In this document: positions 1 through 64,000 of the stretch, one piece after another
Position numbering within the stretch: position 1 is the first letter of the stretch
Layout: the number at the start of each line of letters is the position of its first letter
Origin: a virus
Reading direction: 5' to 3' (one strand)
Length of the DNA: 64,000 nt
IMG/VR virus record: IMGVR_UViG_3300029951_000007
Program-made: the position numbers and the translations under genes
Notes under the pieces: model-generated
The model's input: the letters and a program-made list of their open reading frames with translations, nothing else
What the model was told of the DNA's origin: nothing
The model's database searches: none

Positions 1-1106
1 GTCTCGTCCTGCGTGATGGAGACGACGCTGTACCCGACGTGGGCCTGCAATTTCAGCTTGCGCATGAACAGGCTCTGGTCGGTGGTGCATCCCAGCTGCA
101 AGGCGTGCACCTCGCGCGGGTAGCCGTACTCGAACTTGTGGTAGTGGCCGATGAGCAGCACCTTCGGCTTCTCGCCGCCCTGGTAGCTCTCAACTAGCTT
201 CTGTGCCGTGTAGCTGGTGGCGTAACTGGAGCCGCCGCCCGGATGCACCAGCCGCATGGGAGCCGATCCGCCGCCCTTGACCTGCAGCTTGATGTCGTGC
301 TCGCCGTAACCCAGGTATTTCAGGTCTGTACGTCCTTGCTCGCGCGCACGAAGCTCCAGGTAGCGGCCGATCTCGACGCCCTCGCGCTGCTGGTACCAGC
401 CTTCGTGGTCGTCTCCGGCGATGTACTGCGTCTCGATGCCCTTGCGGATCGGGTACTTGTCGATCATGTAGTCGCACTGGGCGTCCATGCCCGGACGCGT
501 GATAAGCTCTGTCTTGTTGAAGCGCGCCTCGCCGTCGATCCAGTTGCCGCCGTTGTATACGACCGCGATGCCTTCGCGCTCGAAGTGATCGTATGCCGCG
601 TTGAGAACGTCGAGACGGGAATGCTTGTTGCAAAGGTGGTTGTCGGACACCAGTCCGAACCGCTGCGTGCCGACAACACCTTTGAACACGGTGGTTGCCG
701 GCTCAATGTGCACACCCTCGAGTAGCTGGATGAGTCCATCTTTGCGCGAAGCCAGCATGGAGCCGCCCAGTTGCATAGACTCCACCAGCGCGCGCACCTT
801 GGATGGACCGCAGTCAAGTATGTCCGCCAACTCCTCGGCCGTCTTCGGCCCCTTCTTCAGGGCCTTGCGCAGCAGTTGCTGGTGGTCGGTCTCGGGCACT
901 GCCGGTTTCATAGATTCTGTGATGTCCGGCAGAGTGTTGCGTCGCAGTAGCGACACGTCTAATCCTTCCGCTTTCAGTTGACGTCGCACCTTCGCGACCG
1001 TACCGCTTCCGCACTGTCTCCTTACGATTATCTCGTCGCTGGAATACAGCCTAGACTTGACGTCCTCTGTTATGGCTGCCAGTTTTTCGTCTGACACGTT
1101 GGGCAT
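1..1106 (-). CDS. HTH-like N-terminus + calcineurin-like metallophosphoesterase (C-terminus runs off window edge)
   Basis: Own translation of the minus strand from the ATG at 1106 (MPNVSDEKLAAITEDV...) stays open to position 1. It is absent from the ORF track because it has no in-window stop. Blocks VSDNHL, GGNWIDG, GDDHEGW and LLIGHYHKF resemble metallophosphoesterase metal-binding motifs. Confidence 0.6.
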   Translation of the reverse strand, partial: MPNVSDEKLAAITEDVKSRLYSSDEIIVRRQCGSGTVAKVRRQLKAEGLDVSLLRRNTLPDITESMKPAVPETDHQQLLRKALKKGPKTAEELADILDCGPSKVRALVESMQLGGSMLASRKDGLIQLLEGVHIEPATTVFKGVVGTQRFGLVSDNHLCNKHSRLDVLNAAYDHFEREGIAVVYNGGNWIDGEARFNKTELITRPGMDAQCDYMIDKYPIRKGIETQYIAGDDHEGWYQQREGVEIGRYLELRAREQGRTDLKYLGYGEHDIKLQVKGGGSAPMRLVHPGGGSSYATSYTAQKLVESYQGGEKPKVLLIGHYHKFEYGYPREVHALQLGCTTDQSLFMRKLKLQAHVGYSVVSITQDE

Positions 1107-1305
1107 CGGCACGTGGCGGTATCCTTGTAAGTGTGGTTGCTACTTCACTTTATCTGCGGTGGCCTTGTGGCAGTCGCATGCGCACTTCAGGCTGTAGCAT
1201 TTGTGGTGCTTGCCGTTAGTACAGGGTTTGGTAGTGAAGTCCGGTGCGGCGGTGAAACGACCACGGCCGAACACCAGCACTTCTTCCACTTTTCGTTTGA
1301 CGCCT

Positions 1306-1458
1306 CTAGGCATGGATGAAGCCGAGCAGTTGGAGGATGAGCAGGATCAGCAGCAGGAACCCGAGGCCGCCGTAGCCGTAGCGGTAGCCACCGACCGGGG
1401 CGGTGCCGAATCCGACGCCGTTCATGAGGATGAGAACTACCAAAATAATTACAATCAT
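1306..1458 (-). CDS. small membrane protein (50 aa)
   Basis: Internal ATG of track ORF 1306..1614, preceded by a GGAG RBS. MIVIILVVLILMNG... is a hydrophobic helix followed by a Gly/Tyr-rich stretch and a second hydrophobic stretch. Confidence 0.45.
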   Translation of the reverse strand: MIVIILVVLILMNGVGFGTAPVGGYRYGYGGLGFLLLILLILQLLGFIHA

Positions 1459-1661
1459 TGCTTCTCCTTCTTGCTTTCGTATATTATGTAGACCATGCCA
1501 GGCGGGATCTTGATGGGCTTCGGCACTACGAGCTCGGTTCGCGGCGCGCCGCAGACGCCGCAATGGTCCGCCCCCGGCGCGTACAGCACGCCGCATTCGC
1601 GCGTCCACTTCCAAAGGAATGGCACGCGGGCGCGGCAGTAGGACATCTTGGTGTATGGCAT
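1455..1661 (-). CDS. small Cys-rich hypothetical protein
   Basis: Track ORF. Its stop overlaps the next start. It carries a CGVCG motif. Confidence 0.45.
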   Translation of the reverse strand: MPYTKMSYCRARVPFLWKWTRECGVLYAPGADHCGVCGAPRTELVVPKPIKIPPGMVYIIYESKKEKQ

Positions 1662-1675
1662 CGACGCGCCTCGAT

Positions 1676-2335
1676 CTAATACCTTCGCAGGTTCTTCACT
1701 GGTATGGTGCGCTCCGCGCCGCTCTCCGTCGTTTCCTGGATGAAGAACGGGCCTTCTTTCATCGCCTTCTTGCGAAGCTGCGTCATCGTACCGGCCTGGT
1801 CTTTTGCTGGCTTCTTCGGAAGTAGTTCACGACGCTTCTTGGCAGCAGCTCTGCACTTCTCTATGTGCGCTGCCCACGTTGCTTTTGTATATCCTTTTGG
1901 AACGCCGGAGTCCGCAAAATCTTTATGGCTCAGAGCGTCCAGCCCCAGCGACTTGTGCTTCTTCAGCTCCTTGCCGGTGACGCCCAGAATGGACTCCAGC
2001 AGCCCGTAGTATCGCGGCTCCACGAGGCCCTGGCCAGTGCCGTCCTCGATGGGATGCGGGTCCCACAGCAGCTCGCCGTCCAGGGCGACGCAGGCGTGCA
2101 TTCCGCCGCGCGGGCTGACGCCCTCGATCGTGGAGTAGCCGCTGGGTTTCTTGCCGTCGATGAATGCGCGGCGGTAGGACAGACCGTAACCGGCCAGGAA
2201 GTCGTTGGCGCGCTCAGCCTGATCGTCCGTGGACATCTCCGGCACGGCTTCAAGTGGCAGATCCAAAATTGATGCTAAACACGCCGCGAAGCAATTTCCT
2301 GTTTCTCCCACTCGAGTTTGAACGACTCTATGCAT
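1676..2335 (-). CDS. putative papain-fold cysteine peptidase with basic C-terminal tail
   Basis: GNCFAACLASIL is a candidate nucleophile Cys and GGMHACVALDGELLWDPHP a candidate His/Asp. The tail is Lys-rich. Confidence 0.5.
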   Translation of the reverse strand: MHRVVQTRVGETGNCFAACLASILDLPLEAVPEMSTDDQAERANDFLAGYGLSYRRAFIDGKKPSGYSTIEGVSPRGGMHACVALDGELLWDPHPIEDGTGQGLVEPRYYGLLESILGVTGKELKKHKSLGLDALSHKDFADSGVPKGYTKATWAAHIEKCRAAAKKRRELLPKKPAKDQAGTMTQLRKKAMKEGPFFIQETTESGAERTIPVKNLRRY

Positions 2336-2642
2336 TGTCCTTACGCTCCGTGGCTATGGCGGCGCGCCTGTCGACGGCCTCAGCCACCAAAGCGGACGTC
2401 AATGAACTTGAAACTCCGGCGACATGCGCCGCGTCCGAGAACCCGCTCCGCCATTGCTCGAGACGATCCACCTTCAGGTCCAACCCGCTGAGGCGACTGC
2501 CGTGCTCTTTTTGCCCTAGCTCTAGCTGAATTGTTTTCTTATCTCCGTCGTCCACTCGCTGTGTGAGTCGCCCATAGATTACAGCAGCTACTATGATGCT
2601 AGTCAGTATGCCGCCAATTCCCACCGCTATTTCTGGTGTCAC
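2328..2642 (-). CDS. N-terminal TM helix + coiled-coil protein
   Basis: IAVGIGGILTSIIVAAVIY reads as a TM segment, followed by heptad-like charged sequence. The ORF overlaps the downstream ORF by 8 nt. Confidence 0.5.
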   Translation of the reverse strand: MTPEIAVGIGGILTSIIVAAVIYGRLTQRVDDGDKKTIQLELGQKEHGSRLSGLDLKVDRLEQWRSGFSDAAHVAGVSSSLTSALVAEAVDRRAAIATERKDNA

Positions 2643-2891
2643 TTATCCCGCCTTTCTAGTTTGGCCCGACTGGCGGGAGTCCCATGGTGTACGGCGTTCT
2701 GCAAATATGCGCTCGGTCAGGCGCACTGTGGCGTCTATGAAGAATACGTACGTAAGCAGCGCAGCGGCGTCCTGTCCGCGCGAGAAGCGCATGGCCTGCT
2801 CAACGTCCAGGGTGTAGGCCATCTCGCCGTTGCGCACGGTGAAGTATTGCGGCGTCGCAACATCGGCGCGCTCGATAAGCCATGCGGTCAT
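2643..2891 (-). CDS. hypothetical protein
   Basis: Track ORF, tightly packed in the minus-strand operon. Confidence 0.45.
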   Translation of the reverse strand: MTAWLIERADVATPQYFTVRNGEMAYTLDVEQAMRFSRGQDAAALLTYVFFIDATVRLTERIFAERRTPWDSRQSGQTRKAG

Positions 2892-2907
2892 TACAGTCTC
2901 GGTTCTT

Positions 2908-3156
2908 TCACTGAGTAGCTGTGATCGGTTTCATGTACCACGCCGTAAGCACGTCTCCGTCACCGACAGTCTTGTGCAGAAGCGTGATGGCGTTGTCCAG
3001 GAGCGTGTAGTCCACGTTCTGCGTCAAGAACAGGCCATTGAGATACAGGGCCATGCTGCCGGTTGATGGGGTGTCCACTAGTAGGAAGCGATTGCCAGTG
3101 GCAAGCAGTTGGGTCTGTACGAATACTGGGTTCACACTACCGCCTTGGTTACGCAA
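2908..3156 (-). CDS. hypothetical protein
   Basis: Track ORF with beta-rich composition. Confidence 0.45.
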   Translation of the reverse strand: MRNQGGSVNPVFVQTQLLATGNRFLLVDTPSTGSMALYLNGLFLTQNVDYTLLDNAITLLHKTVGDGDVLTAWYMKPITATQ

Positions 3157-3449
3157 ACAAAGTCATCGTCCATGTCAACCGTGCGCTCCGCCAGCTTGTG
3201 CGAGCTGTCACCGAAGAAGTAGATCATTCCATCCTTCATGCGACAGTGGCACTGCGTGATGCCGGTGTCGTAGTCGAATATGAGGATGGAGGGGTCCACC
3301 GTCGGCGCGTACGTGGATTGGTTCCACTCCCAAGCGTCGTCGCCCTTGATCGGAACTTCGTGGGTGGAGTCGCACCCTGGACAGTGCCACATAAGATGTC
3401 CGTCGTGCGTTACTCCGGCCCTGGCCACTAAAGTACTCCTGCATCGCAC
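3132..3449 (-). CDS. DUF6527-like Zn-binding protein
   Basis: HLMWHCPGCDSTHEV ... QCHCRMKDGMIYFFGDSSH matches my memory of the DUF6527 pattern (CPGC...H...HC...G.I.F..D..H). The start is uncertain: the listed start overlaps the portal stop, and there is an internal M at MWHCPGC. Confidence 0.45.
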   Translation of the reverse strand: MRCRSTLVARAGVTHDGHLMWHCPGCDSTHEVPIKGDDAWEWNQSTYAPTVDPSILIFDYDTGITQCHCRMKDGMIYFFGDSSHKLAERTVDMDDDFVCVTKAVV

Positions 3450-5884
3450 GGTTTCGAATGATCATGCGTCGCCAACCAGCGGCGGAACATCGGCATCGTG
3501 AATGACGTGATGGCTGCGAACGTCATGCTGGACAGATGGTGGCCAAGCATATAGTCTTCTTTCGCGCTTTCCACGGTGTGATAGCCGATCATGCACTTCG
3601 TTTCATCGAAGTTCTTGCCGTTGACATCGTACTGGTCTACCACGAATACGTTGCTGGATTCCGGTGAAGGACCGACGTAGCAGTCGATGGAATCTCCATC
3701 TGAGCCGTTGATCCCCATGTCGATGAAGCCATAGTCCGCGGGCATCGTCGTTGACCAGCTTACACCATCCGGTGTGACTCCGGTGCGCACTCCGCCTTCT
3801 GGCGTCTCGACGCGGACGGGAAGCGCGTGGTAGTCCAGCATGCCTTGCGCCCGGTTGGTGACGCTGGAAGCGCCGTCTTCGTCAAAGGATCTGTGCCTTG
3901 GAACTTCGGCCTTGTACACACTACCTTCACCAGCAAAGCTAAGTTTGTAGCCAAGCCGCTGAAGTTTGTGGCCATCCCAAAGTTCTGCCACATAGACTGG
4001 TTTTCCTTCAATATCGGCCGCGCCTTCTGCGTATTCTTGGGCCGTCTGAAGACTCTTGAACGTACGGTTCGAGAGGGTGTCTTCCGCCTTCTTGCGCAGT
4101 GGTCGTGTGCCATGGCGAGCGTCCGTGGCGTACGCCACGATGGAGCCGTCCGTGAAGCGAACCGGGACGGCTGTTTTTCCGTCCAGGTCCTCAATGGCGT
4201 CGCCGATGGACGCGACGACGCGCGTCTGACCGCCGAACAGCAATGCCTCGCCGACCTTTAGCCCCGTAGGCAGTACTGGAAGATCAGGAGCGATGTCGGT
4301 TGCCTTGCCAGCCTTCTTCTTGACCAGTTCTGGGCCCTTCTTCTCGTCGTTGTCCTCTGGCTTCGCCTTCGGCTCGTCAGGATCCTCGCCTTGGCCCGTC
4401 TTGTTCTCGGCCTTTATGGCCTTGGCTGGCGAGTCGGCCTCGCCCAGACCAGCGCCCTCGCCTCCGAAGAGGCCCTCGCCAAGCTCACCTTCCGAAGTCA
4501 CGTCGTCGCTGAGCTTCTGGATGAACTCGTCGTCCAGCGTGGAGCCGATACCGGTGACGTCGCTGGTGCGCTTGACTTCCTGCGCGACCTTGCGCGGCGA
4601 CATGATGCCGCCATTGAGGTACACCGTGGTGGTGTCTGCGACAGCCTTGGCCAGCTCGGCCTTGTCCTTCTCGTCCAGCACGCGGATGGAGGGGCAGAGC
4701 AGGTCGAGATCATCGGGCACCTCGCCCAGCTCGGACATGCAGACGACTGGATACAGTTTCTCTAGCTGTGGGAGCAGGTATGTGGCCTGATCAGTGGAGA
4801 TCTTCTCTTCGTAGATCTTCTCGTCGCCATCACCAGCTTGACCCAGGCCGTTGTATGTGCGTCCGAACAGGCGTGTAACCGGCATCTGCGCCGCACCAGC
4901 CAAATTCAACTGGAACAACTGGAAGATCTCGCCGAGACCGCCGAAGCTGAACTGCGTCGACTCTATAGAGCCGTCAGCCGGCAGCGGGATAAGCGAGTTG
5001 TTGCTCATCAGGTGGTTGAGCGCCGTCATGCGCTGCTCGAACTTTTGCGTCGCCATCTGCGACGAGCCGAGGCCGGACAGCATCTGCGCCAGCTCCGGGA
5101 ACTTCATGCCCAGCAGGTTGGCTCGGAACGTTAGCGACAGGATGTTCCACATCGTGTTGTCCAGCATGGTGATGGACTCGTACGACGGCTCCAACACCGA
5201 GATGCCCCACCACGACTGCGCCTCAACCTCAGGCGTCGGAACGGTGGGCCCGAGGAAGCGCAGCACGCGGCTGGAGTGGACCTGGAATGACGTGCCGCCG
5301 GCCGGCGTGACGTCGTACGTCTCCGGCTTGCCGAAGTCCAACGGCCGGTTGATGTCGGTGCACACGTCGCCGCTCGGGTGAATTCCCGCCCAGCGGTCGA
5401 AAGGTATTACGCCCTTGTACGCACCGATCTTGACGGACTCGAGGTCGAGCGGCTGGTCGAGCTCGTTCTCCTGGCCGTCGATGACCATCAGGCCGCCGGC
5501 GCCGCCGAACAGGCGCCCCCACGTCAGGCCGGTGAGGATGTTGTTCTTGGTGTTGGTCTTGCGCAGTGCGCGGTTGATGCGCGTGATATCCTTCGGCTCG
5601 ATGTCGCTGGTCATCGTCGGCCAGGCCTTGACCATGTCCTGCGCCGGCACCTCGACGATGCGGCGGCTGATCCAGTGGTTGCGGAACAACGTGATCAGGT
5701 TCCAATAGTCGTACGACAGGCGCACGAGGTTGTACTCGGCGCCCTGGCCGAGCGACGGCGTGCCGAAGCCCATGCGGGCCCCGGAGTTGGAGAACAAGTC
5801 GGCGGCCTGCGCCGTGGTGGCTCCGCCGATGCCCAGCAGCTTCTCGACGTTGTTCGCTATTTTGCGCTTGCGGGGCTTGGGCAT
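3428..5884 (-). CDS. portal protein (DUF1073-type) fused to ~330-aa C-terminal extension
   Basis: 818 aa. The N-terminal ~480 aa have typical portal length and composition (LSYDYWNLITLFRNHWISRRIVE..., QSWWGISVLE). A low-complexity acidic/Lys linker follows, then an extra globular region. The gene sits in a packaging module with MuF and TerL. Confidence 0.85.
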   Translation of the reverse strand: MPKPRKRKIANNVEKLLGIGGATTAQAADLFSNSGARMGFGTPSLGQGAEYNLVRLSYDYWNLITLFRNHWISRRIVEVPAQDMVKAWPTMTSDIEPKDITRINRALRKTNTKNNILTGLTWGRLFGGAGGLMVIDGQENELDQPLDLESVKIGAYKGVIPFDRWAGIHPSGDVCTDINRPLDFGKPETYDVTPAGGTSFQVHSSRVLRFLGPTVPTPEVEAQSWWGISVLEPSYESITMLDNTMWNILSLTFRANLLGMKFPELAQMLSGLGSSQMATQKFEQRMTALNHLMSNNSLIPLPADGSIESTQFSFGGLGEIFQLFQLNLAGAAQMPVTRLFGRTYNGLGQAGDGDEKIYEEKISTDQATYLLPQLEKLYPVVCMSELGEVPDDLDLLCPSIRVLDEKDKAELAKAVADTTTVYLNGGIMSPRKVAQEVKRTSDVTGIGSTLDDEFIQKLSDDVTSEGELGEGLFGGEGAGLGEADSPAKAIKAENKTGQGEDPDEPKAKPEDNDEKKGPELVKKKAGKATDIAPDLPVLPTGLKVGEALLFGGQTRVVASIGDAIEDLDGKTAVPVRFTDGSIVAYATDARHGTRPLRKKAEDTLSNRTFKSLQTAQEYAEGAADIEGKPVYVAELWDGHKLQRLGYKLSFAGEGSVYKAEVPRHRSFDEDGASSVTNRAQGMLDYHALPVRVETPEGGVRTGVTPDGVSWSTTMPADYGFIDMGINGSDGDSIDCYVGPSPESSNVFVVDQYDVNGKNFDETKCMIGYHTVESAKEDYMLGHHLSSMTFAAITSFTMPMFRRWLATHDHSKPCDAGVL

Positions 5885-5983
5885 CTATCGGATTCCTTTC
5901 CAAGACAACGCCCTTGCGCCGCTTCGGTTGTGGTGCCTAGAACCACCGGGCGCAGGATACAAGTCACTGCGCCCGATCTTTGC

Positions 5984-6412
5984 CTAAAGTACGTCCAGCG
6001 AACTGCGCAGGAATAGACCAGAAAGATTGTTTAGTCTGTAGAACGTCAAATTATTGGATATTTCATTGTTCTTGATGGTGTAGACCTCGTCGGTGTGCTG
6101 TCCCCGCACACGAACCGCCCTGCCGGGTTCCAACACAGGCTCTTCTTCGACGCTCGGCAGCTGACCAACATGGTTTTCAAACACTTCCGCGCACATCGCA
6201 CGCCGCCGAAGCAGCAAATCCGCACCCTCTCGTATGAGCGCGTATGCGCGCTTCCAAGAAGGATTCGGCGTATTGTCCTTCCATGCGGTGGCCCAATCAG
6301 CTAGATGCGCCAGATCGTGGTCGCTGAGATCGTTGTTATTTCCATGCAGCAATTCAGATAGGTTCATACATGCTCCATTGCATCCGGACTCCACCGGTGG
6401 GTTGTACAGCAT
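5984..6412 (-). CDS. hypothetical protein
   Basis: Track ORF. The ATG at 6412 overlaps the upstream stop (TGATG coupling). An alternative start lies at 6367. Confidence 0.45.
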   Translation of the reverse strand: MLYNPPVESGCNGACMNLSELLHGNNNDLSDHDLAHLADWATAWKDNTPNPSWKRAYALIREGADLLLRRRAMCAEVFENHVGQLPSVEEEPVLEPGRAVRVRGQHTDEVYTIKNNEISNNLTFYRLNNLSGLFLRSSLDVL

Positions 6413-6591
6413 CAAAACGTCGCGAAGTCCTTGACGGCGGAGGCCTCCATCACGACGTCGCCCTTGTCCATGACGACCTGGCCCACGGCCGCGTTGTCCT
6501 TGTAAAAGACGATTTCGCAGCCGACCTGCTTGTAGCAGTCGGCCTCCACGGTTAGCTCCTTGCCGCCCGCGTATATCCTGAACTTCTTCAT
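6412..6591 (-). CDS. hypothetical 59-aa protein
   Basis: Own translation: MKKFRIYAGGKELTVEADCYKQVGCEIVFYKDNAAVGQVVMDKGDVVMEASAVKDFATF. It falls below the track length cutoff and fills an otherwise empty gap. Confidence 0.4.
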   Translation of the reverse strand: MKKFRIYAGGKELTVEADCYKQVGCEIVFYKDNAAVGQVVMDKGDVVMEASAVKDFATF

Positions 6592-6592
6592 G

Positions 6593-6913
6593 TCAAATCT
6601 CCACTTCCGACTCCGGCAGGATGTCCGTCTCCTCCATCCAGATTACGTTCGTCTCGCTGTAAGGCACCGCCATGACGTCGCCCTCGTCGCTCTTCACGAA
6701 CGCCCACAGCAGGCGCTTGTTGGAGCTGAGAATGGCCTCCAGCACCTCGTCGTCTATCAGCATGCCGCGCCAATGGATGACGTCTCCGGCTTGTATCTCC
6801 ACCTGTCTGCGTTCGTCAGGCAACGTCTTACTACGGCGACGAATGCGCAGCGCCATAACACCCCTCTTGCGGGTCTTGCAGACCCGAGTCACGTACGGCA
6901 GGCGGTAGTTCAT
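6593..6913 (-). CDS. hypothetical protein (106 aa)
   Basis: Internal ATG (MNYRLPY...) of track ORF 6593..7204. It forms an ATGA overlap with the stop of the MuF-like gene. Confidence 0.5.
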   Translation of the reverse strand: MNYRLPYVTRVCKTRKRGVMALRIRRRSKTLPDERRQVEIQAGDVIHWRGMLIDDEVLEAILSSNKRLLWAFVKSDEGDVMAVPYSETNVIWMEETDILPESEVEI

Positions 6914-7800
6914 GCCGCCTCCGCGATGTCGCCGCTGGCCACTTGCTTGAACTGCGTGAGCGTCATTGTCTTGATGGAGCCGTTGCGGTAGACCCGGTGC
7001 GGCCAGCTGACGTCCGAGAACGCGAGCAACGGTATGATGAGGCACCTGCAGTTGAATATGTTGCCCGGCGCGTACTTTCCAAGCGGCTTCTCGTCGACTA
7101 GCGCCTCTGGATCCGGTAGGTCGCCCCACGAGCAAAGCACGCCGTTCAGGTTCTCGTGGCTGGCGCGGGTGCGCTGGTCGTGCGACGTCGCCCACTCGAA
7201 CCACTCGAGGTTCAGCGCCTCGGACCGCGCCCGGGTGAGCGCCGAACTGGCCTTCTGCGCCTCGGTCCTGGATATGAGCCGCGTCCTGGAGCGCAGCAGC
7301 TCGGGGAACCGCTTCTGGTACATCTTGGCAATCGTTGCCGGCCGAGCTCCGGCCTGCTGCGCCTTAGTGACTTCGTTGGTCAGTGTAGTGGCAGCTTCGA
7401 GTGGTAGGGAACTAATCAGCGAAGCATTCTCCCTGATCAGTTGCTGGACGCGTGCGCCCGTCGGGCCCCGCATCTCGGCCTCGAGCAGTTGATAAAGTTT
7501 GCCGGCTTGGCTCGACCTGCTGGCCGCCTCGCGCCAGGAGCGCCAGTTGGATTTCTGCGCGCCGTGGACCATGCGCGTGGCCAGCAGCTCACTAGCGGCC
7601 AGTATGTCTGGCATGCGGGAACGCAGAGCGAGCTCGTTCAGCCATTGACTGAACGTCTGCTCCGGCTTCTGCTTTACCAGTACGCGGCCGATGATCGCCT
7701 TGATGCCTTTCGCGTAACCGTGTTCTAGGCGCTGCGTGGCATGGAACTCTACCGGCGCCTTCTTGGCGGGATTCTTGCTCGTCTTTTTCATCGGGGGCAT
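6910..7800 (-). CDS. head morphogenesis protein, SPP1 gp7 / Mu F-like
   Basis: SHDQRTRASHENLNG and NIFNCRCL motifs are typical of the MuF/gp7 family. Confidence 0.8.
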   Translation of the reverse strand: MPPMKKTSKNPAKKAPVEFHATQRLEHGYAKGIKAIIGRVLVKQKPEQTFSQWLNELALRSRMPDILAASELLATRMVHGAQKSNWRSWREAASRSSQAGKLYQLLEAEMRGPTGARVQQLIRENASLISSLPLEAATTLTNEVTKAQQAGARPATIAKMYQKRFPELLRSRTRLISRTEAQKASSALTRARSEALNLEWFEWATSHDQRTRASHENLNGVLCSWGDLPDPEALVDEKPLGKYAPGNIFNCRCLIIPLLAFSDVSWPHRVYRNGSIKTMTLTQFKQVASGDIAEAA

Positions 7801-7806
7801 GGCGGT

Positions 7807-7974
7807 TCAGTCCGAGACGGCGATGATGGATCCGTCCGGCATGACCAGCACCTCGCGGTTGCGAGCGCCGCCGAGCACGGAGTTCAGCTCATGGGCCGTA
7901 TAGCGCCGCGACTTGCCGCCAACCAGTTTCTTGGCGGCGTACTTGTAGAGAAACAACCAGAATTTCTGCATCAT
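7807..7974 (-). CDS. hypothetical 55-aa protein
   Basis: Internal ATG (MMQKFW...) of the track ORF. It forms an ATGA overlap with the upstream stop. Confidence 0.35.
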   Translation of the reverse strand: MMQKFWLFLYKYAAKKLVGGKSRRYTAHELNSVLGGARNREVLVMPDGSIIAVSD

Positions 7975-8231
7975 ACAAGGTTCCTGGCGCTCCACTTCGG
8001 CGTCATCTGTTCTTTCCAGTTCTCTTTCGCCGACGTACAAGTGACTCCAAATCCAGTGGTATCGTCGTCGCCCTCGAACGTGAACACACCCGGCCACTCC
8101 TTGTAGACCACGCACGGATGGTCCGGGTCACCACTGTCGAGCGGGTCTACTTGGTCGGCAGGAGCGACAGGCGGCGCGGGTTTAGTGTGATGGAACCAGC
8201 TTGCGAACAGCAATACAGCGATTGGAAGCAT
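7971..8231 (-). CDS. small membrane protein
   Basis: MLPIAVLLFASWF reads as a TM segment, with GAGG upstream of the ATG at 8231. The track lists a longer version starting at 8330. Confidence 0.4.
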   Translation of the reverse strand: MLPIAVLLFASWFHHTKPAPPVAPADQVDPLDSGDPDHPCVVYKEWPGVFTFEGDDDTTGFGVTCTSAKENWKEQMTPKWSARNLV

Positions 8232-8304
8232 GGTCAGTACCTCGTGGACAGGAACCAAACTAGGAATGGGTACCAACGCGTCGTGGTCGCTGCGCACAGG
8301 AGGT

Positions 8305-9189
8305 TCACACTGGTGCGACGTCCTTCGCATACCCAGAATCTTTATGCGTCTTCTTCAACTTCTTGCTGACTAAGTCGTCAACAAACGACGCGCTGAACCC
8401 GTATTTCTTCACGATATTTGCCGGGGTCATTCCCTGCTCGAGCTCACGTTTGACCAGCTTGGCCGATCCAGCGTCGGTGTCGCGTTTCCAGGCGTCCTTC
8501 TCGGAGTCGGAGGCTTTCGCCGTGGTGAGCCGAGACTTCTCGGCCTTTAGAACGGCCGTAACCTTAGCGAGAGGAACGCCTTCAGACAGTGCTTTGCGCG
8601 CAATTACTTCGTACTTAGCCAGCGTGTCTTTCATAGTAGCGGCTGTCTTAACTTTTCCCAGAGCGCCTTCACTTACGGCCTTGATCTGCGCCTCGAAGGA
8701 CGCGGCATCTTCCGCCGGACGCTTGGAGCGTGGAATCACCTTCGCCATGGGCGCTACATTGGCCGGTGCCTTCTGTACGTCGTGGCGCGTGGAGCCTACT
8801 GGATTGACGGCGTCCTTCCCCTGAGCGGCGGAGGACTTCGCTTCTTCGGCCTTCTTGGCCACGTAGCGATCCAGGAAGGTGACGATGGGCTTCGCCTGCT
8901 TGGGCTTCTCGGCGTACTTGTACTCGTCTTTGGCGCTACCTTTTTCGTACTGGTTGACCCACTTGATCGCCGCCGCTTCACTGGGGAACCCGGTTTGTTC
9001 TTTGCCGTCTGGCAGCTTGACGTACGCACGTCCGCTGGGCATGGTGCGAATCTCACAAGATTTATACGGCATGCGTGCTTCGTCCCGCGCCGCCCTCGCG
9101 TCCAGAGCGGCGTCCAGCGCGCGGTGCAGCCGGGCCTTGCGGTCGTTGATTGTTCCCGGCCCATCACGTAGTACCGTCGGCTTGCCCAT
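8305..9189 (-). CDS. hypothetical 294-aa Lys/Ala-rich protein
   Basis: ATG at 9189 with an AAGGAG RBS. The track ORF extends upstream into the GIY-YIG gene, which is implausible. Confidence 0.55.
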   Translation of the reverse strand: MGKPTVLRDGPGTINDRKARLHRALDAALDARAARDEARMPYKSCEIRTMPSGRAYVKLPDGKEQTGFPSEAAAIKWVNQYEKGSAKDEYKYAEKPKQAKPIVTFLDRYVAKKAEEAKSSAAQGKDAVNPVGSTRHDVQKAPANVAPMAKVIPRSKRPAEDAASFEAQIKAVSEGALGKVKTAATMKDTLAKYEVIARKALSEGVPLAKVTAVLKAEKSRLTTAKASDSEKDAWKRDTDAGSAKLVKRELEQGMTPANIVKKYGFSASFVDDLVSKKLKKTHKDSGYAKDVAPV

Positions 9190-9257
9190 TTCAGTCTCCT
9201 TCGTCCAAACGTAAAATGCCCTCGCATCCAGGTATGAATACGAGGGCTCTTCCAAAC

Positions 9258-10118
9258 TTATTTTGCTAGAGCTTTGCGGCGTGCCCAAGAAGCTAGTCTG
9301 CTCTTCGACTGCCGTGATCTGTAGTCTCTGTCGGCCCACTGTGACTTAGCACGTTGTGATAGTACTTCCGTAGACTGTGGTGCACGATTCATGTTCTGCA
9401 GCCCACGTTCTAGTTTAGCGCGGCTTTCTTTATTGGCCCATTGCGCTTTGGCGCGCTCGGAACATGCTTGTTTCTGCGCAGGTGTTTTCTTCTTACCAAC
9501 GTTAGCGCCGTGGTTAGCTCGCCAAACAGGGTCTTCCCACAAGCGTTTGAACATCTTGCTAGTATTGGCTTTGAATTTAGCCGTCCTAGGGCGCGCACAC
9601 CGTTTGCGCAGATCAGGATCGGCTGCGTGCTTTGCCTTCAGTTGCGAGCTAACGTAAGCCCTAACTTCTGGGTCAGCGAATGTCTTCCTACATGCTGCTG
9701 CGACACTAGCACGTACAGCCGGGTCAGAGAATCGTTTTAACTGCGCTTTGCGCATGTTGTTTCTAGCTACGGCACCGAATTCTATGTGCTGTCCACCGCC
9801 GCGTGTCAGGTTGTAGCCACCACCTAACGGGTCGTCAACGAACGTGTGCAGCTTCGCGATGTAATACGTTTCCATTTCATTCAGACGACTTATTGGGCCA
9901 GTCCAGATCACTTCCCAACTGAAACCCTCTTCGTACTTGTTCTTACGCAGTGCACTGTGGAAGTAGGACTTGCATCCTTTACGTGCTTGTCCTACGTGAC
10001 CTTTCCATCGTTTCAGCACAGTCAGCACGTTCTTATGCTGACCAACGTATCCCATGTCATTCTTTAGATTTACAGAATGGTATATACACCCAATCTGTTC
10101 TTGCTTCGATTTCTTCAT
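9258..10118 (-). CDS. GIY-YIG homing endonuclease (free-standing)
   Basis: It has GCIYHSVNLKNDMGYVGQ, a KxxRWKGH block, YNLTRGGG, and a C-terminal repeated (A/E)DPxxR DNA-binding-like module. It is a paralog of 15098..15826. Confidence 0.8.
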   Translation of the reverse strand: MKKSKQEQIGCIYHSVNLKNDMGYVGQHKNVLTVLKRWKGHVGQARKGCKSYFHSALRKNKYEEGFSWEVIWTGPISRLNEMETYYIAKLHTFVDDPLGGGYNLTRGGGQHIEFGAVARNNMRKAQLKRFSDPAVRASVAAACRKTFADPEVRAYVSSQLKAKHAADPDLRKRCARPRTAKFKANTSKMFKRLWEDPVWRANHGANVGKKKTPAQKQACSERAKAQWANKESRAKLERGLQNMNRAPQSTEVLSQRAKSQWADRDYRSRQSKSRLASWARRKALAK

Positions 10119-10153
10119 CGCTATCTCCAGCGGCTCCGGTAGTTAAATCAAAG

Positions 10154-10179
10154 AAGGCCGCCCGGAGATGAGCGGCCTT
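10154..10179 (-). terminator. putative rho-independent terminator
   Basis: 8-bp stem AAGGCCGC/GCGGCCTT with a 10-nt loop. On the minus strand it is followed by CTTTGATTT and lies just downstream of the 10216 stop. Confidence 0.4.
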
Positions 10180-10215
10180 GTCGGTCTGCAGGACCTATCT
10201 TTGAAGATTTATTTC

Positions 10216-10551
10216 TTAAGCCACTTGGGCAAAAACCCCTCCGCTGACATCATCGACGATGCCTTCCTCGGTGACGGTGCCGGTGACAGTCGCCACGGTG
10301 CCATCAAGATTTGTGTAAGTCCAGGTTACTTGAATGGCCTCACCACCAGCAGCAATTACTGCGCCAGCAGGAATGGCAGCCGAGAACGTGGTGCCGGTGG
10401 GGTCGGAGGGAACCAACGCGACCGGGAAGTTGGTCATGTCGGACGAAGTGACTGCGGCCTTGGTGCCGTCGAGCGTGAAAGCCGCGCCGGTGAACGCAGG
10501 GGTTACTTGAAATACGGGGGTGTTGCCGGGCTGAATCGGAAGAAGAGCCAT
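10216..10551 (-). CDS. small beta-rich protein (possible Ig-like decoration protein)
   Basis: ATG at 10551 (MALLPIQPGNTPVFQV...). Composition is Thr/Ala/Gly/Val-rich. The functional guess is weak. Confidence 0.45.
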   Translation of the reverse strand: MALLPIQPGNTPVFQVTPAFTGAAFTLDGTKAAVTSSDMTNFPVALVPSDPTGTTFSAAIPAGAVIAAGGEAIQVTWTYTNLDGTVATVTGTVTEEGIVDDVSGGVFAQVA

Positions 10552-10565
10552 GTCTGTGTTACTCC

Positions 10566-10751
10566 TTATTTGATTTGTGCGATGGACCCGCCATCGACGT
10601 TGTCTTTCGCCTTGTCGGACAAGAGCTTGATTAACTGGCGCAAATCGCAACAGACTTCGCGCAACAGTTTGTTCGTCTCTCGTAGTTCACGTGCTAGATC
10701 ACCCTCTACATCAGGCGGGTAGCCGGGGTGTCTACGGAAATCATCAGCCAT
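10566..10751 (-). CDS. hypothetical 61-aa protein
   Basis: ATG at 10751 (MADDFRRH...) with a GGGAG RBS. The track starts this ORF at a GTG at 10769. Confidence 0.4.
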   Translation of the reverse strand: MADDFRRHPGYPPDVEGDLARELRETNKLLREVCCDLRQLIKLLSDKAKDNVDGGSIAQIK

Positions 10752-10790
10752 AGACTTGGCTCCCTTCACGCAGCGGTTGCTGCTGGTTTA

Positions 10791-10796
10791 ATTATA
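10791..10796 (-). promoter_or_regulatory. TATAAT box (minus strand), member of recurrent motif
   Basis: The minus strand reads GCCACTATAATTAAACC, ~40 nt upstream of the ATG at 10751. Confidence 0.35.
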
Positions 10797-10879
10797 GTGG
10801 CCTGGTGGGTGGTCTGGCTAGTTACTGCGACATGCGTACAACGGGTGTTACAAATAGCTCACTGGCTGGACAACCAATT

Positions 10880-11065
10880 CTACGCTAGTACTTCGGCCAT
10901 GTTGGTGTTGCGGCGCTCCGGATCGACAAGACTATTCGGTCGCCAAAAGATGCGCAGACCTACTTGCTTGGATAACTCACGAGCTTCTTCACAGGTTACG
11001 AACTTGCGTTCTACTGCGTCTGACTTCACGACTGCTTTGCCCTTCACTGTCACGCACCTCGCCAC
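10880..11065 (-). CDS. hypothetical protein
   Basis: Track ORF, contiguous with neighbouring genes. Confidence 0.4.
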   Translation of the reverse strand: MARCVTVKGKAVVKSDAVERKFVTCEEARELSKQVGLRIFWRPNSLVDPERRNTNMAEVLA

Positions 11066-11361
11066 TAAGCTCTTCCCGTTCCTGCTGCGATGGCAGCTAC
11101 GTATTCGGCCGGCAGCCAGATATATGTGAATTCTGTCTGCGCTTCCAGCGGACTGTCCTTCATCTTAGCGAGGCGTCCGTGCGCCAGCTTCAGTGTAAGC
11201 TGGCCCTCGACCGGGCCACCGCAATCGCGTAGACGAGCTAGGAGCAGTTGATTGTACTGGTCTGGGTTGGTCTTACATGCGTACAATGCCTGGATGTCGT
11301 CGGTGGATATGCTGAACGAAATGGGCTTCGGCGCTTTGAGGATCTCTTGCTCGAGGGTCAC
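11065..11361 (-). CDS. hypothetical protein
   Basis: Track ORF with start/stop coupling to its neighbours. Confidence 0.5.
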   Translation of the reverse strand: MTLEQEILKAPKPISFSISTDDIQALYACKTNPDQYNQLLLARLRDCGGPVEGQLTLKLAHGRLAKMKDSPLEAQTEFTYIWLPAEYVAAIAAGTGRA

Positions 11362-11579
11362 CGCGCATTCCTCAGCTTGTCGTAGAACTTCACGGCATCG
11401 TTGTATGGCGCGAATTCAGCGCGTCGCGCTTCGTCGTAAAACCGTTGCGTCTTGTAGTTGCGCCTCGCGATCCAGTAACCATTGTACGCTTCCTTCCAGC
11501 TTGGCCAATGTAACTTCGGCATGGTCGGAATTGAGCCATCCACACACACTTCGAACAGTAACATCCCTAGAAACTTCAC
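11358..11579 (-). CDS. hypothetical protein
   Basis: Track ORF with ATGA-type overlaps on both sides. Confidence 0.5.
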   Translation of the reverse strand: MKFLGMLLFEVCVDGSIPTMPKLHWPSWKEAYNGYWIARRNYKTQRFYDEARRAEFAPYNDAVKFYDKLRNAR

Positions 11580-11752
11580 TTCTTCACGACCTTCCTTATC
11601 GACAATGCACAGTTACAATCCCCGCCGCAGGCGGCGCGCGCCAGTACTTCGCGGCGACGCATCTCCTTGGTCAGCTTGATACCTGCCATGCCGTAGACAA
11701 TGAGTTCACGCAGCGCGTTAGCGTGTTCTCTGCGGACTTCGTCCTTGCTCAT
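11576..11752 (-). CDS. hypothetical 58-aa protein
   Basis: Internal ATG (MSKDEVRREH...) that forms an ATGA overlap with the upstream small ORF. Confidence 0.4.
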   Translation of the reverse strand: MSKDEVRREHANALRELIVYGMAGIKLTKEMRRREVLARAACGGDCNCALSIRKVVKK

Positions 11753-11898
11753 AGTTCCGCTTCTCCGACGTAAACCGCGAAGGTCTGCGACACGCCGTTC
11801 ACGCTTACGTCGATCGACGACACGAAAGGCATCGCGCCGCAAACATCCTCAGCGAACCGCTGCAAATCAGACAGTAGTCTAGACGTATCACATTCCAT
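11749..11898 (-). CDS. hypothetical 49-aa protein
   Basis: Own translation: MECDTSRLLSDLQRFAEDVCGAMPFVSSIDVSVNGVSQTFAVYVGEAEL. It falls below the track cutoff. Confidence 0.35.
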   Translation of the reverse strand: MECDTSRLLSDLQRFAEDVCGAMPFVSSIDVSVNGVSQTFAVYVGEAEL

Positions 11899-11914
11899 CT
11901 TCACTACGTACTCG

Positions 11915-12235
11915 TCAAGTGCTGGCATCTTTGTACCTCTCGAACCAAAAGATCACTGGCTGTCCCAGTGGGAGCCACTTCAGCGATGCTCGCCATGTTT
12001 CAATGTCCAAAGAACTTTTCGAATCGTTGCACTCTTTGCAGGCAGGAACGATGTTGTCCAGCGTGTGATTCTCAGGGTACTTGCACCCATGACGTCCGGA
12101 AAACGACCAGCGCACGTTACGGAAGCGCACAATCGGCTTGACGTGTTCGCGGCACCAATTACGCTTTAGCGGTTGGCCACAGTACGCGCACCTATTACCA
12201 AATTTGGCAGCTATCTTCTTCCTAGATACGATCAT
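11915..12235 (-). CDS. HNH endonuclease (terminase-associated)
   Basis: CAYCGQPL ... REHVKPIV ... NIVPACKECNDSK. It overlaps the TerL stop by 4 nt. Confidence 0.8.
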   Translation of the reverse strand: MIVSRKKIAAKFGNRCAYCGQPLKRNWCREHVKPIVRFRNVRWSFSGRHGCKYPENHTLDNIVPACKECNDSKSSLDIETWRASLKWLPLGQPVIFWFERYKDAST

Positions 12236-13521
12236 CCTAACGAGATTCGCCAGTTGGGGATCTTACCGTGCACACCGTAACGCAACGCGTCCAGATCGTC
12301 ATCCTCAATCTTCAGTGGCTGCTCGATGCCACGTTTAGCAGCGTTAGAATCCCATGCGTAATTGGGAATTCGCTTCACGAGCTCCGGGCAACCATTCTTA
12401 CTAATCATCAGCTTCCGGCGCTGCAGCAGCGTAGACACTGTATGGATGCCTTCCTTGACGGAGTTGTCGGCGTCCGTGACCCAGAAGCCACGTTGTATGA
12501 GCTCCTGCTTGAACGACGCCGCTTCGGGCGGTACAATCACCTGGAACTTATCGGCTCCGATTGCGACTAGATCGTCGGCGTATTGGCCGTCGGTCTTCAT
12601 GCGCATTTCTTTGCGGCTGTCCCAACGCTGCTCGCGCACACACCATATAACGTCGCCGTCGTCGTAGAACTCTAAGTGCGACTGGACGTGATCCACGCCA
12701 GGATCGACAGCGAACCAATGGTCGACAAACCCACCCGCGTTGCGCAGAGCGATGGGCTCCGGTGGAAGCACCGTAACCACTCCGTCCTTAGTCAACACGC
12801 CGTCGAATAGGTTAGCCGTCTCGTCGTAGCTGTCCCGATAGATGCTGCCTTCAGCAACTACCCACTGCGCAAGTATGTAGCGTTGGTAGTAGACGCCGGT
12901 CTGCGAAGCGATGATGGCCAGCTTTGACTTCTCATCGATGTTGGGGTTATCGGCCAGTCCGAAGTTGATGATCTCCAGGTCGTCCTTGAACGCCGGAGAG
13001 TCGATGACCTCAGCCTTTAAATAGCAATAGGGATTCGACGTGTTGGTGGAGGCGTAGAAGCGCGCTCCAGCCGGGGACATACGAAGGAACAGCTGCGCGA
13101 GGAATGACTTTGGATACTCGACAACTTCGTCGCCAATGGCGATGCCGATTGTCATACCAAGGATTTGGCGATAAGACGCTTCGTCCTTGGCACCCATAAC
13201 GAACCACTGCGTGCCGAACAGCCAGAGCTCGCCAGTGGACGAGTTGTAACTGTAGTTGTCCTTGCCTACAACGTTGAACAGATCGATGAGTACGTTGCGG
13301 TAGATCGTTTGCTTTGACGCGCCCGTCATCAGCCGCTTGGCGTTGGGCGGTATCTTATAACGGCACAATTGCACGATCGTCTTGGCGTTCAGCGTGAAGG
13401 TCTTAGAACTTCGCACTGTGCCAATAAGGATGGTGTACCGCTTGTCCTGCTCCGGCGGTCGCATGATGAAGGAATGCGACTTCTTGCCGAAGGGCTTGAT
13501 GATCAGCTCGGTGTCACTCAC
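12232..13521 (-). CDS. terL: terminase large subunit
   Basis: Walker A-like ILIGTVRSSKTF and Walker B-like IAIGDEVVEY, with a C-terminal nuclease-like region. At 429 aa it fits the Terminase_3/PBSX size class. Confidence 0.9.
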   Translation of the reverse strand: MSDTELIIKPFGKKSHSFIMRPPEQDKRYTILIGTVRSSKTFTLNAKTIVQLCRYKIPPNAKRLMTGASKQTIYRNVLIDLFNVVGKDNYSYNSSTGELWLFGTQWFVMGAKDEASYRQILGMTIGIAIGDEVVEYPKSFLAQLFLRMSPAGARFYASTNTSNPYCYLKAEVIDSPAFKDDLEIINFGLADNPNIDEKSKLAIIASQTGVYYQRYILAQWVVAEGSIYRDSYDETANLFDGVLTKDGVVTVLPPEPIALRNAGGFVDHWFAVDPGVDHVQSHLEFYDDGDVIWCVREQRWDSRKEMRMKTDGQYADDLVAIGADKFQVIVPPEAASFKQELIQRGFWVTDADNSVKEGIHTVSTLLQRRKLMISKNGCPELVKRIPNYAWDSNAAKRGIEQPLKIEDDDLDALRYGVHGKIPNWRISLG

Positions 13522-14206
13522 TCGGCCCAGCCTTTAGTGCTGCAAACAAACCTTCCAGCTGCTCGTTCTTTCCACCGCCGCCGAGGTCAGGCTGGCGTCC
13601 ATGCTTCTTGGGCTGTAGATGGCCCAATGTCCACTGTAACCCGGCGAATGCGAGCTTGGCTCTCTCGACGTTGTCGACGATGCGACTCTCTACTAGATCC
13701 TCAACGTCGCCGTCCCGAGTAACGACTTGCTTATGGGTGACGATGGAGTAGCTTGTAGGACGTTGAGTTATTGCCCTTGCGTCGTCTTCGAAAAGTGGTA
13801 CAAGAAACTCTTTCGCGCGCGCATGGATTTTCGAGAAGGAGTGTTCTTTATCTGCAAGCCACTTCACGAGTTGATACAGACTCGGGTTTCCTTCGATGGC
13901 TGCTAATTCACGTAACGTGCTGCCAGTAGCGATCAGCGCAAAGAGTTGCTCGCCGAGCTCGTCTGTCCATGGAAATTCTGGATTCGGTGGTCGACCAACC
14001 TTCCGCTCTGAAACTACTTGGTCCTGAATGGCGAGCTTTACTTCGGCAACAGATTCTTTGGCTTTACGTTGTGATTCTGCTTGCACAGCACGAAACACAG
14101 TCTTATTGGCTGCGGACTTCTCTGCTCGTGTGGGACGACCGTCGTGCGTTTTTGCCGGCACCTTAGCAGCAGGCGCGGTGGCCTTAGACTGCTTCTTAGA
14201 TGCCAT
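13514..14206 (-). CDS. terS: terminase small subunit (HTH)
   Basis: ATG at 14206 with a GGAG RBS. GRPPNPEFPWTDELGEQLFALIATGSTLRELAAIEGNPSLYQLVKWL is the classic TerS HTH pattern. The gene overlaps the TerL start. Confidence 0.65.
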   Translation of the reverse strand: MASKKQSKATAPAAKVPAKTHDGRPTRAEKSAANKTVFRAVQAESQRKAKESVAEVKLAIQDQVVSERKVGRPPNPEFPWTDELGEQLFALIATGSTLRELAAIEGNPSLYQLVKWLADKEHSFSKIHARAKEFLVPLFEDDARAITQRPTSYSIVTHKQVVTRDGDVEDLVESRIVDNVERAKLAFAGLQWTLGHLQPKKHGRQPDLGGGGKNEQLEGLFAALKAGPSE

Positions 14207-14685
14207 GCGGTTATATCTCCTGGGACTTAAAGCAAGGAAGGGCCGCGAACCACGTTGTGCGGTCAGCAGCCCCTCTGGACGTCCGTCTACTTGCACTCTT
14301 CTTCAGAGCAGGCAGCTATTAGGTGTTCTTACTGGTCAACTCGTACTACTTATCGAGTGACACCCTGGTCGCTGCTAACCACGCTCAATGTCGTGCGGCC
14401 TCCGTAGAGTGCCGCCGATGTAACTGTTTCCGTTATGGGTGCCAATGGCATGCTCACTCTAAAGTAAGCTGAACGGTCGTCGTTACTCACGAGAACTTTG
14501 CCGCACTCACTGCGGCTGCCCTATCCGGAGAGCGCGGAGGAAGGGTGCTCGATAACCCCGAGTCCAGGACATGCACACTCAAAGAGTGTCTCTCAACAGT
14601 TTGGTCAAAGAACGTGAGTACATCTATCTGGGTAACGTGGTGGTCCAGCCTAGATGGCTCGATTGCCCATAGCTTCTGAGCAATA
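14207..14685 (-). other. ORF-free hairpin-rich leader between tRNA-like element and terS (candidate pac region or ncRNA)
   Basis: About 480 nt with no credible ORF. Several short hairpins appear on the minus strand, for example GCCGCA-GTGAG-TGCGGC and ACACTC-TTT-GAGTGT. Confidence 0.3.
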
Positions 14686-14749
14686 TGGTCGGTGAAGAAG
14701 GATTTGAACCTCCGGCATCTAGCTCCCAAAGCTAGCGCGCCATTCACCG
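14686..14749 (-). tRNA. tRNA-Pro(UGG)-like element lacking a D-arm, CCA encoded
   Basis: The minus strand reads CGGTGAA-TGGCGCG-CTAGC-TTTGGGA-GCTAG-ATGCC-GGAGG-TTCAAAT-CCTTC-TTCACCG-A-CCA. It has a 7-bp acceptor stem, a 5-bp anticodon stem and a T-arm with GGTTCAAATCC. Only 7 nt occupy the position where the D-arm should be. Confidence 0.5.
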
Positions 14750-14836
14750 TAATCTTTAGGGCACTCGCGGGCTAACTGGTAATTTGCGCGGTTTTCATGT
14801 TCCGCCGTTCCCTGCCGCTAAACGCACCCTACATAT

Positions 14837-14842
14837 ATTATA
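14837..14842 (-). promoter_or_regulatory. TATAAT box (minus strand) upstream of tRNA-like element
   Basis: The minus strand reads AGCCTATAATATATG. It is followed by TGTAGGG..TTTAGCGG boxes similar to the 16.5-kb repeats. Confidence 0.35.
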
Positions 14843-14844
14843 GG

Positions 14845-15033
14845 CTAACTAGCTTGTTCCGACATCATGCTGCGGTAGGAGTACACCACCATCAACTCCT
14901 CGGCCGTGAGCTTCTCATCGAACAGCACGGTGCCTACCTTGCCGGCCCAACAAGCATGGACGTACTCTTCAAGCTTCTTCAAGCTCTCTATCAAATCCAT
15001 CGCCATACCTCGATCGCTAACCAAACCGCCCAT
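14845..15033 (-). CDS. hypothetical small protein (start uncertain)
   Basis: This is the 3' part of track ORF 14845..15243, whose 5' part overlaps the GIY-YIG gene. Candidate starts lie at 15033, 15006 and 15000. Confidence 0.3.
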   Translation of the reverse strand: MGGLVSDRGMAMDLIESLKKLEEYVHACWAGKVGTVLFDEKLTAEELMVVYSYRSMMSEQAS

Positions 15034-15097
15034 GCCGCCATCCACCACGCGGTGCACCCAACCACCAGCGCCGAACCCCACACTACAATGGACCGTA

Positions 15098-15826
15098 TCA
15101 CTTCGCAGCCAATTTCTTAGCTGCATTTGCGCGACGCGTTTCCCAAATCTTTGCGGATAAAGCTGCTCTGTCTTCTGCCGAACGTGCTGCCCAACCACGT
15201 TTAGAAGCTTCGGAACACTTAGCAACAAACTCTGGGCTTTCAAACTTGGACATCAAGAGTTCACGTTTTGTGGCCCACATAGACTTAGACTGTTTACTGA
15301 CTAAGCTACGTCTACGTGGTGATCGCACCTCTTCCAGATGCGCAGCTTTCTTTACGGGATCCTTAAACCGCTCTTTACATGCTGCGCTTACTGAGTCACG
15401 AAACTCTTTACTAGCGAAGAGTACGGTTTTCTTTGCTCGGTAGTCTGGATCTGCCCACACAGCTTTCTGTTTCTTAGAAAGAAGTTTTAATGATCTCTTT
15501 GAAAACTGCATTCCACCACAACCACCAGTGGTGAGATTGTAGCCGTGACCATTGTCGATGAACGTGTCAAGCTTCGCGATGTAAAATTCTTCTTTCTCAT
15601 TCAACAGCGAAACAGGCCCACGCCAAACAACTGATTTCTCAAACGCTTCCCACCCATACAAACGCATCGCATTATACAGCGGATGCTTTATCTTCTTCAC
15701 AAACGCAGCACATTTGTGCCCACGCCAACGAACGAGTTCATTTACTCGTTCATGCTGCCCTACGTAACCCTTACCATTTACAGTACAATGAAAGTAGTAT
15801 ATGAGACCTTGCTGTTCATTCTTCAT
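15098..15826 (-). CDS. GIY-YIG homing endonuclease (free-standing), paralog of 9258..10118
   Basis: GLIYYFHCTVNGKGYVGQ, RWRGH and YNLTTGGCGG are followed by a repeated DPxxR/K module. Confidence 0.8.
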   Translation of the reverse strand: MKNEQQGLIYYFHCTVNGKGYVGQHERVNELVRWRGHKCAAFVKKIKHPLYNAMRLYGWEAFEKSVVWRGPVSLLNEKEEFYIAKLDTFIDNGHGYNLTTGGCGGMQFSKRSLKLLSKKQKAVWADPDYRAKKTVLFASKEFRDSVSAACKERFKDPVKKAAHLEEVRSPRRRSLVSKQSKSMWATKRELLMSKFESPEFVAKCSEASKRGWAARSAEDRAALSAKIWETRRANAAKKLAAK

Positions 15827-15839
15827 ACGTACTCCTGCA

Positions 15840-16121
15840 CTATACAGTTCTTGGAAGTCCCCAAATTCTTAAACCATTTACAGGCTTGCCATTCCAATCA
15901 GAGCATGGCACAGGTTGCCAAACCGAACCGACGTTCACCGATACGATGTACGTACTGCATTCAACCGCCGTATTCATACCGCCCACTTGCCGATGCGTCT
16001 CTGCTTTGATCAACGTCTCAGCGTCACGTTTCGATATGTGCCGATGATGCTTACACGTTGGCCAGATACCGTAATGTTCCATACGTCCAGCTTCTTCTAA
16101 CGATAGCACGCAGTAATTCAA
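15840..16121 (-). CDS. hypothetical protein, first gene of leftward operon
   Basis: Track ORF adjacent to the divergent control region. Confidence 0.45.
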   Translation of the reverse strand: MNYCVLSLEEAGRMEHYGIWPTCKHHRHISKRDAETLIKAETHRQVGGMNTAVECSTYIVSVNVGSVWQPVPCSDWNGKPVNGLRIWGLPRTV

Positions 16122-16290
16122 GGGATAGCTACGCCTCAGGATGAACTCGGGCTGTTAGGACTCGGGGTATACCGCCCGGTCACGGTATCTAAGATCGAGC
16201 CGCCCTGGCTCCATCTAGACCACTCTCTAAGCAAACCACCCTACCCACTCTTCTATCCTTGTTGTTGATCTAATTCTAAACTAACCAGCG

Positions 16291-16626
16291 ACGTAGCGGG
16301 GAGCTAAAGTGACCGTCTGCTACCGCTACAATTGCGACGAATCATATCTAACGCAGAATGTGCCACTGGCTAACTATTTCTCCATTCCGCTGTAGACCGC
16401 TAACTTTGATGGTGGTAGATAACCCACGCAGAATGTGCCACTCGCTGGCTTGCTAACTATTTATTACTTATATTTAAACCAAGTAGAATAGGGTGAGTAT
16501 ATATATATGCCAACTAAGTACTATAGCAGGGAGTGAGAGCGAATTGTAGCGGAATTGTTAGCGGGACCTAACCACCAGCTTTAACAACTACATAGCGAAA
16601 AAGCCGCTAACTTCCAATTGTAGCGG
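16291..16626. promoter_or_regulatory. divergent control region with iteron/operator-like repeats and AT-rich core
   Basis: ACGCAGAATGTGCCACT occurs twice (16351-16367 and 16426-16442), each time followed by CTAACTATTT. AATTGTAGCGG-type boxes lie at 16542-16552, 16553-16564 and 16616-16626, and inverted at 16323-16334 and 16387-16395. CCGCTAAC occurs twice. An AT-rich block spans 16461-16527. Confidence 0.55.
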
Positions 16627-16725
16627 TTTACTCTTGCGGCCGCTTTGACCTTAAAACCTAGTCACGCTTCTACATAAAATATATACTTGCGTTAACACTA
16701 ATTGGAATCGGAGGACGACCAATAT

Positions 16726-17244
16726 ATGGCGCGACGCGTTATGCGTGCCTTCACTTTATCGCCTGAGACGTCAGCCGCTTTGGACAGACTACTGTCCGAT
16801 CCGCCTGAGCGCGAAGTACTCAGCCGTCTGTTGCAAGCACCAAGTACCGTAGATCTAGACAAGCATTTCCTGTCTACGCAAGACTACGAGTACCTTTACA
16901 CACTACTGCCGCCAGTAACTCCAGGCGCTGACATGAAGAGCATTAAACGCTGGCCGACTCTTAATGGGTTCGACACACATCTATCGCGGTGCAGTGAATT
17001 CGACCGCTTTCTGACGAAGCGCGTCTTACTGCAAATGAACCAGCGTATACGCATCAACAAGCGTAGCGTTAAGACTCCTTCAATCAACGTAAGTCGTATT
17101 GTGGATGCGCTGCTATTACCAGCTATCAACAAGTTGTACGAAAGGGCTCGCCAGAGTGAAGCTGCTCCAAGCAAGAGAACTGATGCTAAAGAAGGCCGCA
17201 ACAAGTTGTCTGTCTCCAGCCGACGTAAAGGCGTTGCAGTTTGA
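16726..17244 (+). CDS. hypothetical 172-aa protein, first rightward gene
   Basis: ATG at 16726 with a GGAGGA RBS. The track starts this ORF at a TTG at 16702. Confidence 0.5.
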   Translation: MARRVMRAFTLSPETSAALDRLLSDPPEREVLSRLLQAPSTVDLDKHFLSTQDYEYLYTLLPPVTPGADMKSIKRWPTLNGFDTHLSRCSEFDRFLTKRVLLQMNQRIRINKRSVKTPSINVSRIVDALLLPAINKLYERARQSEAAPSKRTDAKEGRNKLSVSSRRKGVAV

Positions 17245-19474
17245 TCCGTACCCAGAGGGCCACGAACTAGACATCTATCCAGCCGGGTTGGCCGGATTCA
17301 AGATACCGTACTTCACGCTGGACGGCAAGGTAGATACGAGCGTGTATCGTTTCCGTTTGCTACAGAGCAAGCCCAGTAAAGGCTGGAAGTCTGTTACCGA
17401 AGAAGCGGAGAAGCCAAGACGCTACACCCAACCACAAGGCACCCAGTGCGGAGTGTATCTCTCGCCCATATTAAAGAATATGGATGGCGCGCCACTGACC
17501 TGGAAGGAAGTGGCCAGGAATACAAAGATACCCATCGTCATAACCGAAGGTGAGCTCAAAGCTGCTTGCGCCTGTAAGCTGGGCTTCCCAACTATAGGAT
17601 TGGGTGGCGTCTACAACTGGCGCTCGTCAAAGCAAGGATTTGATTTACTACCCATTCTGGAGAAGTTTGATTGGCACGACCGCAATATCTACATCGCGTT
17701 TGACAGTGACACGAAGACCAATCCAATGGTGCGTATGGCGGCTTCACGCTTGGCCTGGACACTAGGAGTGCGTAGCGGTCTGGTTAATATGATGGAATTA
17801 CCGGAGGGCGAAGAAGCCAAGAAGCAGGGTCTGGACGACCTAATCTTCTCGAAGGCGACCACCGGAGGGCGAAGTGCTAAGAATCTGAGCACGCTAACAC
17901 CAGACGCGCAGATATTGGCGGTTGATGCTGCTGACTTCACGGCAGGTGTTGAAGTAGTCGGCGAGCTTGTCGTGAACAGTAAGAGCATCGGCCCGGGAAA
18001 AGAGCTGCACCGGCTCAACAGCGAGGTAGGGTTGGTACGTAAAACCAACGAGATCGTGGAAATTCTCACTGGTAATGTATACACCCCAGCCGCGTTCACG
18101 GAATCATTGTACAAGAATCGCACGTACACTGATAATACAGAGACAGAGAACGCACGCATGCAGCGTAAGTTCGCGGCTAAGGAATGGCTGGCCATTGAAG
18201 AACGCACGGAGTTCAGCGAGTTTGCGTACGACCCAAGCTGTAATCGCATCGTCACTGATAGCGGCGCGTACAATACGTGGTATCCGCAACGCTGGGCTAT
18301 TGAGCCATCCAAGCATCTACGTGACTCAGTCACTGGGGCTAAGAAGTTGGTATCGATAGCACCGTGGGAGACACTATTCAACCACGTATTCCAAACCCTT
18401 ACAGATGAGCAACGCCAATGGATGAAGTGTTGGTTAGCGTACCCCATTCAGTTCCCGGGCACCAAGTTATTCACAGCCATATTGGTTTGGGGCCGTACCA
18501 CCGGCACCGGCAAGTCGCGCATCGGTGAGACGATGAAGACCATCTACGGCAAGAATTACACCATGATCAACAACGCCCATTTGACAGCCAATTTCAACGA
18601 GTGGGCAGAGAATAAGCAATTCATCGTGGGCGATGAGATTTCGTTGGGCGATAAGCGTGGTGTAGCCAATACCTTGAAGGGCATGATTACCGGTACGACC
18701 ATTCGGTTGAACATCAAGAATCGCAAGAGCTACGACATAACAGATTGCATCAATTACTACTTTAGCAGTAACCATGAAGACGCCATGTACCTGGAGAATC
18801 ACGATCGGCGGTACTTCATCGTACACGCCGACATTGAGCGGCTTCCAGGGTCGTTCTACACCGATTACATGCAATGGCTGGACCACGAAGGGGGGGCCGC
18901 GCGGCTGTTCCATTATCTGAAGTACGAAGTGAACGTTGACGCACACGAACTGGTTGTTTCGGCCGACACGCCTGGAGCCGTGCGCAGAGGTAACAGTTGG
19001 GTGAAGGAAGTAGCGGCTTTCAATCCCAAGGGCGAAGCTCCTGTTACCACTGCCAAGCTCGAGATGATGGCTAGTGGGCGGTCCGACGTGGAGGATTGGG
19101 CGTTCGGCTTGAAGGCTGATCCCGATAAGCAATTAGGTGCCGGGCCTAAGCGGGTGTACGACCTGTACACGACAAAAGAATTGTTGGCCTTTTACGATAA
19201 AGGCGATGGTAAGGTTAAGTCTAACGGCATGGCGCGCGCGTTGAATGCGGCTGGTGTGTTCAAGTGTGCCAACGGATCAAATCATGTGCAGATAGCTGGT
19301 AGCCGTGACGTCGTTTACGCGGTGCGCAACGTCGACAAGTACAAACGGTCAGGACCAGCAGAGATATCGAAGGCTTACGCGTTTGAACGTCGTAACGAGT
19401 TCGTTCCACCATCTGAGCGAGTCGGCAAGAGTGAGAAGTTCGTGTCCTCGACGGCCAAGGCGCGCTTGAATTAG
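17183..19474 (+). CDS. primase-helicase (Toprim/DUF3854-like N-terminus + D5/P4-type SF3 helicase)
   Basis: Toprim-like VITEGELKAACA and IYIAFDSD. Walker A is GRTTGTGKSRIGE and Walker B is FIVGDEISL. The start is uncertain, either ATG 17183 or GTG 17099. Confidence 0.8.
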   Translation: MLKKAATSCLSPADVKALQFDPYPEGHELDIYPAGLAGFKIPYFTLDGKVDTSVYRFRLLQSKPSKGWKSVTEEAEKPRRYTQPQGTQCGVYLSPILKNMDGAPLTWKEVARNTKIPIVITEGELKAACACKLGFPTIGLGGVYNWRSSKQGFDLLPILEKFDWHDRNIYIAFDSDTKTNPMVRMAASRLAWTLGVRSGLVNMMELPEGEEAKKQGLDDLIFSKATTGGRSAKNLSTLTPDAQILAVDAADFTAGVEVVGELVVNSKSIGPGKELHRLNSEVGLVRKTNEIVEILTGNVYTPAAFTESLYKNRTYTDNTETENARMQRKFAAKEWLAIEERTEFSEFAYDPSCNRIVTDSGAYNTWYPQRWAIEPSKHLRDSVTGAKKLVSIAPWETLFNHVFQTLTDEQRQWMKCWLAYPIQFPGTKLFTAILVWGRTTGTGKSRIGETMKTIYGKNYTMINNAHLTANFNEWAENKQFIVGDEISLGDKRGVANTLKGMITGTTIRLNIKNRKSYDITDCINYYFSSNHEDAMYLENHDRRYFIVHADIERLPGSFYTDYMQWLDHEGGAARLFHYLKYEVNVDAHELVVSADTPGAVRRGNSWVKEVAAFNPKGEAPVTTAKLEMMASGRSDVEDWAFGLKADPDKQLGAGPKRVYDLYTTKELLAFYDKGDGKVKSNGMARALNAAGVFKCANGSNHVQIAGSRDVVYAVRNVDKYKRSGPAEISKAYAFERRNEFVPPSERVGKSEKFVSSTAKARLN

Positions 19475-19535
19475 AGGCTGGGTTGCTCGGCCCGCGCTGT
19501 AATTTTACGAAATTCCTCAGGAAATCGGTAGGGGT

Positions 19536-19541
19536 TATAAT
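19536..19541 (+). promoter_or_regulatory. TATAAT box, recurrent motif
   Basis: GGGGTTATAATCAATAC, 21 nt before the RBS and ATG at 19562. Confidence 0.4.
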
Positions 19542-19561
19542 CAATACAGAGGTACAAGAGA

Positions 19562-19957
19562 ATGGCTGCTAAGAAAAGAGAACTGACCGCGCCACAGCAG
19601 ATGTGGGTGGACGCGCTGACTAGCGGGAAATACAGATGGGCCACGGACAGTCTACAGTCCGACGACGGCAAGAGGCAGTATTGCTGTCTTGGCGTGGCGT
19701 GTGTGGTGGCCGAGCAGCAGGGCGTTCACGTCAAGCGCACTGACGGTCGCATCGACGGCACATCGCTGGAGGACCAACACGCTGTGCGGAAGTGGCTGGG
19801 GCTGCGCACCGACACAGGCGACTTTTCCGACTACGACAGTTTGACGGAGTATAACGACGAGTCGAAGCGCAACCCGTTCAAGAAGATCGCGGCGCTGATC
19901 GTGGAGAGATCGGACGTGTTGTTCGTGGCGCAGCGGAAGAGGGCGGTGAAGAGATGA
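19562..19957 (+). CDS. CCLGVAC-motif family protein (paralog 1)
   Basis: PQQMWVDALTSGKYRW...YCCLGVACVVAEQQGV. It is homologous by eye to 20530..21114. Confidence 0.6.
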   Translation: MAAKKRELTAPQQMWVDALTSGKYRWATDSLQSDDGKRQYCCLGVACVVAEQQGVHVKRTDGRIDGTSLEDQHAVRKWLGLRTDTGDFSDYDSLTEYNDESKRNPFKKIAALIVERSDVLFVAQRKRAVKR

Positions 19958-20364
19958 CAGAAATGACGCCGTTGCACGAGTATCGCCTGAATGGCAAGAA
20001 GGTCTCTAAGAAGAAGCACGACCAGGTCGTGGACACCATCGTTGCAAAATACGGCAAGAGCCCGGACAGCACCAGTCAGCAGCTGTTTTCTGTGCCGTAT
20101 GGCCTCGGACGCGGCGTGCGCGCGCTCGACGTGCAGGCCGTGTTCGGCAAGGGCAGGTTGACGCCCAGCGAGCGCGCCATTACGGCTGCGATATTGGCAT
20201 TCGTGCGTGCCGGTGAGACCGGGCCGAAGAGCGGAGATGCGGCGATCCTGCCATTCATCATGCATTACTGTCTGGTGAATGGTCTGTCATACACGCTTCA
20301 TTCCATGGTCGCTTCGGGACACAAGAAGCGCGCCTGGAAGCTGGTGCTGGAGGTTGCCAAGTGA
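19954..20364 (+). CDS. hypothetical protein
   Basis: Track ORF with an ATGA overlap. Confidence 0.5.
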   Translation: MTEMTPLHEYRLNGKKVSKKKHDQVVDTIVAKYGKSPDSTSQQLFSVPYGLGRGVRALDVQAVFGKGRLTPSERAITAAILAFVRAGETGPKSGDAAILPFIMHYCLVNGLSYTLHSMVASGHKKRAWKLVLEVAK

Positions 20365-20540
20365 AGACGCCGACGCGCTGGAACCCCAATAGATTGTCGT
20401 TTCTGCCCGGAGAAATGCGCCCTTCCAAACACGGCGAGTACGTGCGGTGGGAGGACTACGAGGCTTTGCTGAAGAAACTGAAGAAACTGAAGGAACTGAA
20501 GAAACTGAAGGAGGCGAGAGGAGAGCACCATGGCAACTGA
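20361..20540 (+). CDS. 59-aa protein with (LKK)5 repeat
   Basis: GTG start in a GTGA overlap. Translation: MKTPTRWNPNRLSFLPGEMRPSKHGEYVRWEDYEALLKKLKKLKELKKLKEARGEHHGN. Confidence 0.4.
   Translation: MKTPTRWNPNRLSFLPGEMRPSKHGEYVRWEDYEALLKKLKKLKELKKLKEARGEHHGN
20469..20513 (+). repeat. 9-nt tandem repeat x5 (CTGAAGAAA)
   Basis: The sequence reads ctgaagaaa ctgaagaaa ctgaaggaa ctgaagaaa ctgaaggag and encodes LKK/LKE repeats. Confidence 0.9.
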
Positions 20541-21114
20541 GTTGACAGAACCGCAGAAGCTGTGGGTGGCCGCGTTGCGTAGCGGCGAGTATGGGTGGGC
20601 GAAGTCCACGTTGCAGATGGAGGGCGACAGGTATTGCTGCCTTGGCGTGGCGTGCGTCGTGGCCGAGAAGCACGGCGTGACTGTCCACCGCGTCAGTATC
20701 GACGGTGCCGACTTTCTGAAGGGCGGCGCGCTGGAGGATCAGCCCGAGGTAATGGATTGGTTGGGGCTGCGCGACGACAACGGTGCCTTCACGGTGCCAC
20801 TGACGAACCCGGTCGCGGATATGGGGTGCGTAGTGGGTCTGGACCGTTCGCGCGTGCTGCTGACGTACACGAACGATCAGTCGCCGGAAGTGCCCTTCTC
20901 CAAGATCGCGGACATCATTGAGACCAGGCCCGAGGGCTTGTTCGTCGACCCACCAGTCGCCGGGATTCAGGACGAAGTCATGCTGGTCGAGGACTCTACA
21001 GCGCCGAAGTCGTTGGAGCAGGCCATGACGGAGCAGCCGGAGTTCCTGACCCTGGAGGATCTGATTGATGCGCCACCGGCCAGCCTCGTACGGCCCACGG
21101 AGGACATAGAGTGA
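20530..21114 (+). CDS. CCLGVAC-motif family protein (paralog 2)
   Basis: PQKLWVAALRSGEYGW...YCCLGVACVVAEKHGV, with an acidic C-terminal extension. Confidence 0.6.
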   Translation: MATELTEPQKLWVAALRSGEYGWAKSTLQMEGDRYCCLGVACVVAEKHGVTVHRVSIDGADFLKGGALEDQPEVMDWLGLRDDNGAFTVPLTNPVADMGCVVGLDRSRVLLTYTNDQSPEVPFSKIADIIETRPEGLFVDPPVAGIQDEVMLVEDSTAPKSLEQAMTEQPEFLTLEDLIDAPPASLVRPTEDIE

Positions 21115-21296
21115 TGAAGCAGACCTACGCAATACTTCGCTGCCACGCCGAGGGCGAAGAGTATCGTATTGTGCAGGACGGCTACCCCACACGCGCCGTC
21201 GCGCTACGAGCGGCCAAGGCGATGAAGATTGCGGCTACGAAGCTCGGCGGCAGCTGGGCCGACCGGTTCTTTGTCTGTATTCTGGAGGCGGTATGA
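21111..21296 (+). CDS. hypothetical protein
   Basis: Track ORF with an ATGA overlap. Confidence 0.45.
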   Translation: MMKQTYAILRCHAEGEEYRIVQDGYPTRAVALRAAKAMKIAATKLGGSWADRFFVCILEAV

Positions 21297-21431
21297 ACGT
21301 CGAGGACCTTGCCCGGCTGGCGCGCAGATCTGGCAGTACATGCAGGACGTCGAGGACAGCGGCGAGTGCAAGCCCGACAGCGAGATAAGGGCGGAGAGCG
21401 TGCCGGCAACTCCGGCGAGGTTGAGGTTGTG

Positions 21432-21878
21432 ATGGAGCAGGGCGCGAGGCACCACATGGCAGAGTGGAGTGCACAGCAAGTGCAAAAGGTAGAAGCAAAG
21501 TTGATTCAGAAGGCCCGGGAGCATGGCGCCATACTCTCGTTCGAGAAGCCCAAGAAGCTGCGGCCCACGACCGAGCACGCCGAGGAGTATCAGTCCGACA
21601 CCAATATAGCCGGAACCTACGTGCCGAATATGTCCGAGGCCGACAAGCTGAAGTGGAAGGCCAAGCGCGTGAAGAGCGGGGACGATCCGCGCGTCGAGAT
21701 TCGCAAGACGCTTAGCGGCGCTGCTGGGTTGTACGCGCAGGTGCTGCTGGTTGTGCGAAAGGACAGCGTGGTGATGTCGGCCAACGGCAAGATGGGATTC
21801 TCCAACCTGGATTGGATGAACCTGCTGGAAGCCGTGGCCGAGGCGCACGTGGCGCTCCACGAGAAGGAGGCGGTATGA
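21432..21878 (+). CDS. hypothetical 148-aa protein
   Basis: Internal ATG (MEQGARHHMAEW...) of track ORF 21309..21878. Confidence 0.5.
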   Translation: MEQGARHHMAEWSAQQVQKVEAKLIQKAREHGAILSFEKPKKLRPTTEHAEEYQSDTNIAGTYVPNMSEADKLKWKAKRVKSGDDPRVEIRKTLSGAAGLYAQVLLVVRKDSVVMSANGKMGFSNLDWMNLLEAVAEAHVALHEKEAV

Positions 21879-22090
21879 GAAGAGCGGACATCTTGTTCTT
21901 TACGTCGGTGTTCTTGATGGTCGGCGGCATTGTCGAGGAATCGATGGGCCGCGTTTGGCTGGACGACTTGCTCGTGGCGATTCTGTTCGCACTGTTCGGC
22001 ATCGCGCAGCTTATCCACAATGCGTCGTGTGGCACCCAGGTCAGCCATCAGGTGGCCATCACGGTACCAAGGAAGGAGGAGGAGAAGTGA
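21875..22090 (+). CDS. small membrane protein
   Basis: MRRADILFFTSVFLMVGGIV... contains two hydrophobic segments. It forms an ATGA overlap. Confidence 0.45.
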   Translation: MRRADILFFTSVFLMVGGIVEESMGRVWLDDLLVAILFALFGIAQLIHNASCGTQVSHQVAITVPRKEEEK

Positions 22091-22323
22091 GAGCCCGAGG
22101 CAAGCGCCTGGAAGATATCGACCCGGTATGGCTGTGCTGCGACGCCATGCGCGCGGAAGGCAAGCAGTACGAGTGCCAGGTGATGGAGCTGGAGGGACCG
22201 CCACTCGAGGTGCGAGGCATCTGCAAGTACTGTGGCGTGGAGAAGGTCGGCATAGCCTACAGGATCGTCGGCGAGCCTCGCGGATCATTCATCTTCACCA
22301 TTGACATAGAGGAGGGAACGTGA
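22087..22323 (+). CDS. hypothetical Cys-containing protein
   Basis: GTG start in a GTGA overlap, in frame with track ORF 21955..22323. Confidence 0.4.
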   Translation: MRARGKRLEDIDPVWLCCDAMRAEGKQYECQVMELEGPPLEVRGICKYCGVEKVGIAYRIVGEPRGSFIFTIDIEEGT

Positions 22324-22466
22324 AGCGCTGCGCCACGTGCGGTCAACCACTGTACTACGACGGCAAGCGGTGGTGGCACATGTATAATGGTTATATAGGC
22401 CAGGCAACACTGAATCAGTATTTGACGGCGGCTGGACTTCGCTGCTTTGGGAAGGGGAGGCCGTGA
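22320..22466 (+). CDS. 48-aa zinc-ribbon-like protein
   Basis: Own translation: MKRCATCGQPLYYDGKRWWHMYNG.... GTGA overlaps occur at both ends. Confidence 0.35.
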   Translation: MKRCATCGQPLYYDGKRWWHMYNGYIGQATLNQYLTAAGLRCFGKGRP

Positions 22467-22756
22467 AGAAGGCATTCCAGGCCAAGCACATCGATGACAA
22501 GGCAGTCATCAAGGTGATGGTGATCCTTTGTGAAAAGAATCAGCGACGGTCGCCAGACAACCCGTACTTCGCAGTTTGCAGCCGCTGGGAGGTTGTAGAT
22601 GCATTTGCGCCCATACCGTGGAAGCTGATTCAGGCCAAGCTCACGGCTCTGCACCGAAAGGGATTTATCACGGACGGCTGCGTCGGGTGCACGTGCTCCA
22701 CCGGCTTCAAGGTCGGCGACGCCGGAATGGCGCTATTGGAACAGCCGCCTGAGTAG
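22463..22756 (+). CDS. hypothetical protein (possible winged-helix)
   Basis: Track ORF. Confidence 0.5.
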   Translation: MKKAFQAKHIDDKAVIKVMVILCEKNQRRSPDNPYFAVCSRWEVVDAFAPIPWKLIQAKLTALHRKGFITDGCVGCTCSTGFKVGDAGMALLEQPPE

Positions 22757-22804
22757 CTGGCGGGAGTCAGCGAGAAGGTTTGCAGAAGAACTGGAGGATG
22801 AGGA

Positions 22805-22966
22805 ATGTTGATTACATATCGAATGTGGATGGTGCTCTTTTGGAGCTCGACAGCAATCCCTCTAGAGCTACTTATGTTCTGGGCGTGGTATTGGCTAGAG
22901 CCAAAATTAGAAGCTAGAAAGCGACGCGGTTATAGGATCGGAAACGCCTTTGATAGTCCAAGATAG
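22805..22966 (+). CDS. 53-aa membrane protein in lower-GC spacer
   Basis: Own translation: MLITYRMWMVLFWSSTAIPLELLMFWAWYWLEPKLEARKRRGYRIGNAFDSPR. A GGAGGATGAGGA RBS precedes it. Confidence 0.35.
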   Translation: MLITYRMWMVLFWSSTAIPLELLMFWAWYWLEPKLEARKRRGYRIGNAFDSPR

Positions 22967-23037
22967 GCCCCCACCGACCAAAGTAGCTGGCAGGAGTCGT
23001 ACCTGCAATTTCTGTTGGAGCAAGAGGAGGAACTTTC

Positions 23038-23241
23038 GTGAGTGTTACCCGAGATGAAGTAAGGCACGGGAATACGCTGTTGATCCCAGTGAAGGGTCAT
23101 GGTATGCAGAAGGTGATGCTGGGAGACGTGAGCAATGGCGTAGCCCTCTACGTTCTCCTCGACATTGAGGATAGTGATTTCTTTACTTTGCCGGTTGAGG
23201 AAATAATGCAGCACGCAGAGCCATCTAAGGAGACCCCATGA
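23038..23241 (+). CDS. hypothetical protein
   Basis: Track ORF with a GTG start. Confidence 0.45.
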   Translation: MSVTRDEVRHGNTLLIPVKGHGMQKVMLGDVSNGVALYVLLDIEDSDFFTLPVEEIMQHAEPSKETP

Positions 23242-23519
23242 AGGCAATAGCACTCTTGATGTTTAGCGTGGCACTCACGGCGGGATGCCAAACCGTAGAG
23301 GATGACACGTTGTCTGTAGTGAACGCTCGTAAAGCTGAGTATGTTCGCACCCACGATTGCAAAAAGATCGAGTATATTCCTGCCTCTGATACGATGAGCT
23401 TGGACGGCAAGGTCGTGCCCGATACGGGATTTTGGGTCTGGGAATGCAAAGGCATCGGAAACCAAATCTACGTGCACGACACGCCATACCCACCCAAGCC
23501 AGCAGCCCCAAAGCACTAA
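23238..23519 (+). CDS. lipoprotein
   Basis: MKAIALLMFSVALTAGCQ is a signal peptide with an LTAGC lipobox. Confidence 0.6.
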   Translation: MKAIALLMFSVALTAGCQTVEDDTLSVVNARKAEYVRTHDCKKIEYIPASDTMSLDGKVVPDTGFWVWECKGIGNQIYVHDTPYPPKPAAPKH

Positions 23520-23549
23520 CCCCAGCTACGACAAAGGAATGGAGAGACC

Positions 23550-23741
23550 ATGAGCGAGAAGATTTGGATAGCGAAGGACGGATTTCCCGTTGAACACATC
23601 GAGGGACGTTGGTTTACCAACTGGCTGTGCGACCTGATCCACGGTCGAGAATTGATGACGCGGGACGAATGGAATGAGGAGCAGCACAGGCGTCGAGTTG
23701 CGAGTGCACTAATGGGCGGATCATCCACGCGCCTTCCTTGA
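23550..23741 (+). CDS. hypothetical protein
   Basis: Track ORF with a GGAG RBS. Confidence 0.45.
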   Translation: MSEKIWIAKDGFPVEHIEGRWFTNWLCDLIHGRELMTRDEWNEEQHRRRVASALMGGSSTRLP

Positions 23742-23792
23742 ACCCCCCGTAGCAAAGAACTGATGCGCTACTGCGTGAAATGAGGAAATGAA

Positions 23793-24017
23793 ATGAGTCT
23801 CGGGACCGAGCCGGTGATTACGGTGAATGGCGTTACGCTTAGCACGGCTGAAGCTATGACGATGCGGGTTGCGCTTGGATCGTTCCTCATCTCCCTTCAG
23901 GAAGGACTGGGAGACGATGAGACCGGGAAATCCATCACTCGTGGGTACAAACGGTGCGCGGATAATATCCACCAATTTATGTTTCGCACACCACCTGAAC
24001 CAACACCTAAGCATTAG
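23793..24017 (+). CDS. hypothetical protein
   Basis: Track ORF. Confidence 0.45.
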   Translation: MSLGTEPVITVNGVTLSTAEAMTMRVALGSFLISLQEGLGDDETGKSITRGYKRCADNIHQFMFRTPPEPTPKH

Positions 24018-24042
24018 GGGCGTTAGCCCTTGGAGGAGAGAG

Positions 24043-24264
24043 ATGGCAAATGAAGAGTTTCATGGATTGAGTGTTGATCTCACGAATTGCTTGGCGCAAC
24101 GCAACCGAGAACTTGCTGAGGCGAAGAAAGCTATCGGAGCTTTGATTGTCACTACGGTATTGCCGAAAGCCGATAAACAAAGAGCCCTAGTTCAAGGACG
24201 CGACTGGCTAAAACGCTACAACGATCGAATGCATCCCCCTCGGTTTGCACCTGAAGCAAAGTAG
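24043..24264 (+). CDS. hypothetical protein
   Basis: Internal ATG (MANEEFHG...) with a GGAGGAGAG RBS. Confidence 0.45.
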   Translation: MANEEFHGLSVDLTNCLAQRNRELAEAKKAIGALIVTTVLPKADKQRALVQGRDWLKRYNDRMHPPRFAPEAK

Positions 24265-24289
24265 TCCCACCACACCATAAGGAGCAGAG

Positions 24290-24928
24290 ATGGCAGACGT
24301 AGAAGAGATGAAGGAATTGTGCGAGTGCGGCTGCCAGAAGGGTTGGCATAGTTTGTCGTCGCAGGAATGGTTGCCATCAAAGTCAGGCTGCCTCTCAGGA
24401 TCAAGGTGCGGCTGCACTAAATTCAAGGCCAAGCTCCCAGCAGATGCTAGCCCCTCAGAGCCGCAGGATGCGTGCGAAGGCGGCAAGTGCTGGCTCAACC
24501 CTGAAAGCGGATGGCTTGAAGCATGTACGAAGCACGAAGGGGTGTTCATGGACAAGATGATGGAGAAAGAGGCAGCCCCAACAGCAGCAGGGAGCGAGGA
24601 GCCGAAGCCGCTCAAGTTCAACCTTGAGAATCCAGGAGAGATGATTGCCGCGTCTGGAGCGGTGAAAGCATTACATGACGCTGGATATAGGGCGGCTCCT
24701 GTGGCATCCCAAGCCCCAGCCCCGAAGCGGCCTGAGGCTATCAAAGATGCTGGATTGGGAAAGAAGTATTGGGCACACGAAGCCGACGCCTACATGGATT
24801 ATCAAGAAGGTCTAGCGAAGCGTCTTTATGTCGCCCTCAACGCGATGAAGATGTACGCAGACGAGGAGCATAAAGGTCTAAAGATAGCCGACGATGTTCT
24901 TAGGGAGTACGAGGCCAACCATGAATAA
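24290..24928 (+). CDS. hypothetical Cys-rich protein
   Basis: Track ORF. The N-terminus carries a CECGC...C..C.C cluster. Confidence 0.55.
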   Translation: MADVEEMKELCECGCQKGWHSLSSQEWLPSKSGCLSGSRCGCTKFKAKLPADASPSEPQDACEGGKCWLNPESGWLEACTKHEGVFMDKMMEKEAAPTAAGSEEPKPLKFNLENPGEMIAASGAVKALHDAGYRAAPVASQAPAPKRPEAIKDAGLGKKYWAHEADAYMDYQEGLAKRLYVALNAMKMYADEEHKGLKIADDVLREYEANHE

Positions 24929-25103
24929 GCCCCTCACCCCGACACCGAAAACAGAAGCGGAAGTCATTGCTGGCATGGACGATAGTGACCTACTGCTTGC
25001 GGTAATAACTGGTTTTCCTTTCTGCCTTCTGTTTGAAATGGGGCGGTTCGCATTAGCTTGCCGGGAAGAATGGAGTAAGAGACGGAGAAAACCGAATGAA
25101 TAA
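24921..25103 (+). CDS. hypothetical membrane-associated 60-aa protein
   Basis: Internal ATG (MNKPLTPTP...) of track ORF 24894..25103. Confidence 0.4.
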   Translation: MNKPLTPTPKTEAEVIAGMDDSDLLLAVITGFPFCLLFEMGRFALACREEWSKRRRKPNE

Positions 25104-25220
25104 GACCCTAGCTGTTGCAGATTCTTGGCACCGCCAACGAGCACATCTACGGTGTGTGGCACGACGCGCGTGGAGGAAGACAATGAAAGAAATTAAAACG
25201 ACGCATGTAAAGAGGATACC

Positions 25221-25508
25221 ATGACACTGCTACTGCACGGCGCGCTCCTACTCGGGCTATCCACGCAACCCAACAATCATCACGACCCGTTCTGGAGCTA
25301 CGACCCGTCGGCCAACGAACTGGAGTATTGGATCGCCCCGGCTGGCGAGGCATACCATACGTGCGGCTTCGTGTCGGCGTACCACGGCATGTTTATGGCC
25401 GACGCGCTATATAGCGGAGGCGCGAAGGACTCGGTTTCGAGGGAGTTCAACGTCGTGGACAAGGCGGAGGAGTTCGTGGAGTACCAGTGCGACGCGAGGA
25501 GGGACTGA
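25221..25508 (+). CDS. hypothetical protein
   Basis: Track ORF. Confidence 0.5.
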   Translation: MTLLLHGALLLGLSTQPNNHHDPFWSYDPSANELEYWIAPAGEAYHTCGFVSAYHGMFMADALYSGGAKDSVSREFNVVDKAEEFVEYQCDARRD

Positions 25509-25688
25509 TGAGCGAAGTTGTCGTGAGAGTGGACAAACCAAAGCAACGATGTGTGAACGCCAGAGGCCTGATATTTGTAGATGGACGCGACGCGCCGTGC
25601 CAAAGACGCTTGTCGGTGAGTTGTTTCTGGATGCTGCGCTACAAGAGGACGCAAGGAATGGCTACGTGCCGTGGATCGAGGAGAAGTG

Positions 25689-25970
25689 ATGGCGAAACTA
25701 GGAATGCGCGGCATTGTGGAAGCGAAGGTAACGATGGAAATTACGGAAGCTGAGGCCGGCGCGCTGGACGCACTGGTCGGATACGGCTTCGAGCCGTTCA
25801 AGAAGGTGTTCTACGAGAAGCTGGGCGCGGCGTACATGGAGCCGTACGAGGCCGGTCTGAAGTCACTGTTCGAGTCCGTGCGCGGAGGAGAGGCCGGCGT
25901 CAGCGGCTTCTTGCAGCGCGCCAAAGCCGCTCGGGCGGTGATGAACGGCACTTTGGAGGCGAGGAAATGA
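25689..25970 (+). CDS. hypothetical protein
   Basis: ATG at 25689 (MAKLGMRGIVE...) within track ORF 25671..25970. Confidence 0.5.
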   Translation: MAKLGMRGIVEAKVTMEITEAEAGALDALVGYGFEPFKKVFYEKLGAAYMEPYEAGLKSLFESVRGGEAGVSGFLQRAKAARAVMNGTLEARK

Positions 25971-26212
25971 GCAAATGGGCAACAAGGAACTTGCCGCGAC
26001 CGAATGCGTTCATCCAGTGGAAGGGTACCAATGTCTGCATGGACGTGTACTGCATTTGCGGCGAGCAATTCCACATAGACGCTGATTTCGCATATGCTGT
26101 TCGCTGTTGCCACTGCGGCAGAACGTATGAGATGTCGGCCATGATCGAGATGCGAGAGTTGAAGGATGGCGAGGTCTGGAAAGGCTGCGCGCCGAGGGAG
26201 GATAAGGGATGA
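25967..26212 (+). CDS. zinc-finger-like hypothetical protein
   Basis: CICGEQFH...CCHCGRTYE. ATGA overlap. Confidence 0.5.
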   Translation: MSKWATRNLPRPNAFIQWKGTNVCMDVYCICGEQFHIDADFAYAVRCCHCGRTYEMSAMIEMRELKDGEVWKGCAPREDKG

Positions 26213-26490
26213 CATTTGAGATGCTTTGCTGGGGCGAGAACACCGAGCTCCGGTTGCTGGACGAGATAGGCTGCTGCAGGCAGGTATGGGTGAAAACCGT
26301 TCCGGCGGTCTTCACGGTGGCCGTGGAGTTTCCTGTCAACGCCAAGGTGCTGTTCTGGGCCATGGTACTGCGCAGCGAACCGCCTTACATCGGCGGTGTG
26401 TGGGCGCACATGCATCCGTACACTGTCGGCCGCGAACTGCTGCTTGTCGAGGCCAGGAAGGAGCTAGAGAATGCCGGAGTCAAAGCGTGA
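26209..26490 (+). CDS. hypothetical protein
   Basis: Track ORF with an ATGA overlap. Confidence 0.5.
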   Translation: MTFEMLCWGENTELRLLDEIGCCRQVWVKTVPAVFTVAVEFPVNAKVLFWAMVLRSEPPYIGGVWAHMHPYTVGRELLLVEARKELENAGVKA

Positions 26491-26701
26491 CCTTTGGATC
26501 GTGGAGTTGCAACGCGAAGAAGGAGAAGCGGTGCTGTCCGTGTTGGACACTCACCAGAAGGCGCACGGCTGGTACGACCACACTTGCGCTCTTTGCAGGG
26601 CGCGGTCTCGCGTATCTATTGGGCGCGACTACACCGCGCTGCAAGGGCTGACGCCCGAGGCGAAGAAGCAGGTAAAGGAGGAGTTGGAATGGCCGACCTA
26701 A
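26471..26701 (+). CDS. hypothetical protein
   Basis: Track ORF. Confidence 0.45.
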   Translation: MPESKRDLWIVELQREEGEAVLSVLDTHQKAHGWYDHTCALCRARSRVSIGRDYTALQGLTPEAKKQVKEELEWPT

Positions 26702-26949
26702 GTAGGAGAGGCTTCATCGGCCTGTTCGCGGCCTCCACCACGGCGTACTTCCTACCGCCGCTGCGTGGCTGGACGACCGCGCCGTCTGGGCTCGTCTTCC
26801 TGGAAACAAAGCTAGAAGTGCTGAGCGAGCGTTTGTGCATGCCGTTGGGTTACGTATACACGCTGAACAGTCTTACGAGAATGCTTGGAGAATCAGATAC
26901 AGAGCTTAGAAGGAGGCACCATGAAGCAATTGACGGAAGAGCAGATTGA
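26689..26949 (+). CDS. protein with twin-arginine (Tat)-like signal
   Basis: MADLSRRGFIGLFAASTTAYFLPP matches the S-R-R-x-F-L-type Tat motif. It uses an internal ATG of track ORF 26494..26949. Confidence 0.4.
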   Translation: MADLSRRGFIGLFAASTTAYFLPPLRGWTTAPSGLVFLETKLEVLSERLCMPLGYVYTLNSLTRMLGESDTELRRRHHEAIDGRAD

Positions 26950-27337
26950 GGCGGCAGCGAAGGCGGCGTACGAGGTTTGGCATGGCATGGCATACCTGTC
27001 TAAGTGCCCTTGGAGTGAAAACAATGCTGAGTTTAAAGAACGGTGGTACGTGCGGGTTCGGGCCACGGTGCCGTTCCTGCAGCTGCCGTGGGAGGACATC
27101 ACGGAAGTAGAGCGGTCTAACTGGCTGAGCTACCTGCGTAGAAAGGCGGTGTACGATGTAGATTGGGAGGATCTTGGCAGGCTGCTGAACGGATTCATAA
27201 CCGACCGCAACAACAAGCTGCTGCCCAAGAAGCCAAACCCAGTGGTGCGGCAGATCGCGGAGCGGCTGGCAGGGCAGGTGCTGTCGGAGGACGCTGCCAA
27301 GACGCTGCACGAGCTCATCACTGCGAGGACGCGATGA
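26921..27337 (+). CDS. hypothetical protein
   Basis: ATG at 26921 with an AGGAGG RBS. Confidence 0.5.
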   Translation: MKQLTEEQIEAAAKAAYEVWHGMAYLSKCPWSENNAEFKERWYVRVRATVPFLQLPWEDITEVERSNWLSYLRRKAVYDVDWEDLGRLLNGFITDRNNKLLPKKPNPVVRQIAERLAGQVLSEDAAKTLHELITARTR

Positions 27338-27864
27338 GGCCGGCAAGGACGTGGCTGATCACGGACACGCACTTCAACCACGACATGCTGGTGCGCGAGG
27401 GTCATAGACCGGCCGACTTCCAGGAGCGGGTGATTGCCAATTGGCGCAAACTGGTAAGCCTTGAAGACCTTGTATTCCACCTTGGAGACGTCATACTGGG
27501 CAAGAACGGAACGTTGTTCAACATTTTGGTGCATCTGCCTGGCAAGAAGGTGCTTGTGCGAGGCAACCATGACCACGAGTCGAATGGCTGGTACATGCGG
27601 AACGGCTTCCAGTTCGTCGCGCAGGGCATCCTGCATGGCGGAGTCTGGCTGACGCACGCGCCGCAGGTCACGCTGCCCGACGGGGCGGTGCTGAACGTGC
27701 ACGGCCACCTGCACACGCTGGAACTCGAACTACCGAAGCATTGCAAGCTGTTGTCATTGGAGCGCGAGAACTACGCACCGGTCGAATTCAATTCGTTCGT
27801 GGGATTCAGTCCCATGACGCGCAAGCTGCTGGGAACCACGGACGAAGAAGGAGATACCGATTGA
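27334..27864 (+). CDS. calcineurin-like metallophosphoesterase
   Basis: ITDTHFNHD, HLGDV, VRGNHDHE and VHGHLH motifs. ATGA overlap. Confidence 0.7.
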   Translation: MRPARTWLITDTHFNHDMLVREGHRPADFQERVIANWRKLVSLEDLVFHLGDVILGKNGTLFNILVHLPGKKVLVRGNHDHESNGWYMRNGFQFVAQGILHGGVWLTHAPQVTLPDGAVLNVHGHLHTLELELPKHCKLLSLERENYAPVEFNSFVGFSPMTRKLLGTTDEEGDTD

Positions 27865-28037
27865 TGGACTTCTTGTTCGACCATCCGATCGTCGTGTTGA
27901 CGGCGTTCATCTTCAGCCTGCTGACGGTGGCCAACATCTGGAGCAATTTCTGCGACTTGATGGTGAAGCTGCGCTGGGAAGGAGCCGCCAATGCCAAGCT
28001 CGACAAGAAAGACGACGACCAAGCCGGTACTGCCTAA
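27864..28037 (+). CDS. small membrane protein
   Basis: MDFLFDHPIVVLTAFIFSLLTVANIW reads as a TM segment. Confidence 0.4.
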   Translation: MDFLFDHPIVVLTAFIFSLLTVANIWSNFCDLMVKLRWEGAANAKLDKKDDDQAGTA

Positions 28038-28152
28038 GCTTCCGAGCGTCTGCACCGCGTGCTCGGGCACCGGCGTGGTCACCTGCGCCCAGTTCGAGCA
28101 GATCGTCAAGAAGCACTGCCTGTTCTGCGGCGGGAAGGGTACGAGGTTATGA
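27991..28152 (+). CDS. 53-aa DnaJ-type zinc-finger mini-protein
   Basis: Own translation carries CTACSGTG and CLFCGGKG, which are CxxCxGxG repeats. It overlaps the 3' end of 27864..28037 in another frame, so one of the two calls may be wrong. Confidence 0.3.
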   Translation: MPSSTRKTTTKPVLPKLPSVCTACSGTGVVTCAQFEQIVKKHCLFCGGKGTRL

Positions 28153-28319
28153 GTGACGTGTTAAAGGAGCTTGTGCCGGAGGAGCGCGTGTTGGAGCTGA
28201 TTGAGGCTTCGGAAGCGTACCCCGGTTATACCAAAGTGATAGACGCCAGCGCCGCTTACAATGACGTGGCCATGCTTCTACACGAACTGCTAGAGCGACG
28301 TAAGGAGGCCGTAAAATGA
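28149..28319 (+). CDS. hypothetical protein
   Basis: ATG at 28149 (MSDVLKEL...). Confidence 0.45.
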   Translation: MSDVLKELVPEERVLELIEASEAYPGYTKVIDASAAYNDVAMLLHELLERRKEAVK

Positions 28320-28501
28320 GGATCGAGGCCGTCGAAGAGGCGAAGGTCGCCGCGAGAAGGTTTCTCACACTCGCAGACATGTTAACTTACAGAACAGGCG
28401 GCGACGCAAACTGGGTGGATTCATCGCCGAAGCTCACCGGAGCGCTGCGGCGCGCGTCCATGGACCTTACGCGAGCGCTGGCGGAAATGAGGAAACTGTG
28501 A
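28316..28501 (+). CDS. hypothetical protein
   Basis: Track ORF with an ATGA overlap. Confidence 0.45.
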   Translation: MRIEAVEEAKVAARRFLTLADMLTYRTGGDANWVDSSPKLTGALRRASMDLTRALAEMRKL

Positions 28502-28503
28502 TT

Positions 28504-28623
28504 ATGCCTCTGGTCGTAGTCGTTGTCGCGCTGGCGGCGGTTGGCGTATTTGCCGTCGTGGCGTTCGTAATGTTGCTGTTCGCGGTCTTGATCGCGTCGA
28601 AGTGGGCTGGGTGGGATGATTGA
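28504..28623 (+). CDS. 39-aa single-TM peptide
   Basis: MPLVVVVVALAAVGVFAVVAFVMLLFAVLIASKWAGWDD. Confidence 0.35.
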   Translation: MPLVVVVVALAAVGVFAVVAFVMLLFAVLIASKWAGWDD

Positions 28624-28647
28624 CCCTGGAAGCGCCTAGCTTATAAT
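28620..28647 (+). promoter_or_regulatory. sigma70-like promoter (TTGACC-16 nt-TATAAT)
   Basis: TTGACC at 28620-28625 and TATAAT at 28642-28647. The RBS and ATG at 28679 lie downstream. Confidence 0.5.
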
Positions 28648-28678
28648 TAATTCACTAAGCAACCAGACAAGGAGAACC

Positions 28679-28855
28679 ATGAAGAACATTCAGTACATCG
28701 AGCGCGCAGAAAGCACCAATCGCACTTGTGCAGTCTGTACCTCGTCAGCCATTCGCTTCGGTTACACGCAAAGTAAAGCCAGTAAGAAGCCTAACCCTTC
28801 CGCTCGTACGCCACTTTGTCTGGCACACGCTGTCACTGGACCCGTAGCGGTCTAG
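28679..28855 (+). CDS. hypothetical 58-aa protein
   Basis: Own translation MKNIQYIERAESTNRTCAVCTSS... with an AGGAGA RBS. Confidence 0.4.
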   Translation: MKNIQYIERAESTNRTCAVCTSSAIRFGYTQSKASKKPNPSARTPLCLAHAVTGPVAV

Positions 28856-28877
28856 CCACCAAGCAAGGAGCAGCGGT

Positions 28878-29021
28878 ATGAGAAACGAGCTGTATGAGCC
28901 GTACAAGATCGGCGCGGATTGGTACTTCGACTGCAGGGCCGGAAGGCGCGGACCGTTCGTGTCGGAGCAGCGTTGCGTAGAAGCGGCAGCGAGCAGGCAG
29001 GAAGCGGAGGAGATGGCGTGA
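28878..29021 (+). CDS. hypothetical 47-aa protein
   Basis: MRNELYEPYKIGADWYFDCRAGRRGPFVSEQ... with an AAGGAG RBS. Confidence 0.4.
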   Translation: MRNELYEPYKIGADWYFDCRAGRRGPFVSEQRCVEAAASRQEAEEMA

Positions 29022-29479
29022 CTATCCCAGAGTATTGCGCCGAGGAGGTGTGGCGACAGGGGCACAACCTCGGCGAACTGGACGGCGTGGAGCGCGTCGG
29101 CTGGATGCTGGACGCCTGGAGCTACATGATATACACCGGGCGGCACGCTAGGACGCTGCTGACGGAGGACGTCGTCGCGCTGGGCACACGCGTCGAGCGC
29201 TACAAGAACCGTCGCGGGCTGAGGACGTGCGAGGTGCGGGTGGGAAACTCCATTCCGCCGCGCGCCGTGGACGTTCCGAACCTGCTCGCGGACCTGCTGG
29301 CGCGGCAAGCGGAGCTCGCCCCGCTCGACTTCTACCGCCAGTTCGAGCTCATCCACCCGTTCGAGGACGGCAACGGGCGCGTGGGCAAGGTGCTGCTGAA
29401 CTGGAAGAACGGCACTTTGCTTAACGATCCCATATTCCCTCCGGGCGACTTCTGGGGGACGACGATCTTGAATCCGTAG
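29018..29479 (+). CDS. Fic/DOC-family protein
   Basis: HPFEDGNGRVGK matches the Fic core HxFx(D/E)GNGRxxR, with the last R replaced by K. GTG start in a GTGA overlap. Confidence 0.7.
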   Translation: MTIPEYCAEEVWRQGHNLGELDGVERVGWMLDAWSYMIYTGRHARTLLTEDVVALGTRVERYKNRRGLRTCEVRVGNSIPPRAVDVPNLLADLLARQAELAPLDFYRQFELIHPFEDGNGRVGKVLLNWKNGTLLNDPIFPPGDFWGTTILNP

Positions 29480-29536
29480 CACCAGGAACCAAGGTGCTTG
29501 TCCATCACGCAGGTCAAACCAAGTCAAGGAGACACA

Positions 29537-29857
29537 ATGAATTTGAAGCACGCAGTACTCGCAGCAATGCTCGTAGCGCCGGTAGCATTCGCCCAAGCGG
29601 TAAAGCAGCCTAACGAACTGCAGAGCAGCAAGATTCAGCTCGCCATCAAGGACTATCAGCTGGCGCAGAAAGACCAGCAGATGCTGAAACAAGCTGAGGC
29701 GTACAGCGCCAAGGCACTGCAGTCAGCGGGACAAAACGTGGAGGCTACCGTGGCCAAGGTGAAAAAGGAACTCGGCTTACCCGATGACTACACATTCAAC
29801 TACCAGACTCTGCAGTACAAGAAGCCAGCCGCACCACCGGCACCGGTCAAGAAGTAA
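29537..29857 (+). CDS. secreted protein (Sec signal peptide)
   Basis: MNLKHAVLAAMLVAPVAFAQA, with an AAGGAG RBS. Confidence 0.55.
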   Translation: MNLKHAVLAAMLVAPVAFAQAVKQPNELQSSKIQLAIKDYQLAQKDQQMLKQAEAYSAKALQSAGQNVEATVAKVKKELGLPDDYTFNYQTLQYKKPAAPPAPVKK

Positions 29858-29901
29858 TGCAACCGAGAACGGCTAATCACAGCATCAACCTGGCGCGCAA
29901 G

Positions 29902-29947
29902 CCCAATCGGAACGTGCACCATCCGGTTATAGCGGATACCGATTGGG
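29902..29947 (+). repeat. 9-bp inverted repeat in 188-nt intergenic spacer
   Basis: CCCAATCGG (29902-29910) and CCGATTGGG (29939-29947). Confidence 0.6.
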
Positions 29948-30045
29948 GTCAGCGCGGCATGCGCGAAGGGCACTTGCGGAAGGTGCCATTCGCTGAAGTG
30001 CGCACATCCGTGCCATAAAGCCCTGCGAGGGGAAAGGAACAAGAT

Positions 30046-30528
30046 ATGAGAAACGCACTGCTCGTAATCGCATTACTGCTTGCCGCTTCGCTGGGAGCCT
30101 CAGCGCAGACCGCCACCGTGGCGCAGCTAACACCAGCAGAGGCCGCACAAGCCAAGGCGCTGCATGAAGCCAAGCTCGACCTGGAGAAGCGGCAGGGCGA
30201 ATTCGACGCCGCCATTCTGGATAAGTACAGCAGTATGCACGAAGCCGCGCAGTCCACGCACCCAGGACGCAGAATTCAATTATATGCATGGACGTACGGA
30301 TTTGAGTACAGCAGCGACTTCAAGTTCATTGTGTCGAAGTCAGCGCCGTGCTACGGCTCATCATGCGGCGCTACACTGCCTTGCGGCAGTTGGGTGACGT
30401 CGACTCCTGCCATTGTGCTTGACAGTGTTAAGCCAACCAACTGTATCAGCCTGAATGGAGGCCCTATGAACTGCGGTAGCAGCAGCGCTCCAACTTCGAT
30501 AGGTAGTACTACGCCTTCAACCCACTAA
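30046..30528 (+). CDS. secreted Cys/Ser-rich protein (Sec signal peptide)
   Basis: MRNALLVIALLLAASLGASAQ. Confidence 0.55.
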   Translation: MRNALLVIALLLAASLGASAQTATVAQLTPAEAAQAKALHEAKLDLEKRQGEFDAAILDKYSSMHEAAQSTHPGRRIQLYAWTYGFEYSSDFKFIVSKSAPCYGSSCGATLPCGSWVTSTPAIVLDSVKPTNCISLNGGPMNCGSSSAPTSIGSTTPSTH

Positions 30529-30557
30529 AGCAGCGACAGTACAAAGGAGAAATCACA

Positions 30558-31256
30558 ATGAAGCTAAGCGAAGCGATGATGTTGGGCAGCACGACGGTGA
30601 AGATGGTGGCGGGAGACTGGAACAGCTGCGTGCTGGGCGCGGCGTGCAATGCCATGGGAGTGGCGAAGCACAAAAGTTTGTACGAGACGATGATGGAATC
30701 AGGGTTCACTCTCGCCGACATGAAGATGGTGGATGGGAAGCCAGAAATCACGTTTAAGGGCTGCAAGGAACGCGAGGAGACCGTGAACCGCCGTCTCAAG
30801 GTGGTCGAACTTTGGCCGTGGCTCGCGCAGTGGATGAAGGCGTCGGAGGCTCCCGACTGGTTCCAGCAATGGTCGGTCAATATGAATATGGTTATCTCTC
30901 CAGTTACTACGGTGAAGGTCAGTACGATCATCGTAACGGCATTCGACTTCTTCATCTGCGAAGGAAAGATGACCCTGGAGCAGCTCGTGGATTGGGTGGC
31001 GTCGGTCGAGCCGTCCTGCGGCGAGTGCTGCGAGTACGAGTGCAAGTGCGGCAAGACGGAACTACTCGCCGTTGAGGACGAAGTGGCAATGCTGGAGCGC
31101 ATGGCGTCATTGGGCGCGCCGCTGGATCTGGATGACGATGAGGAAGACGATGAGGACGATGAGGAAGACGATGAGGACGATGAGGAAGACGATGAGGACG
31201 ATGAGGAAGACGAACTCGGCAGTGTGAAGCAGCGGAAGGGACGCATTCATGCCTAG
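30558..31256 (+). CDS. C(V/C)LGxAC-motif family protein (paralog 3) with polyacidic C-terminal tail
   Basis: WNSCVLGAACNAMGV resembles the motif in the 19562 and 20530 paralogs. The C-terminus reads DDDEEDDEDDEEDDEDDEEDDEDDEEDE. Confidence 0.6.
   Translation: MKLSEAMMLGSTTVKMVAGDWNSCVLGAACNAMGVAKHKSLYETMMESGFTLADMKMVDGKPEITFKGCKEREETVNRRLKVVELWPWLAQWMKASEAPDWFQQWSVNMNMVISPVTTVKVSTIIVTAFDFFICEGKMTLEQLVDWVASVEPSCGECCEYECKCGKTELLAVEDEVAMLERMASLGAPLDLDDDEEDDEDDEEDDEDDEEDDEDDEEDELGSVKQRKGRIHA
31137..31212 (+). repeat. 21-nt tandem repeat x3.6 (GATGAGGAAGACGATGAGGAC)
   Basis: Three perfect units plus a 13-nt partial unit, encoding a DEEDDED repeat. Confidence 0.95.
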
Positions 31257-31458
31257 ACGACCGCAGGAGCAGTACGTCGACATCGTCGTAGCCGCGTTGT
31301 CGGCGGCCTACGGTCCTAGGTACGAGGGCGGTTTCGCGCCGGTCACCGCCGCAATGGAGCGCTGGGCCTGCCAGAAGTGCGGCTCCGTGGTGGTCGACAA
31401 GGAGTCGCACGGGAGGTGGCATCGTGAGATGGCCGTGGTTTCATCAACGACTTACTAG
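31249..31458 (+). CDS. hypothetical protein
   Basis: Track ORF with a CQKCG motif. Confidence 0.45.
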   Translation: MPRRPQEQYVDIVVAALSAAYGPRYEGGFAPVTAAMERWACQKCGSVVVDKESHGRWHREMAVVSSTTY

Positions 31459-32356
31459 GAAAGACGATTGGGTTGAGCGGCAGAAGAGGCCGCCATGGAA
31501 CGTAGCAAGACCGTACTTCAAACCGCCGGTAACCGTTACGCGACCAAGCGCGACGCAGCAACTGCGGGAGCTTATCGACTGGCATCAACGAATGGAAAGG
31601 GAGAAACAGATGGCGAAGTTCAAGATCGGCGATCGAGTGAAGACCAGGAGCGGAATCATCGGTCACGTGGTAAATGAGGGTTCGCCGCAGTACCGCGTGC
31701 GAGCAGCGTACGGCGAATATTATTGGTGCGCTTCTGAGTTCATGGAACCCTGGCAGGAGATCAAGGTCGGGCAGAGGGTGCGTATTACTAGTGTGCCGCA
31801 CGGCAGTGTCGCTTCTGAGTACATTGGCTACGTCGGAACGGTACACCAGCCGGAGTTCAACGGGATATTTGCGGTCCGGCTAGGCGAAGGAACTTTGCTC
31901 TACTGCGCCCGTTCCATGGTGCAGTTCCTGGAACCGTTGTTGGATCCGGACTACTCGTTCATGTATCTTGGTTGCGACAAGGCGAAGAAGCCGCTGCTGG
32001 ATCAAACGTTCATCACCACTAGCTATCAAAGCTCGGATGCGCGCTGCATCGGACAAGAACTGTACGATGTGACGCTGAAAGGTGTAGTTAAACTGCCGGG
32101 AAATTGCTTCAGCTCTGAGCTGAAGCTGACGCTGGATAAGGTGGGCGCACTCGCCGATCCGGCGAAGAAGTTCCGCGTCACCGTGACGGAGGTCGAGGAG
32201 CCAACACCGCTGCCGTGCCCTTGTTGCGGTACCAGCAATTACGTGTGCAGCCGAGATTTTCCAACCAGCATCTACTGCGTAACTTGCAGCCTGTCGATCA
32301 CCGGCAAGACGTTCGCCGAGTGCGCGGCGAAGTGGAACCGGAGGTGCGGCAAATGA
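31424..32356 (+). CDS. tandem SH3/KOW-like repeats + C-terminal Lar-like (restriction alleviation) zinc ribbon
   Basis: KIGDRVKTRSG and KVGQRVRITS repeats. The C-terminus CPCCGTSNYV...IYCVTCSLSITGKTFAECAAKWNRRC matches my memory of the Lar family. An alternative start lies at 31610 with a GGGAG RBS. Confidence 0.5.
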   Translation: MRWPWFHQRLTRKDDWVERQKRPPWNVARPYFKPPVTVTRPSATQQLRELIDWHQRMEREKQMAKFKIGDRVKTRSGIIGHVVNEGSPQYRVRAAYGEYYWCASEFMEPWQEIKVGQRVRITSVPHGSVASEYIGYVGTVHQPEFNGIFAVRLGEGTLLYCARSMVQFLEPLLDPDYSFMYLGCDKAKKPLLDQTFITTSYQSSDARCIGQELYDVTLKGVVKLPGNCFSSELKLTLDKVGALADPAKKFRVTVTEVEEPTPLPCPCCGTSNYVCSRDFPTSIYCVTCSLSITGKTFAECAAKWNRRCGK

Positions 32357-32559
32357 GGGGTGCCATTATATGCGACTTCCACCCGGCGGCCGAGGAGCCG
32401 CCGCTTACGCGCAAGATATACGGCTCCGCGTACAGTCCTGACTGCCTGTTGAAGCTGGAAGGCGGCGGTTGGGCTGTCGGCATGTACATCAAAGGCGAAG
32501 GCTGGGAAAGTGACGAAGGCTACACCTACAATGTGAAGGAATGGGCCCTGCTGCCATGA
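32353..32559 (+). CDS. hypothetical protein
   Basis: ATGA overlap; MRGAIICDFHP.... Confidence 0.45.
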   Translation: MRGAIICDFHPAAEEPPLTRKIYGSAYSPDCLLKLEGGGWAVGMYIKGEGWESDEGYTYNVKEWALLP

Positions 32560-32756
32560 TAGAAGACGTTTGGCGCGACACGCCCGAACTGTACGAACGA
32601 GTGCGGGACACCGAACCGAAGACATGCTGTATTTGCGGAGCGAGGCCGGCGCTGCGCAAGGTGGCTAAGAAGGGCTACTGCAGGGACCACTACGCCAACG
32701 CCGTCAGCGCGGCGTCCGGCGCTCCACTGGTGCTGAAGGAGGAGGAACTGCTGTGA
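32556..32756 (+). CDS. hypothetical protein
   Basis: ATGA overlap; MIEDVWRDTPELYE.... Confidence 0.45.
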   Translation: MIEDVWRDTPELYERVRDTEPKTCCICGARPALRKVAKKGYCRDHYANAVSAASGAPLVLKEEELL

Positions 32757-32817
32757 GCTATGTCGTGGTATTTGTCCTGCTGATGCTGGCGGCCTGCTAT
32801 CTGGGAGCGCGGCGCAG

Positions 32818-33138
32818 ATGAGGCTGCAGAGGCGCCTGGAGCAGGTGTACGATGAGGTCAACCGCGGCCACTACGGGGGCAGGCTGCCGGAGGACCTGGA
32901 GATAAGGATCTACAAGATGAGGCTGGCCGGGCGCTGGGTGCTGCACATGGATGATACCCACGCCATATGGGTGTCGGACGACCTGCCGGAGTTCGCCGCC
33001 TGCATCACGCTGGTGCACGAGGTGGTACACGTGCGCTGCCACCAGATGGGCTGGACGGACCATGAGACACACGGGCCGAGTTTCTTGAAGGAAAGGAAGC
33101 GCCTCCGCGACCGCGGGGTGTTTGATAGGTGGCTGTGA
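32818..33138 (+). CDS. SprT-like zinc metalloprotease domain protein
   Basis: HEVVH (HExxH) in an SprT-like context: FGGRL-type N-terminus and ITLVHEVVHVRCH. Confidence 0.6.
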   Translation: MRLQRRLEQVYDEVNRGHYGGRLPEDLEIRIYKMRLAGRWVLHMDDTHAIWVSDDLPEFAACITLVHEVVHVRCHQMGWTDHETHGPSFLKERKRLRDRGVFDRWL

Positions 33139-33181
33139 TGGTCGTAGCTGGGCTGGCAGGTTACGGCAGCTTGACTGGCGT

Positions 33182-33187
33182 TATAAT
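33182..33187 (+). promoter_or_regulatory. TATAAT box, recurrent motif
   Basis: GGCGTTATAATTAGGC, ~40 nt before the ATG at 33226. Confidence 0.4.
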
Positions 33188-33225
33188 TAGGCAACGCAGT
33201 AAGAAGAACCCTCAGGAGAAATGAA

Positions 33226-35514
33226 ATGACTGTAAAGACTAAGAAAGTGACGCAGACCGACCTGGACTTCACCGTGTTCAGTCGCGCGGTGGCCGCCCAG
33301 TTCCAGCGCATGAGCGCGCATCCGCTGTTCCGCGCATCAACCAGCAAGGACGATATGTGGGCCATATACCAGGCCGCTTGGCCGGAGGGCACCAACGAGA
33401 TCTTCCGCGAGCGGCGGGAGCATGATTGCCAGAAGTGCAAGCACTTCATCCGAGCGGTCGGCGGCGTCGTGGCCGTGATCGACGGCGAGCTTGTCAGTAT
33501 TTGGGACGCGGAGATGCCCGAGCCGTACGCCACGGTGGCTGCGGCCATGTCGCGCTACGTGGAATCTTGCGCCATCGACAACGTGTTCCTCACGTCGGAG
33601 CGCACGGCGGGGGTGGCGAAGAATTTTCAGCAGGTCATAACTGCCCTAGAGTTCCAAGACTCATTCGCGAAGGCTTCGGCTACACCGCTAAAGAGCGAAC
33701 GCGTGATCGAGTGGAACCACTTCAGCGTCGCCATCCCGGACCGCTTCGTCGTCTCGAAGAAGGACATCGGGCCGAAACTGGCCGACGCCCGCGCCACGCA
33801 CGACGTTCTGCTGCGCGGACTGCAGGAGCTCACGCTGGACTCGGTCGACACGGTGCTCGAGTTGATTGCGCAGAACTCGCTCTACCGTGGGGAGGAGTAT
33901 AAGCATTCGTTGCAGACGTTCCGGGCGTTGAAGGTGAAGTTCGACGCCGTGAGTCCTGCCATGCAGCTTTCTCTGAATAACCGAGCGGCAGCGGATGAAG
34001 TGCTGAACGAACGACGCGACCAGTTCGCGTGGCTCCACGCCCAGGCCGCGCACCCGACAGCGAGTCGGATTCGCAACACGGCCATTGGCACGCTGCTGAT
34101 CGACCTGTCGGCCGGGATCGAGCTCGAGGACGCCGTCAAGAAGTTCGAGACGTCCGTCATGGCCCCATCCAATTACAAGCGGCCCACGGCGCTGGTTTCC
34201 AAGGCCATGATCGAGAAGGCGCGCGTGAAAATCGACGAGCTGGGGCTGGCGTCGGCTTTGGAGCGTCGCTACGCCGTCATAGACGACATCACGGTGAACA
34301 ATATCCTGTTCGCCGACCGATCGGCCAAGGTGCTGAGGGGCCAGCGCGGCGGTGGTAAGACGGCCGAGAGCGCGTTCGCGGAACTGGCGGAGAAGATCCC
34401 CGAGGACGTCAAGAAGCTGGACCGCGTGGAGGAGATCGGCATCGAGAAGTTCCTCAAGGACGTGCTTCCGAAGGCGACCTCGCTGGAGGTTCTGTTTGAG
34501 AACAAGCACGCCGGGAACCTCGTCAGCCTTATCGCGCCAGTCGACCCCACGGCTAAGAACCTGTTCAAGTGGCCCAACAAGTTCTCCTGGTCGTACGCGG
34601 GGGACGTGGCGGACTCCATCAAGGAGCGCGTCAAGCGCGCCGGAGGAAGCGTAGTCGGCGACCTTTGCTGCCGGCTGGCCTGGGACTACACGGACGACCT
34701 GGATTTCCACATGATTGAGCCAGCTGGCGCGGGGCGTGGAAGAGGCGGTTTCGGCACCGGTAGCACGCATATCTTCTACGGCAACGTACGCAGGCCGTCT
34801 GCCAGCGGAGGCATTCTGGACCTGGACGCCAACGGTTGCGACGGCCTGAAGGCTGAACCAGCGGAGAACATCTTCTACGCCGACAAGGCCAACATGGCGG
34901 AGGGCGTGTACGAGCTGACGGTAAACAACTACTCGCGACGCTCGACCGGAAGTGGATTCGAGGCGCAGGTGGAGTTTGGCGGCGTCACGCACAACTTCGT
35001 CTACGAGAAGGCGCTGCGCACCGGAGAGACGGTAAGCGTAGCCAAGGTGAAGTACAGCCATGCGGCTGGGTTCGAGATTATCGAGTCGTTGCCGTCGACG
35101 CAAACCTCCAAGGAGGTTTGGGGTATGCAGACGCAGACCTTTCGCAAGGCGAACGTGGTCATGCTGTCGCCGAATTGGTGGGATGGCTACGCGCCTGGCA
35201 CCGCGACGTTCGAATCACTCGGAGACGTGGAAGCTGACGAGCGGGTGGCGAAGGCGTTCGGTATCGGCAACAAGCACTACTTCTTCATGCTGGAGGGCTG
35301 CGCCAACGAGGGCAAGGCTCGCGGCTACTACAATGAATTCTTGCGCGCGGACCTGGAACCGCACCGCAAGGTCATGGAGATGGTGGGGGCCAAGATGCGC
35401 ACGGACGAGGCCGCGCACCAGTTGTCTGGCTTAGGCTTCTCGTCTACACAGAGGGCTGAGCTAACCGTGCGGGTCGGCGGAACGTTCAGCCGTGTCGTAA
35501 AGGTGGTGTTCTAG
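33226..35514 (+). CDS. large (762 aa) conserved-looking protein of unknown function
   Basis: It is the longest ORF in the right arm other than the primase-helicase gene and has a good RBS. The central block reads DDLDFHMIEP...IFYGNVRRPSASGGILDLDANG...AENIFY. Confidence 0.7.
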   Translation: MTVKTKKVTQTDLDFTVFSRAVAAQFQRMSAHPLFRASTSKDDMWAIYQAAWPEGTNEIFRERREHDCQKCKHFIRAVGGVVAVIDGELVSIWDAEMPEPYATVAAAMSRYVESCAIDNVFLTSERTAGVAKNFQQVITALEFQDSFAKASATPLKSERVIEWNHFSVAIPDRFVVSKKDIGPKLADARATHDVLLRGLQELTLDSVDTVLELIAQNSLYRGEEYKHSLQTFRALKVKFDAVSPAMQLSLNNRAAADEVLNERRDQFAWLHAQAAHPTASRIRNTAIGTLLIDLSAGIELEDAVKKFETSVMAPSNYKRPTALVSKAMIEKARVKIDELGLASALERRYAVIDDITVNNILFADRSAKVLRGQRGGGKTAESAFAELAEKIPEDVKKLDRVEEIGIEKFLKDVLPKATSLEVLFENKHAGNLVSLIAPVDPTAKNLFKWPNKFSWSYAGDVADSIKERVKRAGGSVVGDLCCRLAWDYTDDLDFHMIEPAGAGRGRGGFGTGSTHIFYGNVRRPSASGGILDLDANGCDGLKAEPAENIFYADKANMAEGVYELTVNNYSRRSTGSGFEAQVEFGGVTHNFVYEKALRTGETVSVAKVKYSHAAGFEIIESLPSTQTSKEVWGMQTQTFRKANVVMLSPNWWDGYAPGTATFESLGDVEADERVAKAFGIGNKHYFFMLEGCANEGKARGYYNEFLRADLEPHRKVMEMVGAKMRTDEAAHQLSGLGFSSTQRAELTVRVGGTFSRVVKVVF

Positions 35515-35774
35515 TGGGCGATTGCACCGTATGTGGCGAAAACTGCATGGCCGATGTGCGCGAAGCATTTCCAGGCTGTCGTTACCAAGACTATAACAAC
35601 AGCATTTGGAAAGTAGCTAGCGGCGACATGCGCGATGATGACCCACCACTCGGCAGTGGACCGACAGAGGCATTTGCATACCATGACGCCGCCGGTCGGC
35701 TGTTCAAGGTGCAAGAACTCCGAAGACGTCGTGAGCTGGTAAAAGAAGAGAAGACGGCCGAAGATGAGAACTGA
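35514..35774 (+). CDS. hypothetical protein
   Basis: Track ORF with a GTG start and a CTVCGENC motif. Confidence 0.45.
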   Translation: MGDCTVCGENCMADVREAFPGCRYQDYNNSIWKVASGDMRDDDPPLGSGPTEAFAYHDAAGRLFKVQELRRRRELVKEEKTAEDEN

Positions 35775-35964
35775 GTTCCATGGACTGTTGGTGCTGAAGA
35801 CGGGAGAGTTGGTAGTTGTGGACGCTGAAGTAAAGCTGTTCACAACTAGCAGCGCTGCTAAAGACTTCTACTTTGCAGAGTTTACACTAGAGCAATGTAT
35901 TCCCGTCGTAGTGACGATTGAGAGCGTGGTGTCGCAAGTTGTGTTAACGGAAAGGAAGCAATGA
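35764..35964 (+). CDS. hypothetical protein
   Basis: Track ORF. Confidence 0.45.
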   Translation: MRTEFHGLLVLKTGELVVVDAEVKLFTTSSAAKDFYFAEFTLEQCIPVVVTIESVVSQVVLTERKQ

Positions 35965-36197
35965 TGTTCACATTAGATGCAGCACAGAAGAGTAAGCTAC
36001 GCACTTGGCAGCAGGAACAGGAAGAACTGGTTAAAAGCGAAGGCAAGAATGTCGATCTAAATGGCGAGCCTTACTACGGCGCTATAGGCGGCGAACTTAC
36101 ATATTCATTCACGCCAACTTCACTGGCGATAATTGTGAAAGTAAAGCACGCTGTAACAGAGAACGAGATTGATCTCAGCGACTACGACAGCTTCTAG
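35961..36197 (+). CDS. hypothetical protein
   Basis: Track ORF with an ATGA overlap. Confidence 0.45.
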   Translation: MMFTLDAAQKSKLRTWQQEQEELVKSEGKNVDLNGEPYYGAIGGELTYSFTPTSLAIIVKVKHAVTENEIDLSDYDSF

Positions 36198-36199
36198 GC

Positions 36200-36205
36200 T
36201 ATAAT
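36200..36205 (+). promoter_or_regulatory. TATAAT box, recurrent motif
   Basis: TAGGCTATAATCAAACC, 45 nt before the ATG at 36251. Confidence 0.4.
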
Positions 36206-36250
36206 CAAACCAATGGCACCATACTCGCACCACAGAAAAGGAGAACCACA

Positions 36251-36649
36251 ATGTCAGAAGCAAACTTCGAACGTGCGTCACGGCTGAAGATCCGTTTCGC
36301 GACCACCCTCGGCACCATCTCACCCGAAGATCTCTGGGACCTTCCGCTCACTTCCGGCCGCTCGGTAAGCCTGGACGACATCGCCCGGTCGCTGAATAGC
36401 GAACTCAAGAGTGCCATGAACGAGAGCTTCGTGCTGAAGGCCACGGAGGCCGACGAGAAACTCCAGTTGGGCTTCGACATCGTGAAGCATATCATCGATA
36501 TCAAACTGGCGGAGCGCGAAGTGGCGGCGACCGCAGCGGCGAAGAAGGCCGAGAAGCAGAAACTGCTCGGTCTCATCGCGGAGAAGCAGGAAGGAGCCTT
36601 GAAGGAGAAGTCCGTCGAGGAGCTCCAGGCTATGGTCGAGGCGCTGTAA
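36251..36649 (+). CDS. hypothetical 132-aa helical protein
   Basis: Track ORF with an AAGGAGAA RBS. Confidence 0.55.
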   Translation: MSEANFERASRLKIRFATTLGTISPEDLWDLPLTSGRSVSLDDIARSLNSELKSAMNESFVLKATEADEKLQLGFDIVKHIIDIKLAEREVAATAAAKKAEKQKLLGLIAEKQEGALKEKSVEELQAMVEAL

Positions 36650-36775
36650 TTGATTCCTGCCACAGGAAACCGCCCACGTGCCGCTTGACGTCGAAGTGGA
36701 AGATCGGGCTTGTGGCTGGAAAGATGCGGAAAGCATTGAGCGGCTTCCGTATACCAACAGAGCAAAGGAGCGCCT

Positions 36776-36997
36776 ATGTTAGACATGATTGCAATAGAGA
36801 TGGCGCTGGAGAAGTTCAGAGCGAAGTGTCCTGATTCATACAAGGGCGTCGACGACTCTGAAACTATCTGCGCCATCTTGGGCTCTGCCGGCATGTTTGG
36901 AAGCATGGCGGCGCGTGCTACTAGCGAGCTGTGCCGTCTGCAAGCGAACATCGATGCGACGTTGTCGCCGGAATTTTGGAAAGAGGTAGACAAATGA
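36776..36997 (+). CDS. hypothetical protein
   Basis: Track ORF. Confidence 0.45.
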   Translation: MLDMIAIEMALEKFRAKCPDSYKGVDDSETICAILGSAGMFGSMAARATSELCRLQANIDATLSPEFWKEVDK

Positions 36998-37200
36998 GAA
37001 CCATGTCGGTAGGGAAGTGGAGTAAGCTGCCAAGCGTGTACAAGGAAGTCCGCAACGGACGATACTGTGTCATGCTGGCTGGCAAGATGAGGCCGGTGAT
37101 GCTGATCGGAGCCGCTACCAGGGAAGCGGAGACGGATATGAAGACTGAGTCGTGGACGCCGGCGCATTCGTTGGCGGCGTTCGCAAGGGAGGCGGGATGA
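36994..37200 (+). CDS. hypothetical protein
   Basis: ATGA overlap; MRTMSVGKW.... Confidence 0.45.
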   Translation: MRTMSVGKWSKLPSVYKEVRNGRYCVMLAGKMRPVMLIGAATREAETDMKTESWTPAHSLAAFAREAG

Positions 37201-37553
37201 GCTTGAAAAGCGTGCGGTACTGCGACGAATGCGGAGCGGCCAAGACCATCGCCAACCATTGGTGGGCCGTCTCCAACACGGCGGAAGCGCCTCTGTTCAT
37301 GACCTCCAAGAGCGCCGACAAGCTGCTGCACAAGGACGCGTTCCGGCTGGATTACTGCAGCTACACCTGCGTCGGCACGGTGTTCAACCGCTGGCTGGAC
37401 ACTGGCTCCGTCGTCAAGAAGAAGCCGCGCCCGATCAAGGCGGTGGCCGTTGCCAAGGCGATAGAACCCGAACTCGACGAGACAGAGGAAGAGTACGCTC
37501 GGTTGCTTACACCGTCAGAGGTAGAAAAGGAAGCGTATGCAGCTGTTTATTGA
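37197..37553 (+). CDS. hypothetical zinc-ribbon protein
   Basis: ATGA overlap; YCDECG...CSYTC. Confidence 0.5.
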   Translation: MSLKSVRYCDECGAAKTIANHWWAVSNTAEAPLFMTSKSADKLLHKDAFRLDYCSYTCVGTVFNRWLDTGSVVKKKPRPIKAVAVAKAIEPELDETEEEYARLLTPSEVEKEAYAAVY

Positions 37554-38007
37554 TTGTGACGGTGTGTTAGCGGACTTCGATCAATACTTCATCGACCACT
37601 ACGGACGACATCCGACACTGGTGGAGGAAGAGCACGGCAGTAAACGACTGTGGCAAGATCTGCAGGACCATGAAGATTACTACTTCAAGCTGCCGCTCAT
37701 GCCGGACGCCATGGAGCTGTACGATAGCGTCAAGCATCTGAATCCGATCATTCTGACTGGAAGACCAGCAAGCGGACTATGGGCCGTGGATCAAAAGATT
37801 CGTTGGACGGCCAAGCATTTTCCAGGCGTACCGACCATCGTCTGTCTATCGCGTGACAAGTGCCATCACATGACCGCGCCTGGAGACATACTCGTGGATG
37901 ATCGGGTGAAGTACGCACCATTTTGGACTGACGCTGGCGGAGTGTTCGTTCATCACAAGTCGGCGGAAGCGACGATTGTTACACTAGAGAGGCTGGGTTT
38001 GCTGTGA
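37537..38007 (+). CDS. 5'(3')-deoxyribonucleotidase (HAD family)
   Basis: The N-terminal FIDCDGVLADF matches HAD motif I (DxDGV) as in the NT5C family. ILTGR and VDD motifs are also present. Confidence 0.7.
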   Translation: MQLFIDCDGVLADFDQYFIDHYGRHPTLVEEEHGSKRLWQDLQDHEDYYFKLPLMPDAMELYDSVKHLNPIILTGRPASGLWAVDQKIRWTAKHFPGVPTIVCLSRDKCHHMTAPGDILVDDRVKYAPFWTDAGGVFVHHKSAEATIVTLERLGLL

Positions 38008-38089
38008 AACATTTATGGCACGAGTTCATCGGCGTGCTTGGTATGATCTGGAGCGCTATTTTATTTCTATTCACAGGACTTGGTGATCA

Positions 38090-38263
38090 ATGAAGATATG
38101 GATTCTGAACGTACTGGTTAGTGACCAATACGGCACCATTGAGGACGTTGGTTACTTCTCTTCAAAGGAACTAACCGAAGCGGCGCAGGCTTCCATTCCA
38201 ACGCAACTTAGTTTGGTGCGAGAGAAAGAGCTGGACAGACCGCTGGAACCGAGGTGGTTGTGA
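38090..38263 (+). CDS. hypothetical 57-aa protein
   Basis: Own translation MKIWILNVLVSDQYGTIEDVGYF.... Confidence 0.35.
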   Translation: MKIWILNVLVSDQYGTIEDVGYFSSKELTEAAQASIPTQLSLVREKELDRPLEPRWL

Positions 38264-38598
38264 CGCCCTACTGCATACTGTTGGCGAAGCCAAACGACTC
38301 TGACGAGATCATTCGTAAATTATACCATGGGCTGGCGCGGTACTGCCATCCGGATGCGCGGCGTGGAATGCCAGAGGCGTCGCAGGAGAAGTTGAACTTC
38401 CAGTGGCACCGCATCACCGAAGCGTACTCAGCCATCAAGACTGACGCGCTGCGTGCACAGTGGGCGGCGTCGCAGTTTCTGCTGTCAGGGCAGTGTGGCA
38501 AGTGCGCAGGCTCGGGCGTGGTCGGTACACGTATGTTCAAGGGCAAGATAACGGAGTGCAAGGATTGCAAGGGAGAGGGACGCACGCGTGATGGCTGA
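38254..38598 (+). CDS. minimal DnaJ-like protein (J-domain + CxxCxGxG zinc finger)
   Basis: An HPD tripeptide sits in LARYCHPDAR. Zinc-finger motifs are CGKCAGSG and CKDCKGEG. Confidence 0.7.
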   Translation: MVVTPYCILLAKPNDSDEIIRKLYHGLARYCHPDARRGMPEASQEKLNFQWHRITEAYSAIKTDALRAQWAASQFLLSGQCGKCAGSGVVGTRMFKGKITECKDCKGEGRTRDG

Positions 38599-38611
38599 AA
38601 ACCGGTCACGC

Positions 38612-38617
38612 TATAAT
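38612..38617 (+). promoter_or_regulatory. TATAAT box, recurrent motif
   Basis: CACGCTATAATTGAAGC, 18 nt before the ATG at 38636. Confidence 0.4.
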
Positions 38618-38635
38618 TGAAGCAAGGAGGTCGTT

Positions 38636-39091
38636 ATGGCCAAGAGAAAACAGAAACAGCAAGAAACAGTAGTTCAGCCAACCAACCACGACCGTGCCCC
38701 TTACTGGGAAGTATTCTTCAAGTGTCAGCGTAGTCCTGTTCTACGGAGCCAGCTGATTACTGCACTCATGGCAGGTAAACCGTTGGAAGTTGAACGGCTT
38801 CCACCAGCCGCGCTGCTGGACGTCGTAATGCTGTCCATGGTTACGCGTGAGTATTATCAAGCTGAGATAATTGACGATTACGTGGCTCTTCTTCGCAAGA
38901 CTGACACTATTTGGCGCGAGCCGATGTGGACGTGCAAAATTTTCGACCAATACCACTTGCACACGGCGGACTACGTGGTACGCGGTTCTACTGAGCTCGT
39001 CAGCTACGAGGACAGATATTTGCCAGGGTTAGTGCAGTGGTATTTGAACGCCGAAGCACCATCGTACTTCAAGGAGGAAATCACTAAGTGA
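38636..39091 (+). CDS. hypothetical protein
   Basis: Track ORF with an AGGAGG RBS. Confidence 0.5.
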   Translation: MAKRKQKQQETVVQPTNHDRAPYWEVFFKCQRSPVLRSQLITALMAGKPLEVERLPPAALLDVVMLSMVTREYYQAEIIDDYVALLRKTDTIWREPMWTCKIFDQYHLHTADYVVRGSTELVSYEDRYLPGLVQWYLNAEAPSYFKEEITK

Positions 39092-39245
39092 TGAAGACGC
39101 TGCGTAAGGAATGGCGGATAGCGCGCTACTACGGGGCCAGCAGGAAACTTGCTTTAAAGATAGTGTTTAGAAATTGGCGCTACAAGCGCCTGGGCCTCTA
39201 ACGCAGCAACAACAATTCGTTTGGTTGAAAGAAGGAGCTTTACGA

Positions 39246-39500
39246 ATGTACGCATCGATCGATTTCGCCAATAAGACAGAACTCCGCGCAGCAATCAAGC
39301 AAGGTCAGACCGTAGTGGCATACTCACCCACGCTCGGTATGGCGGCTGTAACTGGTCGAACTAAGATTGAAGGGCCGTGGCCGATTGGCGCGGTCGCAGC
39401 AGACGCCACCACGCAACAACCGGTGGTACGCTATCGCGGTCTGAACAGGTGGAGCGCGTGGGTCGACGTACGCGATATGCGCGTGGTGGCGGTGCACTAA
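39246..39500 (+). CDS. hypothetical protein
   Basis: ATG at 39246 with a GAAGGAG RBS. Confidence 0.45.
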   Translation: MYASIDFANKTELRAAIKQGQTVVAYSPTLGMAAVTGRTKIEGPWPIGAVAADATTQQPVVRYRGLNRWSAWVDVRDMRVVAVH

Positions 39501-39585
39501 GTTCGCAATGCGTGACCTCAGCTCGCTGGCAGACCGGGTGCGAAGTGTCTGCCGACTAAGGAGCTACGGACCAGGAAACTGGACG

Positions 39586-39719
39586 TACGCTTCTCTGGAC
39601 CTACCGCAACAACCTACCGAGTGTCCGGAGGGTTCTCTCGGACAGAGCAGCGCGGGACGCGGGTGCCCTTTCCATCCGGGTGCGCTGCGAGTGGTGAGTG
39701 GTAGGTCCAGAGAAGCGTA
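39586..39719 (+). ncRNA. candidate structured RNA / 5' leader element closed by a 20-bp perfect helix
   Basis: 39586-39605 (TACGCTTCTCTGGACCTACC) is the exact reverse complement of 39700-39719. Internal helices are TGTCCG/CGGACA (39622-27/39639-44) and GCAGCGC/GCGCTGC (39647-53/39682-88). The only ORF here (39508..39720) has no RBS and odd composition. Confidence 0.45.
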
Positions 39720-39736
39720 AGATCAAGGAGAAAGAG

Positions 39737-40204
39737 ATGAGCACAACAACGAATGGAGAAGTTTGCTTTGGAGTACTGCTAAATGACGAGGCGGAGGAAT
39801 TTGAGCTGCCTTGGATGGCGGCAGACGTTGACTGTGACGAAGAGGAGTGGTGGCTGAAGGTGAACGGCTACAAGCCGCCGTTTGAGCTCTTCACAGAAGA
39901 TGGCGACTACATCGGCGGTGTAGAGCCGCCGCGTGCGAAGGTGCGTGAGTACTACGCGCACAAAACCGCGTGGATGAAGCTGAACCCATTGCCGTTCGAA
40001 TTGGTTAATTACCGCAGCGGTGATTGCCCCATGTACATACTGGCCGTGCCTGGAACGGTGCAGACGGCCAATCGTGGATATCCGAAGGAGTTGACGCTGG
40101 ACACGCGCATCCGCCCACTGAGGCAGATAGTGCTGCGTGAATTTTGCAAGAAGTACAACCTACCCACTGAATTCAAGTGGTGGCTTACAAGCTACTGGGG
40201 CTGA
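39737..40204 (+). CDS. hypothetical acidic 155-aa protein
   Basis: ATG at 39737 with an AAGGAGAAAGAG RBS, immediately after the RNA element. Confidence 0.5.
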   Translation: MSTTTNGEVCFGVLLNDEAEEFELPWMAADVDCDEEEWWLKVNGYKPPFELFTEDGDYIGGVEPPRAKVREYYAHKTAWMKLNPLPFELVNYRSGDCPMYILAVPGTVQTANRGYPKELTLDTRIRPLRQIVLREFCKKYNLPTEFKWWLTSYWG

Positions 40205-40205
40205 C

Positions 40206-40652
40206 ATGCAGACCTTCCTTCCCTACAAGTCGTTCGTCAAATCGGCCGCGTGCCTGGATAATAAGCGGTTGGGCAAGCAGCGCGTGGAAGCCTACCAGCT
40301 GCTGAACGCGCTGCTAGGCTTGACGCACAAGCCAGGATCCGCCGTGCGCAAAGGATGGACCAACCATCCGGCAGCGTTGATGTGGAAAGGCCATGAAGGC
40401 GTTTTGTACCAATACGCTTGCATTGTATGCGACGAGTGGAAGCGACGCGGATTCAAGAACGAGGCCATGGAGGCTAATCTTCTGCGGCTGTTCAACGTAG
40501 TCGCTGTGCGCTTGATAAAGACATCGACGAGTCCAACGTGGCTAGGTAGTAGGAAGTTCCATGCGTCGCATCGCAGCAATCTACTGCGGAAGGATGCAGC
40601 GTGGTATGGGAAGTTCAACTGGAAGGAGCCGGCAGACCTGGAGTACGTCTGA
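40206..40652 (+). CDS. conserved hypothetical, possibly pyrimidine-dimer DNA glycosylase (DenV/Pyr_excise)-like
   Basis: MQTFLPYKSFVKSAACLDNKRLGKQRVEAYQLL...WTNHPAALMW resembles the N-terminal LD..L..Q.RE pattern of that superfamily. This is from memory only. Confidence 0.4.
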   Translation: MQTFLPYKSFVKSAACLDNKRLGKQRVEAYQLLNALLGLTHKPGSAVRKGWTNHPAALMWKGHEGVLYQYACIVCDEWKRRGFKNEAMEANLLRLFNVVAVRLIKTSTSPTWLGSRKFHASHRSNLLRKDAAWYGKFNWKEPADLEYV

Positions 40653-40674
40653 CCGGTGCAGAAGGAGAAGTAGC

Positions 40675-41602
40675 ATGCCATTTGACGCAATGTACGACCA
40701 AGGAGTAGGTTTGAACCTGACGTCTAAGCCGCCTCTAGTAATACACCACAGTCCATGTCTTGACGGCTTCACCGCTGCGTGGGCCATGTGGCTGCAGTAC
40801 CCTGACGCCGAGTTCGTGCCGGGCGTGTACGGACAGGCTCCTCCGGATTGCACCGATCGTGACGTGTACCTGTTGGACTTCAGCTACAAGCTGGAAGTCA
40901 TCGACGCCATGCAGCGTGTCGCCAAGAGCATCACCATCTTGGACCACCACAAGACGGCCGAGAAGGACCTGTCCAATCTCTGGTCGCTGAACGACTGCAA
41001 AGGGGGTCACGAACGTGACGTGCATCTTCGACATGACCAAGTCCGGCGCGCGGTTGGCATGGGAGTGGTTCCATCCGCACACCGAGGTTCCCATGCTGGT
41101 CAGGGCAGTGGAGGACCGCGACCTGTGGCGCTTTTCTCTCGCGTACACCAAAGAACTAAACGCCGTATTGTTCAGCTACGACTACGACTTCAAAATATGG
41201 GGTTCCTTATCGCGACAAATGGAGTCTATTCCTGGTCTTGCCAGCATGCTGGAGGCCGGTCGAGCCATCCTTCGCAAGCAGGACAAGGACGTTCGCGAGC
41301 TTATCGGCATGACGAAGATGCGTCGTAGCATCGGCGGAATCATGGTGCCGTGTGCCAACATGCCGTATACGCTGGCCTCGGATGCAGCGAACTTGATGGC
41401 GGAGGGTAAGCCATTCGCCGCCACGTACTACAGCGACAAGGACGGCTTTGCGGTGTTCAGCCTGCGCTCCAGGGAGGATGGCGCTGACGTCAGCGAGATA
41501 GCCAAGAAGTACGGCGGAGGAGGCCACAAGCATGCCGCTGGGTTCCGCATCGAGTTGGTGAATCACATGCTCGGGTTGTACGACTATGAGAGGACAAAAT
41601 GA
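40675..41602 (+). pseudogene. DHH/DHHA1 phosphoesterase interrupted by +1 frameshift at an A3G5 run
   Basis: Frame A (40675..) carries HHSPCLDGFTAAWA, VYLLDFS and ILDHHKT. Frame B (..41602) carries DHHA1 GGGGHKHAAGF. The frames switch at AAAGGGGG (40999-41006), and deleting one G gives ...NDCKGVTNVTCIFDMTKSGA.... Confidence 0.65.
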
Positions 41603-41946
41603 CGGAGATCAAGATTCTAAGCGCGCTGTTCGTATTGTTGTTCGGCCTGAACGTGTGGTTGCGCAGCCATCCAGTCAAGAAGCGGAATACAAGCATGAAG
41701 CTGATACCACTTCTGTTAGTAGTAGTTGGCTTGACCGGTTGCTCTTTGCGTCCAAGTCTGGACGTTCACCTTTATTGCGGAAAACACGATACATGGCAGG
41801 TCTGTGTGCGGTGCCCGGCAGGATTCAAGCCAAAGGTGCAATGGAGACCGCTTAACGGCGAAGTTGGCGACAACGTAGTTACGGCATTCACCGATGCGCA
41901 GGCCGCGCGGTGTGTCGTCGACTGGAAAAGCTTGGTGAAACGCTGA
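41599..41946 (+). CDS. TM segment + in-frame lipoprotein (internal lipobox start at 41695)
   Basis: MTEIKILSALFVLLFGLNVWL is followed by MKLIPLLLVVVGLTGCS (lipobox LTGC). Confidence 0.5.
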   Translation: MTEIKILSALFVLLFGLNVWLRSHPVKKRNTSMKLIPLLLVVVGLTGCSLRPSLDVHLYCGKHDTWQVCVRCPAGFKPKVQWRPLNGEVGDNVVTAFTDAQAARCVVDWKSLVKR

Positions 41947-42134
41947 TGGCGCACTTGTGGAGATGGTCGGTGCCGAAGGACGAATGGGAGCTGATCACGC
42001 AGGCTACGGACGAGAACAGGCAGACCGTGCTGCGCGGCTACAAGCGACGCGACCGCAAGGGCGTGCGGTTCAAGTGGACTGCCACGCAGGAAAAGCCGAA
42101 GAAGTTCAGGACGAGGGTGAAGAAGGAGGTTTGA
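41946..42134 (+). CDS. hypothetical basic protein
   Basis: ATG at 41946 (MAHLWRW...). Confidence 0.45.
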   Translation: MAHLWRWSVPKDEWELITQATDENRQTVLRGYKRRDRKGVRFKWTATQEKPKKFRTRVKKEV

Positions 42135-42135
42135 G

Positions 42136-42294
42136 ATGACAAGGGAGCATGGCACGGACTACGGTGCGCCGTTAACTGACTATGAGATAGAGGCATTGCG
42201 CTGTCTTATCGGCAGTCATAAGTACAAGGATGTCGGCAATGAGGATGGCAAGGGCCGGTGTGTAACCTGTGGGGAGGAAGAATCCGATGAGTAA
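42136..42294 (+). CDS. hypothetical 52-aa protein
   Basis: Own translation MTREHGTDYGAPLTDYEIEALRCL... with an AGGAGG RBS. Confidence 0.35.
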   Translation: MTREHGTDYGAPLTDYEIEALRCLIGSHKYKDVGNEDGKGRCVTCGEEESDE

Positions 42295-42306
42295 ACTCTG
42301 GAGGCT

Positions 42307-42579
42307 GTGGTGAAGATTTTCAAGTATGCACTACAGATAGAGGATGAGCAAACGGTGGAGCTGCCATTATGCTCTACCATACTATTCACTGGCGCGAATA
42401 ATGGCGAGCTTTGTATCTGGGTACAGGTCCTGAACCCAAACGCGGCTAAGAAGCCGCACAAGCTGTTTATTCATGGTACTGGGCGTGAAATTAACGGCAT
42501 GCTACAAAAGAAGTATCTAGGTTCAGTCGTGATGGAACCCTTCGTTTGGCACGTATTTCTCGAGGTGCCGCGTGGCTAA
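42307..42579 (+). CDS. conserved phage hypothetical protein
   Basis: Track ORF with a GTG start. The KIFKYALQ...LFIHGTGREI...FVWHVFLE pattern is common in phage ORFans. Confidence 0.5.
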   Translation: MVKIFKYALQIEDEQTVELPLCSTILFTGANNGELCIWVQVLNPNAAKKPHKLFIHGTGREINGMLQKKYLGSVVMEPFVWHVFLEVPRG

Positions 42580-43570
42580 CCTCTGGAAACCTATGCTCGC
42601 CGCCAAACCCGATCCCAAGGAACTAGACGCCACCCTGGAGAAGCTCTTCACGCTCGGTCGCACGTGGCTGGCGTCGCCGAAGCTGGACGGCATACGCGTA
42701 ACGGTGCAGAACGGCAGGCTGTACAGCCGATCGTTGAAGCTCATCCCCAATAAGGCCATGCAGCAGCTATGGGGGCGTGAGGAGCTCGACGGTCTTGATG
42801 GAGAAGTTATCGTTGGATCGCCCACGGCTGAGGACTGCTTCAATCGCTCCACCAGCGTGGTCATGAGCCGGGATAAACCAGCCGACGATGCTACGTTCAA
42901 CATATTTGATTGCTACGACGAGATGGAGCCCTTCGAGATTCGACTGAGTAATGCGACATCGACGGCCGATCAACGACCATTCATGAATCTTGCTGGTAAC
43001 CACTCTACTACTGAGCGCTTCATACGTCGCGTGCCGCACACGGTTATCAAGACTCTGGAGCAGCTGGCCTCTTACGAAGGAAAGCAGACAGGCTTAGGCC
43101 ACGAAGGAATCATGTTGCGCGACCCAATCGGCGCGTACAAGCACGGCCGCTCCACGGTCAAGGAGGGCGGGCTGATCGCCGTCAAGCGGTTCGTGGACGC
43201 CGAGGCCGTGGTGATCGGCACGTACGAGCAAATGGAGAACACGAATCAGCGGGTGGTTAACGAACTCGGCAAGATGAAGCGCTCCAGCCACAAGGCCGGT
43301 AAGGTCGGGAAGGGGACACTGGGAGGGTTCACGGTAAGACCGTTGGCGTGTGCTTGTGAAGCATGTCTTCGTGACAGGTCCGAGGCGTGTCTGCGACAGT
43401 TCAGCATCGGCACCGGTCAGGGTCTTACGGACGCGGTGCGCCTGGAGCTCTGGAAGAAGCGTAATACGCTACCGGGTAAGATCATCAAGTTCCGCTACCA
43501 GCTTATAGGCACCAAGGACGCACCTAGACAGCCGATATTTCTGGGCTGGCGGGACCCGCGCGACCTGTAG
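42572..43570 (+). CDS. ATP-dependent DNA ligase
   Basis: KPMLAAKP and the adenylation motif SPKLDGIRV (KxDG), followed by EGIMLR and an OB-fold-like C-terminus. Confidence 0.85.
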   Translation: MANLWKPMLAAKPDPKELDATLEKLFTLGRTWLASPKLDGIRVTVQNGRLYSRSLKLIPNKAMQQLWGREELDGLDGEVIVGSPTAEDCFNRSTSVVMSRDKPADDATFNIFDCYDEMEPFEIRLSNATSTADQRPFMNLAGNHSTTERFIRRVPHTVIKTLEQLASYEGKQTGLGHEGIMLRDPIGAYKHGRSTVKEGGLIAVKRFVDAEAVVIGTYEQMENTNQRVVNELGKMKRSSHKAGKVGKGTLGGFTVRPLACACEACLRDRSEACLRQFSIGTGQGLTDAVRLELWKKRNTLPGKIIKFRYQLIGTKDAPRQPIFLGWRDPRDL

Positions 43571-43581
43571 CCCATCCGGGT

Positions 43582-43587
43582 TATAAT
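43582..43587 (+). promoter_or_regulatory. TATAAT box, recurrent motif
   Basis: CCGGGTTATAATTAAGCC, right after the ligase stop. Confidence 0.4.
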
Positions 43588-43597
43588 TAAGCCAGCA

Positions 43598-43654
43598 ACC
43601 AAACTTTACAGTAACTAGATACCAAGACGTACGTGACCAAACTACACCGTAACT
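43598..43654 (+). repeat. imperfect 19-nt direct repeat in 5' leader
   Basis: ACCAAACTTTACAGTAACT (43598-43616) and ACCAAACTACACCGTAACT (43636-43654). Confidence 0.6.
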
Positions 43655-43674
43655 CAGAAGCCGAGGACTACAGA

Positions 43675-43959
43675 ATGATCATGCAGTGGAAACAGCAAGG
43701 CAATGATTACACAGCAAGCTGGCAGGGGATTCATTTCGTGCTATTTGAGCATCCTACAACGAAGCGTTGGAACTTGTTCGCCGACGGAAAGCAAGTTCGG
43801 CAGACTTGGTCCAAGGCTCGTTTGGCGATGGAGCAGATTGACGGCAAGCAGCAAGCGTTGGTGCTGAAGGCGTCGAGGGCGCAGGCACCTCGTCTGAGTC
43901 TGGAACTGCACACTACGTCGGCTCGTACGAGCGAGGTTGGTGAAGCGCGTGGCCACTAA
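43675..43959 (+). CDS. hypothetical protein
   Basis: ATG at 43675 (MIMQWKQQG...). Confidence 0.45.
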   Translation: MIMQWKQQGNDYTASWQGIHFVLFEHPTTKRWNLFADGKQVRQTWSKARLAMEQIDGKQQALVLKASRAQAPRLSLELHTTSARTSEVGEARGH

Positions 43960-44455
43960 GACCGCACTCAAGCTGGACATCACTCCGGAGGTTACAGCGG
44001 CCAGCAAGGCACTGTCTCCGGCTGTGAAGCGACTGACGAAGATACTGGCTGGATTCGACGCCGACAGCATTCCGTACGGCGCACTTGCCGATTCGCTCTA
44101 TGATCTGAAACAACTCAGCAAGATTCTCAACAGTATTACAGTACCATTCGACGACCTACTACTTCCGTCGGTGAAAGCTACGGAAGAGCATTTTGTGCAG
44201 AAGCTGGCCGTGGGCGAGTCCAGCGGCGTGCAAGGGCTGAAGAGCCGCGTGCAGGTGACGGAGTCCATTATTCCGGTTGTGAAGGATTGGGAGAAGTTCT
44301 ACGCCCACATCAAGAAGAAGGGGGAATTCGAATTACTCAATCGAGCAGTGAACCGAGCGGCGGTACAGGAGCGCTGGGACGCGAAGAAGCAAGTTCCGGG
44401 CGTAGACAAGTTCCATGCAAAGAAAGTGAGTGTGACGAAGTTGAGCGGGAAGTAA
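43937..44455 (+). CDS. hypothetical 172-aa protein
   Basis: Track ORF with a GTG start. Confidence 0.5.
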   Translation: MVKRVATKTALKLDITPEVTAASKALSPAVKRLTKILAGFDADSIPYGALADSLYDLKQLSKILNSITVPFDDLLLPSVKATEEHFVQKLAVGESSGVQGLKSRVQVTESIIPVVKDWEKFYAHIKKKGEFELLNRAVNRAAVQERWDAKKQVPGVDKFHAKKVSVTKLSGK

Positions 44456-44506
44456 CTCCGGTCGATCCAGAAGATATTCTTCCCTCCATCTACTAAGGAA
44501 TTGCTA

Positions 44507-44725
44507 ATGAGAGAACATTTCTGCGAAGACTGTCGAGACGAACGAATTCAGTTGAATCATCTGGTCGGTCAGCGAATCACAAAGGCGCAGGTCAACTGCG
44601 ATGGACCCGGTACCTACACGTTTGAATTTGAAGATGGTACCGTACTTAGCATTACGTCGTCAGGTAGCGATCTTACTACTACCGATGCAACGTTCACGAT
44701 ACCAAAACACACCAAGAAAATGTAG
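44507..44725 (+). CDS. hypothetical protein
   Basis: ATG at 44507 (MREHFCEDC...). Confidence 0.45.
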   Translation: MREHFCEDCRDERIQLNHLVGQRITKAQVNCDGPGTYTFEFEDGTVLSITSSGSDLTTTDATFTIPKHTKKM

Positions 44726-44738
44726 TGCAAGGAGCATT

Positions 44739-45650
44739 ATGGATTTCGCAACAATCGCAATGTACGTGGGACTGGGCGTTCTAGCCATCATAGTCCTGAG
44801 CATATTCTTCGGGTCGTTCTACACGGTGCCTACGCAGGAAGCGGCTGTAGTAGCGCGCTTCGGCAAGTTCAGTCACATCGCACGGCCAGGGCTCAACTTC
44901 AAGCGGCCATTCGTGGACTCTGTCGAGTTAGTTAGGCTGGCCACGTACCAGCTAGACGACACCATTGAGACGAAGACCAAGGACAACGTGTTCGTCACGC
45001 TGCCGGTGTCCTGCCAGTGGCAGGTGGGTAGTTCGGATCAAGCCATCCAGGACTATCATTACAAGCTAACCAACAACGAGCAGATCAGCTCCTACCTGTC
45101 CAACATCCTGTTGGGACACATTCCGGACATGGACCTGGACACACTCTTCACGTCGCAGCAGCAGGTATCGGACAAGGCGTCGGCAGAACTTGAACTACAG
45201 ATGTCCAAGTTCGGTGTCGAAATCACCAAAGTAATGATCACTGACATCCAACCGGACGCCGGAGTGGTCAAGGCCATGAACAGTATCAACGAGCAGACCC
45301 GGCTGGCCGTGGCTAATAAGGCACAAGGTGACGCGGAGTATATACTCAAGGTGCGGCAGGCTGAGGCTGATGCCGAGGTCAAGCGCCAAGAAGGTTTGGG
45401 CGTGGCTAACGAGCGTAAGGCCATCGCTGACGGGTGGGCTGACTCGATCGACAAGATAAAGGGCAGTACCGACCTGTCGGATAACGACGCTACGTTCCTG
45501 CTGCTGTTCACCAACTGGACCGACATGATGCAGAAGGTCGGCGGCTCTGACAACACCACCATGGTCTTTATGCCCTCTGGACCGGAGGGCTTGCAGAACT
45601 TCCAGGCGACGATGGCCAACGCGCAGTTGCATATGCTGGCGGCGAAGTGA
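44739..45650 (+). CDS. SPFH / band-7 (prohibitin-stomatin-HflK/C) family membrane protein
   Basis: An N-terminal TM segment (IAMYVGLGVLAIIVLSIFFG) is followed by YTVPTQEAAVVARFGKF...PGLNFKRPFVD and a coiled-coil AEAD region. Confidence 0.8.
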   Translation: MDFATIAMYVGLGVLAIIVLSIFFGSFYTVPTQEAAVVARFGKFSHIARPGLNFKRPFVDSVELVRLATYQLDDTIETKTKDNVFVTLPVSCQWQVGSSDQAIQDYHYKLTNNEQISSYLSNILLGHIPDMDLDTLFTSQQQVSDKASAELELQMSKFGVEITKVMITDIQPDAGVVKAMNSINEQTRLAVANKAQGDAEYILKVRQAEADAEVKRQEGLGVANERKAIADGWADSIDKIKGSTDLSDNDATFLLLFTNWTDMMQKVGGSDNTTMVFMPSGPEGLQNFQATMANAQLHMLAAK

Positions 45651-45662
45651 TAAGGAGAAAGT

Positions 45663-45923
45663 ATGAACAACGAAGCAAGCGATGAAGTGGAATTGTACCA
45701 AAAGAAAATGTTGATCACGTTCGGCCGTCCGGTTGCCGTCATGATTGCTGGTAGTCCGGTGTTTACGGAAGTGGTGATTGCCGAAGTGAAAGACAAGAAT
45801 CGAGACTTTATATACGGCGGCTCGATACGTGTCGTCGGTATGCCCAATCGTCCTGACTTTGAGAAGGCGCAGATTATGCACATTCACAGTATCAGCATTG
45901 CTGCTATGATCGAGCTCGATTAG
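45663..45923 (+). CDS. hypothetical protein downstream of SPFH gene
   Basis: Track ORF with an AGGAGAAAG RBS. Confidence 0.45.
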   Translation: MNNEASDEVELYQKKMLITFGRPVAVMIAGSPVFTEVVIAEVKDKNRDFIYGGSIRVVGMPNRPDFEKAQIMHIHSISIAAMIELD

Positions 45924-45985
45924 GTCGGGTTGCTCAGCGTCGCAGAAACCAAGCACCAATACGAACGCAGCACAAGGAGAACTGA

Positions 45986-46804
45986 ATGCCAGTAGTAAAG
46001 AAGACAGCAGCCAAAGGTAAGAAGACAACGTCCACGGCGATAATTCCTTGGACGGAAAAATTTGCGAAGTACGCCAAAGAAACAAAGGAACAGACCAAGA
46101 ACATCGGAGTCGGCGGCGTCAGTATTAAGTTCGGCCGTGGACGCATCTCTATCGGCGACGTCGAAGTCAAGGGCGGCAAGCTGGAGTGCGTCATTGTCGG
46201 CAGCTGCGCGCTCAATCGCTGGAACGAGCAGCCGTTTGATGCGTCCAATCCGCTGCCGCCGGATTGCTACGCGTTCTCTGTCATCTCGGACGACCCAGAG
46301 ATGGCTCCTCACCCGTCGGCACCTGACAAGCAAGCTGTGAAGTGCGCCGATTGTGAAAAGAACCAGTTCGGTACGGCGCGCGTTGGCAAGGGCAAGGCAT
46401 GCGGCAATACTATTCGTCTCGGCCTGCTGACCGGCAATGACGCCACCGAGGACGCTGACAGCGTCGCCGCTGCGGAGATGGCCAATGCCGGTGTCAGCCC
46501 TACCAACCTGAACCATTACAAGAAGTACACCGACCTGTTGGAAGAGGAGTATGGTCGTCCGCCGTGGGCCGTGGTGACGGAGATTGCCAGTTACGATGAT
46601 CCGAAGACACAGATTCGTCTGGAGTTCAAGATGGTGTCTCTGATTGACGACGACGACGTTCTCCAGGCTCTTGAGAAGCGTGTGCTCAAGGTGCAGGAGC
46701 AACTTCAGAAGCCGTTCTCCGTGGCCGATAAGACCGCGAAGAAGGCTCCGGCTGCGTCGAAGTCCAATTCCAAGTTCGCCGGCAAGAAGACTACACGGCG
46801 GTAG
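45986..46804 (+). CDS. conserved hypothetical with Cys cluster (possible ssDNA-binding/replication accessory)
   Basis: Track ORF with CADCEKNQFGTARVGKGKACGN. The functional guess comes only from its position next to replication genes. Confidence 0.5.
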   Translation: MPVVKKTAAKGKKTTSTAIIPWTEKFAKYAKETKEQTKNIGVGGVSIKFGRGRISIGDVEVKGGKLECVIVGSCALNRWNEQPFDASNPLPPDCYAFSVISDDPEMAPHPSAPDKQAVKCADCEKNQFGTARVGKGKACGNTIRLGLLTGNDATEDADSVAAAEMANAGVSPTNLNHYKKYTDLLEEEYGRPPWAVVTEIASYDDPKTQIRLEFKMVSLIDDDDVLQALEKRVLKVQEQLQKPFSVADKTAKKAPAASKSNSKFAGKKTTRR

Positions 46805-46869
46805 AATTCTAAGTCGTACTTGGTCGGTAGCCCTCACTGCTGGCCAAGTACGGCGAAGAAAGGAGTACT

Positions 46870-46974
46870 ATGAAACTGATCTTACTGATCCCGCGCATCT
46901 TCCTCATCATTTGTTTGATTCCTTTTGCGTTGGTTTTTGGCCCTGCACTATTTACGAAGCGGAGATTGTTTTGA
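46870..46974 (+). CDS. 34-aa hydrophobic peptide
   Basis: MKLILLIPRIFLIICLIPFALVFGPALFTKRRLF with an AAGGAG RBS. Confidence 0.3.
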   Translation: MKLILLIPRIFLIICLIPFALVFGPALFTKRRLF

Positions 46975-47402
46975 TTCTATCGCGGCAAGATCTTATGAAG
47001 TACGTAGAGCGGGGTGCGCTACGGTTCGAGCCAGCATTGGCTGACGATCAGTTTCAGCAAAACGGCATTGACATGATTGTGAGTCAGGTGGAGAGCGACT
47101 TGTTGGCCGCAGGTGGATTCACGTTAGGTCGTACGCGCGAGATTATAACCATGCCTGACGACCTTATGGCGTTCGTGCAAATACGGTCCACTTGGGCGCG
47201 TATGGGCTTCATCATGCCACCGACTGTGATAGACGCTGGCTTCCAGGGCAGTATCACCCTGGAGATAGCCAAGTTCGGCGCGCCGGGTTACGTGCCTGTT
47301 GGACAGCGATTCGCCCACGTCATCTTCGCGAAGCTTACCAGCGCCACCGAGCCTTATCGCGGCAAGTACCAGGGCCAAGTGGCCATTACGGGGGCGCTGT
47401 AG
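46971..47402 (+). CDS. dCTP deaminase / dUTPase-fold enzyme
   Basis: The TTG start gives MILSRQDLMKYVERGALRFEP, the classic Dcd N-terminus. IDAGFQGSITLEI, GQRFAHVIF and YRGKYQGQ are also present. Confidence 0.65.
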   Translation: MILSRQDLMKYVERGALRFEPALADDQFQQNGIDMIVSQVESDLLAAGGFTLGRTREIITMPDDLMAFVQIRSTWARMGFIMPPTVIDAGFQGSITLEIAKFGAPGYVPVGQRFAHVIFAKLTSATEPYRGKYQGQVAITGAL

Positions 47403-49382
47403 ATGCCACGTGCGCCGCAGGTGATTCTCGCAGATTTTGAAACGAAGGGTATTCAGTCGCGGCCAAAGTACCCACCGAAGCCGGGTTCGCTCGCTCTTAA
47501 GTGGCCCGATCAGTCAGATTACAAACTCATGGCATGGGGTCATGGGGATGGAACGCGTGCGTTCGACAACAATTGCACAGAGAAGGAAGCGCGCGGCGAG
47601 CTCAAGAAGGCACAGGAAAGCAAGTATCCAGTGCTTTGGCAGAACGAGAAATTCGATCTGGACGTCGCCGAAATACATTGGGAACTACCAATCCCGGATT
47701 GGCGGAAGCGTCACGATACTATGTATCTTCTCTTCCTCGAGAACCCTCATGCTCCGTCTCTAGCGTTGAAGGAATCGGCCCAGCGCATACTAGGGATTGC
47801 GCCTGAGGAGCAGGACAAGCTGAAGGAGTGGATCCTAGCCAACATCGAGGCGGCGCGTAAGAAGCCCAGCACATGGGGTGCGTATATCTGCGAAGCGCCT
47901 TATCGAATTGTCAAGCCCTACCACAAAGGCGATCTCACGCGCATGGGTCGGTTGTTCAATAAGATCTACCCGTATATCGTCGAGTCCGGAATGCTGGAAG
48001 CGTATCAACGTGAATTGAAGCTCATGCCAATACTGCTGGAGAACGAGCGGGTGGGGATGCGCGTGGACATGAATGGCCTAGAGCGTGACTTGCCGGCGAT
48101 GATAGCTGGCGTAGAGAAGACCGATGTCTGGCTGCGCAAGAAGCTGGGTATTGAGAACATCGACAGTGATCGGCAGCTTGGCGAGGCGCTTTACAATAAA
48201 GGAATCGTAAGCGACTTTAAGAAGACAGCCAAGGGCCATCTGTCGGTGAGTAAGAAGACACTTACGTTGAATAAGTTCAAAGACCCGAAGGTGTATCAAG
48301 CCCTGCAGTATCGCGGTCAGATGAGTACGTCCATCTCGATGTTTATCAAGCCTTGGTTGGAACTTGGTACAGCCGGCAAGGGTACCATTCACCCTAACTG
48401 GTCGCAGGTGCGCAGTCCGAAGGGTAACAACGATACAGGAGGAGCGCGCAGCGGTCGCATCATTTGCTCAAAGCCTAACTTCTTAAATATTCCGAAGAAA
48501 TGGAAGCGCGCAGCTTCTGCCGGTTACGTCCATCCAGCATTCTTGAAGGTTCCAGAATTGCCGTACGTACGTAGTTACTGCTTACCGGATAAGGGTCAGC
48601 GGTGGGGCAAAAGGGATTTCGATCAACAAGAATTGAGATTGTTCGGCCACTTTGAAGAAGGACCCGTTATGGCAGGTTTCTTATCTGCCCAAATAGATTT
48701 GCCATGCTCTAAGTGCGGCGCACCTGTAGGTAAACAATGCGTTGGTGGCAAATTTCACGCAGAACGCAAATACGACATCCATGAACTGGTGCGTGCAGAA
48801 GTAGAACGGCGTTTGATTGAAGCGTGTTTACGCGAAGGATTCGACCGTGACACTGCCAAGAGTTGCGTGTTCGGTCGTCTGTATGGCCAGGGTATAACCG
48901 GCCTGATGCAGCTTCTACAGCTACTAGATGAAGAGAAGCCTATTGCGCAGATCATCCAGGCTTCTATCAACGCGGCTGTGCCATCGATCAAGGAACTGGA
49001 CAATCGTTTGAAGGCGCTCTCGGATGAAGGCTTGCCGATTCGCACGTTTGGGTCACGTCTGTACTATTGTGAAGAGCCGAAGTACAGTCCTCTGTATGGC
49101 AGAGACATGACATTTTCATATAAACTTCTCAACTACCTCATGCAAGGTAGCGGAGCTGATGTAACGAAAGAAACATTGATACGTTATAACGAAGCCAAGA
49201 AGAATAGCAGATTCGTCGTCACTGTGTATGACGAAGTTAATTTCAGTGCACCTGCTAAAGCAATGAAAGAAGAACAGAAAATAATGCAAGATTGTATGCG
49301 TAGTATCGCCACCGACGTTCCCATGTTGTCGGAAGGCGAATCTGGTGTTAATTGGGGGACTTTGACAAAATGGCAGGATTAA
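47403..49382 (+). CDS. family A DNA polymerase with 3'-5' exonuclease domain
   Basis: ADFETKG (Exo I), DFDQQELRL (motif A), RDTAKSCVFGRLYGQG (motif B) and VTVYDEVNF (motif C). Confidence 0.9.
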   Translation: MPRAPQVILADFETKGIQSRPKYPPKPGSLALKWPDQSDYKLMAWGHGDGTRAFDNNCTEKEARGELKKAQESKYPVLWQNEKFDLDVAEIHWELPIPDWRKRHDTMYLLFLENPHAPSLALKESAQRILGIAPEEQDKLKEWILANIEAARKKPSTWGAYICEAPYRIVKPYHKGDLTRMGRLFNKIYPYIVESGMLEAYQRELKLMPILLENERVGMRVDMNGLERDLPAMIAGVEKTDVWLRKKLGIENIDSDRQLGEALYNKGIVSDFKKTAKGHLSVSKKTLTLNKFKDPKVYQALQYRGQMSTSISMFIKPWLELGTAGKGTIHPNWSQVRSPKGNNDTGGARSGRIICSKPNFLNIPKKWKRAASAGYVHPAFLKVPELPYVRSYCLPDKGQRWGKRDFDQQELRLFGHFEEGPVMAGFLSAQIDLPCSKCGAPVGKQCVGGKFHAERKYDIHELVRAEVERRLIEACLREGFDRDTAKSCVFGRLYGQGITGLMQLLQLLDEEKPIAQIIQASINAAVPSIKELDNRLKALSDEGLPIRTFGSRLYYCEEPKYSPLYGRDMTFSYKLLNYLMQGSGADVTKETLIRYNEAKKNSRFVVTVYDEVNFSAPAKAMKEEQKIMQDCMRSIATDVPMLSEGESGVNWGTLTKWQD

Positions 49383-49530
49383 AACATTAGCAGTAGTAAA
49401 GAGGCAGCCTGGACCACTGTGCTGACCGGGTTACTGCATGAAGTAGATTCACTGCTTGATCCTGAGCATGTCTATCACTTGCCAAGTACGCAAGACGACG
49501 GCGAACCAACCACTGAGTAAGAAAGGCACA

Positions 49531-50322
49531 ATGGCACCTAAGAAAGTACCCGCACCCGAGGTCAAGAAGACAACAACTACATTCACAGTGCCGCAGAAGT
49601 TAGCGACCCTTTCCTCGTGGTCATATTCGGTGTACACTTCGTGGCTGCGCTGCCCAGCAGCGGTGTGCTACGACAAGATTAAACGTATAAAGATATTCGA
49701 GCCGGAGAACCCAGCATTCGTCAAGGGCAACGCTGTCCACAAATTTGCCGAGGATTACATCGCCGGAAGACTTCCGGCCAAGGAGCCAATCCATCCAGGC
49801 TTAAAGCAAGTGCAAGATCGTGTGACTACGTATCGCAAGGTCAAAGCCATGGTGGAGCAAGACTGGGCGTTCACGAAAGAATGGGTTCCCACCAAGTGGA
49901 ATGATTGGACTCATTGCTGGTTGCGTATCAAGGTTGACGTCTGCGCGGTTACGGAAGCCACCAAGAAGGCGCCACCGCTGGTACATATAACGGATTGGAA
50001 GAGCGGTAAGGTGTATGAGGAGCATAAGCAACAGCGTAGCCTGTACGCGCTGGGAGGACTGCAGCTAGTCGAGCTCGGCTTACTAGCCGGTGGAAACAAG
50101 GATACCAAGGTAGTAGCCGAGCATCTATACACCGACACCACCCAGTCGGCGACGGAGGAGTATTCACTCAAGGATCTGAAGCCGCTGAAGAGTGAGTGGT
50201 TGACGCGTACCAAGCAAATGATGGCCGATACAAAGTACGAGCCGAAGCCGGGTTACCATTGTCGGTGGTGCAGGTTTAGGGCTTCTAACGGTGGGCCTTG
50301 CGAGGCGGAGCAGAAGTCCTAG
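49531..50322 (+). CDS. PD-(D/E)XK nuclease, Cas4/RecB-like with Cys cluster
   Basis: ITDWKSGKV...QQRSLY core, an N-terminal Cys (RCPAAVC) and a C-terminal CRWCRF...C. Confidence 0.65.
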   Translation: MAPKKVPAPEVKKTTTTFTVPQKLATLSSWSYSVYTSWLRCPAAVCYDKIKRIKIFEPENPAFVKGNAVHKFAEDYIAGRLPAKEPIHPGLKQVQDRVTTYRKVKAMVEQDWAFTKEWVPTKWNDWTHCWLRIKVDVCAVTEATKKAPPLVHITDWKSGKVYEEHKQQRSLYALGGLQLVELGLLAGGNKDTKVVAEHLYTDTTQSATEEYSLKDLKPLKSEWLTRTKQMMADTKYEPKPGYHCRWCRFRASNGGPCEAEQKS

Positions 50323-50498
50323 TGGGTAGAACTGCGAAGTATCGCTCGTCGGACGCACTCCTAGTTGATCTGTTCTTCTTGACCAAGGCTGTACCGCCGA
50401 AGGTAGAGCAACTAGGAGAATGGATAGCGGATCTACAGAGCATGTACGCGCAGTATCAGAAGGCGCTACGAAGGGAGAAGCGGCGTGCTAAAAGTTAG
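50322..50498 (+). CDS. hypothetical protein (start uncertain)
   Basis: The GTG at 50322 overlaps the upstream TAG. The track lists 50298. Confidence 0.35.
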   Translation: MGRTAKYRSSDALLVDLFFLTKAVPPKVEQLGEWIADLQSMYAQYQKALRREKRRAKS

Positions 50499-50739
50499 TG
50501 CTGGGTACGAAACGATAGAAGAAGAGTTCGAAGCGAGTTTGCGCCGAGTATTCGTTGACGGCAAAGCTGATTTTATACGTCTGGACGATCGTAGACGTGA
50601 ATTTCTAGTGCGAAGTGCAGGCTATGGAGAAGAGCAAGGTTGGTTGCGCTTAGAGTTAATTGAAGTAGACGAACAATCTAGTTACCTTGAGGGACGTCTA
50701 ACATCTGCTGGGAAGGTTCACTTTGGCCTCGCGGTATAG
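50485..50739 (+). CDS. hypothetical protein
   Basis: Track ORF. Confidence 0.45.
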   Translation: MLKVSAGYETIEEEFEASLRRVFVDGKADFIRLDDRRREFLVRSAGYGEEQGWLRLELIEVDEQSSYLEGRLTSAGKVHFGLAV

Positions 50740-51106
50740 GCGTGAATCCCCCACGGAGGCGTGGTGCGTGGCATGGGCACGATTCCGTGGTGTCGTAGTG
50801 GCCAAGATGACCGGCTGTAATGGCATTCCGGATCGTATCTTCTTCTTACCCAGTGGAGCGCCAATCATCGGCGAGTTCAAAGCCAAAGGTAAGAAGGGTA
50901 AGGGGCTCCAGGCTGAGACTCAACCGTACTACCTGACTAAGCTGATTGAATACGGCTACGAGGCGTACTGCTGGGACACCAAGGAAGCGTTTCTAGAGGT
51001 CATGAAAGGTAGGCTGGAATGTCCGCAAACCGCACCATCCAGGACGAAGAAGTCGAAGAAATCATCGATCGCGTCGAGCAAACGCAAGACGGCTTTATCA
51101 TCGTAG
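50723..51106 (+). CDS. VRR-NUC domain nuclease
   Basis: GIPDRIFFLPSGAPIIGEFKAKGKKGKGLQAETQPYYLTKL matches the VRR-NUC pattern G.PD...E.K...Q. Confidence 0.6.
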   Translation: MASRYRRESPTEAWCVAWARFRGVVVAKMTGCNGIPDRIFFLPSGAPIIGEFKAKGKKGKGLQAETQPYYLTKLIEYGYEAYCWDTKEAFLEVMKGRLECPQTAPSRTKKSKKSSIASSKRKTALSS

Positions 51107-51148
51107 AACTGTTGCATGAACTTTTGAAACTGAGACGGAAGGTTAGAA

Positions 51149-51391
51149 ATGACTCCAGTAATTGAAGGCGTAAAGATTGGCGACGAGGTGAAGGCGCACG
51201 GTATCAAGTGGCGTGTGGCAGCGTTGAACGAGAAGAATGGTCACGTGTACCTGGAGCGAGGCGCTGTGGGTTATGAGAAGGGCGCGCAGTGGGTGCAGAC
51301 GGTAACGGCTGAGACGGCGAAGGATTACGCAATTGTTAAAGAAAACAGCGTAAGCATAACCAGTAGGAAGGGACTTGACCTTGCCGACTGA
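51149..51391 (+). CDS. hypothetical protein
   Basis: Track ORF. Confidence 0.45.
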   Translation: MTPVIEGVKIGDEVKAHGIKWRVAALNEKNGHVYLERGAVGYEKGAQWVQTVTAETAKDYAIVKENSVSITSRKGLDLAD

Positions 51392-52871
51392 CCTCGTACC
51401 AAAATCACTGGCTCTGAAGATGGAGCAGTGGCGGAAAGCGGCTAAACCGTGGACGCCATGGCCGTATCAGGAACGCACACTGAAGTTCATGCTAGAGAAT
51501 CCTCGGTCTGGCTTGCTGCTCGATCCTGGAATGGGCAAGACAAGCGTTTCATTGGCTATGTTCAAGATATTACTGAAGAAGAAGTTAGCCAAGCGCATGT
51601 TGGTCATCGCACCGTTACGGGCGTGCTACTATACTTGGCCAGCGGAGGTGTGTGATTGGACAGACTTCAAAGACATGCGTATCGCTCTGTTGCATGGTGC
51701 CGACAAGGAGAAGAATCTACGCAATTTGCAACCAGAGCATCAGATCTGCATTATTAATCCTGAGGGCATTCCATGGTTATTCGAGACCATGAAGCGCGCT
51801 AAATTGCTGGAAGCTGATGTGCTGGATATTGATGAATCGTCTCTATGGAAGAGTAGTGCAACGGTGCGTTTCCGCGCTTTGCGGAAGCACCTGCGTACGT
51901 TTAAGCGGCGACATATACTCACAGGTAGCCCTCGTCCTCGTAACTATCTGGACTTGCATGGGCAGGTGTATCTACTGGATCAGGGTGCAGCGCTGGGAGA
52001 GTACATATCCAGCTATCGCAATACGTACTTCTTCCCTACCGGCTACCAGATGCGCGAGTGGCAGATACTGCCAGGTGCTGAGAAGAAGATCGACGCGCTG
52101 GTAGCGCCCATGATGATGCGTCTGGACGCCAAGGACTATCTGAAGCTGCCTAAGGAGATGGAGCGCACCCACCGGGTTGATCTACCCACGGCGGCGCGCG
52201 TTGAATATGACAAGATTGAGAACTCGCTACTCAGTACACTCTTCACGCAGCCGTTGGTGAATTCAGCCAGCGCGCGGTCGAAGTGCTGCCAGATTGCCAA
52301 CGGATCGGTATACCTGGACTACGACCCGGAAGAGAATTGGGGTAACAAGCAACGACCAGTTAAGGTAGTGCACACGGCCAAGGTGGAAGCGGTAGTGGAC
52401 CTTGTACGTGAGCTACAGGGTGAGCCGTTACTACTTGGTATCGGTTTCCAGCATGACGTAACGGCGCTGCGGTTGGCGCTGGGTAAGGACGTTCCATGCA
52501 TCAACGGGCAAACCACACGGTCGCAAGCGGCGGACTACATCGAGCGGTGGAATAAGGGCCAATTGCCGTTGCTGCTAGGTCACCCGGCCAGCATGGCGCA
52601 TAGTTTGAATATGCAGAAGTTCAGCTCTAGACACGTCGGTTACTTCGACATACCAGACAACTACGATCTTTATCACCAATTCTTCCTGCGTGTATTGCGC
52701 CAAGGCAACAAATCGGCGTGGGTCATGAAGCACCACTTCGTCGTCAACAATACGGTGGACATACCAAAGATTCGAAATTTAAGGTCTAAGGAAACTGGGC
52801 AGAAGGCGTTTCTAGCGTCCATGAAGGAGTACTCGGAAGAAAGAGCTGGTGGTAAGAAAGGGAAGAAGTGA
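51375..52871 (+). CDS. SNF2/DEAD-like superfamily 2 helicase
   Basis: DPGMGKTS (motif I), DIDESSLWK (motif II) and LLLGHPASMAHSLNMQ (motif VI-like). Confidence 0.8.
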   Translation: MTLPTDLVPKSLALKMEQWRKAAKPWTPWPYQERTLKFMLENPRSGLLLDPGMGKTSVSLAMFKILLKKKLAKRMLVIAPLRACYYTWPAEVCDWTDFKDMRIALLHGADKEKNLRNLQPEHQICIINPEGIPWLFETMKRAKLLEADVLDIDESSLWKSSATVRFRALRKHLRTFKRRHILTGSPRPRNYLDLHGQVYLLDQGAALGEYISSYRNTYFFPTGYQMREWQILPGAEKKIDALVAPMMMRLDAKDYLKLPKEMERTHRVDLPTAARVEYDKIENSLLSTLFTQPLVNSASARSKCCQIANGSVYLDYDPEENWGNKQRPVKVVHTAKVEAVVDLVRELQGEPLLLGIGFQHDVTALRLALGKDVPCINGQTTRSQAADYIERWNKGQLPLLLGHPASMAHSLNMQKFSSRHVGYFDIPDNYDLYHQFFLRVLRQGNKSAWVMKHHFVVNNTVDIPKIRNLRSKETGQKAFLASMKEYSEERAGGKKGKK

Positions 52872-53323
52872 GCAGTAAAACTGAAGCACAATACTTACGC
52901 GAAGCTACGAAAGTAGGCAAGTGTCGTCTTCATCCTTCGCGAAATGTAGCCAGACGCGTTTACATTCTACGTCATGGCTACGTACCCAGTCACATATACG
53001 TTTGCCATAAATGTGATCAACCGCAATGTATCGTGGATACGCATCATTTTCTTGGTACGCAGCTTGACAATGTTCGTGACATGATTCGCAAGGGTAGAAA
53101 ACGACAGGTAGAGTGGACGTCTGAAATGCGTGCTAAGAAAGCTGAATCATCTAGAAGTATGTGGGCCGATCCGAAGTTTCACAAAGCACAGAAGAAGCGT
53201 ATAAAGGATGCTTACGCGAAGAAAGTGTGGACTAAAGAAGAGCTCGCAGCGAAGTCTGCCGCTGTGAAGCTTGGCCACATCACCAGAGCGATAAATAAAG
53301 CAGCAAGAGCGAAGGCGCTATAA
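52868..53323 (+). CDS. HNH (HNH_3-type) homing endonuclease
   Basis: CHKCDQPQCIVDTHHFLGTQLDNVRDM, followed by a basic repeated C-terminal module. Confidence 0.7.
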   Translation: MSSKTEAQYLREATKVGKCRLHPSRNVARRVYILRHGYVPSHIYVCHKCDQPQCIVDTHHFLGTQLDNVRDMIRKGRKRQVEWTSEMRAKKAESSRSMWADPKFHKAQKKRIKDAYAKKVWTKEELAAKSAAVKLGHITRAINKAARAKAL

Positions 53324-53324
53324 T
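53319..53324 (+). promoter_or_regulatory. TATAAT box, recurrent motif
   Basis: GGCGCTATAATTCAAAG. It is followed by the hairpin AGAGCG..CGCTCT with the RBS in its loop. Confidence 0.4.
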
Positions 53325-53355
53325 TCAAAGAGCGTCAGAAGGAGGCGCTCTGAAA

Positions 53356-53646
53356 ATGAACTGCATCGCGAGAGTTCCCATGGGTGGGCGCAGCGTTAGT
53401 ATGCGCTCGTGCTTACGCGCCGCATGCGTGGGCGGTTACTGTACGCAGCACAATCCAGAAAATGTGGCTAGGAAAGCTGAAGAGCGAAGCGCCAAGTGGG
53501 ATGCCGCGCAGAAGGAGCGCGTAAAGAAGTTTAGCTGTCTACCGTGCGCTATTGCGCTACTGAAACGTGCGCAAGCCCAGCTTCGCGTTGACAGCAAGTT
53601 GAACAAGGACGTTGAGAAGTTCCTGCGGGAGGTCTCCAATGGTTGA
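53356..53646 (+). CDS. hypothetical protein
   Basis: Track ORF. Confidence 0.45.
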   Translation: MNCIARVPMGGRSVSMRSCLRAACVGGYCTQHNPENVARKAEERSAKWDAAQKERVKKFSCLPCAIALLKRAQAQLRVDSKLNKDVEKFLREVSNG

Positions 53647-54133
53647 GCAGCTGGAACTCCCCGTAAACGCGGTAGAAGTAGTGCCGCAGCCTGGACTCTT
53701 GGCTACGTGGGCCGAGGTCCAGGCATTCATCTTTGCCGGCAAGGCGACGTTCACCCTGGTGTCGCTGAAGACGGGCGTACGCTTCACGTACAAGGTCACC
53801 AAGCGCAAAGAGAATCCGGCCGACGACACTGTGTACTTCGCAAACCTACTGCGTGGCCCCGACAACACGTCGGACTTTGCGTACATGGGTGTTCTTCGTA
53901 AAGACCCGGCGCGCTTCTTCTGGACGGCTACCAGCGGCAAGGTCGGCCGGCAAGCGGCGGCGTACAAGGCGCTGGTCTGGTTCGTGGACGCCATGAAGTG
54001 TGGGCGCGAGGTGCTTGGCGATACGCTGGCGGTCTGGCATGAGGGAGCGTGCGGTCGGTGCGGTCGGAAGCTTACGGTTCCAGGCTCCATCGCGGCGGGT
54101 CTTGGCCCCGAGTGTGCAGGGAGGATGGTATGA
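53639..54133 (+). CDS. hypothetical protein with DUF6011-like C-terminus
   Basis: CGRCGRKLTVPGSIAAGLGPEC matches my memory of the C.RCGR.LT.P.S...G.GP.C pattern. Confidence 0.5.
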   Translation: MVEQLELPVNAVEVVPQPGLLATWAEVQAFIFAGKATFTLVSLKTGVRFTYKVTKRKENPADDTVYFANLLRGPDNTSDFAYMGVLRKDPARFFWTATSGKVGRQAAAYKALVWFVDAMKCGREVLGDTLAVWHEGACGRCGRKLTVPGSIAAGLGPECAGRMV

Positions 54134-54321
54134 CCTTTGAGCAAGAGTACACCGAAGAAGAGGTCACGATGTTACTGCGCGGATTAGACCTGTTGGCAAC
54201 TGAGATGCGTCAAGCGCAGTACGTTGCCGTGCGTGACGGCAACAAGCCGTTCGTCAAGCACAATGCGTATTTTCTTGGAGTTTTACGTAAACTCCGCGAG
54301 AAGCTGCGTTCAGAGGTATAA
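54130..54321 (+). CDS. hypothetical protein
   Basis: ATGA overlap. Confidence 0.45.
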   Translation: MTFEQEYTEEEVTMLLRGLDLLATEMRQAQYVAVRDGNKPFVKHNAYFLGVLRKLREKLRSEV

Positions 54322-54322
54322 T
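54317..54322 (+). promoter_or_regulatory. TATAAT box, recurrent motif
   Basis: AGAGGTATAATGTTTTC. Confidence 0.35.
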
Positions 54323-54353
54323 GTTTTCAGCGGACTGAAGGGGCCGCCAAGAC

Positions 54354-54539
54354 ATGACAAAGATAATGGCACGGCATCACAAGACACGCGTTGCGAACTG
54401 TAAAGGGCGCATGCGTGGTGAACGTTCTGAATACGGTGTGTGGGCTTATTGGTGTCCAGAAGCTCAGAAGTCGACGAAGACTAGTGGCTGGACCGCGCAG
54501 CCTTGCACGTGCGCAAAGAAGGCGGCCAGCGATGCCTAA
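54354..54539 (+). CDS. hypothetical basic protein
   Basis: Track ORF. Confidence 0.4.
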   Translation: MTKIMARHHKTRVANCKGRMRGERSEYGVWAYWCPEAQKSTKTSGWTAQPCTCAKKAASDA

Positions 54540-54756
54540 GCTCACCGTCCTTTGCCTGAACGACTATCCGATAGGCGTCTACTCATCCGAGCAGTTCGCC
54601 GAGTTCGCCGCCGTCGTGGACTGGAAGGGCCGCGAGCCGCGCTGGCGGGAACAGGGCTTGAAGTTCAAGGAGTCGTTCGACGGTACCATCGGCTCCTACG
54701 TCAAATGGCACTACCACCAGCACGAGTTTGAAGTGGATGCGGAGGCGCGGCTATGA
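54532..54756 (+). CDS. hypothetical protein
   Basis: ATG at 54532 (MPKLTVLCLNDYP...). Confidence 0.45.
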   Translation: MPKLTVLCLNDYPIGVYSSEQFAEFAAVVDWKGREPRWREQGLKFKESFDGTIGSYVKWHYHQHEFEVDAEARL

Positions 54757-54953
54757 GTGAACAATCTAGACGCATAGCTGCAGAGCAAAGACGCTCCACT
54801 ATTCTCTCTAAGCGTTTCAAGACAATGGCCGATCACATTAACTCGCTTCGTGACAGTCAGTTTGAAACTCTAGACATCAGCGAAGAAAAGTTGCTTATCA
54901 ACATGGAACAATGCTTACTGGCGCTGGCAAAAGCGCGGATTGGAGCGAGATGA
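54753..54953 (+). CDS. hypothetical protein
   Basis: Track ORF with an ATGA overlap. Confidence 0.45.
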   Translation: MSEQSRRIAAEQRRSTILSKRFKTMADHINSLRDSQFETLDISEEKLLINMEQCLLALAKARIGAR

Positions 54954-55180
54954 GTAAGCCATTCTCCGTCATGGTTCCTTGCCCCGGCGTTACCAACGAC
55001 GGTCTTGCCGGCCACTCTATGCGCGACTTCTGTTCGTCGTGCGCGCCGCATTGGGAGCAATATCCAACGTGCCCAACGCATCATCGGAAGCTACCATCCA
55101 GCGGATTCTGCAGCGATTGTAAGAAGTTCTACCGCGAACCGGAGCGTTTGGATCTCTCGGAGTACAAGGGGTTTGCATGA
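54950..55180 (+). CDS. hypothetical Cys-rich protein
   Basis: ATGA overlap; MSKPFSVMVPCPG.... Confidence 0.45.
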   Translation: MSKPFSVMVPCPGVTNDGLAGHSMRDFCSSCAPHWEQYPTCPTHHRKLPSSGFCSDCKKFYREPERLDLSEYKGFA

Positions 55181-55356
55181 AACTCTTGAGCGATCCAATC
55201 ACCTTGGAAGAGCTTGAAGTCGTCCTAGCGCGCGTACTGGATTCGCCATTCGAAGTTGACAAGTGGCGGTCCACTGTAGAGGACGCGTACATCCGCATCG
55301 GCGGAAAGAACGCGCGGCTGGTACAGCCAACGAAGAGGGAGTTCCTCCATGGCTAA
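55177..55356 (+). CDS. hypothetical 59-aa protein
   Basis: Own translation MKLLSDPITLEELEVVLARVLDSPFE.... ATGA overlap. Confidence 0.4.
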   Translation: MKLLSDPITLEELEVVLARVLDSPFEVDKWRSTVEDAYIRIGGKNARLVQPTKREFLHG

Positions 55357-55540
55357 ACAACGCGTGGTCGTCAACGGCACGGAGTACAACCTGATCATAC
55401 CGCATGGACAAGAAATCACGCTTTCCAGCGATAAGCACGCTGCGACTATGACCACGACCCTCCACGAACTTCAAACGCAGTACGGCGTGAAGACGGCGTA
55501 CTTTGTGCGGTTGGCACTGAATGAGTGGAGACGGCGATGA
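55349..55540 (+). CDS. hypothetical protein
   Basis: Track ORF. Confidence 0.45.
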   Translation: MAKQRVVVNGTEYNLIIPHGQEITLSSDKHAATMTTTLHELQTQYGVKTAYFVRLALNEWRRR

Positions 55541-55821
55541 TCTTCCTACTATTCGTAACGAACATACTCACGATGTGGCTGCTGTGGCTGGCGATCTACC
55601 GCCTGCATCAAGCGAAGAAGCGCCCACTGATTACGGCTGAGCTCAAAGTGGAACGCACGCAGCGCGTAGAGCATTCCACGTTGACCGACGATGTGATCAG
55701 CGCGTTGATGAATCTCGGTTACAAGAAGAAGGTAGCGCAGCGTGCGGTAACTGAGGTGGTCGGCAACGGCTGGACGACGTTCGACGACCTGTTCCGCGCG
55801 GCGCTGAGGAGGGCGGGATGA
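55537..55821 (+). CDS. TM protein with RuvA-domain-III/UBA-like C-terminus
   Basis: MIFLLFVTNILTMWLLWLAIY reads as a TM segment. DDVISALMNLGYKKKVAQRAVTEV resembles the RuvA C-terminal motif. Confidence 0.45.
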   Translation: MIFLLFVTNILTMWLLWLAIYRLHQAKKRPLITAELKVERTQRVEHSTLTDDVISALMNLGYKKKVAQRAVTEVVGNGWTTFDDLFRAALRRAG

Positions 55822-56006
55822 CACCGGATCGTGGGACTGAGGTCGTGTATACAGCGCCCAATGGAACGTCGTTCCAGGCGGTCGTAGTGAATGGTCGTCT
55901 GGAGGATGACGGGCTTTTGGCGATTCGGCACAAAGCGGATGGCCGGTTGGTGTTCGCGAATCCAGATTTTCTGGAGAAAGTCGTAGTTCCAGAAAACGAG
56001 CTATAA
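55818..56006 (+). CDS. hypothetical protein
   Basis: Track ORF with an ATGA overlap. Confidence 0.45.
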   Translation: MTPDRGTEVVYTAPNGTSFQAVVVNGRLEDDGLLAIRHKADGRLVFANPDFLEKVVVPENEL

Positions 56007-56007
56007 T
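56002..56007 (+). promoter_or_regulatory. TATAAT box, recurrent motif
   Basis: CGAGCTATAATCCTAATC, 29 nt before the ATG at 56037. Confidence 0.4.
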
Positions 56008-56036
56008 CCTAATCAGCGCACAAGGAGCGCTACCCA

Positions 56037-57068
56037 ATGCCTGAAGTGATCTCAGAAAACATCGTCCGCAAGATTCAACTCCTCCTCCAACTCGCAGAGC
56101 GCGCCGCTGGTAACGAAGTGGAAGCCGCCGCCGCCATGGCGAAGGCTCAAGAGCTTCTAGCACAGTACAACCTGGACCTCGCCACCGTACAAGACAAAGT
56201 CGTCAAGGGCGGTACGAACACGCCGGACGACGCCATGGCGAAGCGTGATTACGCCGTAACGAAGCGTTCAGCCATGTACCAGTGGCAGCGGAATCTTGTG
56301 CGCGCTTTGGCCGAGGCGAACTACTGCATCTACTGGACGGCCGAGGTACAGGAAGAGCTCTACATTCCGAAGAGCAAACGGAAGTACGATGATGACGAGG
56401 CCATGCAGAAGCGTTGGGTGAAGCGTCATAAGGTGCTTGGACGCACCGCCAACACGATGTCGGTCTTGATGATGGTGGACTACTTGATGGACACGATTGA
56501 ACGTCTACTACCGTACGAACAGAAAGAGCGACTCAGCCGGTCGGCTAGCAGCTGGCGCGAGGGCTGCTCTGATCGTCTGATTCAGCGCATCCAGGCGAAG
56601 GCCGAAGCCATGAAGAAAGCGGATTACGCCACTCAGGGAGAAGCTGCTTACACCACGGCCATCGCGTTACGGAACGTCGCTACCGCTGAGGAGATCGGGA
56701 ACTACGACTTCCAGAACGGCGCGGGTGCGTGGGCGGCGCGCGCCGCACGTATGAAGGCGAACGAAGAGCGTTGGGCCGCGCAGGACAAGTTGAACGCTGA
56801 ACGCGAAGCCAAGGAGCTCGCGGAACTGGAAGCGAAATTGGCACTGGAAACGCCTGCGCAGAAAGCCAAGCGTCTGAAAGCGGAAGCGCGTGAAGCGGAA
56901 CGGCGCGCTAAGTACAGCGAACGGTATTGGGAGGCTCAGGATCGCAAGGCGTATCGTGAAGCTTCGCGACGTGACCACGGAGCGTATCGGGCCGGGTCGG
57001 CAACGGCGGAGAAAATCGGCCTTGACGACCAGCTGAAGTCTGGTAAGACTGCTGGAAATCTAAGCTAA
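56037..57068 (+). CDS. DUF2786-family protein with coiled-coil C-terminus
   Basis: KIQLLLQLAERAAGNEVEAAAAMAKAQELLAQYNL is the DUF2786 signature. Confidence 0.65.
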   Translation: MPEVISENIVRKIQLLLQLAERAAGNEVEAAAAMAKAQELLAQYNLDLATVQDKVVKGGTNTPDDAMAKRDYAVTKRSAMYQWQRNLVRALAEANYCIYWTAEVQEELYIPKSKRKYDDDEAMQKRWVKRHKVLGRTANTMSVLMMVDYLMDTIERLLPYEQKERLSRSASSWREGCSDRLIQRIQAKAEAMKKADYATQGEAAYTTAIALRNVATAEEIGNYDFQNGAGAWAARAARMKANEERWAAQDKLNAEREAKELAELEAKLALETPAQKAKRLKAEAREAERRAKYSERYWEAQDRKAYREASRRDHGAYRAGSATAEKIGLDDQLKSGKTAGNLS

Positions 57069-57092
57069 GTCGTTGAAATTGGGCCAGTTGCA

Positions 57093-57131
57093 CTCCAGAA
57101 AAATAGTTTTCAGATTCTCTGTTTTCTGGAG
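57093..57131 (+). repeat. 10-bp inverted repeat abutting a TATAAT box
   Basis: CTCCAGAAAA (57093-57102) and TTTTCTGGAG (57122-57131) with a 19-nt spacer. Confidence 0.7.
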
Positions 57132-57137
57132 TATAAT
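57132..57137 (+). promoter_or_regulatory. TATAAT box, recurrent motif
   Basis: GGAGTATAATCATTTC, 38 nt before the ATG at 57176. Confidence 0.4.
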
Positions 57138-57175
57138 CATTTCAGTGGCAAGAAGCCACTCAAAAGGAGCCTCAA

Positions 57176-57559
57176 ATGAACCTCACCGATAAACTCACAA
57201 TCGCCGCCCTAGTTGGAATCGCCTCCATCGGTCTGTCACAGACCCCGACCGTCAAGCCGGTGTCGCTCGCCACCACCGCGCCGTCTACGTCATTCGTAGT
57301 GCCTACCGCTCAGCCCGTTACCGCGTCGCTCTTCGCGAACGACGGTCCGATCAAGCCGGGTGCGAAGCTCGTAGTGGTAGGTAACGGTTGGTACAAGGCG
57401 TCGCCCACTACGTACGAGTTCCGTTCGGCCGGCAAGCTGATCGCGACGGTCGATTGCTCTCCTAACGGTACGTGGTACGCTCACCTTCACGCTGGTGCCA
57501 CGCTGGTTGCATTCACCACCCTGGACGCCGCGCAGTCGTTCATTGCTTCCAGCCGCTAG
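57176..57559 (+). CDS. secreted/membrane-anchored protein
   Basis: MNLTDKLTIAALVGIASIGLSQ is a signal- or anchor-like N-terminus. Confidence 0.5.
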   Translation: MNLTDKLTIAALVGIASIGLSQTPTVKPVSLATTAPSTSFVVPTAQPVTASLFANDGPIKPGAKLVVVGNGWYKASPTTYEFRSAGKLIATVDCSPNGTWYAHLHAGATLVAFTTLDAAQSFIASSR

Positions 57560-57625
57560 TAGCTCGTCTTCACGCCTCTCTAACCTTCGTAGATATAGCG
57601 GTACAGGCCGCTAAGGAGAAACAAA

Positions 57626-57781
57626 ATGCCACAGTCCATGCAACAGAAGCGCAAGAACTCCCTCGAACTTCTCAAGTCAGCACTCATCAGCCGCATCGCG
57701 CAGGAAGAGTTCAAGAAGGCTGAGAACCTCGCCCGCATGATCCAGTTCACCGAAGCCGCCATCGCGAAGGGTGGACGCTAA
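57626..57781 (+). CDS. hypothetical 51-aa helical protein
   Basis: Own translation MPQSMQQKRKNSLELLKSALISRIAQEEFKKAEN... with a TAAGGAGAA RBS. Confidence 0.4.
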   Translation: MPQSMQQKRKNSLELLKSALISRIAQEEFKKAENLARMIQFTEAAIAKGGR

Positions 57782-57782
57782 C

Positions 57783-59342
57783 ATGGCAAAGTCAATCCTG
57801 AAGAACATCAAGGCAGCACCGAGCGCGAAAGCTGTCAAGGCTGTTGGCAAGAAGTTGATCAAGACGGCTAAGGGCGAAACAGTCGTAGCCACGCACGACA
57901 TCCACAATAAGTCGCTCGCTCCCACCGCGCCCGTAACGCCGCTGACTCAGGCGTTCGTCAAGGCCGGATTCGTATACAGCCGCACTGAGGAGGTAGATAA
58001 CAATACCGCTCATGGCTATACACGCGAAGACGGTGCGGCGCTTCTATTCACGCACGCTGGCAGTTCGTCCAGCATCAACACCGCGTGGCAGGTGAAGTTT
58101 GCGGACGGCTCCACGGCTGAAGGCAAGAACGCTCAGCAATTCGTAAAGACCATGTACGACGCTAAGGGACCGGCTCCGTTACCTAGCAACGTCGTGGCCG
58201 CGCTGGACGCGCTACGTAAGCTGACGGCTGGCAAGTATCGCATCAGCGATCTGGCTGGCGACGCCAACTACAAGGCGCGCGTGCAGCTTCTGAAGCTGCT
58301 ACGTAAGACTGACAAGGTACTGGTCAAGGAGAGCGGCGTCAACAAAGTGCTGACCGAGTTCTACGTCGCGCTCGGCATCGCGAAGTCGTCCGTGGCCGGT
58401 ATGGAGTCGGCATTCAGCGCGAAGTGCATGGAGCTCGCGAAGAGTGCCAGCAAGACGGAGCGCGCGGTAGCGAAGGTAGAGAAGGCTGTAATCGCTGACG
58501 AGCTTCGGAAGACGGTACACACCCGCGTCGTATTCGATGGCAAGCCGATCCTGGACGCGCCCAAGAAGATGAACAAGAAGCAAGAAGCCAAGGACAGCGC
58601 CGATTTCAAGCTGGAACTGGCGGCACGAGTCAAGCGTGCGGAGCGCGAAACGGCGAACATGCCAATGGCGCAGCCGAAGTCGGATGCTGATATCTACGTC
58701 AACCTGGACGAGATATTCCTGCTGGAAGATCCCAATAATGGTATCGTTTTGCTACAGTTGGAAAAACCCAATTCGCAGGGCGCGATTTGCGTGTATAATA
58801 ACGGGAGTCGCGTTGCTGCCGGAGTAGTACCGACAGAAGTTCTGAGAACACTGCGTCAGATCACAAGTAGCGATCTAGTGAGAGACGTAAATCAGTTACT
58901 ACACCCCATTACGGCTGGAGTTGTAGTTTCGTCCGTGGCTGAACGCCACCTTACAGCGGTGTTAGATCACTGCAAGGAGAACATCATGACCACTGCAACC
59001 GTTGAAACCAAGAAGCAGAAATTCGCACCTCCCGCTGGAACAGCCAAGAAGACCGCGAAGAACGCTGTCACGACCAAGGTCAAGGCAACCGTAACCAAGA
59101 AGGCCGACAAGGCACCGCGCGCCGCAGCCGCCGATCGCAAGATCAAGGCGTTAGTAACGTTGAAGTCGGAGTCGTTGCCCCGCGAAGGCAGCTTCTGCTA
59201 CGGTCAAGTTGAGGCCATCATCGGCTCCAAGACCGTGAGCGAGGCTCAGGCCAAGCTGGACAAGTCCAAGCTGAATCCCAGCGGTCGCAAGCTGGAAGTG
59301 GCGTGGCTGGTGAAGCAGGGCTACCTGTCCGTCATCGAGTAG
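57783..59342 (+). CDS. hypothetical 519-aa protein with Lys-rich (histone-H1-like) segment
   Basis: ATG at 57783. KKTAKNAVTTKVKATVTKKADKAPRAAAADRK is a basic low-complexity region. Confidence 0.6.
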   Translation: MAKSILKNIKAAPSAKAVKAVGKKLIKTAKGETVVATHDIHNKSLAPTAPVTPLTQAFVKAGFVYSRTEEVDNNTAHGYTREDGAALLFTHAGSSSSINTAWQVKFADGSTAEGKNAQQFVKTMYDAKGPAPLPSNVVAALDALRKLTAGKYRISDLAGDANYKARVQLLKLLRKTDKVLVKESGVNKVLTEFYVALGIAKSSVAGMESAFSAKCMELAKSASKTERAVAKVEKAVIADELRKTVHTRVVFDGKPILDAPKKMNKKQEAKDSADFKLELAARVKRAERETANMPMAQPKSDADIYVNLDEIFLLEDPNNGIVLLQLEKPNSQGAICVYNNGSRVAAGVVPTEVLRTLRQITSSDLVRDVNQLLHPITAGVVVSSVAERHLTAVLDHCKENIMTTATVETKKQKFAPPAGTAKKTAKNAVTTKVKATVTKKADKAPRAAAADRKIKALVTLKSESLPREGSFCYGQVEAIIGSKTVSEAQAKLDKSKLNPSGRKLEVAWLVKQGYLSVIE

Positions 59343-59408
59343 TTCAGCGTAGTAGCGCGAGTCCGGCGCGTTATCCGGACACATCTCAGCCTGAAAAGGA
59401 TTGACATC

Positions 59409-59603
59409 ATGCCTACCTCTCTAGCTCGTCGTATCCGCCGCATTGGCATCCTGCCTTCCATAACCGTTGACGGCGTTACGAAGCGTCGCTTCGAGGAAAT
59501 GAGCTCGTCTGCTCGTTCTAAGATGGAAGACGCCATACGAGCCGAACGAGCGCCGCGTCATGCGAAGTTTCTGGCGGCGCGCAAGTCGGCTAGAAGCAAG
59601 TAA
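59409..59603 (+). CDS. hypothetical basic protein
   Basis: Track ORF. Confidence 0.45.
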   Translation: MPTSLARRIRRIGILPSITVDGVTKRRFEEMSSSARSKMEDAIRAERAPRHAKFLAARKSARSK

Positions 59604-59635
59604 ACCACTACAGATAGCCTGAACACGAAGAGTAT

Positions 59636-59667
59636 GAGACGCCCAGAACATCGGGCGTCTTTGTATT
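59636..59667 (+). terminator. rho-independent terminator
   Basis: Stem AGACGCCC/GGGCGTCT (8 bp, 8-nt loop) followed by TTGTATTT. Confidence 0.55.
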
Positions 59668-59689
59668 TCCCCGGGTGTCTTAGACGCCT

Positions 59690-60613
59690 TTGCCACGTAA
59701 GAGGAGAACGATCCTGAAAAACCTAACACTCATCATCCCCACGCACGGTCGTGTTAACAAGCAGATAACGCTCCAGGCGCTGCCGACTGCGCTCCAGGCC
59801 GAGGTCATCCTCGTGGCTTCGTTGCCTGACGAAGCCAAGGCGCTGAAGAAGCTGTACCCGGCTAACCAAGTGCTTACAGCCAAGGGCACTACATCCATCG
59901 CTACGAAGCGTCACTGGATTATGAAGAACGTAGCCGGCAAGTTTCTATTTATGATGGACGACGACCTGGCGTTCTTCGAGCGCTGCCCGGCTAAGTGGCG
60001 CGTGTGGGAGGAGCATCGCAAGGCGTACGCCGTAGCTCCGGACGCACCGGCTGGAACCTCGCTGATGATGCGTCGCTATCCTAAGGACAAGGTCCTCTTG
60101 AAGCTATTCCAGGAGATGGATTCCTACGCTGGTAAAGAGCACGACCTCGGTATGATCGGCATCGCGCATCGGCGTCACTCTGACAAGAAGAAAGCGGCGT
60201 GGGAGAAGAACGCAAGGATGATGTATGCTTTCGGTGTCAACCGAGAGCTCTATCTCAAAGAGAAGATTCGCTTCGACGCCATAGGTCTGCGCGAGGACTT
60301 CCACGTGGTGTTGTCCATGTTGCGTAAAGGCCATGAGTGCCACAACTACGTCGAGCTACTCAACAACGAGTACGGCACATTCGGCGCGGCGGGAGGGTGC
60401 AGCGGCGAGCGCAGTATGGAGTACAGCGACGCCCAGTGCTTCGAGTTGGCCAAGCTACACCCCGGCTTCGTGAAGGTGGTGGACCGCGCGTACACCACGA
60501 CGGCTGTGCGTAAGGAGGTCGTGGTAGCCTGGAAGAAGGCTTACCTCTCCTCTCTGGCTCAGCCCAAGGTTCCAAGCGTACGGAAGGCAGCAAAGAAAGC
60601 GGTGACGGCATGA
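59690..60613 (+). CDS. GT-A fold (GT2-like) glycosyl/phospho-group transferase
   Basis: LTLIIPTHGR is a typical GT-A N-terminal strand and FLFMMDDDLAFF a DxD motif. The start codon is uncertain: the track uses the TTG at 59690, and a GAGGAGA RBS precedes a CTG at ~59715. Confidence 0.6.
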   Translation: MPRKRRTILKNLTLIIPTHGRVNKQITLQALPTALQAEVILVASLPDEAKALKKLYPANQVLTAKGTTSIATKRHWIMKNVAGKFLFMMDDDLAFFERCPAKWRVWEEHRKAYAVAPDAPAGTSLMMRRYPKDKVLLKLFQEMDSYAGKEHDLGMIGIAHRRHSDKKKAAWEKNARMMYAFGVNRELYLKEKIRFDAIGLREDFHVVLSMLRKGHECHNYVELLNNEYGTFGAAGGCSGERSMEYSDAQCFELAKLHPGFVKVVDRAYTTTAVRKEVVVAWKKAYLSSLAQPKVPSVRKAAKKAVTA

Positions 60614-60777
60614 AGTGCGAAAATTGCAAGAAGAAGTGTGCGAATCGGTTCTGTAACCTTGGCTGCTTCAACCGGTGGGTGCGGCGTGGTAATCGCAAAC
60701 TGGTGGAGGACGCGCACAAGAGCGGCACGGAGGATTACCGCGTCGTCGTACGGAAGATGATGGGAGGCACGGCGTGA
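60610..60777 (+). CDS. 55-aa zinc-ribbon protein
   Basis: Own translation MKCENCKKKCANRFCNLGCFNRWVRRG.... An ATGA overlap lies upstream and a GTGA overlap downstream. Confidence 0.4.
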   Translation: MKCENCKKKCANRFCNLGCFNRWVRRGNRKLVEDAHKSGTEDYRVVVRKMMGGTA

Positions 60778-61511
60778 TCATTCACCACAAGATTCAGCGC
60801 AACAGCGGAGCAGCCCTAGAGCCGTGTATCTATAAGAGTGGCCATGGTGTGCCGACGCAAGGCGCTAAGATGCGCGCCTATCCGGACGTATTTGTGCCGG
60901 TGCTAGGTATAACGACTGGCGGCTACGTCATGCCGGTAATGGGCGAACCATCGCCGGTACTGGACCTGCCGTTGGCGCTGGCCCGGTTGGCTGCTTTATG
61001 GGACCTGCCGGTGGCGCATGTCTACGATTATGAGGGCCGCCGTCGCCACCACGTAGTCCAAGTAGAGCCGTTCACTCGCACAGAAGGCTTTCCGCCTATT
61101 ATCCGGTCGGCGCTGACGACGTGGTACGAACGAATTGGTAGTACGCAAAGCAAAGGAGCACAGGTCGTACATGGTGATCCCACCCTGGAGAACTACGTAC
61201 GCGACGGTTATTGGCTAGACCCTAGTACGCGTCCATTGCCACAAGAGGCCGAGCTTGACGGCGGCAAGCTGCTGCAGTCGTACTTCCACTACGGTCGCCC
61301 TTGCCTGGAGTCGGAACGTTACATGATACGTAAGTTCTTGGTCGAGCAAAAATTGAACCTGGACCTCTGTATCTACTACATGCTGACGCACATCATTCGG
61401 CTGTATGGTGTGCAGCCGCAGGCGCGTGTATGGGCCATTGACGTCGTATCGGGCCTGCGTAATTTGGCGGAAGAACTTCGCACGGAAATGAGAGTGGATG
61501 CATGCAAGTAG
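60774..61511 (+). CDS. protein-kinase-like fold small-molecule kinase (APH / choline-kinase-like)
   Basis: VVHGDPTLENYV is the catalytic-loop HGDxxxxN and YWLDPS the metal-binding D. Confidence 0.6.
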   Translation: MIIHHKIQRNSGAALEPCIYKSGHGVPTQGAKMRAYPDVFVPVLGITTGGYVMPVMGEPSPVLDLPLALARLAALWDLPVAHVYDYEGRRRHHVVQVEPFTRTEGFPPIIRSALTTWYERIGSTQSKGAQVVHGDPTLENYVRDGYWLDPSTRPLPQEAELDGGKLLQSYFHYGRPCLESERYMIRKFLVEQKLNLDLCIYYMLTHIIRLYGVQPQARVWAIDVVSGLRNLAEELRTEMRVDACK

Positions 61512-62221
61512 TTATTCTGGCGGCAGGACGCGGTGAACGATTTGTCAGTAACGGGGTAATGACGCCTAAACCGCTGCTCCCAGCGCGCGGTCGCACGATG
61601 ATACAGCATGCGCTGGTCCAGGCGTCTGAAATCATCAAGACGCCTGTCGTTGTGTGCTTGGTGGATTTGTACAGTGAGCTTCACAAGCAAACGCCGAAGA
61701 ACATGCATCCGATCCGCGTGCCCATTCGGTTCGTGCAGAAGGGTGCGGCCATGTCTTTGTTGGCGGCGTCAGGTGTGATTCGCGATACCGATCCGGTGCT
61801 GGTCATGGACTGTGACACCATCTTCAAGAGTGGTGTGCTTGCTAAGTTCTCTGAGTTTAGTGAGGCTTGCTTCAAGTCTGGCGTGCAGTCTTCTATGCTG
61901 TGCTTCCGTCCTAAGGATGACAGCGAGCGCTACAGTTTCGTTATCATGAAGGATCACTTAGTGACGCAGGTGGTGGAGAAGCAGCGCATAAGCGGTATTG
62001 CTTCTTGCGGCGTTCATGCATTCCAGTCGTGGGAGCTTGCCAAGCGCGCCATCTACGAGATGGTGATTCTCAGTACGATGACTAACGGTGAGTACTATCT
62101 GGCACCGTGCCACAACAATTTGCAGTTGACCACGGCCATGGTGATCGCAGCCGATGAATTCAACCACGTAGGCACACCGGCTGAACTGGAGGCGTATGAG
62201 CAAGCAGTTCCCAAGGCTTGA
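61502..62221 (+). CDS. sugar-/alcohol-phosphate nucleotidyltransferase
   Basis: MQVVILAAGRGERF (LAAGxGxR), PKPLLP and an LVMDCD acidic motif. Size and pattern resemble the RmlA/GlmU-N/LicC class. Confidence 0.75.
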   Translation: MQVVILAAGRGERFVSNGVMTPKPLLPARGRTMIQHALVQASEIIKTPVVVCLVDLYSELHKQTPKNMHPIRVPIRFVQKGAAMSLLAASGVIRDTDPVLVMDCDTIFKSGVLAKFSEFSEACFKSGVQSSMLCFRPKDDSERYSFVIMKDHLVTQVVEKQRISGIASCGVHAFQSWELAKRAIYEMVILSTMTNGEYYLAPCHNNLQLTTAMVIAADEFNHVGTPAELEAYEQAVPKA

Positions 62222-63068
62222 AGAGTTCGTGTACTTCGTGAACGAGCGTTGGTCCATACATCAGAAGCGATTGGCTGGGAAGCCTGCTCCGTGGACGAAG
62301 GATCCTATCCTGTTGGAATACCGCTTTACCAACGTACGTCGCGAAGACGACAGGGTCACTAAGTGTATACACGAAAACTGGTTACAGCCGCACGCGGAGG
62401 ACTACGACACGGTAGTCTTCGCAATGGCGCTGGCACGGTTGGTGAACTTGCCGGCGAGCCTGGAAGCGCTCGGTTATCCATCAAAATGGAATCCGAAGCG
62501 GTTTGTGAAGCTGATGGAGGCGCGCAAGAAGGACGGCATGGCGACGTTCACAGGGGCATACATGATAAACGCCGTCGGTGCTACCAAAGGACAGTCCAAG
62601 GCGTCGTACTTGGCCGACCAGGTGCTTGGGCCGTTGTGGAACAGCCGTAAGCTGCTAGGTAACTTGGTGCGTACCGGGTGTGAGCTTAGTACGTTGCAAG
62701 AAGCGCTCATGTTACATCACGGCTTCGGAGGTGGGTTCATGAGTGCGCAGGTCGTGGCGGATATTAAGCACCTGCCTTCTATGAAGAAGGCTGAAGACTG
62801 GATGACGTTCGCAATGTCAGGGCCAGGAAGTCGTAGAGGGTTAAACTGGCTCGTGGGAAGAGAACCAACTGCGCGCTGGAACGAAGAGGAATGGCATGCT
62901 ACGCTGCTGGATTTGATGAAGGTAGCTCAGCCAAAGTTGAAATGCCCAGTGTTGGATGCGCAGAATCTACAGAACTGTCTGTGTGAATTCAGCAAATACT
63001 GCAAGGTGAAGTACAACGGCGGCAGAGCGAAGCAGAAGTTCCGCGCCAGCGGCGAAGCTTATAATTAA
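62196..63068 (+). CDS. aGPT-Pplase-like / 5-hmdU-DNA-kinase-associated helical domain protein (DNA base hypermodification family)
   Basis: NERWSIHQKRLAGKPAPWTKDPILLEYRFTNVRREDDRVT matches my memory of the PWT.DPIL..YRF.NV.RE.D..T signature of that family. The protein looks all-alpha and is 290 aa. Confidence 0.55.
   Translation: MSKQFPRLEEFVYFVNERWSIHQKRLAGKPAPWTKDPILLEYRFTNVRREDDRVTKCIHENWLQPHAEDYDTVVFAMALARLVNLPASLEALGYPSKWNPKRFVKLMEARKKDGMATFTGAYMINAVGATKGQSKASYLADQVLGPLWNSRKLLGNLVRTGCELSTLQEALMLHHGFGGGFMSAQVVADIKHLPSMKKAEDWMTFAMSGPGSRRGLNWLVGREPTARWNEEEWHATLLDLMKVAQPKLKCPVLDAQNLQNCLCEFSKYCKVKYNGGRAKQKFRASGEAYN
63060..63065 (+). promoter_or_regulatory. TATAAT box, recurrent motif
   Basis: AAGCTTATAATTAACCC overlaps the stop of 62196..63068, 28 nt before the ATG at 63094. 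Confidence 0.4.
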
Positions 63069-63093
63069 CCCATAGCAGCGAAAGGAAGTGAAG

Positions 63094-64000
63094 ATGTACA
63101 GTTACAAAGCTAGAGACGTAAATGAGGCGCTTTCACTTGGACTACAGCATTTGTTACACAGTGGAATCAAAGAGGACTCCAGAGTAGGTCCAGTGCTAGT
63201 AGCGCCAGGGCCGGTGTGTATCGAGTATACCGACCCAAGGCAGCGAGTGCTGTATTCACCAACGCGCGATGCGAACCACGTATTCCATGTGATGGAGGCG
63301 TTGTGGTTTTTCTCGGGGAGCAACGAACTGGAGTTTCCGGTTTTCTTTAATGCCTCATACTCGCAGTTTTCAGATGATGGCAAGACTATGTGGGACTCTT
63401 ACGGATGGCGCTGGCGAGAATTCTTCGGCTATGACCAGCTCGATGCCATAGTGGAGGAGCTCAAGTCGAATCCGGGAAGCAGGCGCTGCGTATTGGCGAT
63501 GTGGAACGCTGATATTGCGCCAAGCGCCCCGCAATGGGAGGCGAAAAGTGGCGTACAGTACAGCGATGATCTTGGCGTTGCGTGCAACGGTGGTAAAGCC
63601 GTTCCGTGCAACACGCACGCTTACTTCGCCATACGAGCCGGCAAGCTGAACATGACCGTCATGAACCGCAGCAACGACAGTATGTGGGGCGCATTCGGCG
63701 CGAACGCGGTCCACTTCAGCTTCCTGTTGGAGTACATGGCGATGCGTATCGGTGTGCCGATGGGCAGTTACTATCAGTTCACGAACAATCTGCATACGTA
63801 TACCGACAAGTTCAGTATTGACAAGCTGAACGCCATTGAATACGAGTGCGTTACGCTCGATCAGTTGGAACCTCTTGGACCCTCTATCACAGAAGGATTC
63901 GACGACGACCTGAAGCTGTTCATGCCGTGGGCGCTGAAGGTGATACGTGCCACCCCACCGCCGGCAACGTTCCCGTCAGACGTATTACCAGAAGCTACGC
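63094..64000 (+). CDS. divergent thymidylate-synthase (ThyA)-fold enzyme, candidate dUMP hydroxymethylase (3' end beyond window)
   Basis: Own translation from the ATG at 63094 stays open to the window end. GSRRCVLAMWN, VPCNTHAYFAIRAGKLNMTVMNRSND, GANAVHFSFLLEYMA and NNLHTY align with ThyA SRRIIVSAWN, PCHAFFQFYV..GKLSCQLYQRSCD, PFNIASYALL and GDTHLY. Confidence 0.75.
   Translation, partial: MYSYKARDVNEALSLGLQHLLHSGIKEDSRVGPVLVAPGPVCIEYTDPRQRVLYSPTRDANHVFHVMEALWFFSGSNELEFPVFFNASYSQFSDDGKTMWDSYGWRWREFFGYDQLDAIVEELKSNPGSRRCVLAMWNADIAPSAPQWEAKSGVQYSDDLGVACNGGKAVPCNTHAYFAIRAGKLNMTVMNRSNDSMWGAFGANAVHFSFLLEYMAMRIGVPMGSYYQFTNNLHTYTDKFSIDKLNAIEYECVTLDQLEPLGPSITEGFDDDLKLFMPWALKVIRATPPPATFPSDVLPEAT

Follow-up and report, generated by a model that had tools for sequence, protein, structure and literature searches.

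A phage kinase–nucleotidyltransferase gene pair predicted to supply an activated sugar for DNA glycosylation

Two overlapping genes of an uncultured phage, coding for a small kinase and a nucleotidyltransferase (NT), probably constitute an unfused AfhE-type module making an NDP-sugar for a TAGT-family glycosyltransferase encoded upstream, which in turn would glycosylate 5-hmdU in DNA. On the basis of sequence comparisons, structural models and analogy with known systems, we estimate the probability of this explanation at about two in three. The window, that is the whole stretch of DNA that was analysed, is 64,000 nucleotides long and comes from a phage with a genome of about 100 kb; together with 7.5 kb downstream of it, 71.5 kb were examined.

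According to the proposed scheme, the APH-fold kinase would take a sugar or sugar-phosphate from the host and phosphorylate its anomeric hydroxyl, and the NT would condense the sugar-1-phosphate so formed with an NTP into an NDP-sugar. The upstream basic TAGT enzyme, of GT-A type, would then move the sugar onto the hydroxyl of 5-hydroxymethyl-dU in the phage DNA, this base having been installed before replication through the ThyA homologue, the DCD, HD and NT5C enzymes and the phage PolA. Such a pathway would end in a base-J-like glycosyl-oxymethyl-uracil, which would shield the genome from nucleases. Within this scheme we infer the substrates, the identity of the sugar, the 5-hmdU acceptor and the part played by HMUDK_hel as an accessory at the DNA level. 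The genes concerned are listed below in window coordinates (position in L002 + 37402 for the first).

46995..47402, + strand: DCD/dUTPase-family protein (Pfam PF22769 DCD, weak PF00692; L002 9593-10000), likely dUMP source for the hydroxymethylase
59690..60613, + strand: TAGT-family GT-A glycosyltransferase (Pfam TAGT PF20691, phrog_842), predicted user of the activated sugar
60610..60777, + strand: Cys-rich 55-aa ORF, also predicted by the gene caller in the source contig, overlapping both neighbours
60774..61511, + strand: kinase, 245 aa, GTG start, minimal APH/choline-kinase fold, predicted anomeric sugar or sugar-phosphate kinase
61502..62221, + strand: NT, 239 aa, ATG start, GlmU/RmlA/MurU superfamily, predicted NDP-sugar maker
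62196..63068, + strand: HMUDK_hel protein (Pfam PF18723), PaMx11 gp50-like 'clade-1 aGPT-Pplase', presumably DNA-binding
63094..64000, extending past the window end, + strand: ThyA homologue, 363 aa, predicted dUMP hydroxymethylase supplying 5-hmdU

The TAGT gene, the 55-aa ORF, the kinase, the NT and HMUDK_hel form a translationally coupled run. The TAGT stop and the start of the 55-aa ORF share the ATGA at 60610-60613, and the stop of this ORF shares the GTGA at 60774-60777 with the kinase start, which is preceded by GGGAGG. The kinase stop codon TAG lies at 61509-61511 and the NT start codon ATG at 61502, so that the two frames overlap by exactly 10 nt. The start of HMUDK_hel at 62196 overlaps the NT stop at 62221 by 26 nt. 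An earlier note on this DNA had described the 10-nt overlap and the motifs of the two proteins, and the ORF coordinates and translations agree with it on both. For the TAGT gene, the gene caller places the start at about 59813 (called gene L001 9040-9840), as against 59690 for the ORF. The 55-aa ORF is not kept across the clade, being absent from L008 and L006. An N-terminal CxxC...CxxC extension is found on the P0015 kinases.

The kinase carries the sequence VVHGDPTLENYV (HGDPTLEN), followed by WLDPS. Its catalytic loop HxDxxxxN corresponds to H133-G-D135-PTLE-N140, its Mg-binding Asp to D149 in WLDPS and its ATP-binding Lys to K21. There are 16 close homologues of this protein and 279 cluster representatives at E<=1e-3. 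Among 56 diverse members of the family, K21, H133 and G134 are invariant, and D135, N140 and D149 are conserved in at least 90 per cent. No match was found in Pfam (E<=0.1), PHROG or NCBIfam. The kinase does not reach the gathering threshold of the Pfam model APH (PF01636), which nine of the 56 relatives match weakly (best 8.3e-5), and among PDB sequences it finds solely DING proteins at chance level. Tblastn found nothing similar among 50,697 phage records, two scans for the chosen motif patterns in 185,579 reference genomes yielded no relatives, and no close homologue was found in a cultured phage.

The AlphaFold2 model of the kinase has a mean pLDDT of 91.8 and a pTM of 0.88. Its top Foldseek matches in the PDB are choline kinases, LicA (4r77), APH(3')-IIb and the fructosamine-3-kinase FN3K (3f7w, TM 0.63), as well as amicoumacin kinase and macrolide kinase (MPH), all with a probability of about 1.0, TM scores of 0.5-0.63 and modest E-values of 1e-4 to 1e-3. 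These matches bear out the APH/choline-kinase fold proposed in the earlier note. The structural comparison that it had called for was thus made at the level of the fold, where LicA and APH(3') were recovered; the outcome that it had named as contrary, protein kinases, does not occur among the top 50 PDB matches. In BFVD, the model matches RB69ORF052c (E 4.9e-4) and, with an E-value of 1.7e-7, a protein from an uncultured phage labelled 'aminoglycoside phosphotransferase'. Judged by its model, the kinase is a fold-level member of the APH/choline-kinase superfamily for which no curated family model exists, and sequence and model together indicate that both it and the NT are genuine genes and not ORFs arisen by chance.

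The NT begins with MQVVILAAGRGERF, then TPKPLL, giving the motif LAAGRGERF...PKPLL. It matches the Pfam models NTP_transf_3 (PF12804; 52.8 bits, cutoff 27, E 6.8e-14) and NTP_transferase (PF00483; 40.7 bits, cutoff 21.2, E 2.7e-10). The best NCBIfam matches, Arch_glmU, GlmU, MurU (1.9e-9), AglF and HddC, each fall under their own cutoff, and no NCBIfam equivalog cutoff is reached. When the NT profile was compared with the PDB, the best match was 4evw at 5e-26, followed by GlmU, ST0452, RmlA, GDP-Man PPase and HddC. The residues G9, R13, F14, D105, E159-K160 (the EK phosphate-binding motif) and G170 are invariant. By these sequence comparisons the NT is a member of the sugar-1-phosphate nucleotidyltransferase superfamily, and Pfam, NCBIfam and the PDB profiles all uphold its earlier identification as a nucleotidyltransferase. 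Reading the nucleotide specificity from the position of GlmU Q76 and RmlA Q83 was tried and dropped: the residue varies among the lineages and stands at another distance from the conserved Gly.

The earlier note had left two kinds of donor for the GT-A enzyme, an NDP-sugar or a CDP-alcohol. The second would correspond to a LicA/LicC-like route, in which the kinase phosphorylates a choline-, ethanolamine- or glycerol-type alcohol, the NT makes the CDP-alcohol and the phospho-alcohol is placed on DNA. The choline kinases and LicA at the head of the structural matches are consistent with such a route, as are weak matches of the NT to IspD-type cytidylyltransferase models. However, the best PDB matches of the NT profile are all sugar-1-phosphate nucleotidyltransferases, IspD appearing at 2e-8 only and LicC being absent from the best 60 of the 106 matches, and the transferase linked to the pair belongs to the GT-A enzymes of the TAGT family, not to the LicD-type phosphotransferases. 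The NDP-sugar part of the proposal is therefore supported and the CDP-alcohol part is disfavoured. The closest characterised relative of the kinase is a sugar-phosphate kinase, and the HAD phosphatases and transaldolase accompanying its relatives (see below) also point to sugar phosphates. Altogether we consider the alcohol route very unlikely.

The sugar-phosphate kinase in question belongs to RB69-type phages. In papers of 2025-26, RB69 gp52:53, DLP3 gp82 and HY126 AfhE have been described as bifunctional Ara5P kinases/UDP-Ara pyrophosphorylases, RB69 gp52 being the kinase half, and the AfhE/AfhF route to UDP-arabinose is encoded by RB69 gp51-55, DLP3 gp81-83 and HY126 (PMC13326640). The HMM of the kinase family matches RB69p052 at 45.8 bits (HMM 35-182, about 150 positions) and the NT HMM matches RB69p053. 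With hhalign, the kinase family aligns with the RB69 gp52 kinase with a probability of 93.6% over 60 core columns. At the sequence level, the homology of the kinase to AfhE/RB69 gp52 is thus remote and confined to the catalytic core. The principle of a phage kinase and an NT activating a sugar for the phage's own DNA has already been shown in RB69-type phages. In a second system, contig 53, experiments showed that heptosyl-5hmC depends on three phage enzymes, an APH-like one, an NT and a GT (Pyle et al., bioRxiv 10.1101/2023.12.21.572611). Since an APH-like kinase with an NT has now been reported for two sugars, UDP-arabinose and the heptose of heptosyl-5hmC, private donor synthesis by a phage can no longer be called unusual, as it was in the earlier note.

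About 11 lineages share the core TAGT-kinase-(HAD phosphatase)-NT. In most lineages keeping that flank, TAGT lies directly upstream of the kinase; the exceptions are L014, L028 and L012, with one ORF between TAGT and the kinase or another gene order. In eight other lineages a HAD phosphatase is encoded between the kinase and the NT. In L012 and L013 the core is accompanied by Tet_JBP/ParB, and neither HMUDK_hel nor ThyA was detected. The loci L025, L026 and L027 each encode one protein of about 664 aa in which NT, HAD and kinase are fused (HAD motif DIDGT; kinase motifs HGDLTFEN...IDPDGS...ELDFGKLLQSY), and these fusion genes adjoin a transaldolase and glycosyltransferases. The conserved gene order, the NT-HAD-kinase fusions and the homology to RB69 gp52 all argue that the kinase and the NT together make an activated donor. 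From the model and the sequence comparisons, the kinase is predicted to act on an anomeric sugar or a sugar-phosphate.

In the window and L001, a HAD HMM and tblastn with RB69p051 found no credible HAD phosphatase. Pfam surveys of the window revealed no HAD phosphatase, SIS isomerase or epimerase, and tblastn with RB69p055 gave no credible match in either the window or L001. In the window clade, which has no such enzymes, the substrate would therefore be an unphosphorylated sugar, or host enzymes would be needed. An NT5C protein (37537-38007) was considered as the missing sugar-bisphosphate phosphatase and rejected: it resembles neither the kinase-linked HADs nor RB69 gp51 and is thus more likely a dNMP nucleotidase.

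The lack in this clade of the HAD that a bisphosphate route needs would also suit a scheme in which the two enzymes do not act in sequence, the NT using a host sugar-1-phosphate and the kinase phosphorylating the DNA-bound sugar after its transfer. Pyle et al. indeed count an 'APH phosphotransferase' as one of the 'additional sugar modifying enzymes' encoded close to phage DNA GTs. Such a division of labour is improbable: the NT-HAD-kinase fusion and the strict adjacency of kinase and NT, with overlapping stop and start, argue for consecutive steps, and the kinase of the AfhE precedent works in donor synthesis.

The fused relatives raise the question of the target, as L025-27 lie among WavE, FkbM and Nucleotid_trans glycan genes and no DNA-modification genes were detected there. 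The NDP-sugar could accordingly be destined for a target that is not DNA, for instance glycans on the host surface or proteins of the virion. We regard this as highly improbable for the phage studied here: in the window and 10 other lineages the pair lies between TAGT and the genes for 5-hmdU or Tet_JBP, often in overlapping frames.

The assignment of the neighbouring transferase is in line with DNA glycosylation. The TAGT gene matches Pfam PF20691 with 55.3 bits (cutoff 27.5, E 1.1e-14) and phrog_842, beta-glucosyl-HMC-alpha-glucosyltransferase, with an E-value of 2.6e-43. It is by sequence a member of the TET-associated/JGT-type GT-A DNA glycosyltransferase family, which substantiates the GT-A enzyme seen earlier beside the pair. 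The TAGT family includes the base-J glucosyltransferase. On the acceptor side, Pfam Thymidylat_synt is found on the full ThyA homologue gene (L001 12321-13412). The protein is 48% identical to PaMx11 gp51 (E 2.5e-70) and shares its active-site pattern, including the uracil-type Asn177, while differing from RB69p048; this pattern predicts a dUMP hydroxymethylase.

The gene between the NT and the ThyA homologue matches Pfam PF18723 with an E-value of 1.9e-41. In tblastn searches, PaMx11 gp50 (PF18723) matches it with 28.7% identity over 300 aa (E 1e-24) and PaMx11 gp46 (AADT, PF18724) gives no match. The 'aGPT-Pplase-like' neighbour is consequently an HMUDK_hel paralogue like PaMx11 gp50 and has to be removed from the amino-acid:DNA transferases. 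To our knowledge, HMUDK_hel is otherwise found solely as a neighbour of the P-loop 5-hmdU DNA kinase or in fusion with it, and in vitro it proved dispensable.

This context makes it conceivable that the APH-fold kinase replaces the P-loop enzyme non-orthologously and phosphorylates 5-hmdU in DNA with HMUDK_hel, as the earlier note had suggested as its alternative. The NT would then nucleotidylate or in some other way use 5-phosphomethyl-uracil, giving rise to a new activated-base intermediate, or separately make an NDP-sugar from a host sugar-1-phosphate. In PaMx11 the P-loop kinase sits just upstream of HMUDK_hel-ThyS-HD, and in the window HMUDK_hel is kept and translationally coupled to the kinase/NT pair. 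No P-loop 5-HMUDK or AADT was found in the window and the 7.5 kb downstream (tblastn with PaMx11 gp49 and gp46, Pfam and Walker-A scans) or in any related locus, so that the absence of the P-loop kinase from the window, remarked on earlier, is corroborated. In particular, tblastn with PaMx11 gp49 found no P-loop 5-HMUDK (PF18748) in the window or L001, the kinase itself having the APH fold, and Pfam and Walker-A surveys of the window revealed no small P-loop kinase, its sole credible Walker A lying in a 762-aa ORF (33226-35514).

Other evidence makes this substitution quite unlikely. Members of the kinase family occur as fusions with NT and HAD in a setting of sugar metabolism, the family is homologous to the RB69 sugar-phosphate kinase, and the HAD encoded between kinase and NT in the eight lineages fits a sugar-bisphosphate intermediate, not DNA. 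L012 and L013 possess the kinase with Tet_JBP, NT and TAGT and no detected HMUDK_hel; across the lineages HMUDK_hel co-occurs with ThyA and TAGT rather than with the kinase. Furthermore, no consumer of 5-PmdU (AADT, PF18724) is present in the 71.5 kb examined. The donor-synthesis model leaves unexplained why HMUDK_hel persists where the P-loop kinase is missing.

Charge was also considered as a means of distinguishing DNA-acting from small-molecule enzymes. The median pI across the related loci is 9.3 for TAGT, 9.55 for HMUDK_hel, 6.55 for the kinase and 6.2 for the NT, and the HMUDK_hel protein of the window has a pI of 9.5 and a net charge of +13. The known DNA-acting controls were not separated by this measure, the proven DNA-acting PaMx11 AADT being acidic (pI 5.7) and the P-loop DNA kinase (8.3) resembling the window kinase (7.8), and pI and net charge were therefore discarded as evidence.

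If the preferred explanation, donor synthesis for TAGT, is true, a clade of soil/metagenome phages of about 100 kb and at least 10 other lineages would replace thymidine with glycosylated hydroxymethyluracil, using a phage-made donor. The AfhE logic, described for arabinosyl-5-hydroxycytosine, would then reach into the thymidine branch of DNA hypermodification in phages, and a kinase family without a Pfam model would acquire a name and a testable function. The presence of HMUDK_hel beside a glycosyltransferase in a locus without a P-loop kinase provides a handle on its own function. The chances seem to us evenly balanced that these phages carry a base-J-like thymidine replacement with a phage-made sugar other than glucose, HMUDK_hel being a general factor that presents 5-hmU to any enzyme derivatising its hydroxyl. 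On the practical side, DNA glycans may block restriction and CRISPR nucleases, and the enzymes might be used for DNA labelling.

Several known systems can be compared with the locus. The order HMUDK_hel - ThyA homologue - HD - DUF3310 recurs as a syntenic block in PaMx11 gp50-gp53 of the M6/PaMx11 thymidine hypermodification cluster (PMC8989533), whereas the AADT, FAD enzyme, acetyltransferase and P-loop kinase of that cluster are replaced in the window by TAGT, the 55-aa ORF, the APH-fold kinase and the NT. The AfhE route has in common with the window a phage APH-fold kinase and a MurU/RmlA-like NT giving a private NDP-sugar for a DNA glycosyltransferase, and relatives of the window kinase also have a HAD phosphatase, in some cases fused to the NT. 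In contrast to the single NT-kinase polypeptide of AfhE, with the NT N-terminal, the window has two genes, kinase then NT; it has neither a HAD phosphatase (AfhF) nor an arabinose-5-P isomerase, its transferase is a TAGT GT-A enzyme, and its acceptor path would run through dUMP hydroxymethylase and 5-hmdU instead of the flavin-dependent 5-hydroxy-dCMP of RB69-type phages.

Contig 53, from its description, likewise combines an APH-like kinase, an NT and a DNA GT to place a non-glucose sugar on a hydroxymethylpyrimidine, but with a bifunctional HAD-APH enzyme, an NT of the CTP_transf type, a GT-B and 5hmC formed after replication by MT + TET. Among cellular systems, AmgK is an anomeric MurNAc/GlcNAc kinase paired with MurU, the MurNAc-1-P uridylyltransferase, in salvage or surface pathways. 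AmgK-MurU, NahK and LicA-LicC resemble the window pair in associating a bacterial APH-fold small-molecule kinase with an NT; their kinases are larger (about 280-360 aa), and no match of the window kinase to kinases of this kind was found at the sequence level. Base J of kinetoplastids, made by JBP and JGT, depends on thymine hydroxylation after replication and on the UDP-glucose pool of the host, whereas in the phage 5-hmdU is predicted to arise at the nucleotide level and the donor is apparently phage-made. In both cases, a TAGT/JGT-family GT-A enzyme acting on 5-hydroxymethyluracil in DNA would give glycosyl-oxymethyl-uracil.

The glycosyltransferase, kinase and nucleotidyltransferase genes belong to a coupled run of overlapping reading frames near the end of the window, which is a portion of an uncultured phage contig of about 100 kb (ENA ERZ27248783 k141_2593046, 100,316 bp). 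Relatives of almost the same length are present in other metagenomes.

59690–60613, + strand, upstream of the kinase: TAGT-family GT-A glycosyltransferase (PF20691 over cutoff; phrog_842)
60774–61511, + strand: kinase ORF, GTG start, 245 aa, VVHGDPTLENYV then WLDPS
61502–62221, + strand: nucleotidyltransferase (NT) ORF, ATG start, 239 aa, N-terminus MQVVILAAGRGERF...TPKPLL
62196–63068, + strand: HMUDK_hel protein (PF18723 match)

The 10 nt overlap of kinase and NT and the motifs named in the earlier note are accurate, as judged from ORF coordinates and from start and stop codons; the TAG stop of the kinase (61509–61511) lies past the NT start. A further 26 nt are shared by the NT and the gene after it. 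A 55-aa Cys-rich ORF (60610–60777; MKCENCKKKCANRFCNLGC...), not conserved among sister contigs, lies between TAGT and kinase: its start overlaps the TAGT stop as ATGA and its stop overlaps the kinase start as GTGA, with GGGAGG upstream of the latter. Kinases of the type of P0015, a related sequence, carry an N-terminal CxxC...CxxC extension, which hints at a zinc-ribbon add-on. Further upstream, the position between DUF2786 and TAGT holds a large ORF (519–678 aa) in all close relatives; in the window it is a 523-aa protein (57771–59342) with a Lys/Ala-rich segment and no match in Pfam or PHROG.

Searches of Pfam, PHROGs, NCBIfam and PDB sequences gave no match for the kinase. There are 16 close homologues, and an exhaustive profile search yielded a family of 279 cluster representatives, nearly all of 190–280 aa (three of 362–376 aa); 9 of 56 distant members marginally match the Pfam APH model. 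AlphaFold2, run on the alignment of the family, gave a confident model (pLDDT 91.8, pTM 0.88), and the closest PDB structures are choline kinases, LicA, APH(3')-IIb, fructosamine-3-kinase, amicoumacin kinase and macrolide phosphotransferases. The APH-fold assignment of the earlier note, which had proposed LicA and APH among the structures for comparison, is thus borne out; protein kinases, the matches it regarded as contrary evidence, do not occur among the top 50 PDB structural matches. The family as a whole conserves K21 (the ATP-binding Lys), the HGDxxxxN motif and D149 (the Mg-binding Asp). No close relatives were found in cultured phages (tblastn, 50,697 phage records), and none in 185,579 reference genomes with the motif patterns used. 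Another deposited instance of kinase + NT occurs in MT837550.1 (Bacteriophage sp., human faecal, 6.6 kb, unannotated), where relatives of the kinase domain (773–1690) and the NT (2733–3455) lie about 1 kb from each other on one strand.

The NT is a typical member of the superfamily of sugar-1-phosphate nucleotidyltransferases. It matches Pfam NTP_transf_3 and NTP_transferase, both over the gathering cutoffs; its best NCBIfam matches are archaeal GlmU, GlmU, MurU, AglF and HddC, none reaching the equivalog cutoff. Among the PDB matches listed for a profile of 15 orthologues, the best are sugar-1-phosphate nucleotidyltransferases (4evw, 5e-26, then GlmU, ST0452, RmlA, GDP-mannose pyrophosphorylase and HddC). 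GxGxRF, PK, D105 and E159-K160 are invariant in the orthologue alignment.

The kinase was recovered in about 11 distinct lineages (22–58% identity). The close clade keeps the order TAGT–kinase–NT–HMUDK_hel–ThyA–HD throughout. Distant lineages (L014–L017, L023, L024 and L028) keep the TAGT–kinase–NT core with HMUDK_hel in a variable position, in many cases immediately upstream of TAGT. Eight lineages have a small HAD phosphatase (DxDGT motif) beside kinase and NT, usually between the two; one locus, L013, reads ParB-like, TAGT, kinase, HAD, NT. Another (L012; IMG/VR 3300008111_002146, 793–8157), with neither HMUDK_hel nor ThyA, has an operon-like run of Amidoligase_2, GATase, ParB_N, Tet_JBP, HAD, NT, kinase and TAGT, combining the toolkits for 'amino-acid' and 'sugar' hypermodification of thymidine/cytosine. 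In three AT-rich metagenome contigs (L025, 4340–6334; L026, 2912–4909; L027, 2880–4871) NT, HAD and kinase form a single protein of about 664 aa, bearing the kinase-family signature HGDLTFEN...IDPDGS...ELDFGKLLQSY. This fusion is strong evidence that the three enzymes would act one after another on a single small molecule. It adjoins a transaldolase/FSA gene, an FkbM-methyltransferase–WavE protein and a Nucleotid_trans glycosyltransferase. Together these genes resemble a complete set for making sugar nucleotides, in surroundings with no recognisable link to DNA modification.

The kinase model retrieved RB69ORF052c in a Foldseek search of viral models. A locally built kinase-family HMM matches RB69p052 (45.8 bits; hhalign probability 93.6%, across the catalytic core), and the NT HMM matches RB69p053. 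RB69 gp52:53, DLP3 gp82 and HY126 AfhE are described as bifunctional, a MurU-like NT forming the N-terminal part and an APH-like kinase the C-terminal part; the kinase converts arabinose-5-phosphate to the 1,5-bisphosphate, the HAD phosphatase AfhF/gp51 removes the 5-phosphate, and the NT domain produces UDP-arabinose for DNA arabinosyltransferases (PMC13326640). The best explanation of the pair is a split AfhE-like donor-synthesis module: the kinase would generate a sugar-1-phosphate, possibly through a bisphosphate, the NT would convert it to an NDP-sugar, and TAGT would move the sugar onto 5-hmdU in DNA. The analysis shows gene order and fusions as well as folds, motifs and homology; the substrates, sugar, acceptor and order of events are inferred. 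HAD is absent from the window clade and from L014 and L016, and the window yielded neither a SIS isomerase nor an epimerase nor a HAD of the kinase-linked type; the kinase of this clade may therefore act on an unphosphorylated sugar, or the route may be completed by enzymes of the host (e.g. GmhB-type phosphatases).

TAGT is the DNA glycosyltransferase family that contains the base-J glucosyltransferase. After HMUDK_hel come a ThyA homologue (363 aa), a YfbR-like HD nucleotidase and DUF3310, a block syntenic with gp50–gp53 of PaMx11, a phage with thymidine hypermodification; 62196–63068 is the counterpart of gp50 (tblastn, 28.7% identity, E 1e-24). With gp51 the ThyA homologue has 48% identity and an active-site pattern in common, in which E. 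coli position 177 is the uracil-type Asn (numbered on what we take to be the E. coli reference sequence), unlike RB69 5-hydroxy-dCMP synthase. The window also encodes a DCD/dUTPase-family gene and PolA. Because of these features, 5-hmdU incorporated during replication is the most likely acceptor base.

The earlier note had also suggested that the APH-fold kinase could replace the P-loop 5-hmdU DNA kinase and act on DNA. Its observation on the P-loop enzyme stands: none was detected in the window plus 7.5 kb downstream (tblastn, Pfam, Walker-A scan) or in any related locus, and tblastn found no counterpart of PaMx11 gp49 (that kinase) or gp46 (a proven amino-acid:DNA transferase). Elsewhere HMUDK_hel is known as a fusion to the P-loop kinase or from a position just downstream of it, and its retention although this partner is missing is striking. 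The replacement role is nevertheless disfavoured, since the fusions and homology of the kinase family indicate sugar phosphates, HMUDK_hel goes with the ThyA homologue and TAGT rather than with the APH-fold kinase, and Tet_JBP loci keep kinase, NT and TAGT without HMUDK_hel. Every ThyA-linked locus keeps HMUDK_hel (e.g. L014, 4961–5950; L024, 1584–2441; L017, 5273–6103), with no P-loop kinase or amino-acid:DNA transferase, and in several lineages it directly adjoins TAGT. Current Pfam keeps ADDT (PF18724) and HMUDK_hel (PF18723) as separate families, and amino-acid transfer in vitro proceeds without M6 gp55, an HMUDK_hel-equivalent paralogue (PMC8989533). HMUDK_hel is strongly basic (median pI 9.55); net charge at first seemed to set DNA enzymes apart from small-molecule enzymes, but was dropped as an argument when the control with PaMx11 enzymes failed. 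HMUDK_hel may be an accessory rather than a kinase-specific partner, plausibly presenting 5-hmU in DNA to a hydroxyl-derivatising enzyme, whether P-loop kinase or glycosyltransferase.

Elsewhere in the window, GC and AT skew flip sign near 16–17 kb (about 16000–17000), where minus-strand structural genes (portal, Mu F, small terminase) and plus-strand early/replication genes diverge. The 818-aa portal protein (3428–5884, − strand) is a portal–pyrophosphatase fusion, with Phage_portal_3 at residues 62–420 and, towards the C terminus, an inorganic-pyrophosphatase domain (InPase, PF18823, residues 677–804, E 3.7e-34). According to precomputed Pfam assignments, the early/replication region encodes a Fic-domain protein (28919–29479), a Pyr_excise (T4 endoV-like) glycosylase (40206–40652) and an NT5C deoxyribonucleotidase (37537–38007); NT5C is not similar to the HAD phosphatases that accompany the kinase.

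A self-contained donor route, considered unusual in the earlier note, is no longer so, because phage-private synthesis of an NDP-sugar by an APH-like kinase and an NT for a DNA glycosyltransferase is already established, by AfhE and by heptosyl-5hmC, which needed a phage HAD–APH enzyme, a cytidylyltransferase and a GT-B; 'APH phosphotransferase' is also listed among genes recurrent near phage DNA glycosyltransferases (Pyle et al., bioRxiv 10.1101/2023.12.21.572611). New here are a kinase family without a curated model or close relatives in the cultured phages and reference genomes searched, and the predicted use of the thymidine (5-hmdU) branch together with a JGT-type GT-A. Whereas AfhE joins NT and kinase in one polypeptide and its pathway includes the HAD phosphatase AfhF, the window has separate, overlapping genes and a donor pair without a dedicated phosphatase or isomerase, which is also new. 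New as well is HMUDK_hel without its usual partner, the P-loop kinase that PaMx11 has and that was not found in the window plus 7.5 kb downstream.

Follow-up and report, generated by a model that had tools for sequence, protein, structure and literature searches.

A clade-1 aGPT-Pplase (HMUDK_hel) protein at the head of a 5-hmdU gene core, beside a predicted glycosylation cassette, in an uncultured phage

The window analyzed here is a 64,000-nt stretch of viral DNA (IMG/VR record IMGVR_UViG_3300029951_000007). Near its end lies an ORF which a preliminary description had assigned to the alpha-glutamyl/putrescinyl thymine pyrophosphorylase (aGPT-Pplase)/HMUDK helical family, taken there to transfer nucleophiles onto pyrophosphorylated 5-hmdU in DNA. 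What does such a protein do in a phage that shows no obvious P-loop kinase beside it? The host genome is that of a ~100-kb uncultured peat phage with myovirus-like structural genes.

Identification of the HMUDK_hel protein

The ORF (62196..63068, plus strand) starts with ATG and encodes 290 aa, residues 19-55 of which read WSIHQKRLAGKPAPWTKDPILLEYRFTNVRREDDRVT. The same 290-aa gene was also called on independent public contigs, and the exact protein was present on 48 contigs. Its AlphaFold2 model (pLDDT 92.6, pTM 0.90) consisted of 13 helices and no strands; the ORF list and the model together bore out the all-alpha protein and the N-terminal block that had been described.

The match to Pfam PF18723 (HMUDK_hel) scored 142.7 bits, the cut-off being 25 (E 1.9e-41), and ran over profile positions 4-276 of 281, that is, full length, confirming the placement in the aGPT-Pplase/HMUDK helical family. 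The preliminary description had named lack of a significant profile match as its refutation, and this did not apply. PHROG 2396 was matched at E 2.2e-53, and 933 homologues were found at E<=1e-10. No Pfam match to ADDT (PF18724) or aGPT-Pplase3 was obtained at E<=0.1, and a PDB sequence search returned nothing at E<=10. In a control, M6-type gp55 matched HMUDK_hel at 8e-56, whereas gp51 matched ADDT instead (1.7e-46). The closest structure to the model was phiRSL1 ORF231 (TMq 0.88); the SP10 637-aa kinase (0.79) and phiW-14 gp72 (0.78) also matched. The ORF encodes a member of aGPT-Pplase clade 1 (Pfam HMUDK_hel), alongside M6 gp55, ViI gp160, phiW-14 gp72, phiRSL1 ORF231 and the C-terminal domain of SP10 gp186.

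Clade 1 is the branch without a demonstrated function in any member; the proven amino-acid:DNA transferases belong to clade 2 (ADDT). Nucleophile transfer onto activated 5-hmdU has been demonstrated only for clade 2 (M6 gp51, ViI gp247 and PaMx11 gp46), where the substrate was the monophosphate (PMC8989533, PMC11472151). Its supposed extension to the 290-aa protein was not supported, this protein matching only HMUDK_hel, the M6 gp55 type. The M6 reconstitution left out gp55 and the product was not lost; with SP10 gp186 the product was the same whether the full-length protein or the kinase domain alone was used, and an activity of its helical domain was never seen. Both M6 gp54 and the SP10 kinase domain function without HMUDK_hel, and clade 1 is absent from the list of ViI enzymes with a function.

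Genes adjoining HMUDK_hel

The features around HMUDK_hel are as follows.
59636..59661, plus strand: terminator-like hairpin (9-bp stem with six G-C pairs and a T-rich tail; consensus scan only)
59690..60613, plus strand: GT-A glycosyltransferase of the TAGT family (Pfam TAGT PF20691, 55.3 bits against a cut-off of 27.5, E 1.1e-14; phrog_842, E 2.6e-43)
60610..60777, plus strand: 55-aa Cys-rich ORF (CxxC...C...C...C), called as a gene on public contigs
60774..61511, plus strand: 245-aa kinase of the APH/choline-kinase (protein-kinase-like) fold (structure and motifs)
61502..62221, plus strand: 239-aa sugar-1-phosphate nucleotidyltransferase (NTase; GlmU N-terminal domain/MurU-like; Pfam NTP_transf_3 6.8e-14, NTP_transferase 2.7e-10)
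62196..63068, plus strand: HMUDK_hel, aGPT-Pplase clade 1, 290 aa (Pfam, PHROG, model)
63088..64000, plus strand: predicted dUMP hydroxymethylase of the thymidylate synthase (TS) family (truncated where the window stops; the full contig gives 363 aa; Pfam Thymidylat_synt 3.3e-18)

The hairpin just upstream of the cluster probably bounds the preceding transcription unit. Behind it, the genes overlap by 4-26 nt or nearly touch: the 55-aa ORF overlaps each neighbour by 4 nt, the NTase gene overlaps the kinase gene by 10 nt, and the one gap is the 19 nt between HMUDK_hel and the hydroxymethylase gene. When the DNA of the cluster was searched against cultured phages, only a 96-nt stretch was found.

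The TAGT protein carries a DDD (DxD) motif inside FLFMMDDDL. Its start is uncertain, as TTG at 59690 gives 307 aa and the public gene call, starting at 59813, gives 266 aa; the 307-aa form is favoured because its residue 14 is already where the Pfam match begins. The TAGT family includes the trypanosome base-J glucosyltransferase, and those of its members characterised in phages act on 5hmC. The 55-aa ORF had no family match and is possibly a zinc ribbon, judging from its cysteines; in a 270-aa relative (P0135) the kinase has a Cys-rich N-terminal extension in place of the separate small ORF.

The 245-aa kinase had been missed in the preliminary description. It had no match in Pfam (including APH and Choline_kinase), NCBIfam or the PDB by sequence; the PDB search gave chance matches only, both with the protein alone and with a 16-sequence profile, and tblastn against cultured phages gave nothing. 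The kinase was therefore called from its fold and motifs. Its AlphaFold2 model (pLDDT 91.8) and the alignment presented a bilobal protein-kinase-like fold in which an HxDxxxxN catalytic loop is followed by a metal-binding Asp. Among the top 50 PDB structures listed by Foldseek, nearly all were choline/ethanolamine, APH, macrolide or fructosamine kinases or LicA (E down to 2.5e-4, TMq 0.44-0.63). The motifs read HGDPTxEN...DPS, with H133, G134, D135, N140 and D149 invariant in 16 homologues. This protein is not a P-loop kinase and is probably a sugar (anomeric) kinase; its best fold matches are choline kinases, and a LicA/LicC-like phospho-alcohol pathway may be the alternative. Since this kinase was invisible to sequence profiles and was found by structure only, the absence of a kinase from such clusters cannot be read from Pfam alone.

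The NTase matched the NCBIfam models Arch_glmU (1.7e-18) and MurU (1.9e-9), all below the equivalog cut-offs, and was 30% identical to phiRSL1 ORF235 (E 8e-23).

In the TS homologue, alignment to TS and MilA in the PDB placed the catalytic Cys in PCN and the equivalents of Asp169 and Asn177 in RSND...GANAV. An Asn at ThyA position 177 indicates uracil, and an Asp at 169 is not that of a 5-hydroxy-dCMP synthase (PMC13326640); on these two residues, assignment as a dCMP hydroxymethylase or as a 5-hydroxy-dCMP synthase was rejected. The protein was 38% identical to the M6-type enzyme (E 4e-73) and had the same motifs. It is predicted to be a dUMP hydroxymethylase of the M6 type, the product being presumably hydroxymethyl rather than methyl. 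On fuller contigs, beyond the window, it is followed by an HD 5'-deoxynucleotidase and a DUF3310 (T7 gp1.7-type) protein. DUF3310 is the domain implicated in the nucleotide kinase activity of T7 gp1.7. These three genes for replacing or modifying T via 5-hmdU supported the earlier view of a thymidine-modifying phage.

Search for a P-loop 5-hmdU DNA kinase and an ADDT

One family HMM for P-loop 5-HMUDK (33 sequences) and one for ADDT (12 sequences) were run unfiltered on the six frames of the 64-kb window. Nothing better than E 0.18 was obtained. No P-loop 5-hmdU kinase was present in the 10 kb downstream of the window on fuller contigs, and precomputed Pfam hits showed none in the genes called over the ~8 kb that precede the window. 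The window and ~17 kb of flank hold neither a P-loop 5-hmdU DNA kinase nor an ADDT. Thus the earlier statement that no P-loop kinase partner was obvious stood and could be extended into the flank; it did not take in the non-P-loop kinase at 60774-61511. A Walker-A scan gave one coding-strand match, in a 762-aa protein without family, which was not a 5-HMUDK by HMM.

Survey of related loci

In 85 related loci, a recurrent set of genes came after HMUDK_hel: a TS-like gene (67 loci), a DUF3310 gene (55 loci) and an HD gene (50 loci), mostly in this order and immediately 3' of HMUDK_hel. The conserved 5-hmdU core therefore comprises HMUDK_hel as its first gene together with the hydroxymethylase, HD and DUF3310 genes.

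TAGT homologues adjoined HMUDK_hel in 22 of the 85 loci, from diverse phages. In the viral loci with >=4 kb on both sides (n=50), a P-loop kinase was found in 17, a TAGT in 13 and both in none (Fisher p 0.002). With only 17 of these 50 loci carrying it, the P-loop kinase is not a universal companion of HMUDK_hel. In one relative (L004, 53% identity), a GATase-ADDT, a P-loop kinase and an acetyltransferase fill the slot held here by the glycosyltransferase (GT), kinase and NTase. Interchangeable decoration cassettes adjoin HMUDK_hel, here and in most loci just upstream: a P-loop kinase with or without ADDT, or a TAGT, never both. The GT, kinase and NTase are a separate, swappable glycosylation cassette. 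All five loci with a homologue of the kinase or of the NTase have the other as well, plus a TAGT. In 17 of the 22 TAGT-bearing loci, neither of these two families, kinase or NTase, was detected. Other loci carry different upstream genes, for example a radical SAM/SPASM protein, and in one orphan locus HMUDK_hel adjoins an inosine-uridine nucleoside hydrolase.

The HMUDK_hel family is present in SP10 and absent from SPO1. SP8 and SPO1 relatives have been described as hmU phages, and SP10 converts hmU (PMC8989533).

Conserved residues and relation to amino-acid:DNA transferases

Invariant residues were read from three multiple alignments and 77 locus sequences. About 15 residues were invariant across the 77 sequences, down to ~27% identity: in the numbering of the 290-aa protein R18, D36, R49, D52, R81, N84, Y122, F181, D189, G209, G211, G215, C263, E264 and K267, including a Cys-Glu-x-x-Lys motif. 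R18, R49, D52, R81, Y122, F181, D189, G209, P210, G211, C263, E264 and K267 were common to M6 gp55-type, phiRSL1 and SP10-type members. The candidate active-site residues were identical in four contexts, namely with a TAGT neighbour, with a P-loop kinase neighbour, with neither, and with no hydroxymethylase. This contradicted the proposal that the acceptor chemistry differs because of the neighbouring GT-A and NTase genes. A dithiol (CxC) reduction mechanism was rejected, as C261 varies within the family, the M6 type having Thr there.

The best PDB match of the HMUDK_hel model by Foldseek was PaMx11 gp46 (8z2n, TM 0.43-0.47) and the second was a HhH DNA glycosylase; ADDT proteins in BFVD matched with TM 0.50-0.58 (prob 1.0). 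By inspection, the conserved GPGSRRG segment resembles a HhH hairpin. Alignment of HMUDK_hel with 11 ADDT sequences by hhalign was collinear over 201 columns with a weak E of 0.095, and in this weak match D189 paired with an invariant Asp of ADDT and C263 with the catalytic Cys247 of PaMx11 gp46. The alignment with a single gp51-type sequence was not significant. In PaMx11 gp46, Cys247 attacks C6 (PMC11472151, PMC13458397), a single flipped-out nucleotide is held in the pocket of clade-2 transferases (PMC11472151), and a Glu-Thr pair of that clade coordinates metal (PMC13458397). Where ADDT has this Glu-Thr, 4 and 3 residues before the Cys, nearly all HMUDK_hel members have Gln259 and Asn260.

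HMUDK_hel is a probable remote homologue of the amino-acid:DNA transferases, the support being weak from sequence and moderate from structure, and by alignment it keeps the putative counterparts of their catalytic Cys and a conserved Asp without the metal-binding Glu-Thr. These transferases (AADT, Pplase2 and ADDT: M6 gp51, ViI gp247, PaMx11 gp46 [PDB 8Z2N], YuA and 15599 Pplase2) have a related helical HhH-containing fold. In contrast to AADT, HMUDK_hel has Glu after the Cys in place of Lys, and its phage has no detected kinase that forms 5-PmdU.

Comparison with known systems

M6 gp55 (ORF055), ViI gp160, phiW-14 gp72 and the PaMx11 homologue belong to the same Pfam family over their full length and have the same invariants including Cys-Glu-x-x-Lys, although their identity to the window protein is only 28-34%. 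Their genes stand in the same place, directly ahead of a dUMP hydroxymethylase and an HD phosphohydrolase. Unlike the window phage, in which neither was found, these phages also have genes for a P-loop 5-hmdU DNA kinase and for a clade-2 transferase. The C-terminal half of SP10 gp186 is the same domain (Pfam 4.4e-45) with the same invariants, and is also located upstream of a thyA homologue; it is fused to a P-loop kinase, whereas the window protein stands alone.

The closest cultured analogue of the cluster is the Ralstonia jumbo phage phiRSL1, whose ORF230-238 comprise TAGT-like GTs, an APH-domain protein, the homologous NTase, HMUDK_hel and TS. As in the window, the GT (37% identical), kinase and NTase genes are ahead of HMUDK_hel and TS. 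Features of phiRSL1 that differ from the window are the number of GTs (three), an additional NTase-like region that forms part of the APH protein, and the presence of a sulfotransferase and an APS kinase. BLASTP detected no similarity between its APH domain and the window kinase; phiRSL1 ORF236 was considered as a fusion of homologues of the window kinase and NTase, and this was rejected when BLASTP with both found no similarity, the APH domain being of independent sequence. The papers found on phiRSL1 do not describe its DNA modification.

In kinetoplastids, base J is formed by the JBP1/2 hydroxylase and JGT, the latter in the same TAGT family, and the predicted product type is the same, O-glycosylated 5-hydroxymethyluracil. 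The kinetoplastid pathway forms hmU on DNA with a TET/JBP dioxygenase, whereas in the window phage hmU would be made before replication by the TS homologue, and the sugar donor is probably phage-made, unlike that of the base J pathway. AmgK/MurU, NahK/GlmU and the choline pair LicA/LicC likewise combine an APH-fold small-molecule kinase with an NTase of the NTP_transferase family. In the window the pair is encoded by overlapping genes, the kinase has no sequence-level match, and the context is DNA modification and not cell-wall metabolism.

Proposed pathway and role of HMUDK_hel

Gene identities in the proposed pathway come from sequence or structure, while chemistry and product are deduced from gene content. 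We favour, as somewhat likelier to be right than wrong, a pathway in which 5-hmdU takes the place of T and is afterwards O-glycosylated with a phage-made NDP-sugar, and in which HMUDK_hel, whatever the cassette, acts on 5-hmdU as an enzyme that depends on its Cys. dUMP would be hydroxymethylated, 5-hmdUMP phosphorylated and dTMP removed, so that 5-hmdU is polymerised instead of T. The kinase and NTase would convert a free sugar to sugar-1-phosphate and then to NDP-sugar, and the TAGT would move the sugar onto the hydroxymethyl group of 5-hmdU in DNA, giving O-glycosyl-hmU, a base-J-like nucleotide. Action of the TAGT on hmU is proposed because the family has a trypanosome member and the hydroxymethylase is of the Asn177 type. 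HMUDK_hel would not be the transferase of the cassette and would need no P-loop kinase. Most likely it would flip 5-hmdU out of the duplex, with Cys263 attacking C6 and Glu264 as the general acid, in a step common to all phages with the core. The leading candidate for this step would be disposal of 5-hmdU left undecorated by the cassette, e.g. its conversion to thymine.

It is a tentative suggestion, possible though rather unlikely, that HMUDK_hel converts leftover 5-hmdU of the polymer to thymine or, more generally, forms an exocyclic-methylene intermediate from hmU. SP10, phiW-14, M6 and ViI replicate with 5-hmdU for T and then convert it to a hypermodified base or to thymine (PMC8989533), and no enzyme for the thymine branch is named in the literature examined on these phages. 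All four carry a clade-1 protein and SPO1 does not, clade 1 appears to keep the catalytic Cys of the transferases, and the clade-2 intermediate plus a hydride gives thymidine. If this suggestion is true, the DNA of the window phage would be a mixture of glycosyl-hmU and T, and the enzyme would be able to act without a P-loop kinase.

Alternatively, HMUDK_hel could be a non-catalytic reader or adaptor that flips 5-hmdU and presents it to a neighbouring enzyme, the kinase in SP10 and M6 and the glycosyltransferase here. Its fusion to the P-loop kinase in SP10-type phages, the P-loop kinase or TAGT gene adjoining it in many loci, the Pfam name (helical domain of the kinase) and the lack of activity seen in vitro fit this idea. 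We nevertheless regard it as unlikely: the ~15 invariants, with a Cys-Glu-x-x-Lys aligned to the transferases' catalytic Cys, point to catalysis and not to binding alone, the kinases of M6 and SP10 work without HMUDK_hel, and the trypanosome base-J glucosyltransferase is not known to need an HMUDK_hel-like partner. Distinctly unlikely is a group-transfer role of HMUDK_hel, adapted from the preliminary description, in which the APH-fold kinase replaces the P-loop 5-HMUDK on 5-hmdU DNA and the NTase may make an NDP leaving group that is displaced by the nucleophile. The kinase does sit two genes upstream of HMUDK_hel, NTases of this family act on phosphate-bearing acceptors, HMUDK_hel has the fold and aligned catalytic Cys of the proven transferases, and a pyrophosphorylated intermediate of hmU was described in early biochemical work (cited in PMC8989533). 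However, the invariants are unchanged in loci without any kinase, the metal-coordinating Glu and Thr of clade 2 are missing (PMC13458397), and clade 1 was dispensable for M6 and unlisted for ViI. Further, kinase and NTase were not detected in most TAGT loci, as counted above, and in phiRSL1 they lie among several GTs and a sulfotransferase, typical of glycan building.

The very tight synteny with three nucleotide-pool enzymes raises the question of whether HMUDK_hel instead binds or processes 5-hmdUMP or dUMP together with the hydroxymethylase, HD nucleotidase and DUF3310 protein. The nucleoside hydrolase beside it in the orphan locus and the single flipped-out nucleotide bound by homologous transferases (PMC11472151) would agree with this. 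Its nearest structural relatives act on DNA, the HhH DNA glycosylase among them, the SP10 fusion partner is a DNA kinase and the GPGSRRG segment resembles a HhH hairpin, which make a pool function very unlikely. We consider it highly improbable that the GT, kinase and NTase are unrelated to DNA, serving for example host envelope glycans or virion proteins, and lie beside the hmU genes by accident: the GT belongs to the TAGT family specifically, TAGT genes recur beside HMUDK_hel in diverse phages and exclude the P-loop kinase cassette, and the genes are overlapping or near-contiguous behind the hairpin.

Should the favoured pathway be correct, O-glycosylated hydroxymethyluracil would arise in some phages otherwise than in trypanosomes, through a TS homologue instead of a dioxygenase and with a sugar donor of the phage's own making. 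Literature searches found no paper describing glycosyl-hmU phage DNA, and gene surveys have noted contigs with GT-A and ThyS. No single decoration chemistry claims the clade-1 protein, which is part of the conserved 5-hmdU core, and its catalytic-looking Cys-Glu site is kept whatever cassette adjoins, which narrows the possible functions. The comparison of core and cassette makes testable an old question, namely that of the enzyme by which SP10 and phiW-14 convert hmU in their DNA to thymine. The cultured phiRSL1 is a direct place to look for glycosyl-hmU.

The HMUDK_hel gene and its protein family

The ORF at 62196-63068 (+ strand, ATG start) encodes a protein of 290 aa, and independent public contigs carry the same gene call. 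Exact copies of the protein occur on 48 contigs, the longest of about 102 kb. On a 97,373-bp JGI contig the gene has the same coordinates as in the window, which makes the window the initial 64 kb of this contig. The sequence bearing the gene was found in peat metagenomes; at least 24 runs contain it, and there were no RNA runs among those listed. The AlphaFold2 model (pLDDT 92.6, pTM 0.90) was purely helical with 13 helices. Reading frame and model bore out the all-alpha protein of the preliminary description, whose N-terminal block corresponds to residues 19-55.

The single Pfam match was HMUDK_hel (PF18723, aGPT-Pplase clade 1), which scored 142.7 bits (cut-off 25; E 1.9e-41) and spanned profile positions 4-276 of 281, and the earlier assignment to the aGPT-Pplase/HMUDK superfamily was right. 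No match to ADDT (PF18724, the clade 2 amino-acid:DNA transferases) or aGPT-Pplase3 was found at E<=0.1 in the Pfam search. PHROG 2396, which has no functional annotation, also matched (E 2.2e-53). Amino acid identity was 33% to M6 ORF055, 29% to the PaMx11 homologue, 28% to phiW-14 gp72 and 26% to the SP10-type protein.

Gene cluster around HMUDK_hel

HMUDK_hel lies in a cluster starting at 59690, in which successive genes overlap by 4, 4, 10 and 26 nt, followed by a 19-nt gap:

59636-59661, terminator-like hairpin preceding the cluster
59690-60613 (+), TAGT-family GT-A glycosyltransferase (GT; Pfam 1.1e-14, phrog_842 2.6e-43)
60610-60777 (+), Cys-rich ORF of 55 aa between GT and kinase, overlapping each by 4 nt
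60774-61511 (+), APH-fold kinase of 245 aa, assigned by fold and motifs without a sequence-family match
61502-62221 (+), sugar-1-phosphate nucleotidyltransferase (NTase; NTP_transf_3 6.8e-14, GlmU/MurU-like in NCBIfam)
62196-63068 (+), HMUDK_hel
from 63088 (+), thymidylate synthase (TS) homologue, 363 aa on the full contig

On the full contig, genes for an HD YfbR-like 5'-deoxynucleotidase and a DUF3310 protein are found 3' of the TS homologue, and beyond DUF3310 lie lysis and tail genes on the opposite strand. A DUF3310 domain has been linked to the activity of T7 gp1.7 as a nucleotide kinase (PMC9339283). The TS homologue keeps the catalytic Cys, with Asp at the ThyA-169 and Asn at the ThyA-177 position (RSND...GANAV), and judged by these residues under the criteria of PMC13326640 it is uracil-specific and not a 5-hydroxy-dCMP synthase. 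It shares the same motifs and 38% identity (E 4e-73) with the M6-type enzyme. The preliminary description had proposed a phage that modifies thymidine via 5-hydroxymethyluracil (hmU); the hmU biology stood, as the TS homologue, HD and DUF3310 genes adjoin, and the activity it had assigned to HMUDK_hel did not.

Two starts are possible for the TAGT gene, 59690 (TTG, 307 aa) and, in the public call, 59813 (266 aa). Because the Pfam match begins at residue 14 of the long form, the public call is probably too short and cuts off the initial beta-strand of the GT-A fold.

A kinase of APH fold, not of P-loop type

The 245-aa protein had no Pfam, NCBIfam or PDB sequence match, and no homologue was found in cultured phages. 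Its 16 homologues share invariant HGDPTxEN and DPS motifs. Among the best 50 PDB fold matches listed for its structure model (pLDDT 91.8), almost all were choline/ethanolamine kinases, aminoglycoside/macrolide phosphotransferases, LicA and fructosamine kinase (E down to 2.5e-4, TMq 0.44-0.63). By its modelled fold, the protein is a kinase that is not of the P-loop type. One homologue, P0135 (270 aa), carries a Cys-rich N-terminal extension in place of the separate small ORF, which hints that the 55-aa protein acts together with the kinase.

Unfiltered searches used one HMM for the P-loop 5-hmdU DNA kinase (5-HMUDK), made from 33 sequences, and another for ADDT, made from 12. Neither family was found within the window (best E 0.18), in agreement with the lack of a P-loop kinase partner noted earlier, nor in the 10 kb downstream; the adjoining stretch of about 8 kb before the window start encodes structural proteins, and no gene called there had a 5-HMUDK or ADDT Pfam match. 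The only coding-strand Walker A motif of the window (GQRGGGKT) belongs to a 762-aa protein (33226-35514, +) that matched neither Pfam, NCBIfam nor the 5-hmdU DNA kinase HMM.

A conserved core and variable cassettes

ORFs were classified by iterated HMMs in 80 IMG/VR loci and contigs of close relatives. The TS homologue followed HMUDK_hel in 67 of 85 loci, with DUF3310 in 55/85 and HD in 50/85, mostly ordered TS homologue, DUF3310, HD immediately downstream. The cassette genes beside HMUDK_hel vary and most often lie just upstream.

Cassettes were counted in the 50 viral loci whose sequence extends 4 kb or more to both sides of HMUDK_hel. A P-loop kinase was present in 17 (9 of them also with ADDT) and TAGT in 13, and the two never co-occurred (0/50; Fisher p 0.002). 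In the whole set of loci, the APH-fold kinase and the NTase occurred only together and only with TAGT (5 loci). A relative with a 53%-identical HMUDK_hel has GATase-ADDT, P-loop kinase and acetyltransferase genes in the very slot that TAGT, APH-fold kinase and NTase take in the window. Eight of the 50 loci had a TS homologue but neither cassette, some of them with a radical SAM/SPASM protein or a family-less protein of 310-380 aa upstream; 12 had none of the modelled families. The 310-380 aa protein is conserved immediately 5' of HMUDK_hel (L046:8998-9996, L082:6094-7014 and similar loci) and, sometimes with radical SAM/SPASM, may form another hmU decoration cassette. In orphan loci, including L030, L039 and L070, HMUDK_hel lies on contigs of 223-463 kb with no TS homologue within 10 kb, and one orphan adjoins an inosine-uridine nucleoside hydrolase. 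Such contigs could come from jumbo phages or represent cellular contexts.

The closest cultured analogue of the window cluster is in the Ralstonia jumbo phage phiRSL1 (165261-171498), where genes for an APS kinase, a TAGT-like GT, a 476-aa APH-domain protein, an NTase, two further TAGT-like GTs, a sulfotransferase, HMUDK_hel and a TS homologue all run in one direction. The TAGT-like GT is 37% and the NTase 30% identical (E 8e-23) to the window proteins, and its HMUDK_hel matches the window model with TMq 0.88. This analogy supports a sugar-activation role for the window kinase and NTase, because an unrelated phage again combines an APH-type kinase and this NTase with TAGT, HMUDK_hel and TS, and does so among further glycan-building enzymes. 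A published survey noted, without characterising them, GT-A contigs adjoining ThyS, sometimes with an "APH phosphotransferase". The sulfotransferase and APS kinase accompanying the phiRSL1 GTs suggest that phiRSL1 DNA bears a sulfated glycan; no published description of its DNA modification was found.

Most likely, T would be replaced by 5-hmdU before replication and the 5-hmdU then O-glycosylated on DNA from a phage-made NDP-sugar, with HMUDK_hel as a Cys enzyme that belongs to the hmU core and works independently of the cassette. We have high confidence in the gene identities and in the arrangement of core plus cassette, moderate confidence that the product is glycosyl-hmU, and low confidence in any exact reaction assigned to HMUDK_hel.

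Conserved residues and a proposed reaction of HMUDK_hel

Across 77 HMUDK_hel sequences, R18, D36, R49, D52, R81, N84, Y122, F181, D189, G209, G211, G215, C263, E264 and K267 were invariant, identically in TAGT, P-loop, TS-only and orphan contexts, and most of them, C263, E264 and K267 included, are retained in the M6 gp55-type, phiRSL1 and SP10-type proteins. Such invariance regardless of cassette argues for an enzyme with one reaction in all contexts, and the suggestion that the neighbouring GT and NTase change its chemistry was not upheld.

Transfer of nucleophiles onto activated hmU, as first ascribed to this protein, belongs to the sister clade. In reconstitutions, group transfer was obtained only with the clade 2 enzymes M6 gp51, ViI gp247 and PaMx11 gp46, acting on monophosphorylated 5-hmdU (5-PmdU); the M6 product formed equally when gp55 was left out, and gp160 is not among the ViI enzymes listed with a function (PMC8989533). 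Both clades occur in the M6-type phage AN14, in the order ADDT (gp51 type, Pfam 1.7e-46), PLP enzyme, radical SAM enzyme, P-loop 5-hmdU DNA kinase (PF18748), HMUDK_hel (8.1e-56, annotated "clade 1"), Nmad5, TS homologue and HD phosphohydrolase. The SP10-type protein (636-637 aa), encoded upstream of a thyA homologue, fuses a P-loop 5-HMUDK (residues 35-193) to HMUDK_hel (312-597), which accounts for the Pfam name. In vitro, the monophosphate product was the same whether full-length SP10 gp186 or only its kinase domain was used, so an activity of the helical domain has never been observed.

The best PDB fold match of HMUDK_hel was PaMx11 gp46 (8Z2N; TM 0.43-0.47, prob 0.72), with an HhH 8-oxoguanine glycosylase in second place, and ADDT-domain proteins in BFVD matched the model with TM 0.50-0.58 (probability 1.0). 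Profile-profile alignment with ADDT was weak (E 0.095) and collinear over 201 columns, pairing D189 with an invariant ADDT Asp and C263 with the catalytic Cys247 (PMC11472151). HMUDK_hel has Gln-Asn where the clade 2 enzymes have the Glu-Thr ligands of their active-site metal (PMC13458397), and the residue after its Cys is Glu. HMUDK_hel would thus flip out a 5-substituted uracil and attack C6 but, as the clade 2 metal ligands are missing, would treat the leaving group differently.

One reading, the leading candidate for this step although we consider it rather improbable, is that HMUDK_hel acts at the polymer level to turn leftover 5-hmdU into thymine, or generally forms the exocyclic-methylene intermediate. 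It draws on the family being present in SP10, phiW-14, M6 and ViI, which are reported to convert replicated 5-hmdU to a hypermodified base or thymine (PMC8989533), on the formation of thymidine from the clade 2 intermediate with borohydride, and on no enzyme being named for the thymine branch in the literature found. PMC8989533 describes SP8 and SPO1 as hmU phages; SPO1, present in the searched collection, was not among the six Bacillus records matching the family.

Other features of the window

A strand switch and a change in GC-skew sign occur near 16-17 kb (1-16500 vs 17000-64000). To the left, the minus strand encodes structural proteins (portal, Mu F-like); to the right, the plus strand carries replication and modification genes. 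Early promoters or an origin could be located in the divergent region at about 16.1-17.1 kb. The 818-aa portal protein (3428-5884, -) has an InPase (PF18823) match besides Phage_portal_3. Within its polymerase domain, the family A DNA polymerase (47403-49382, +) has a putative zinc-finger insertion at residues 433-460 (Phage_zn_bind_8); Pfam reported no 3'-5' exonuclease domain for this protein. Early genes include those for a calcineurin-like metallophosphoesterase (27163-27864, +), a Fic/DOC-family protein (28919-29479, +) and an SPFH/Band 7 protein (44601-45650, +), which may have host-takeover or anti-defence functions.

Follow-up and report, generated by a model that had tools for sequence, protein, structure and literature searches.

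The stretch of DNA analysed here (hereafter the window, 64,000 nucleotides of IMG/VR virus record IMGVR_UViG_3300029951_000007) is a segment of a tailed-phage genome, in which genes for a primase-helicase, a DNA ligase, a family A DNA polymerase, an exonuclease and a SNF2 helicase are followed by a modification cluster. The window ends within a gene coding for a protein with the thymidylate synthase (ThyA) fold, and the features that bear on this gene are the following:

37537..38007, + strand, NT5C-like deoxypyrimidine 5'-nucleotidase (PF06941, E = 1e-8), candidate remover of dTMP
59690-60613, + strand, TAGT-type glycosyltransferase
60774-61511, + strand, 245-aa protein with an HGDPTLEN motif
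61502-62221, + strand, nucleotidyltransferase
62196..63068, + strand, aGPT-Pplase clade-1-like protein (Pfam HMUDK_hel), upstream neighbour of the ThyA-fold gene and homologue of PaMx11 gp50 and phiRSL1 ORF231
63060-63065 and 63083-63088, + strand, TATAAT box and putative ribosome-binding site AGGAAG, ahead of the ATG
63094..64000, + strand, ThyA-fold gene, predicted dUMP hydroxymethyltransferase, first 302 of 363 codons, truncated by the window end

The open reading frame starts with ATG at 63094, with a possible GTG at 63088, and remains open past 64000. The AGGAAG stretch, 5 nt upstream of this ATG, would be its Shine-Dalgarno sequence; both this and the TATAAT box are putative signals, read from the sequence only. 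A metagenome protein collection has an identical protein in full length (P0001, 363 aa), recorded from 43 metagenomic contigs, the longest of about 102 kb, and the 3' end of the gene and its downstream neighbour were read via this protein and the syntenic contigs L001-L003.

The protein matches the Pfam family Thymidylat_synt (PF00303) with E = 3e-18 and 66 bits, against a cut-off of 24.3, and the phage family phrog_5131 with E = 1e-88. [quoted passage not shown] An AlphaFold2 model built with 64 homologues has a mean pLDDT of 96.5 and a pTM of 0.94, and matches the structures of both thymidylate synthases and the CMP hydroxymethylase MilA with a probability of 1.00. However, thymidylate synthase structures align over only about 250 columns of the model, whereas the best solved match, MilA (PDB 5JNH / 5B6D), aligns with a TM-score of 0.84 over 359 columns, its multi-helix C-terminal domain included (PMC5175136). 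Literature searches found no solved structure of a dUMP hydroxymethylase. The identity of the window protein to SPO1 gp29 is 36% (E = 1e-40), against only 22% for E. coli ThyA (E = 1e-13). The family is very large, with 1404 clusters (at 50% identity) matching at E <= 1e-30 and 3585 at E <= 1e-10.

Every motif listed in the preliminary description, which had been made from the letters alone, lies at exact coordinates in the gene, and its observation is confirmed. Numbered on the protein and compared with ThyA, the motifs and domains are:

63388..63402, + strand, MWDSY; Tyr103 corresponds to ThyA Y94 and to Y96 of T4 dCMP hydroxymethylase (dCH), and Asp101 stands two residues before it (Tyr-2)
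63475..63507, + strand, GSRRCVLAMWN (aa 128-138); Arg130/Arg131 correspond to the phosphate-binding ThyA R126'/R127'
63508-63600, + strand, the string ADIAPS...GGKA (aa 139-169, 31 aa)
63508..63597, + strand, lineage-variable loop insertion (aa 139-168), from the alignment and the model
63598..63618, + strand, AVPCNTH; Ala169 stands three residues before the cysteine (Cys-3, ThyA L143), Cys172 is the nucleophile and Asn173 replaces ThyA H147
63601-63618, + strand, VPCNTH (aa 170-175), the catalytic-cysteine context
63664..63678, + strand, NRSND (aa 191-195); Arg192, Ser193 and Asp195 correspond to ThyA R166, S167 and D169
63697..63717, + strand, GANAVHF (aa 202-208); Asn204 corresponds to the uracil-specifying ThyA N177
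63784..63801, + strand, NNLHTY (aa 231-236); His234 and Tyr236 are the counterparts of ThyA H207 and Y209 (binding of the deoxyribose 3'-OH)
63817..64000, + strand, start of the C-terminal helical domain (aa 242-363, six helices in the model), truncated by the window end

The protein retains the counterparts of ThyA C146, E58, Y94, R21, R126/127, R166, S167, D169, N177, H207 and Y209, while four positions are altered, with Ser for W80, Ala for L143, and Asn for both H147 and Q165. Both R130/R131 and Cys172 are invariant among the 64 homologues. A phmmer alignment to MilA suggested Cys165 (in GVAC) as the nucleophile. We rejected this and assign the nucleophile to Cys172, because its spacing to the next beta-strand is exactly that of ThyA and because, unlike position 165, Cys172 is invariant.

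Concerning the substrate, the preliminary description had aligned by eye the Asn of GANAVHF, rather than an Asp, to the ThyA specificity position. This pairing holds in four independent alignments: Asn204 pairs with E. coli ThyA N177 in BLASTP, in phmmer (PDB 6auj) and in two MAFFT alignments. The corresponding segment of SPO1 gp29 is GANLCQF, and Asn occupies this position in 266 of 267 family members, the window protein included. The rule given in the same description, by which an Asn here selects dUMP and an Asp dCMP, has been documented (PMC8670742, PMC13326640, PMC5175136). T4 gp42 diverges too far to be placed stably in large alignments: its Asp179 is one column off in one of the two MAFFT alignments but correctly placed in the other. 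Moreover, the window protein has deoxyribose-type residues in Ser193 (ThyA S167) and Arg130 (R126), where the ribose-preferring MilA has Ala and Lys (PMC5175136). The 5-hydroxy-dCMP synthases of the RB69 gp48 type combine Asn in place of ThyA D169 with Asp at the N177 position (PMC13326640); this signature is excluded here because the D169 counterpart, Asp195, is retained, and none of the 267 family members collected departs from it. The protein therefore lacks the residues that mark dCMP hydroxymethylases of the T4 gp42 type (Asp at the N177 position), CMP hydroxymethylases of the MilA/BcmA type and RB69 gp48-type synthases. Asn204, together with Ser193 and Arg130, supports dUMP as the substrate, as had been proposed.

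Concerning the product, the window protein falls, in an IQ-TREE tree built from 62 sequences, within a clade of 55 rows that also contains all six reference enzymes of hmdU phages. These are the single ThyA homologues of SPO1, SP10, ViI, PhiW-14, M6 and PaMx11, whose DNA contains hmdU or bases derived from it; the clade also holds phiRSL1 ORF230. Its stem measures 2.2 substitutions per site (SH-aLRT 82) and the six thymidylate synthases fall outside it (SH-aLRT 88), separated by a branch of length 1.1 + 2.2, the support of these deep branches being moderate (82-88). T4 gp42 was left out of the large tree for its branch length of 10. Every member of the clade lacks ThyA W80 and H147, and the tail after Y209 is long throughout (127 aa in the window protein, 100-157 across the clade) compared with the 55-67 aa of thymidylate synthases. 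The window protein thus groups with the enzymes of hmdU phages and not with ThyA (EC 2.1.1.45). Neither does it have the residues of ThyA, since Ser, Ala and Asn stand at W80, L143 and H147 and a helical tail takes the place of the short folate-closing C-terminus. In ThyA, W80 and L143 shield the methylene intermediate from nucleophiles (PMC4342783). All NCBIfam equivalog cut-offs for thymidylate synthase are missed, the best score being 67.5 bits against 174.6 and the others 19-58 against 108-427. The tree, the loss of W80, L143, H147 and the lid, the missed cut-offs, the sequence identities and the conserved neighbours all favour 5-hmdUMP over dTMP, which supports the interpretation of the preliminary description.

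The closest cultured relatives are the dUMP hydroxymethyltransferase homologues of M6, PaMx11 (gp51) and phiRSL1 (ORF230), which form a common subclade with the window protein at about 48% identity, a value also found for the Ab18 homologue; M6-like enzymes have been related to that of phiRSL1 (PMC11946847). Their flanking genes are also the same: the preceding one is aGPT-Pplase1-like, and the one that follows in PaMx11 codes for an HD protein. In phiRSL1 the loop before the catalytic cysteine is likewise long (30 residues), and a comparable group of neighbouring genes codes for TAGT glycosyltransferases, a kinase and a nucleotidyltransferase; no report on the chemistry of its DNA was found in literature searches. 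However, M6, PaMx11 and phiRSL1 differ in having Asp at Cys-3 (GKDLPC, GKDFPC and SKDLPC), and M6 and PaMx11 also in a 14-residue loop and in pathways with a P-loop 5-HMUDK and amino-acid transferases that were not found in the window. SPO1 gp29 and its SP10 homologue belong to the same larger clade and share PCN, NRSND, GAN..F and LH.Y, the loss of W80 and H147, and a long helical C-terminal extension. They differ in having Asp at Cys-3 (TKDRPC) and Ala at Tyr-2, where the window protein has Ala and Asp, in a loop of 15 residues against 34, and in a C-terminal domain that has only a general helical character in common, the sequences being unrelated.

T4 gp42 (PDB 1B5E; ternary complex, PMC6400193) has the same fold as the window protein and the same catalytic Cys, Glu and Tyr. 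It also has a water-activating carboxylate beside the Tyr loop, a role predicted for Asp101 in the window protein, and its reaction yields THF; it differs in its cytosine-specific Asp at the N177 position, in Asp at Cys-3 with Ser at Tyr-2, and in having no C-terminal helical domain (246 aa). MilA, although the closest in structure, is only 22% identical, is specific for cytosine and ribose (Asp186, Ala176, Lys133), has Asp at the L143 position and lacks the long loop before the cysteine. E. coli ThyA and phage thymidylate synthases share the fold, the dUMP-binding arginines and C146, N177, D169, H207 and Y209, whereas their W80, L143, H147, Q165 and C-terminal lid are replaced in the window protein.

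The preliminary description had also reported an insertion of about 35 aa before the cysteine. The insertion is real but smaller: the string it listed has 31 aa, and the net gain is about 19-22 residues relative to thymidylate synthases, SPO1 gp29 and M6. Counted from ThyA position 133 to the cysteine, the loop has 12 residues in thymidylate synthases, 14 in M6 and PaMx11, 15 in SPO1 and SP10, 24 in PhiW-14, 25 in ViI, 30 in phiRSL1 and 34 in the window protein, and its length ranges from 22 to 48 in the 120 nearest homologues and from 13 to 48 in more distant representatives. It is therefore not a special feature of this gene, but a hypervariable, lineage-dependent loop that is also long in phiRSL1. 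In the model, the insertion forms a short beta-hairpin and a helix at 159-164 (the two spanning residues 148-164) with a pLDDT of 88-93, and Asp159 and Gly167 of the loop are invariant. We considered whether the insertion could be an intein or a frameshift artefact, and rejected both, as it is in frame, conserved in homologues and confidently folded. Three distant members of the family carry 265-296 extra residues at this loop, directly before the catalytic cysteine, which we read as inteins (CLAGDT...HN).

The residue at Cys-3, which the preliminary description had missed, requires closer attention. In T4 dCMP hydroxymethylase, Asp145, three residues before Cys148, activates the substrate water, and its replacement in D145N inactivates the enzyme (PMC6400193). 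Ser94, which stands two residues ahead of Tyr96, holds the carboxylate of Asp145, and this trio was proposed as the signature of hydroxymethylation (PMC6400193); the rule opposing L143 to Asp/Glu was later restated (PMC13326640). All eight reference hydroxymethylases that we examined have Asp at Cys-3, whereas the window protein has no acid there but Ala169 (GGKAVPC), as do 72 of the 120 nearest homologues. The change to Ala co-varies perfectly with a change from Gly to Asp at Tyr-2 (MWDSY, Asp101). Among 275 sequences of the clade, counted after correction of the three intein-bearing ones, the acid is at Cys-3 only in 193 and at Tyr-2 only in 82, with none having both and none having neither. 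Two apparent exceptions (P0164 and P0234) turned out to be artefacts of inteins at the catalytic cysteine.

On a FastTree tree, each of the two positions changes six times, and the four independent and well-supported pairs are all opposite in direction. The number of independent evolutionary events is small, and the sign test gives p = 0.125, the minimum possible with four pairs. The covariation extends to the second-shell positions 89, 91 and 99. Because the Cys-3 and Tyr-2 positions touch in the T4 structure, the simplest reading would be that the water-activating carboxylate has been relocated to the partner loop, as Asp101. Since D145N abolishes the activity of the T4 enzyme, calling the window protein a hydroxymethylase depends on Asp101 truly substituting for this residue, and Ala169 leaves a small residual doubt on the product. 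This active-site variant was not found in the searchable literature; it is carried by no characterised enzyme, and breaks the published hydroxymethylase signature.

The gene neighbourhood is conserved in relatives. The gene downstream of the ThyA-like gene codes for an HD-domain 5'-deoxynucleotidase-like protein in contigs L001-L005 and in PaMx11, all of which have the aGPT-Pplase1-like gene, the ThyA-like gene and the HD nucleotidase gene together as a conserved triad. The window gene is thus associated with 5-hmdU-processing genes on both sides, upstream in the window itself and downstream in its relatives, and dUMP hydroxymethylases are known to co-occur with thymidine hypermodification genes (PMC5889632, PMC8989533). 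The glycosyltransferase, the HGDPTLEN protein and the nucleotidyltransferase presumably use the hydroxymethyl group. Within the 64-kb window we found no P-loop 5-hmdU DNA kinase of the PaMx11 gp49 type, no dCMP deaminase (both sought by tblastn) and no dNMP kinase, about 36 kb of the phage lying outside it.

On these data, we consider it highly probable that the gene codes for a phage dUMP hydroxymethyltransferase of the SPO1 gp29 / M6 / PaMx11 / phiRSL1 type, for which we propose Asp101 as a relocated carboxylate in the mechanism. In such a reaction, Cys172 would add to C6 of dUMP, whose uracil face would be read by Asn204, and the one-carbon unit of 5,10-methylene-THF would move to C5. Tyr103 would then aid removal of the C5 proton, and THF would leave to give an exocyclic methylene intermediate. 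Because the site lacks the shielding residues of ThyA (W80, L143 and the C-terminal lid), water instead of hydride would add to this intermediate, producing 5-hmdUMP and THF. The water would be activated by a carboxylate, provided by Asp at Cys-3 in all characterised hydroxymethylases and, in this subclade, putatively by Asp101. The 5-hmdUMP would be phosphorylated and polymerised into phage DNA, where the aGPT-Pplase1-like protein, the sugar-activating genes and the glycosyltransferase may act on its hydroxymethyl group, while the HD nucleotidase (downstream in relatives) and the NT5C-like nucleotidase (in the window) probably deplete dTMP.

It appears very unlikely that the protein is instead an ordinary, divergent thymidylate synthase making dTMP, with the neighbouring modification genes acting on something else. 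Such an assignment would agree with its ThyA fold and most of its nucleotide-binding residues, including Asn at the N177 position, with Ala at the L143 position rather than the Asp/Glu of proven hydroxymethylases, and with the label 'thymidylate synthase' that homologues bear in databases. However, it groups apart from the thymidylate synthases in the tree, scores far below the equivalog cut-offs, and lacks the folate-closing C-terminus together with H147 and the two residues, W80 and L143, that protect the methylene intermediate in ThyA. Moreover, no DHFR gene was seen adjoining it, unlike in the phage thymidylate synthases compared, a deoxynucleotidase gene follows it in relatives, and the adjoining genes need a hydroxyl acceptor. 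Still less credible is an enzyme of the T4 gp42 or MilA type, hydroxymethylating dCMP or CMP. MilA is the best PDB match by both sequence and fold, but it probably comes first as the only solved structure with a helical C-terminal domain, and the near-universal Asn at the N177 position and the deoxy-type Ser193 and Arg130 speak against a cytosine or ribose substrate.

A dUMP enzyme with another product has also to be weighed, in which the Cys-3/Tyr-2 pair and the 34-residue loop would enable either capture of the methylene intermediate by a nucleophile other than water or hydroxylation at C5. The pair is unlike that of every characterised hydroxymethylase, second-shell positions co-vary with it, and an unexpected hydroxylase activity was recently found in the thymidylate synthase fold (PMC13326640). 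We nevertheless regard this as quite improbable: the D169N hydroxylase signature is absent, Asp195 being retained, and the carboxylate is always present at exactly one of two contacting positions, which favours conserved chemistry. In addition, sisters with Asp at Cys-3, such as phiRSL1, have the same type of neighbourhood, and the adjoining glycosyltransferase belongs to a family known to work on hydroxymethyl acceptors. We give correspondingly little credence to the idea that the subclade with Ala at Cys-3 and Asp at Tyr-2, whose loop of about 34 residues lies over the active-site entrance, may hand the exocyclic methylene intermediate to some nucleophile other than water, or yield another 5-substituted dUMP; were it true, the product would be a new pre-replicative modified nucleotide, elaborated by the neighbouring glycosylation genes.

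Read as a dUMP hydroxymethyltransferase, the gene belongs to a phage family that is known and very abundant, its neighbourhood is likewise of a known kind, and it is largely ordinary except for the apparently relocated aspartate. It would add one more uncultivated phage that replaces thymine via a dUMP hydroxymethylase, and supports a reading in which the adjacent glycosyltransferase genes act on hydroxymethyluracil. For the family, the published Cys-3 Asp/Glu signature misses about 30% of the dUMP-hydroxymethylase clusters sampled, in which the carboxylate is found at Tyr-2. If confirmed, the relocation would be a clear case in nature of a catalytic residue moving from one loop to another that it contacts, and swap mutants could then directly test how this enzyme class activates water.

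Features of the window (first three lines) and of the phage genome used for comparison (last line)
37537-38007, + strand, NT5C-like protein of 156 aa
57771-59342, + strand, 523-aa protein encoded upstream of the glycosyltransferase gene
63060-63065, perfect TATAAT hexamer, 28 nt upstream of the ATG of the ThyA-like gene
NC_010811 157473-170150, module of the cultured jumbo phage phiRSL1 of Ralstonia

The phiRSL1 module is analogous to the modification cluster of the window, and encodes three TAGT-type glycosyltransferases, an APH-kinase-containing protein, a nucleotidyltransferase, a sulfotransferase and an HMUDK_hel protein, followed by the ThyA homologue. There is apparently no report on the DNA chemistry of this phage in the searchable literature. 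Unlike M6 and PaMx11, which possess a P-loop 5-hmdU DNA kinase, the window has no detected homologue of this enzyme, and in the region 59690-64000 just one candidate is kinase-like, the 245-aa HGDPTLEN protein (60774-61511). The 523-aa protein has no match in Pfam or PHROG, and has a counterpart at the same place, upstream of the glycosyltransferase, in the syntenic contigs L001 (55% identity) and L003 (41% identity).

The ThyA-like gene may have its own promoter, because the TATAAT hexamer, which stands between this gene and the aGPT-Pplase1-like gene, lies so shortly upstream of its start. In relatives, the ThyA-like gene is followed by an HD nucleotidase gene. The NT5C-like protein, which matches the NT5C deoxypyrimidine 5'-nucleotidase family (E = 1e-8), is a further candidate for dTMP removal.

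Three distant family representatives, the ThyA-fold hydroxymethylase homologues P0164, P0234 and P0257, each carry an insert of ~265-296 aa directly N-terminal to the catalytic Cys, with intein hallmarks at its start (Cys-[LF]-[AS]-G-D-T) and end (His-Asn). In such an intein arrangement, the +1 extein position would be taken by the catalytic Cys.

A single family member out of 267, the near homologue P0075 (350 aa), has Asp rather than Asn at the position of ThyA N177, and retains GGKAVPC and MWDAY. P0075 may represent a switch to dCMP within the dUMP-hydroxymethylase clade.
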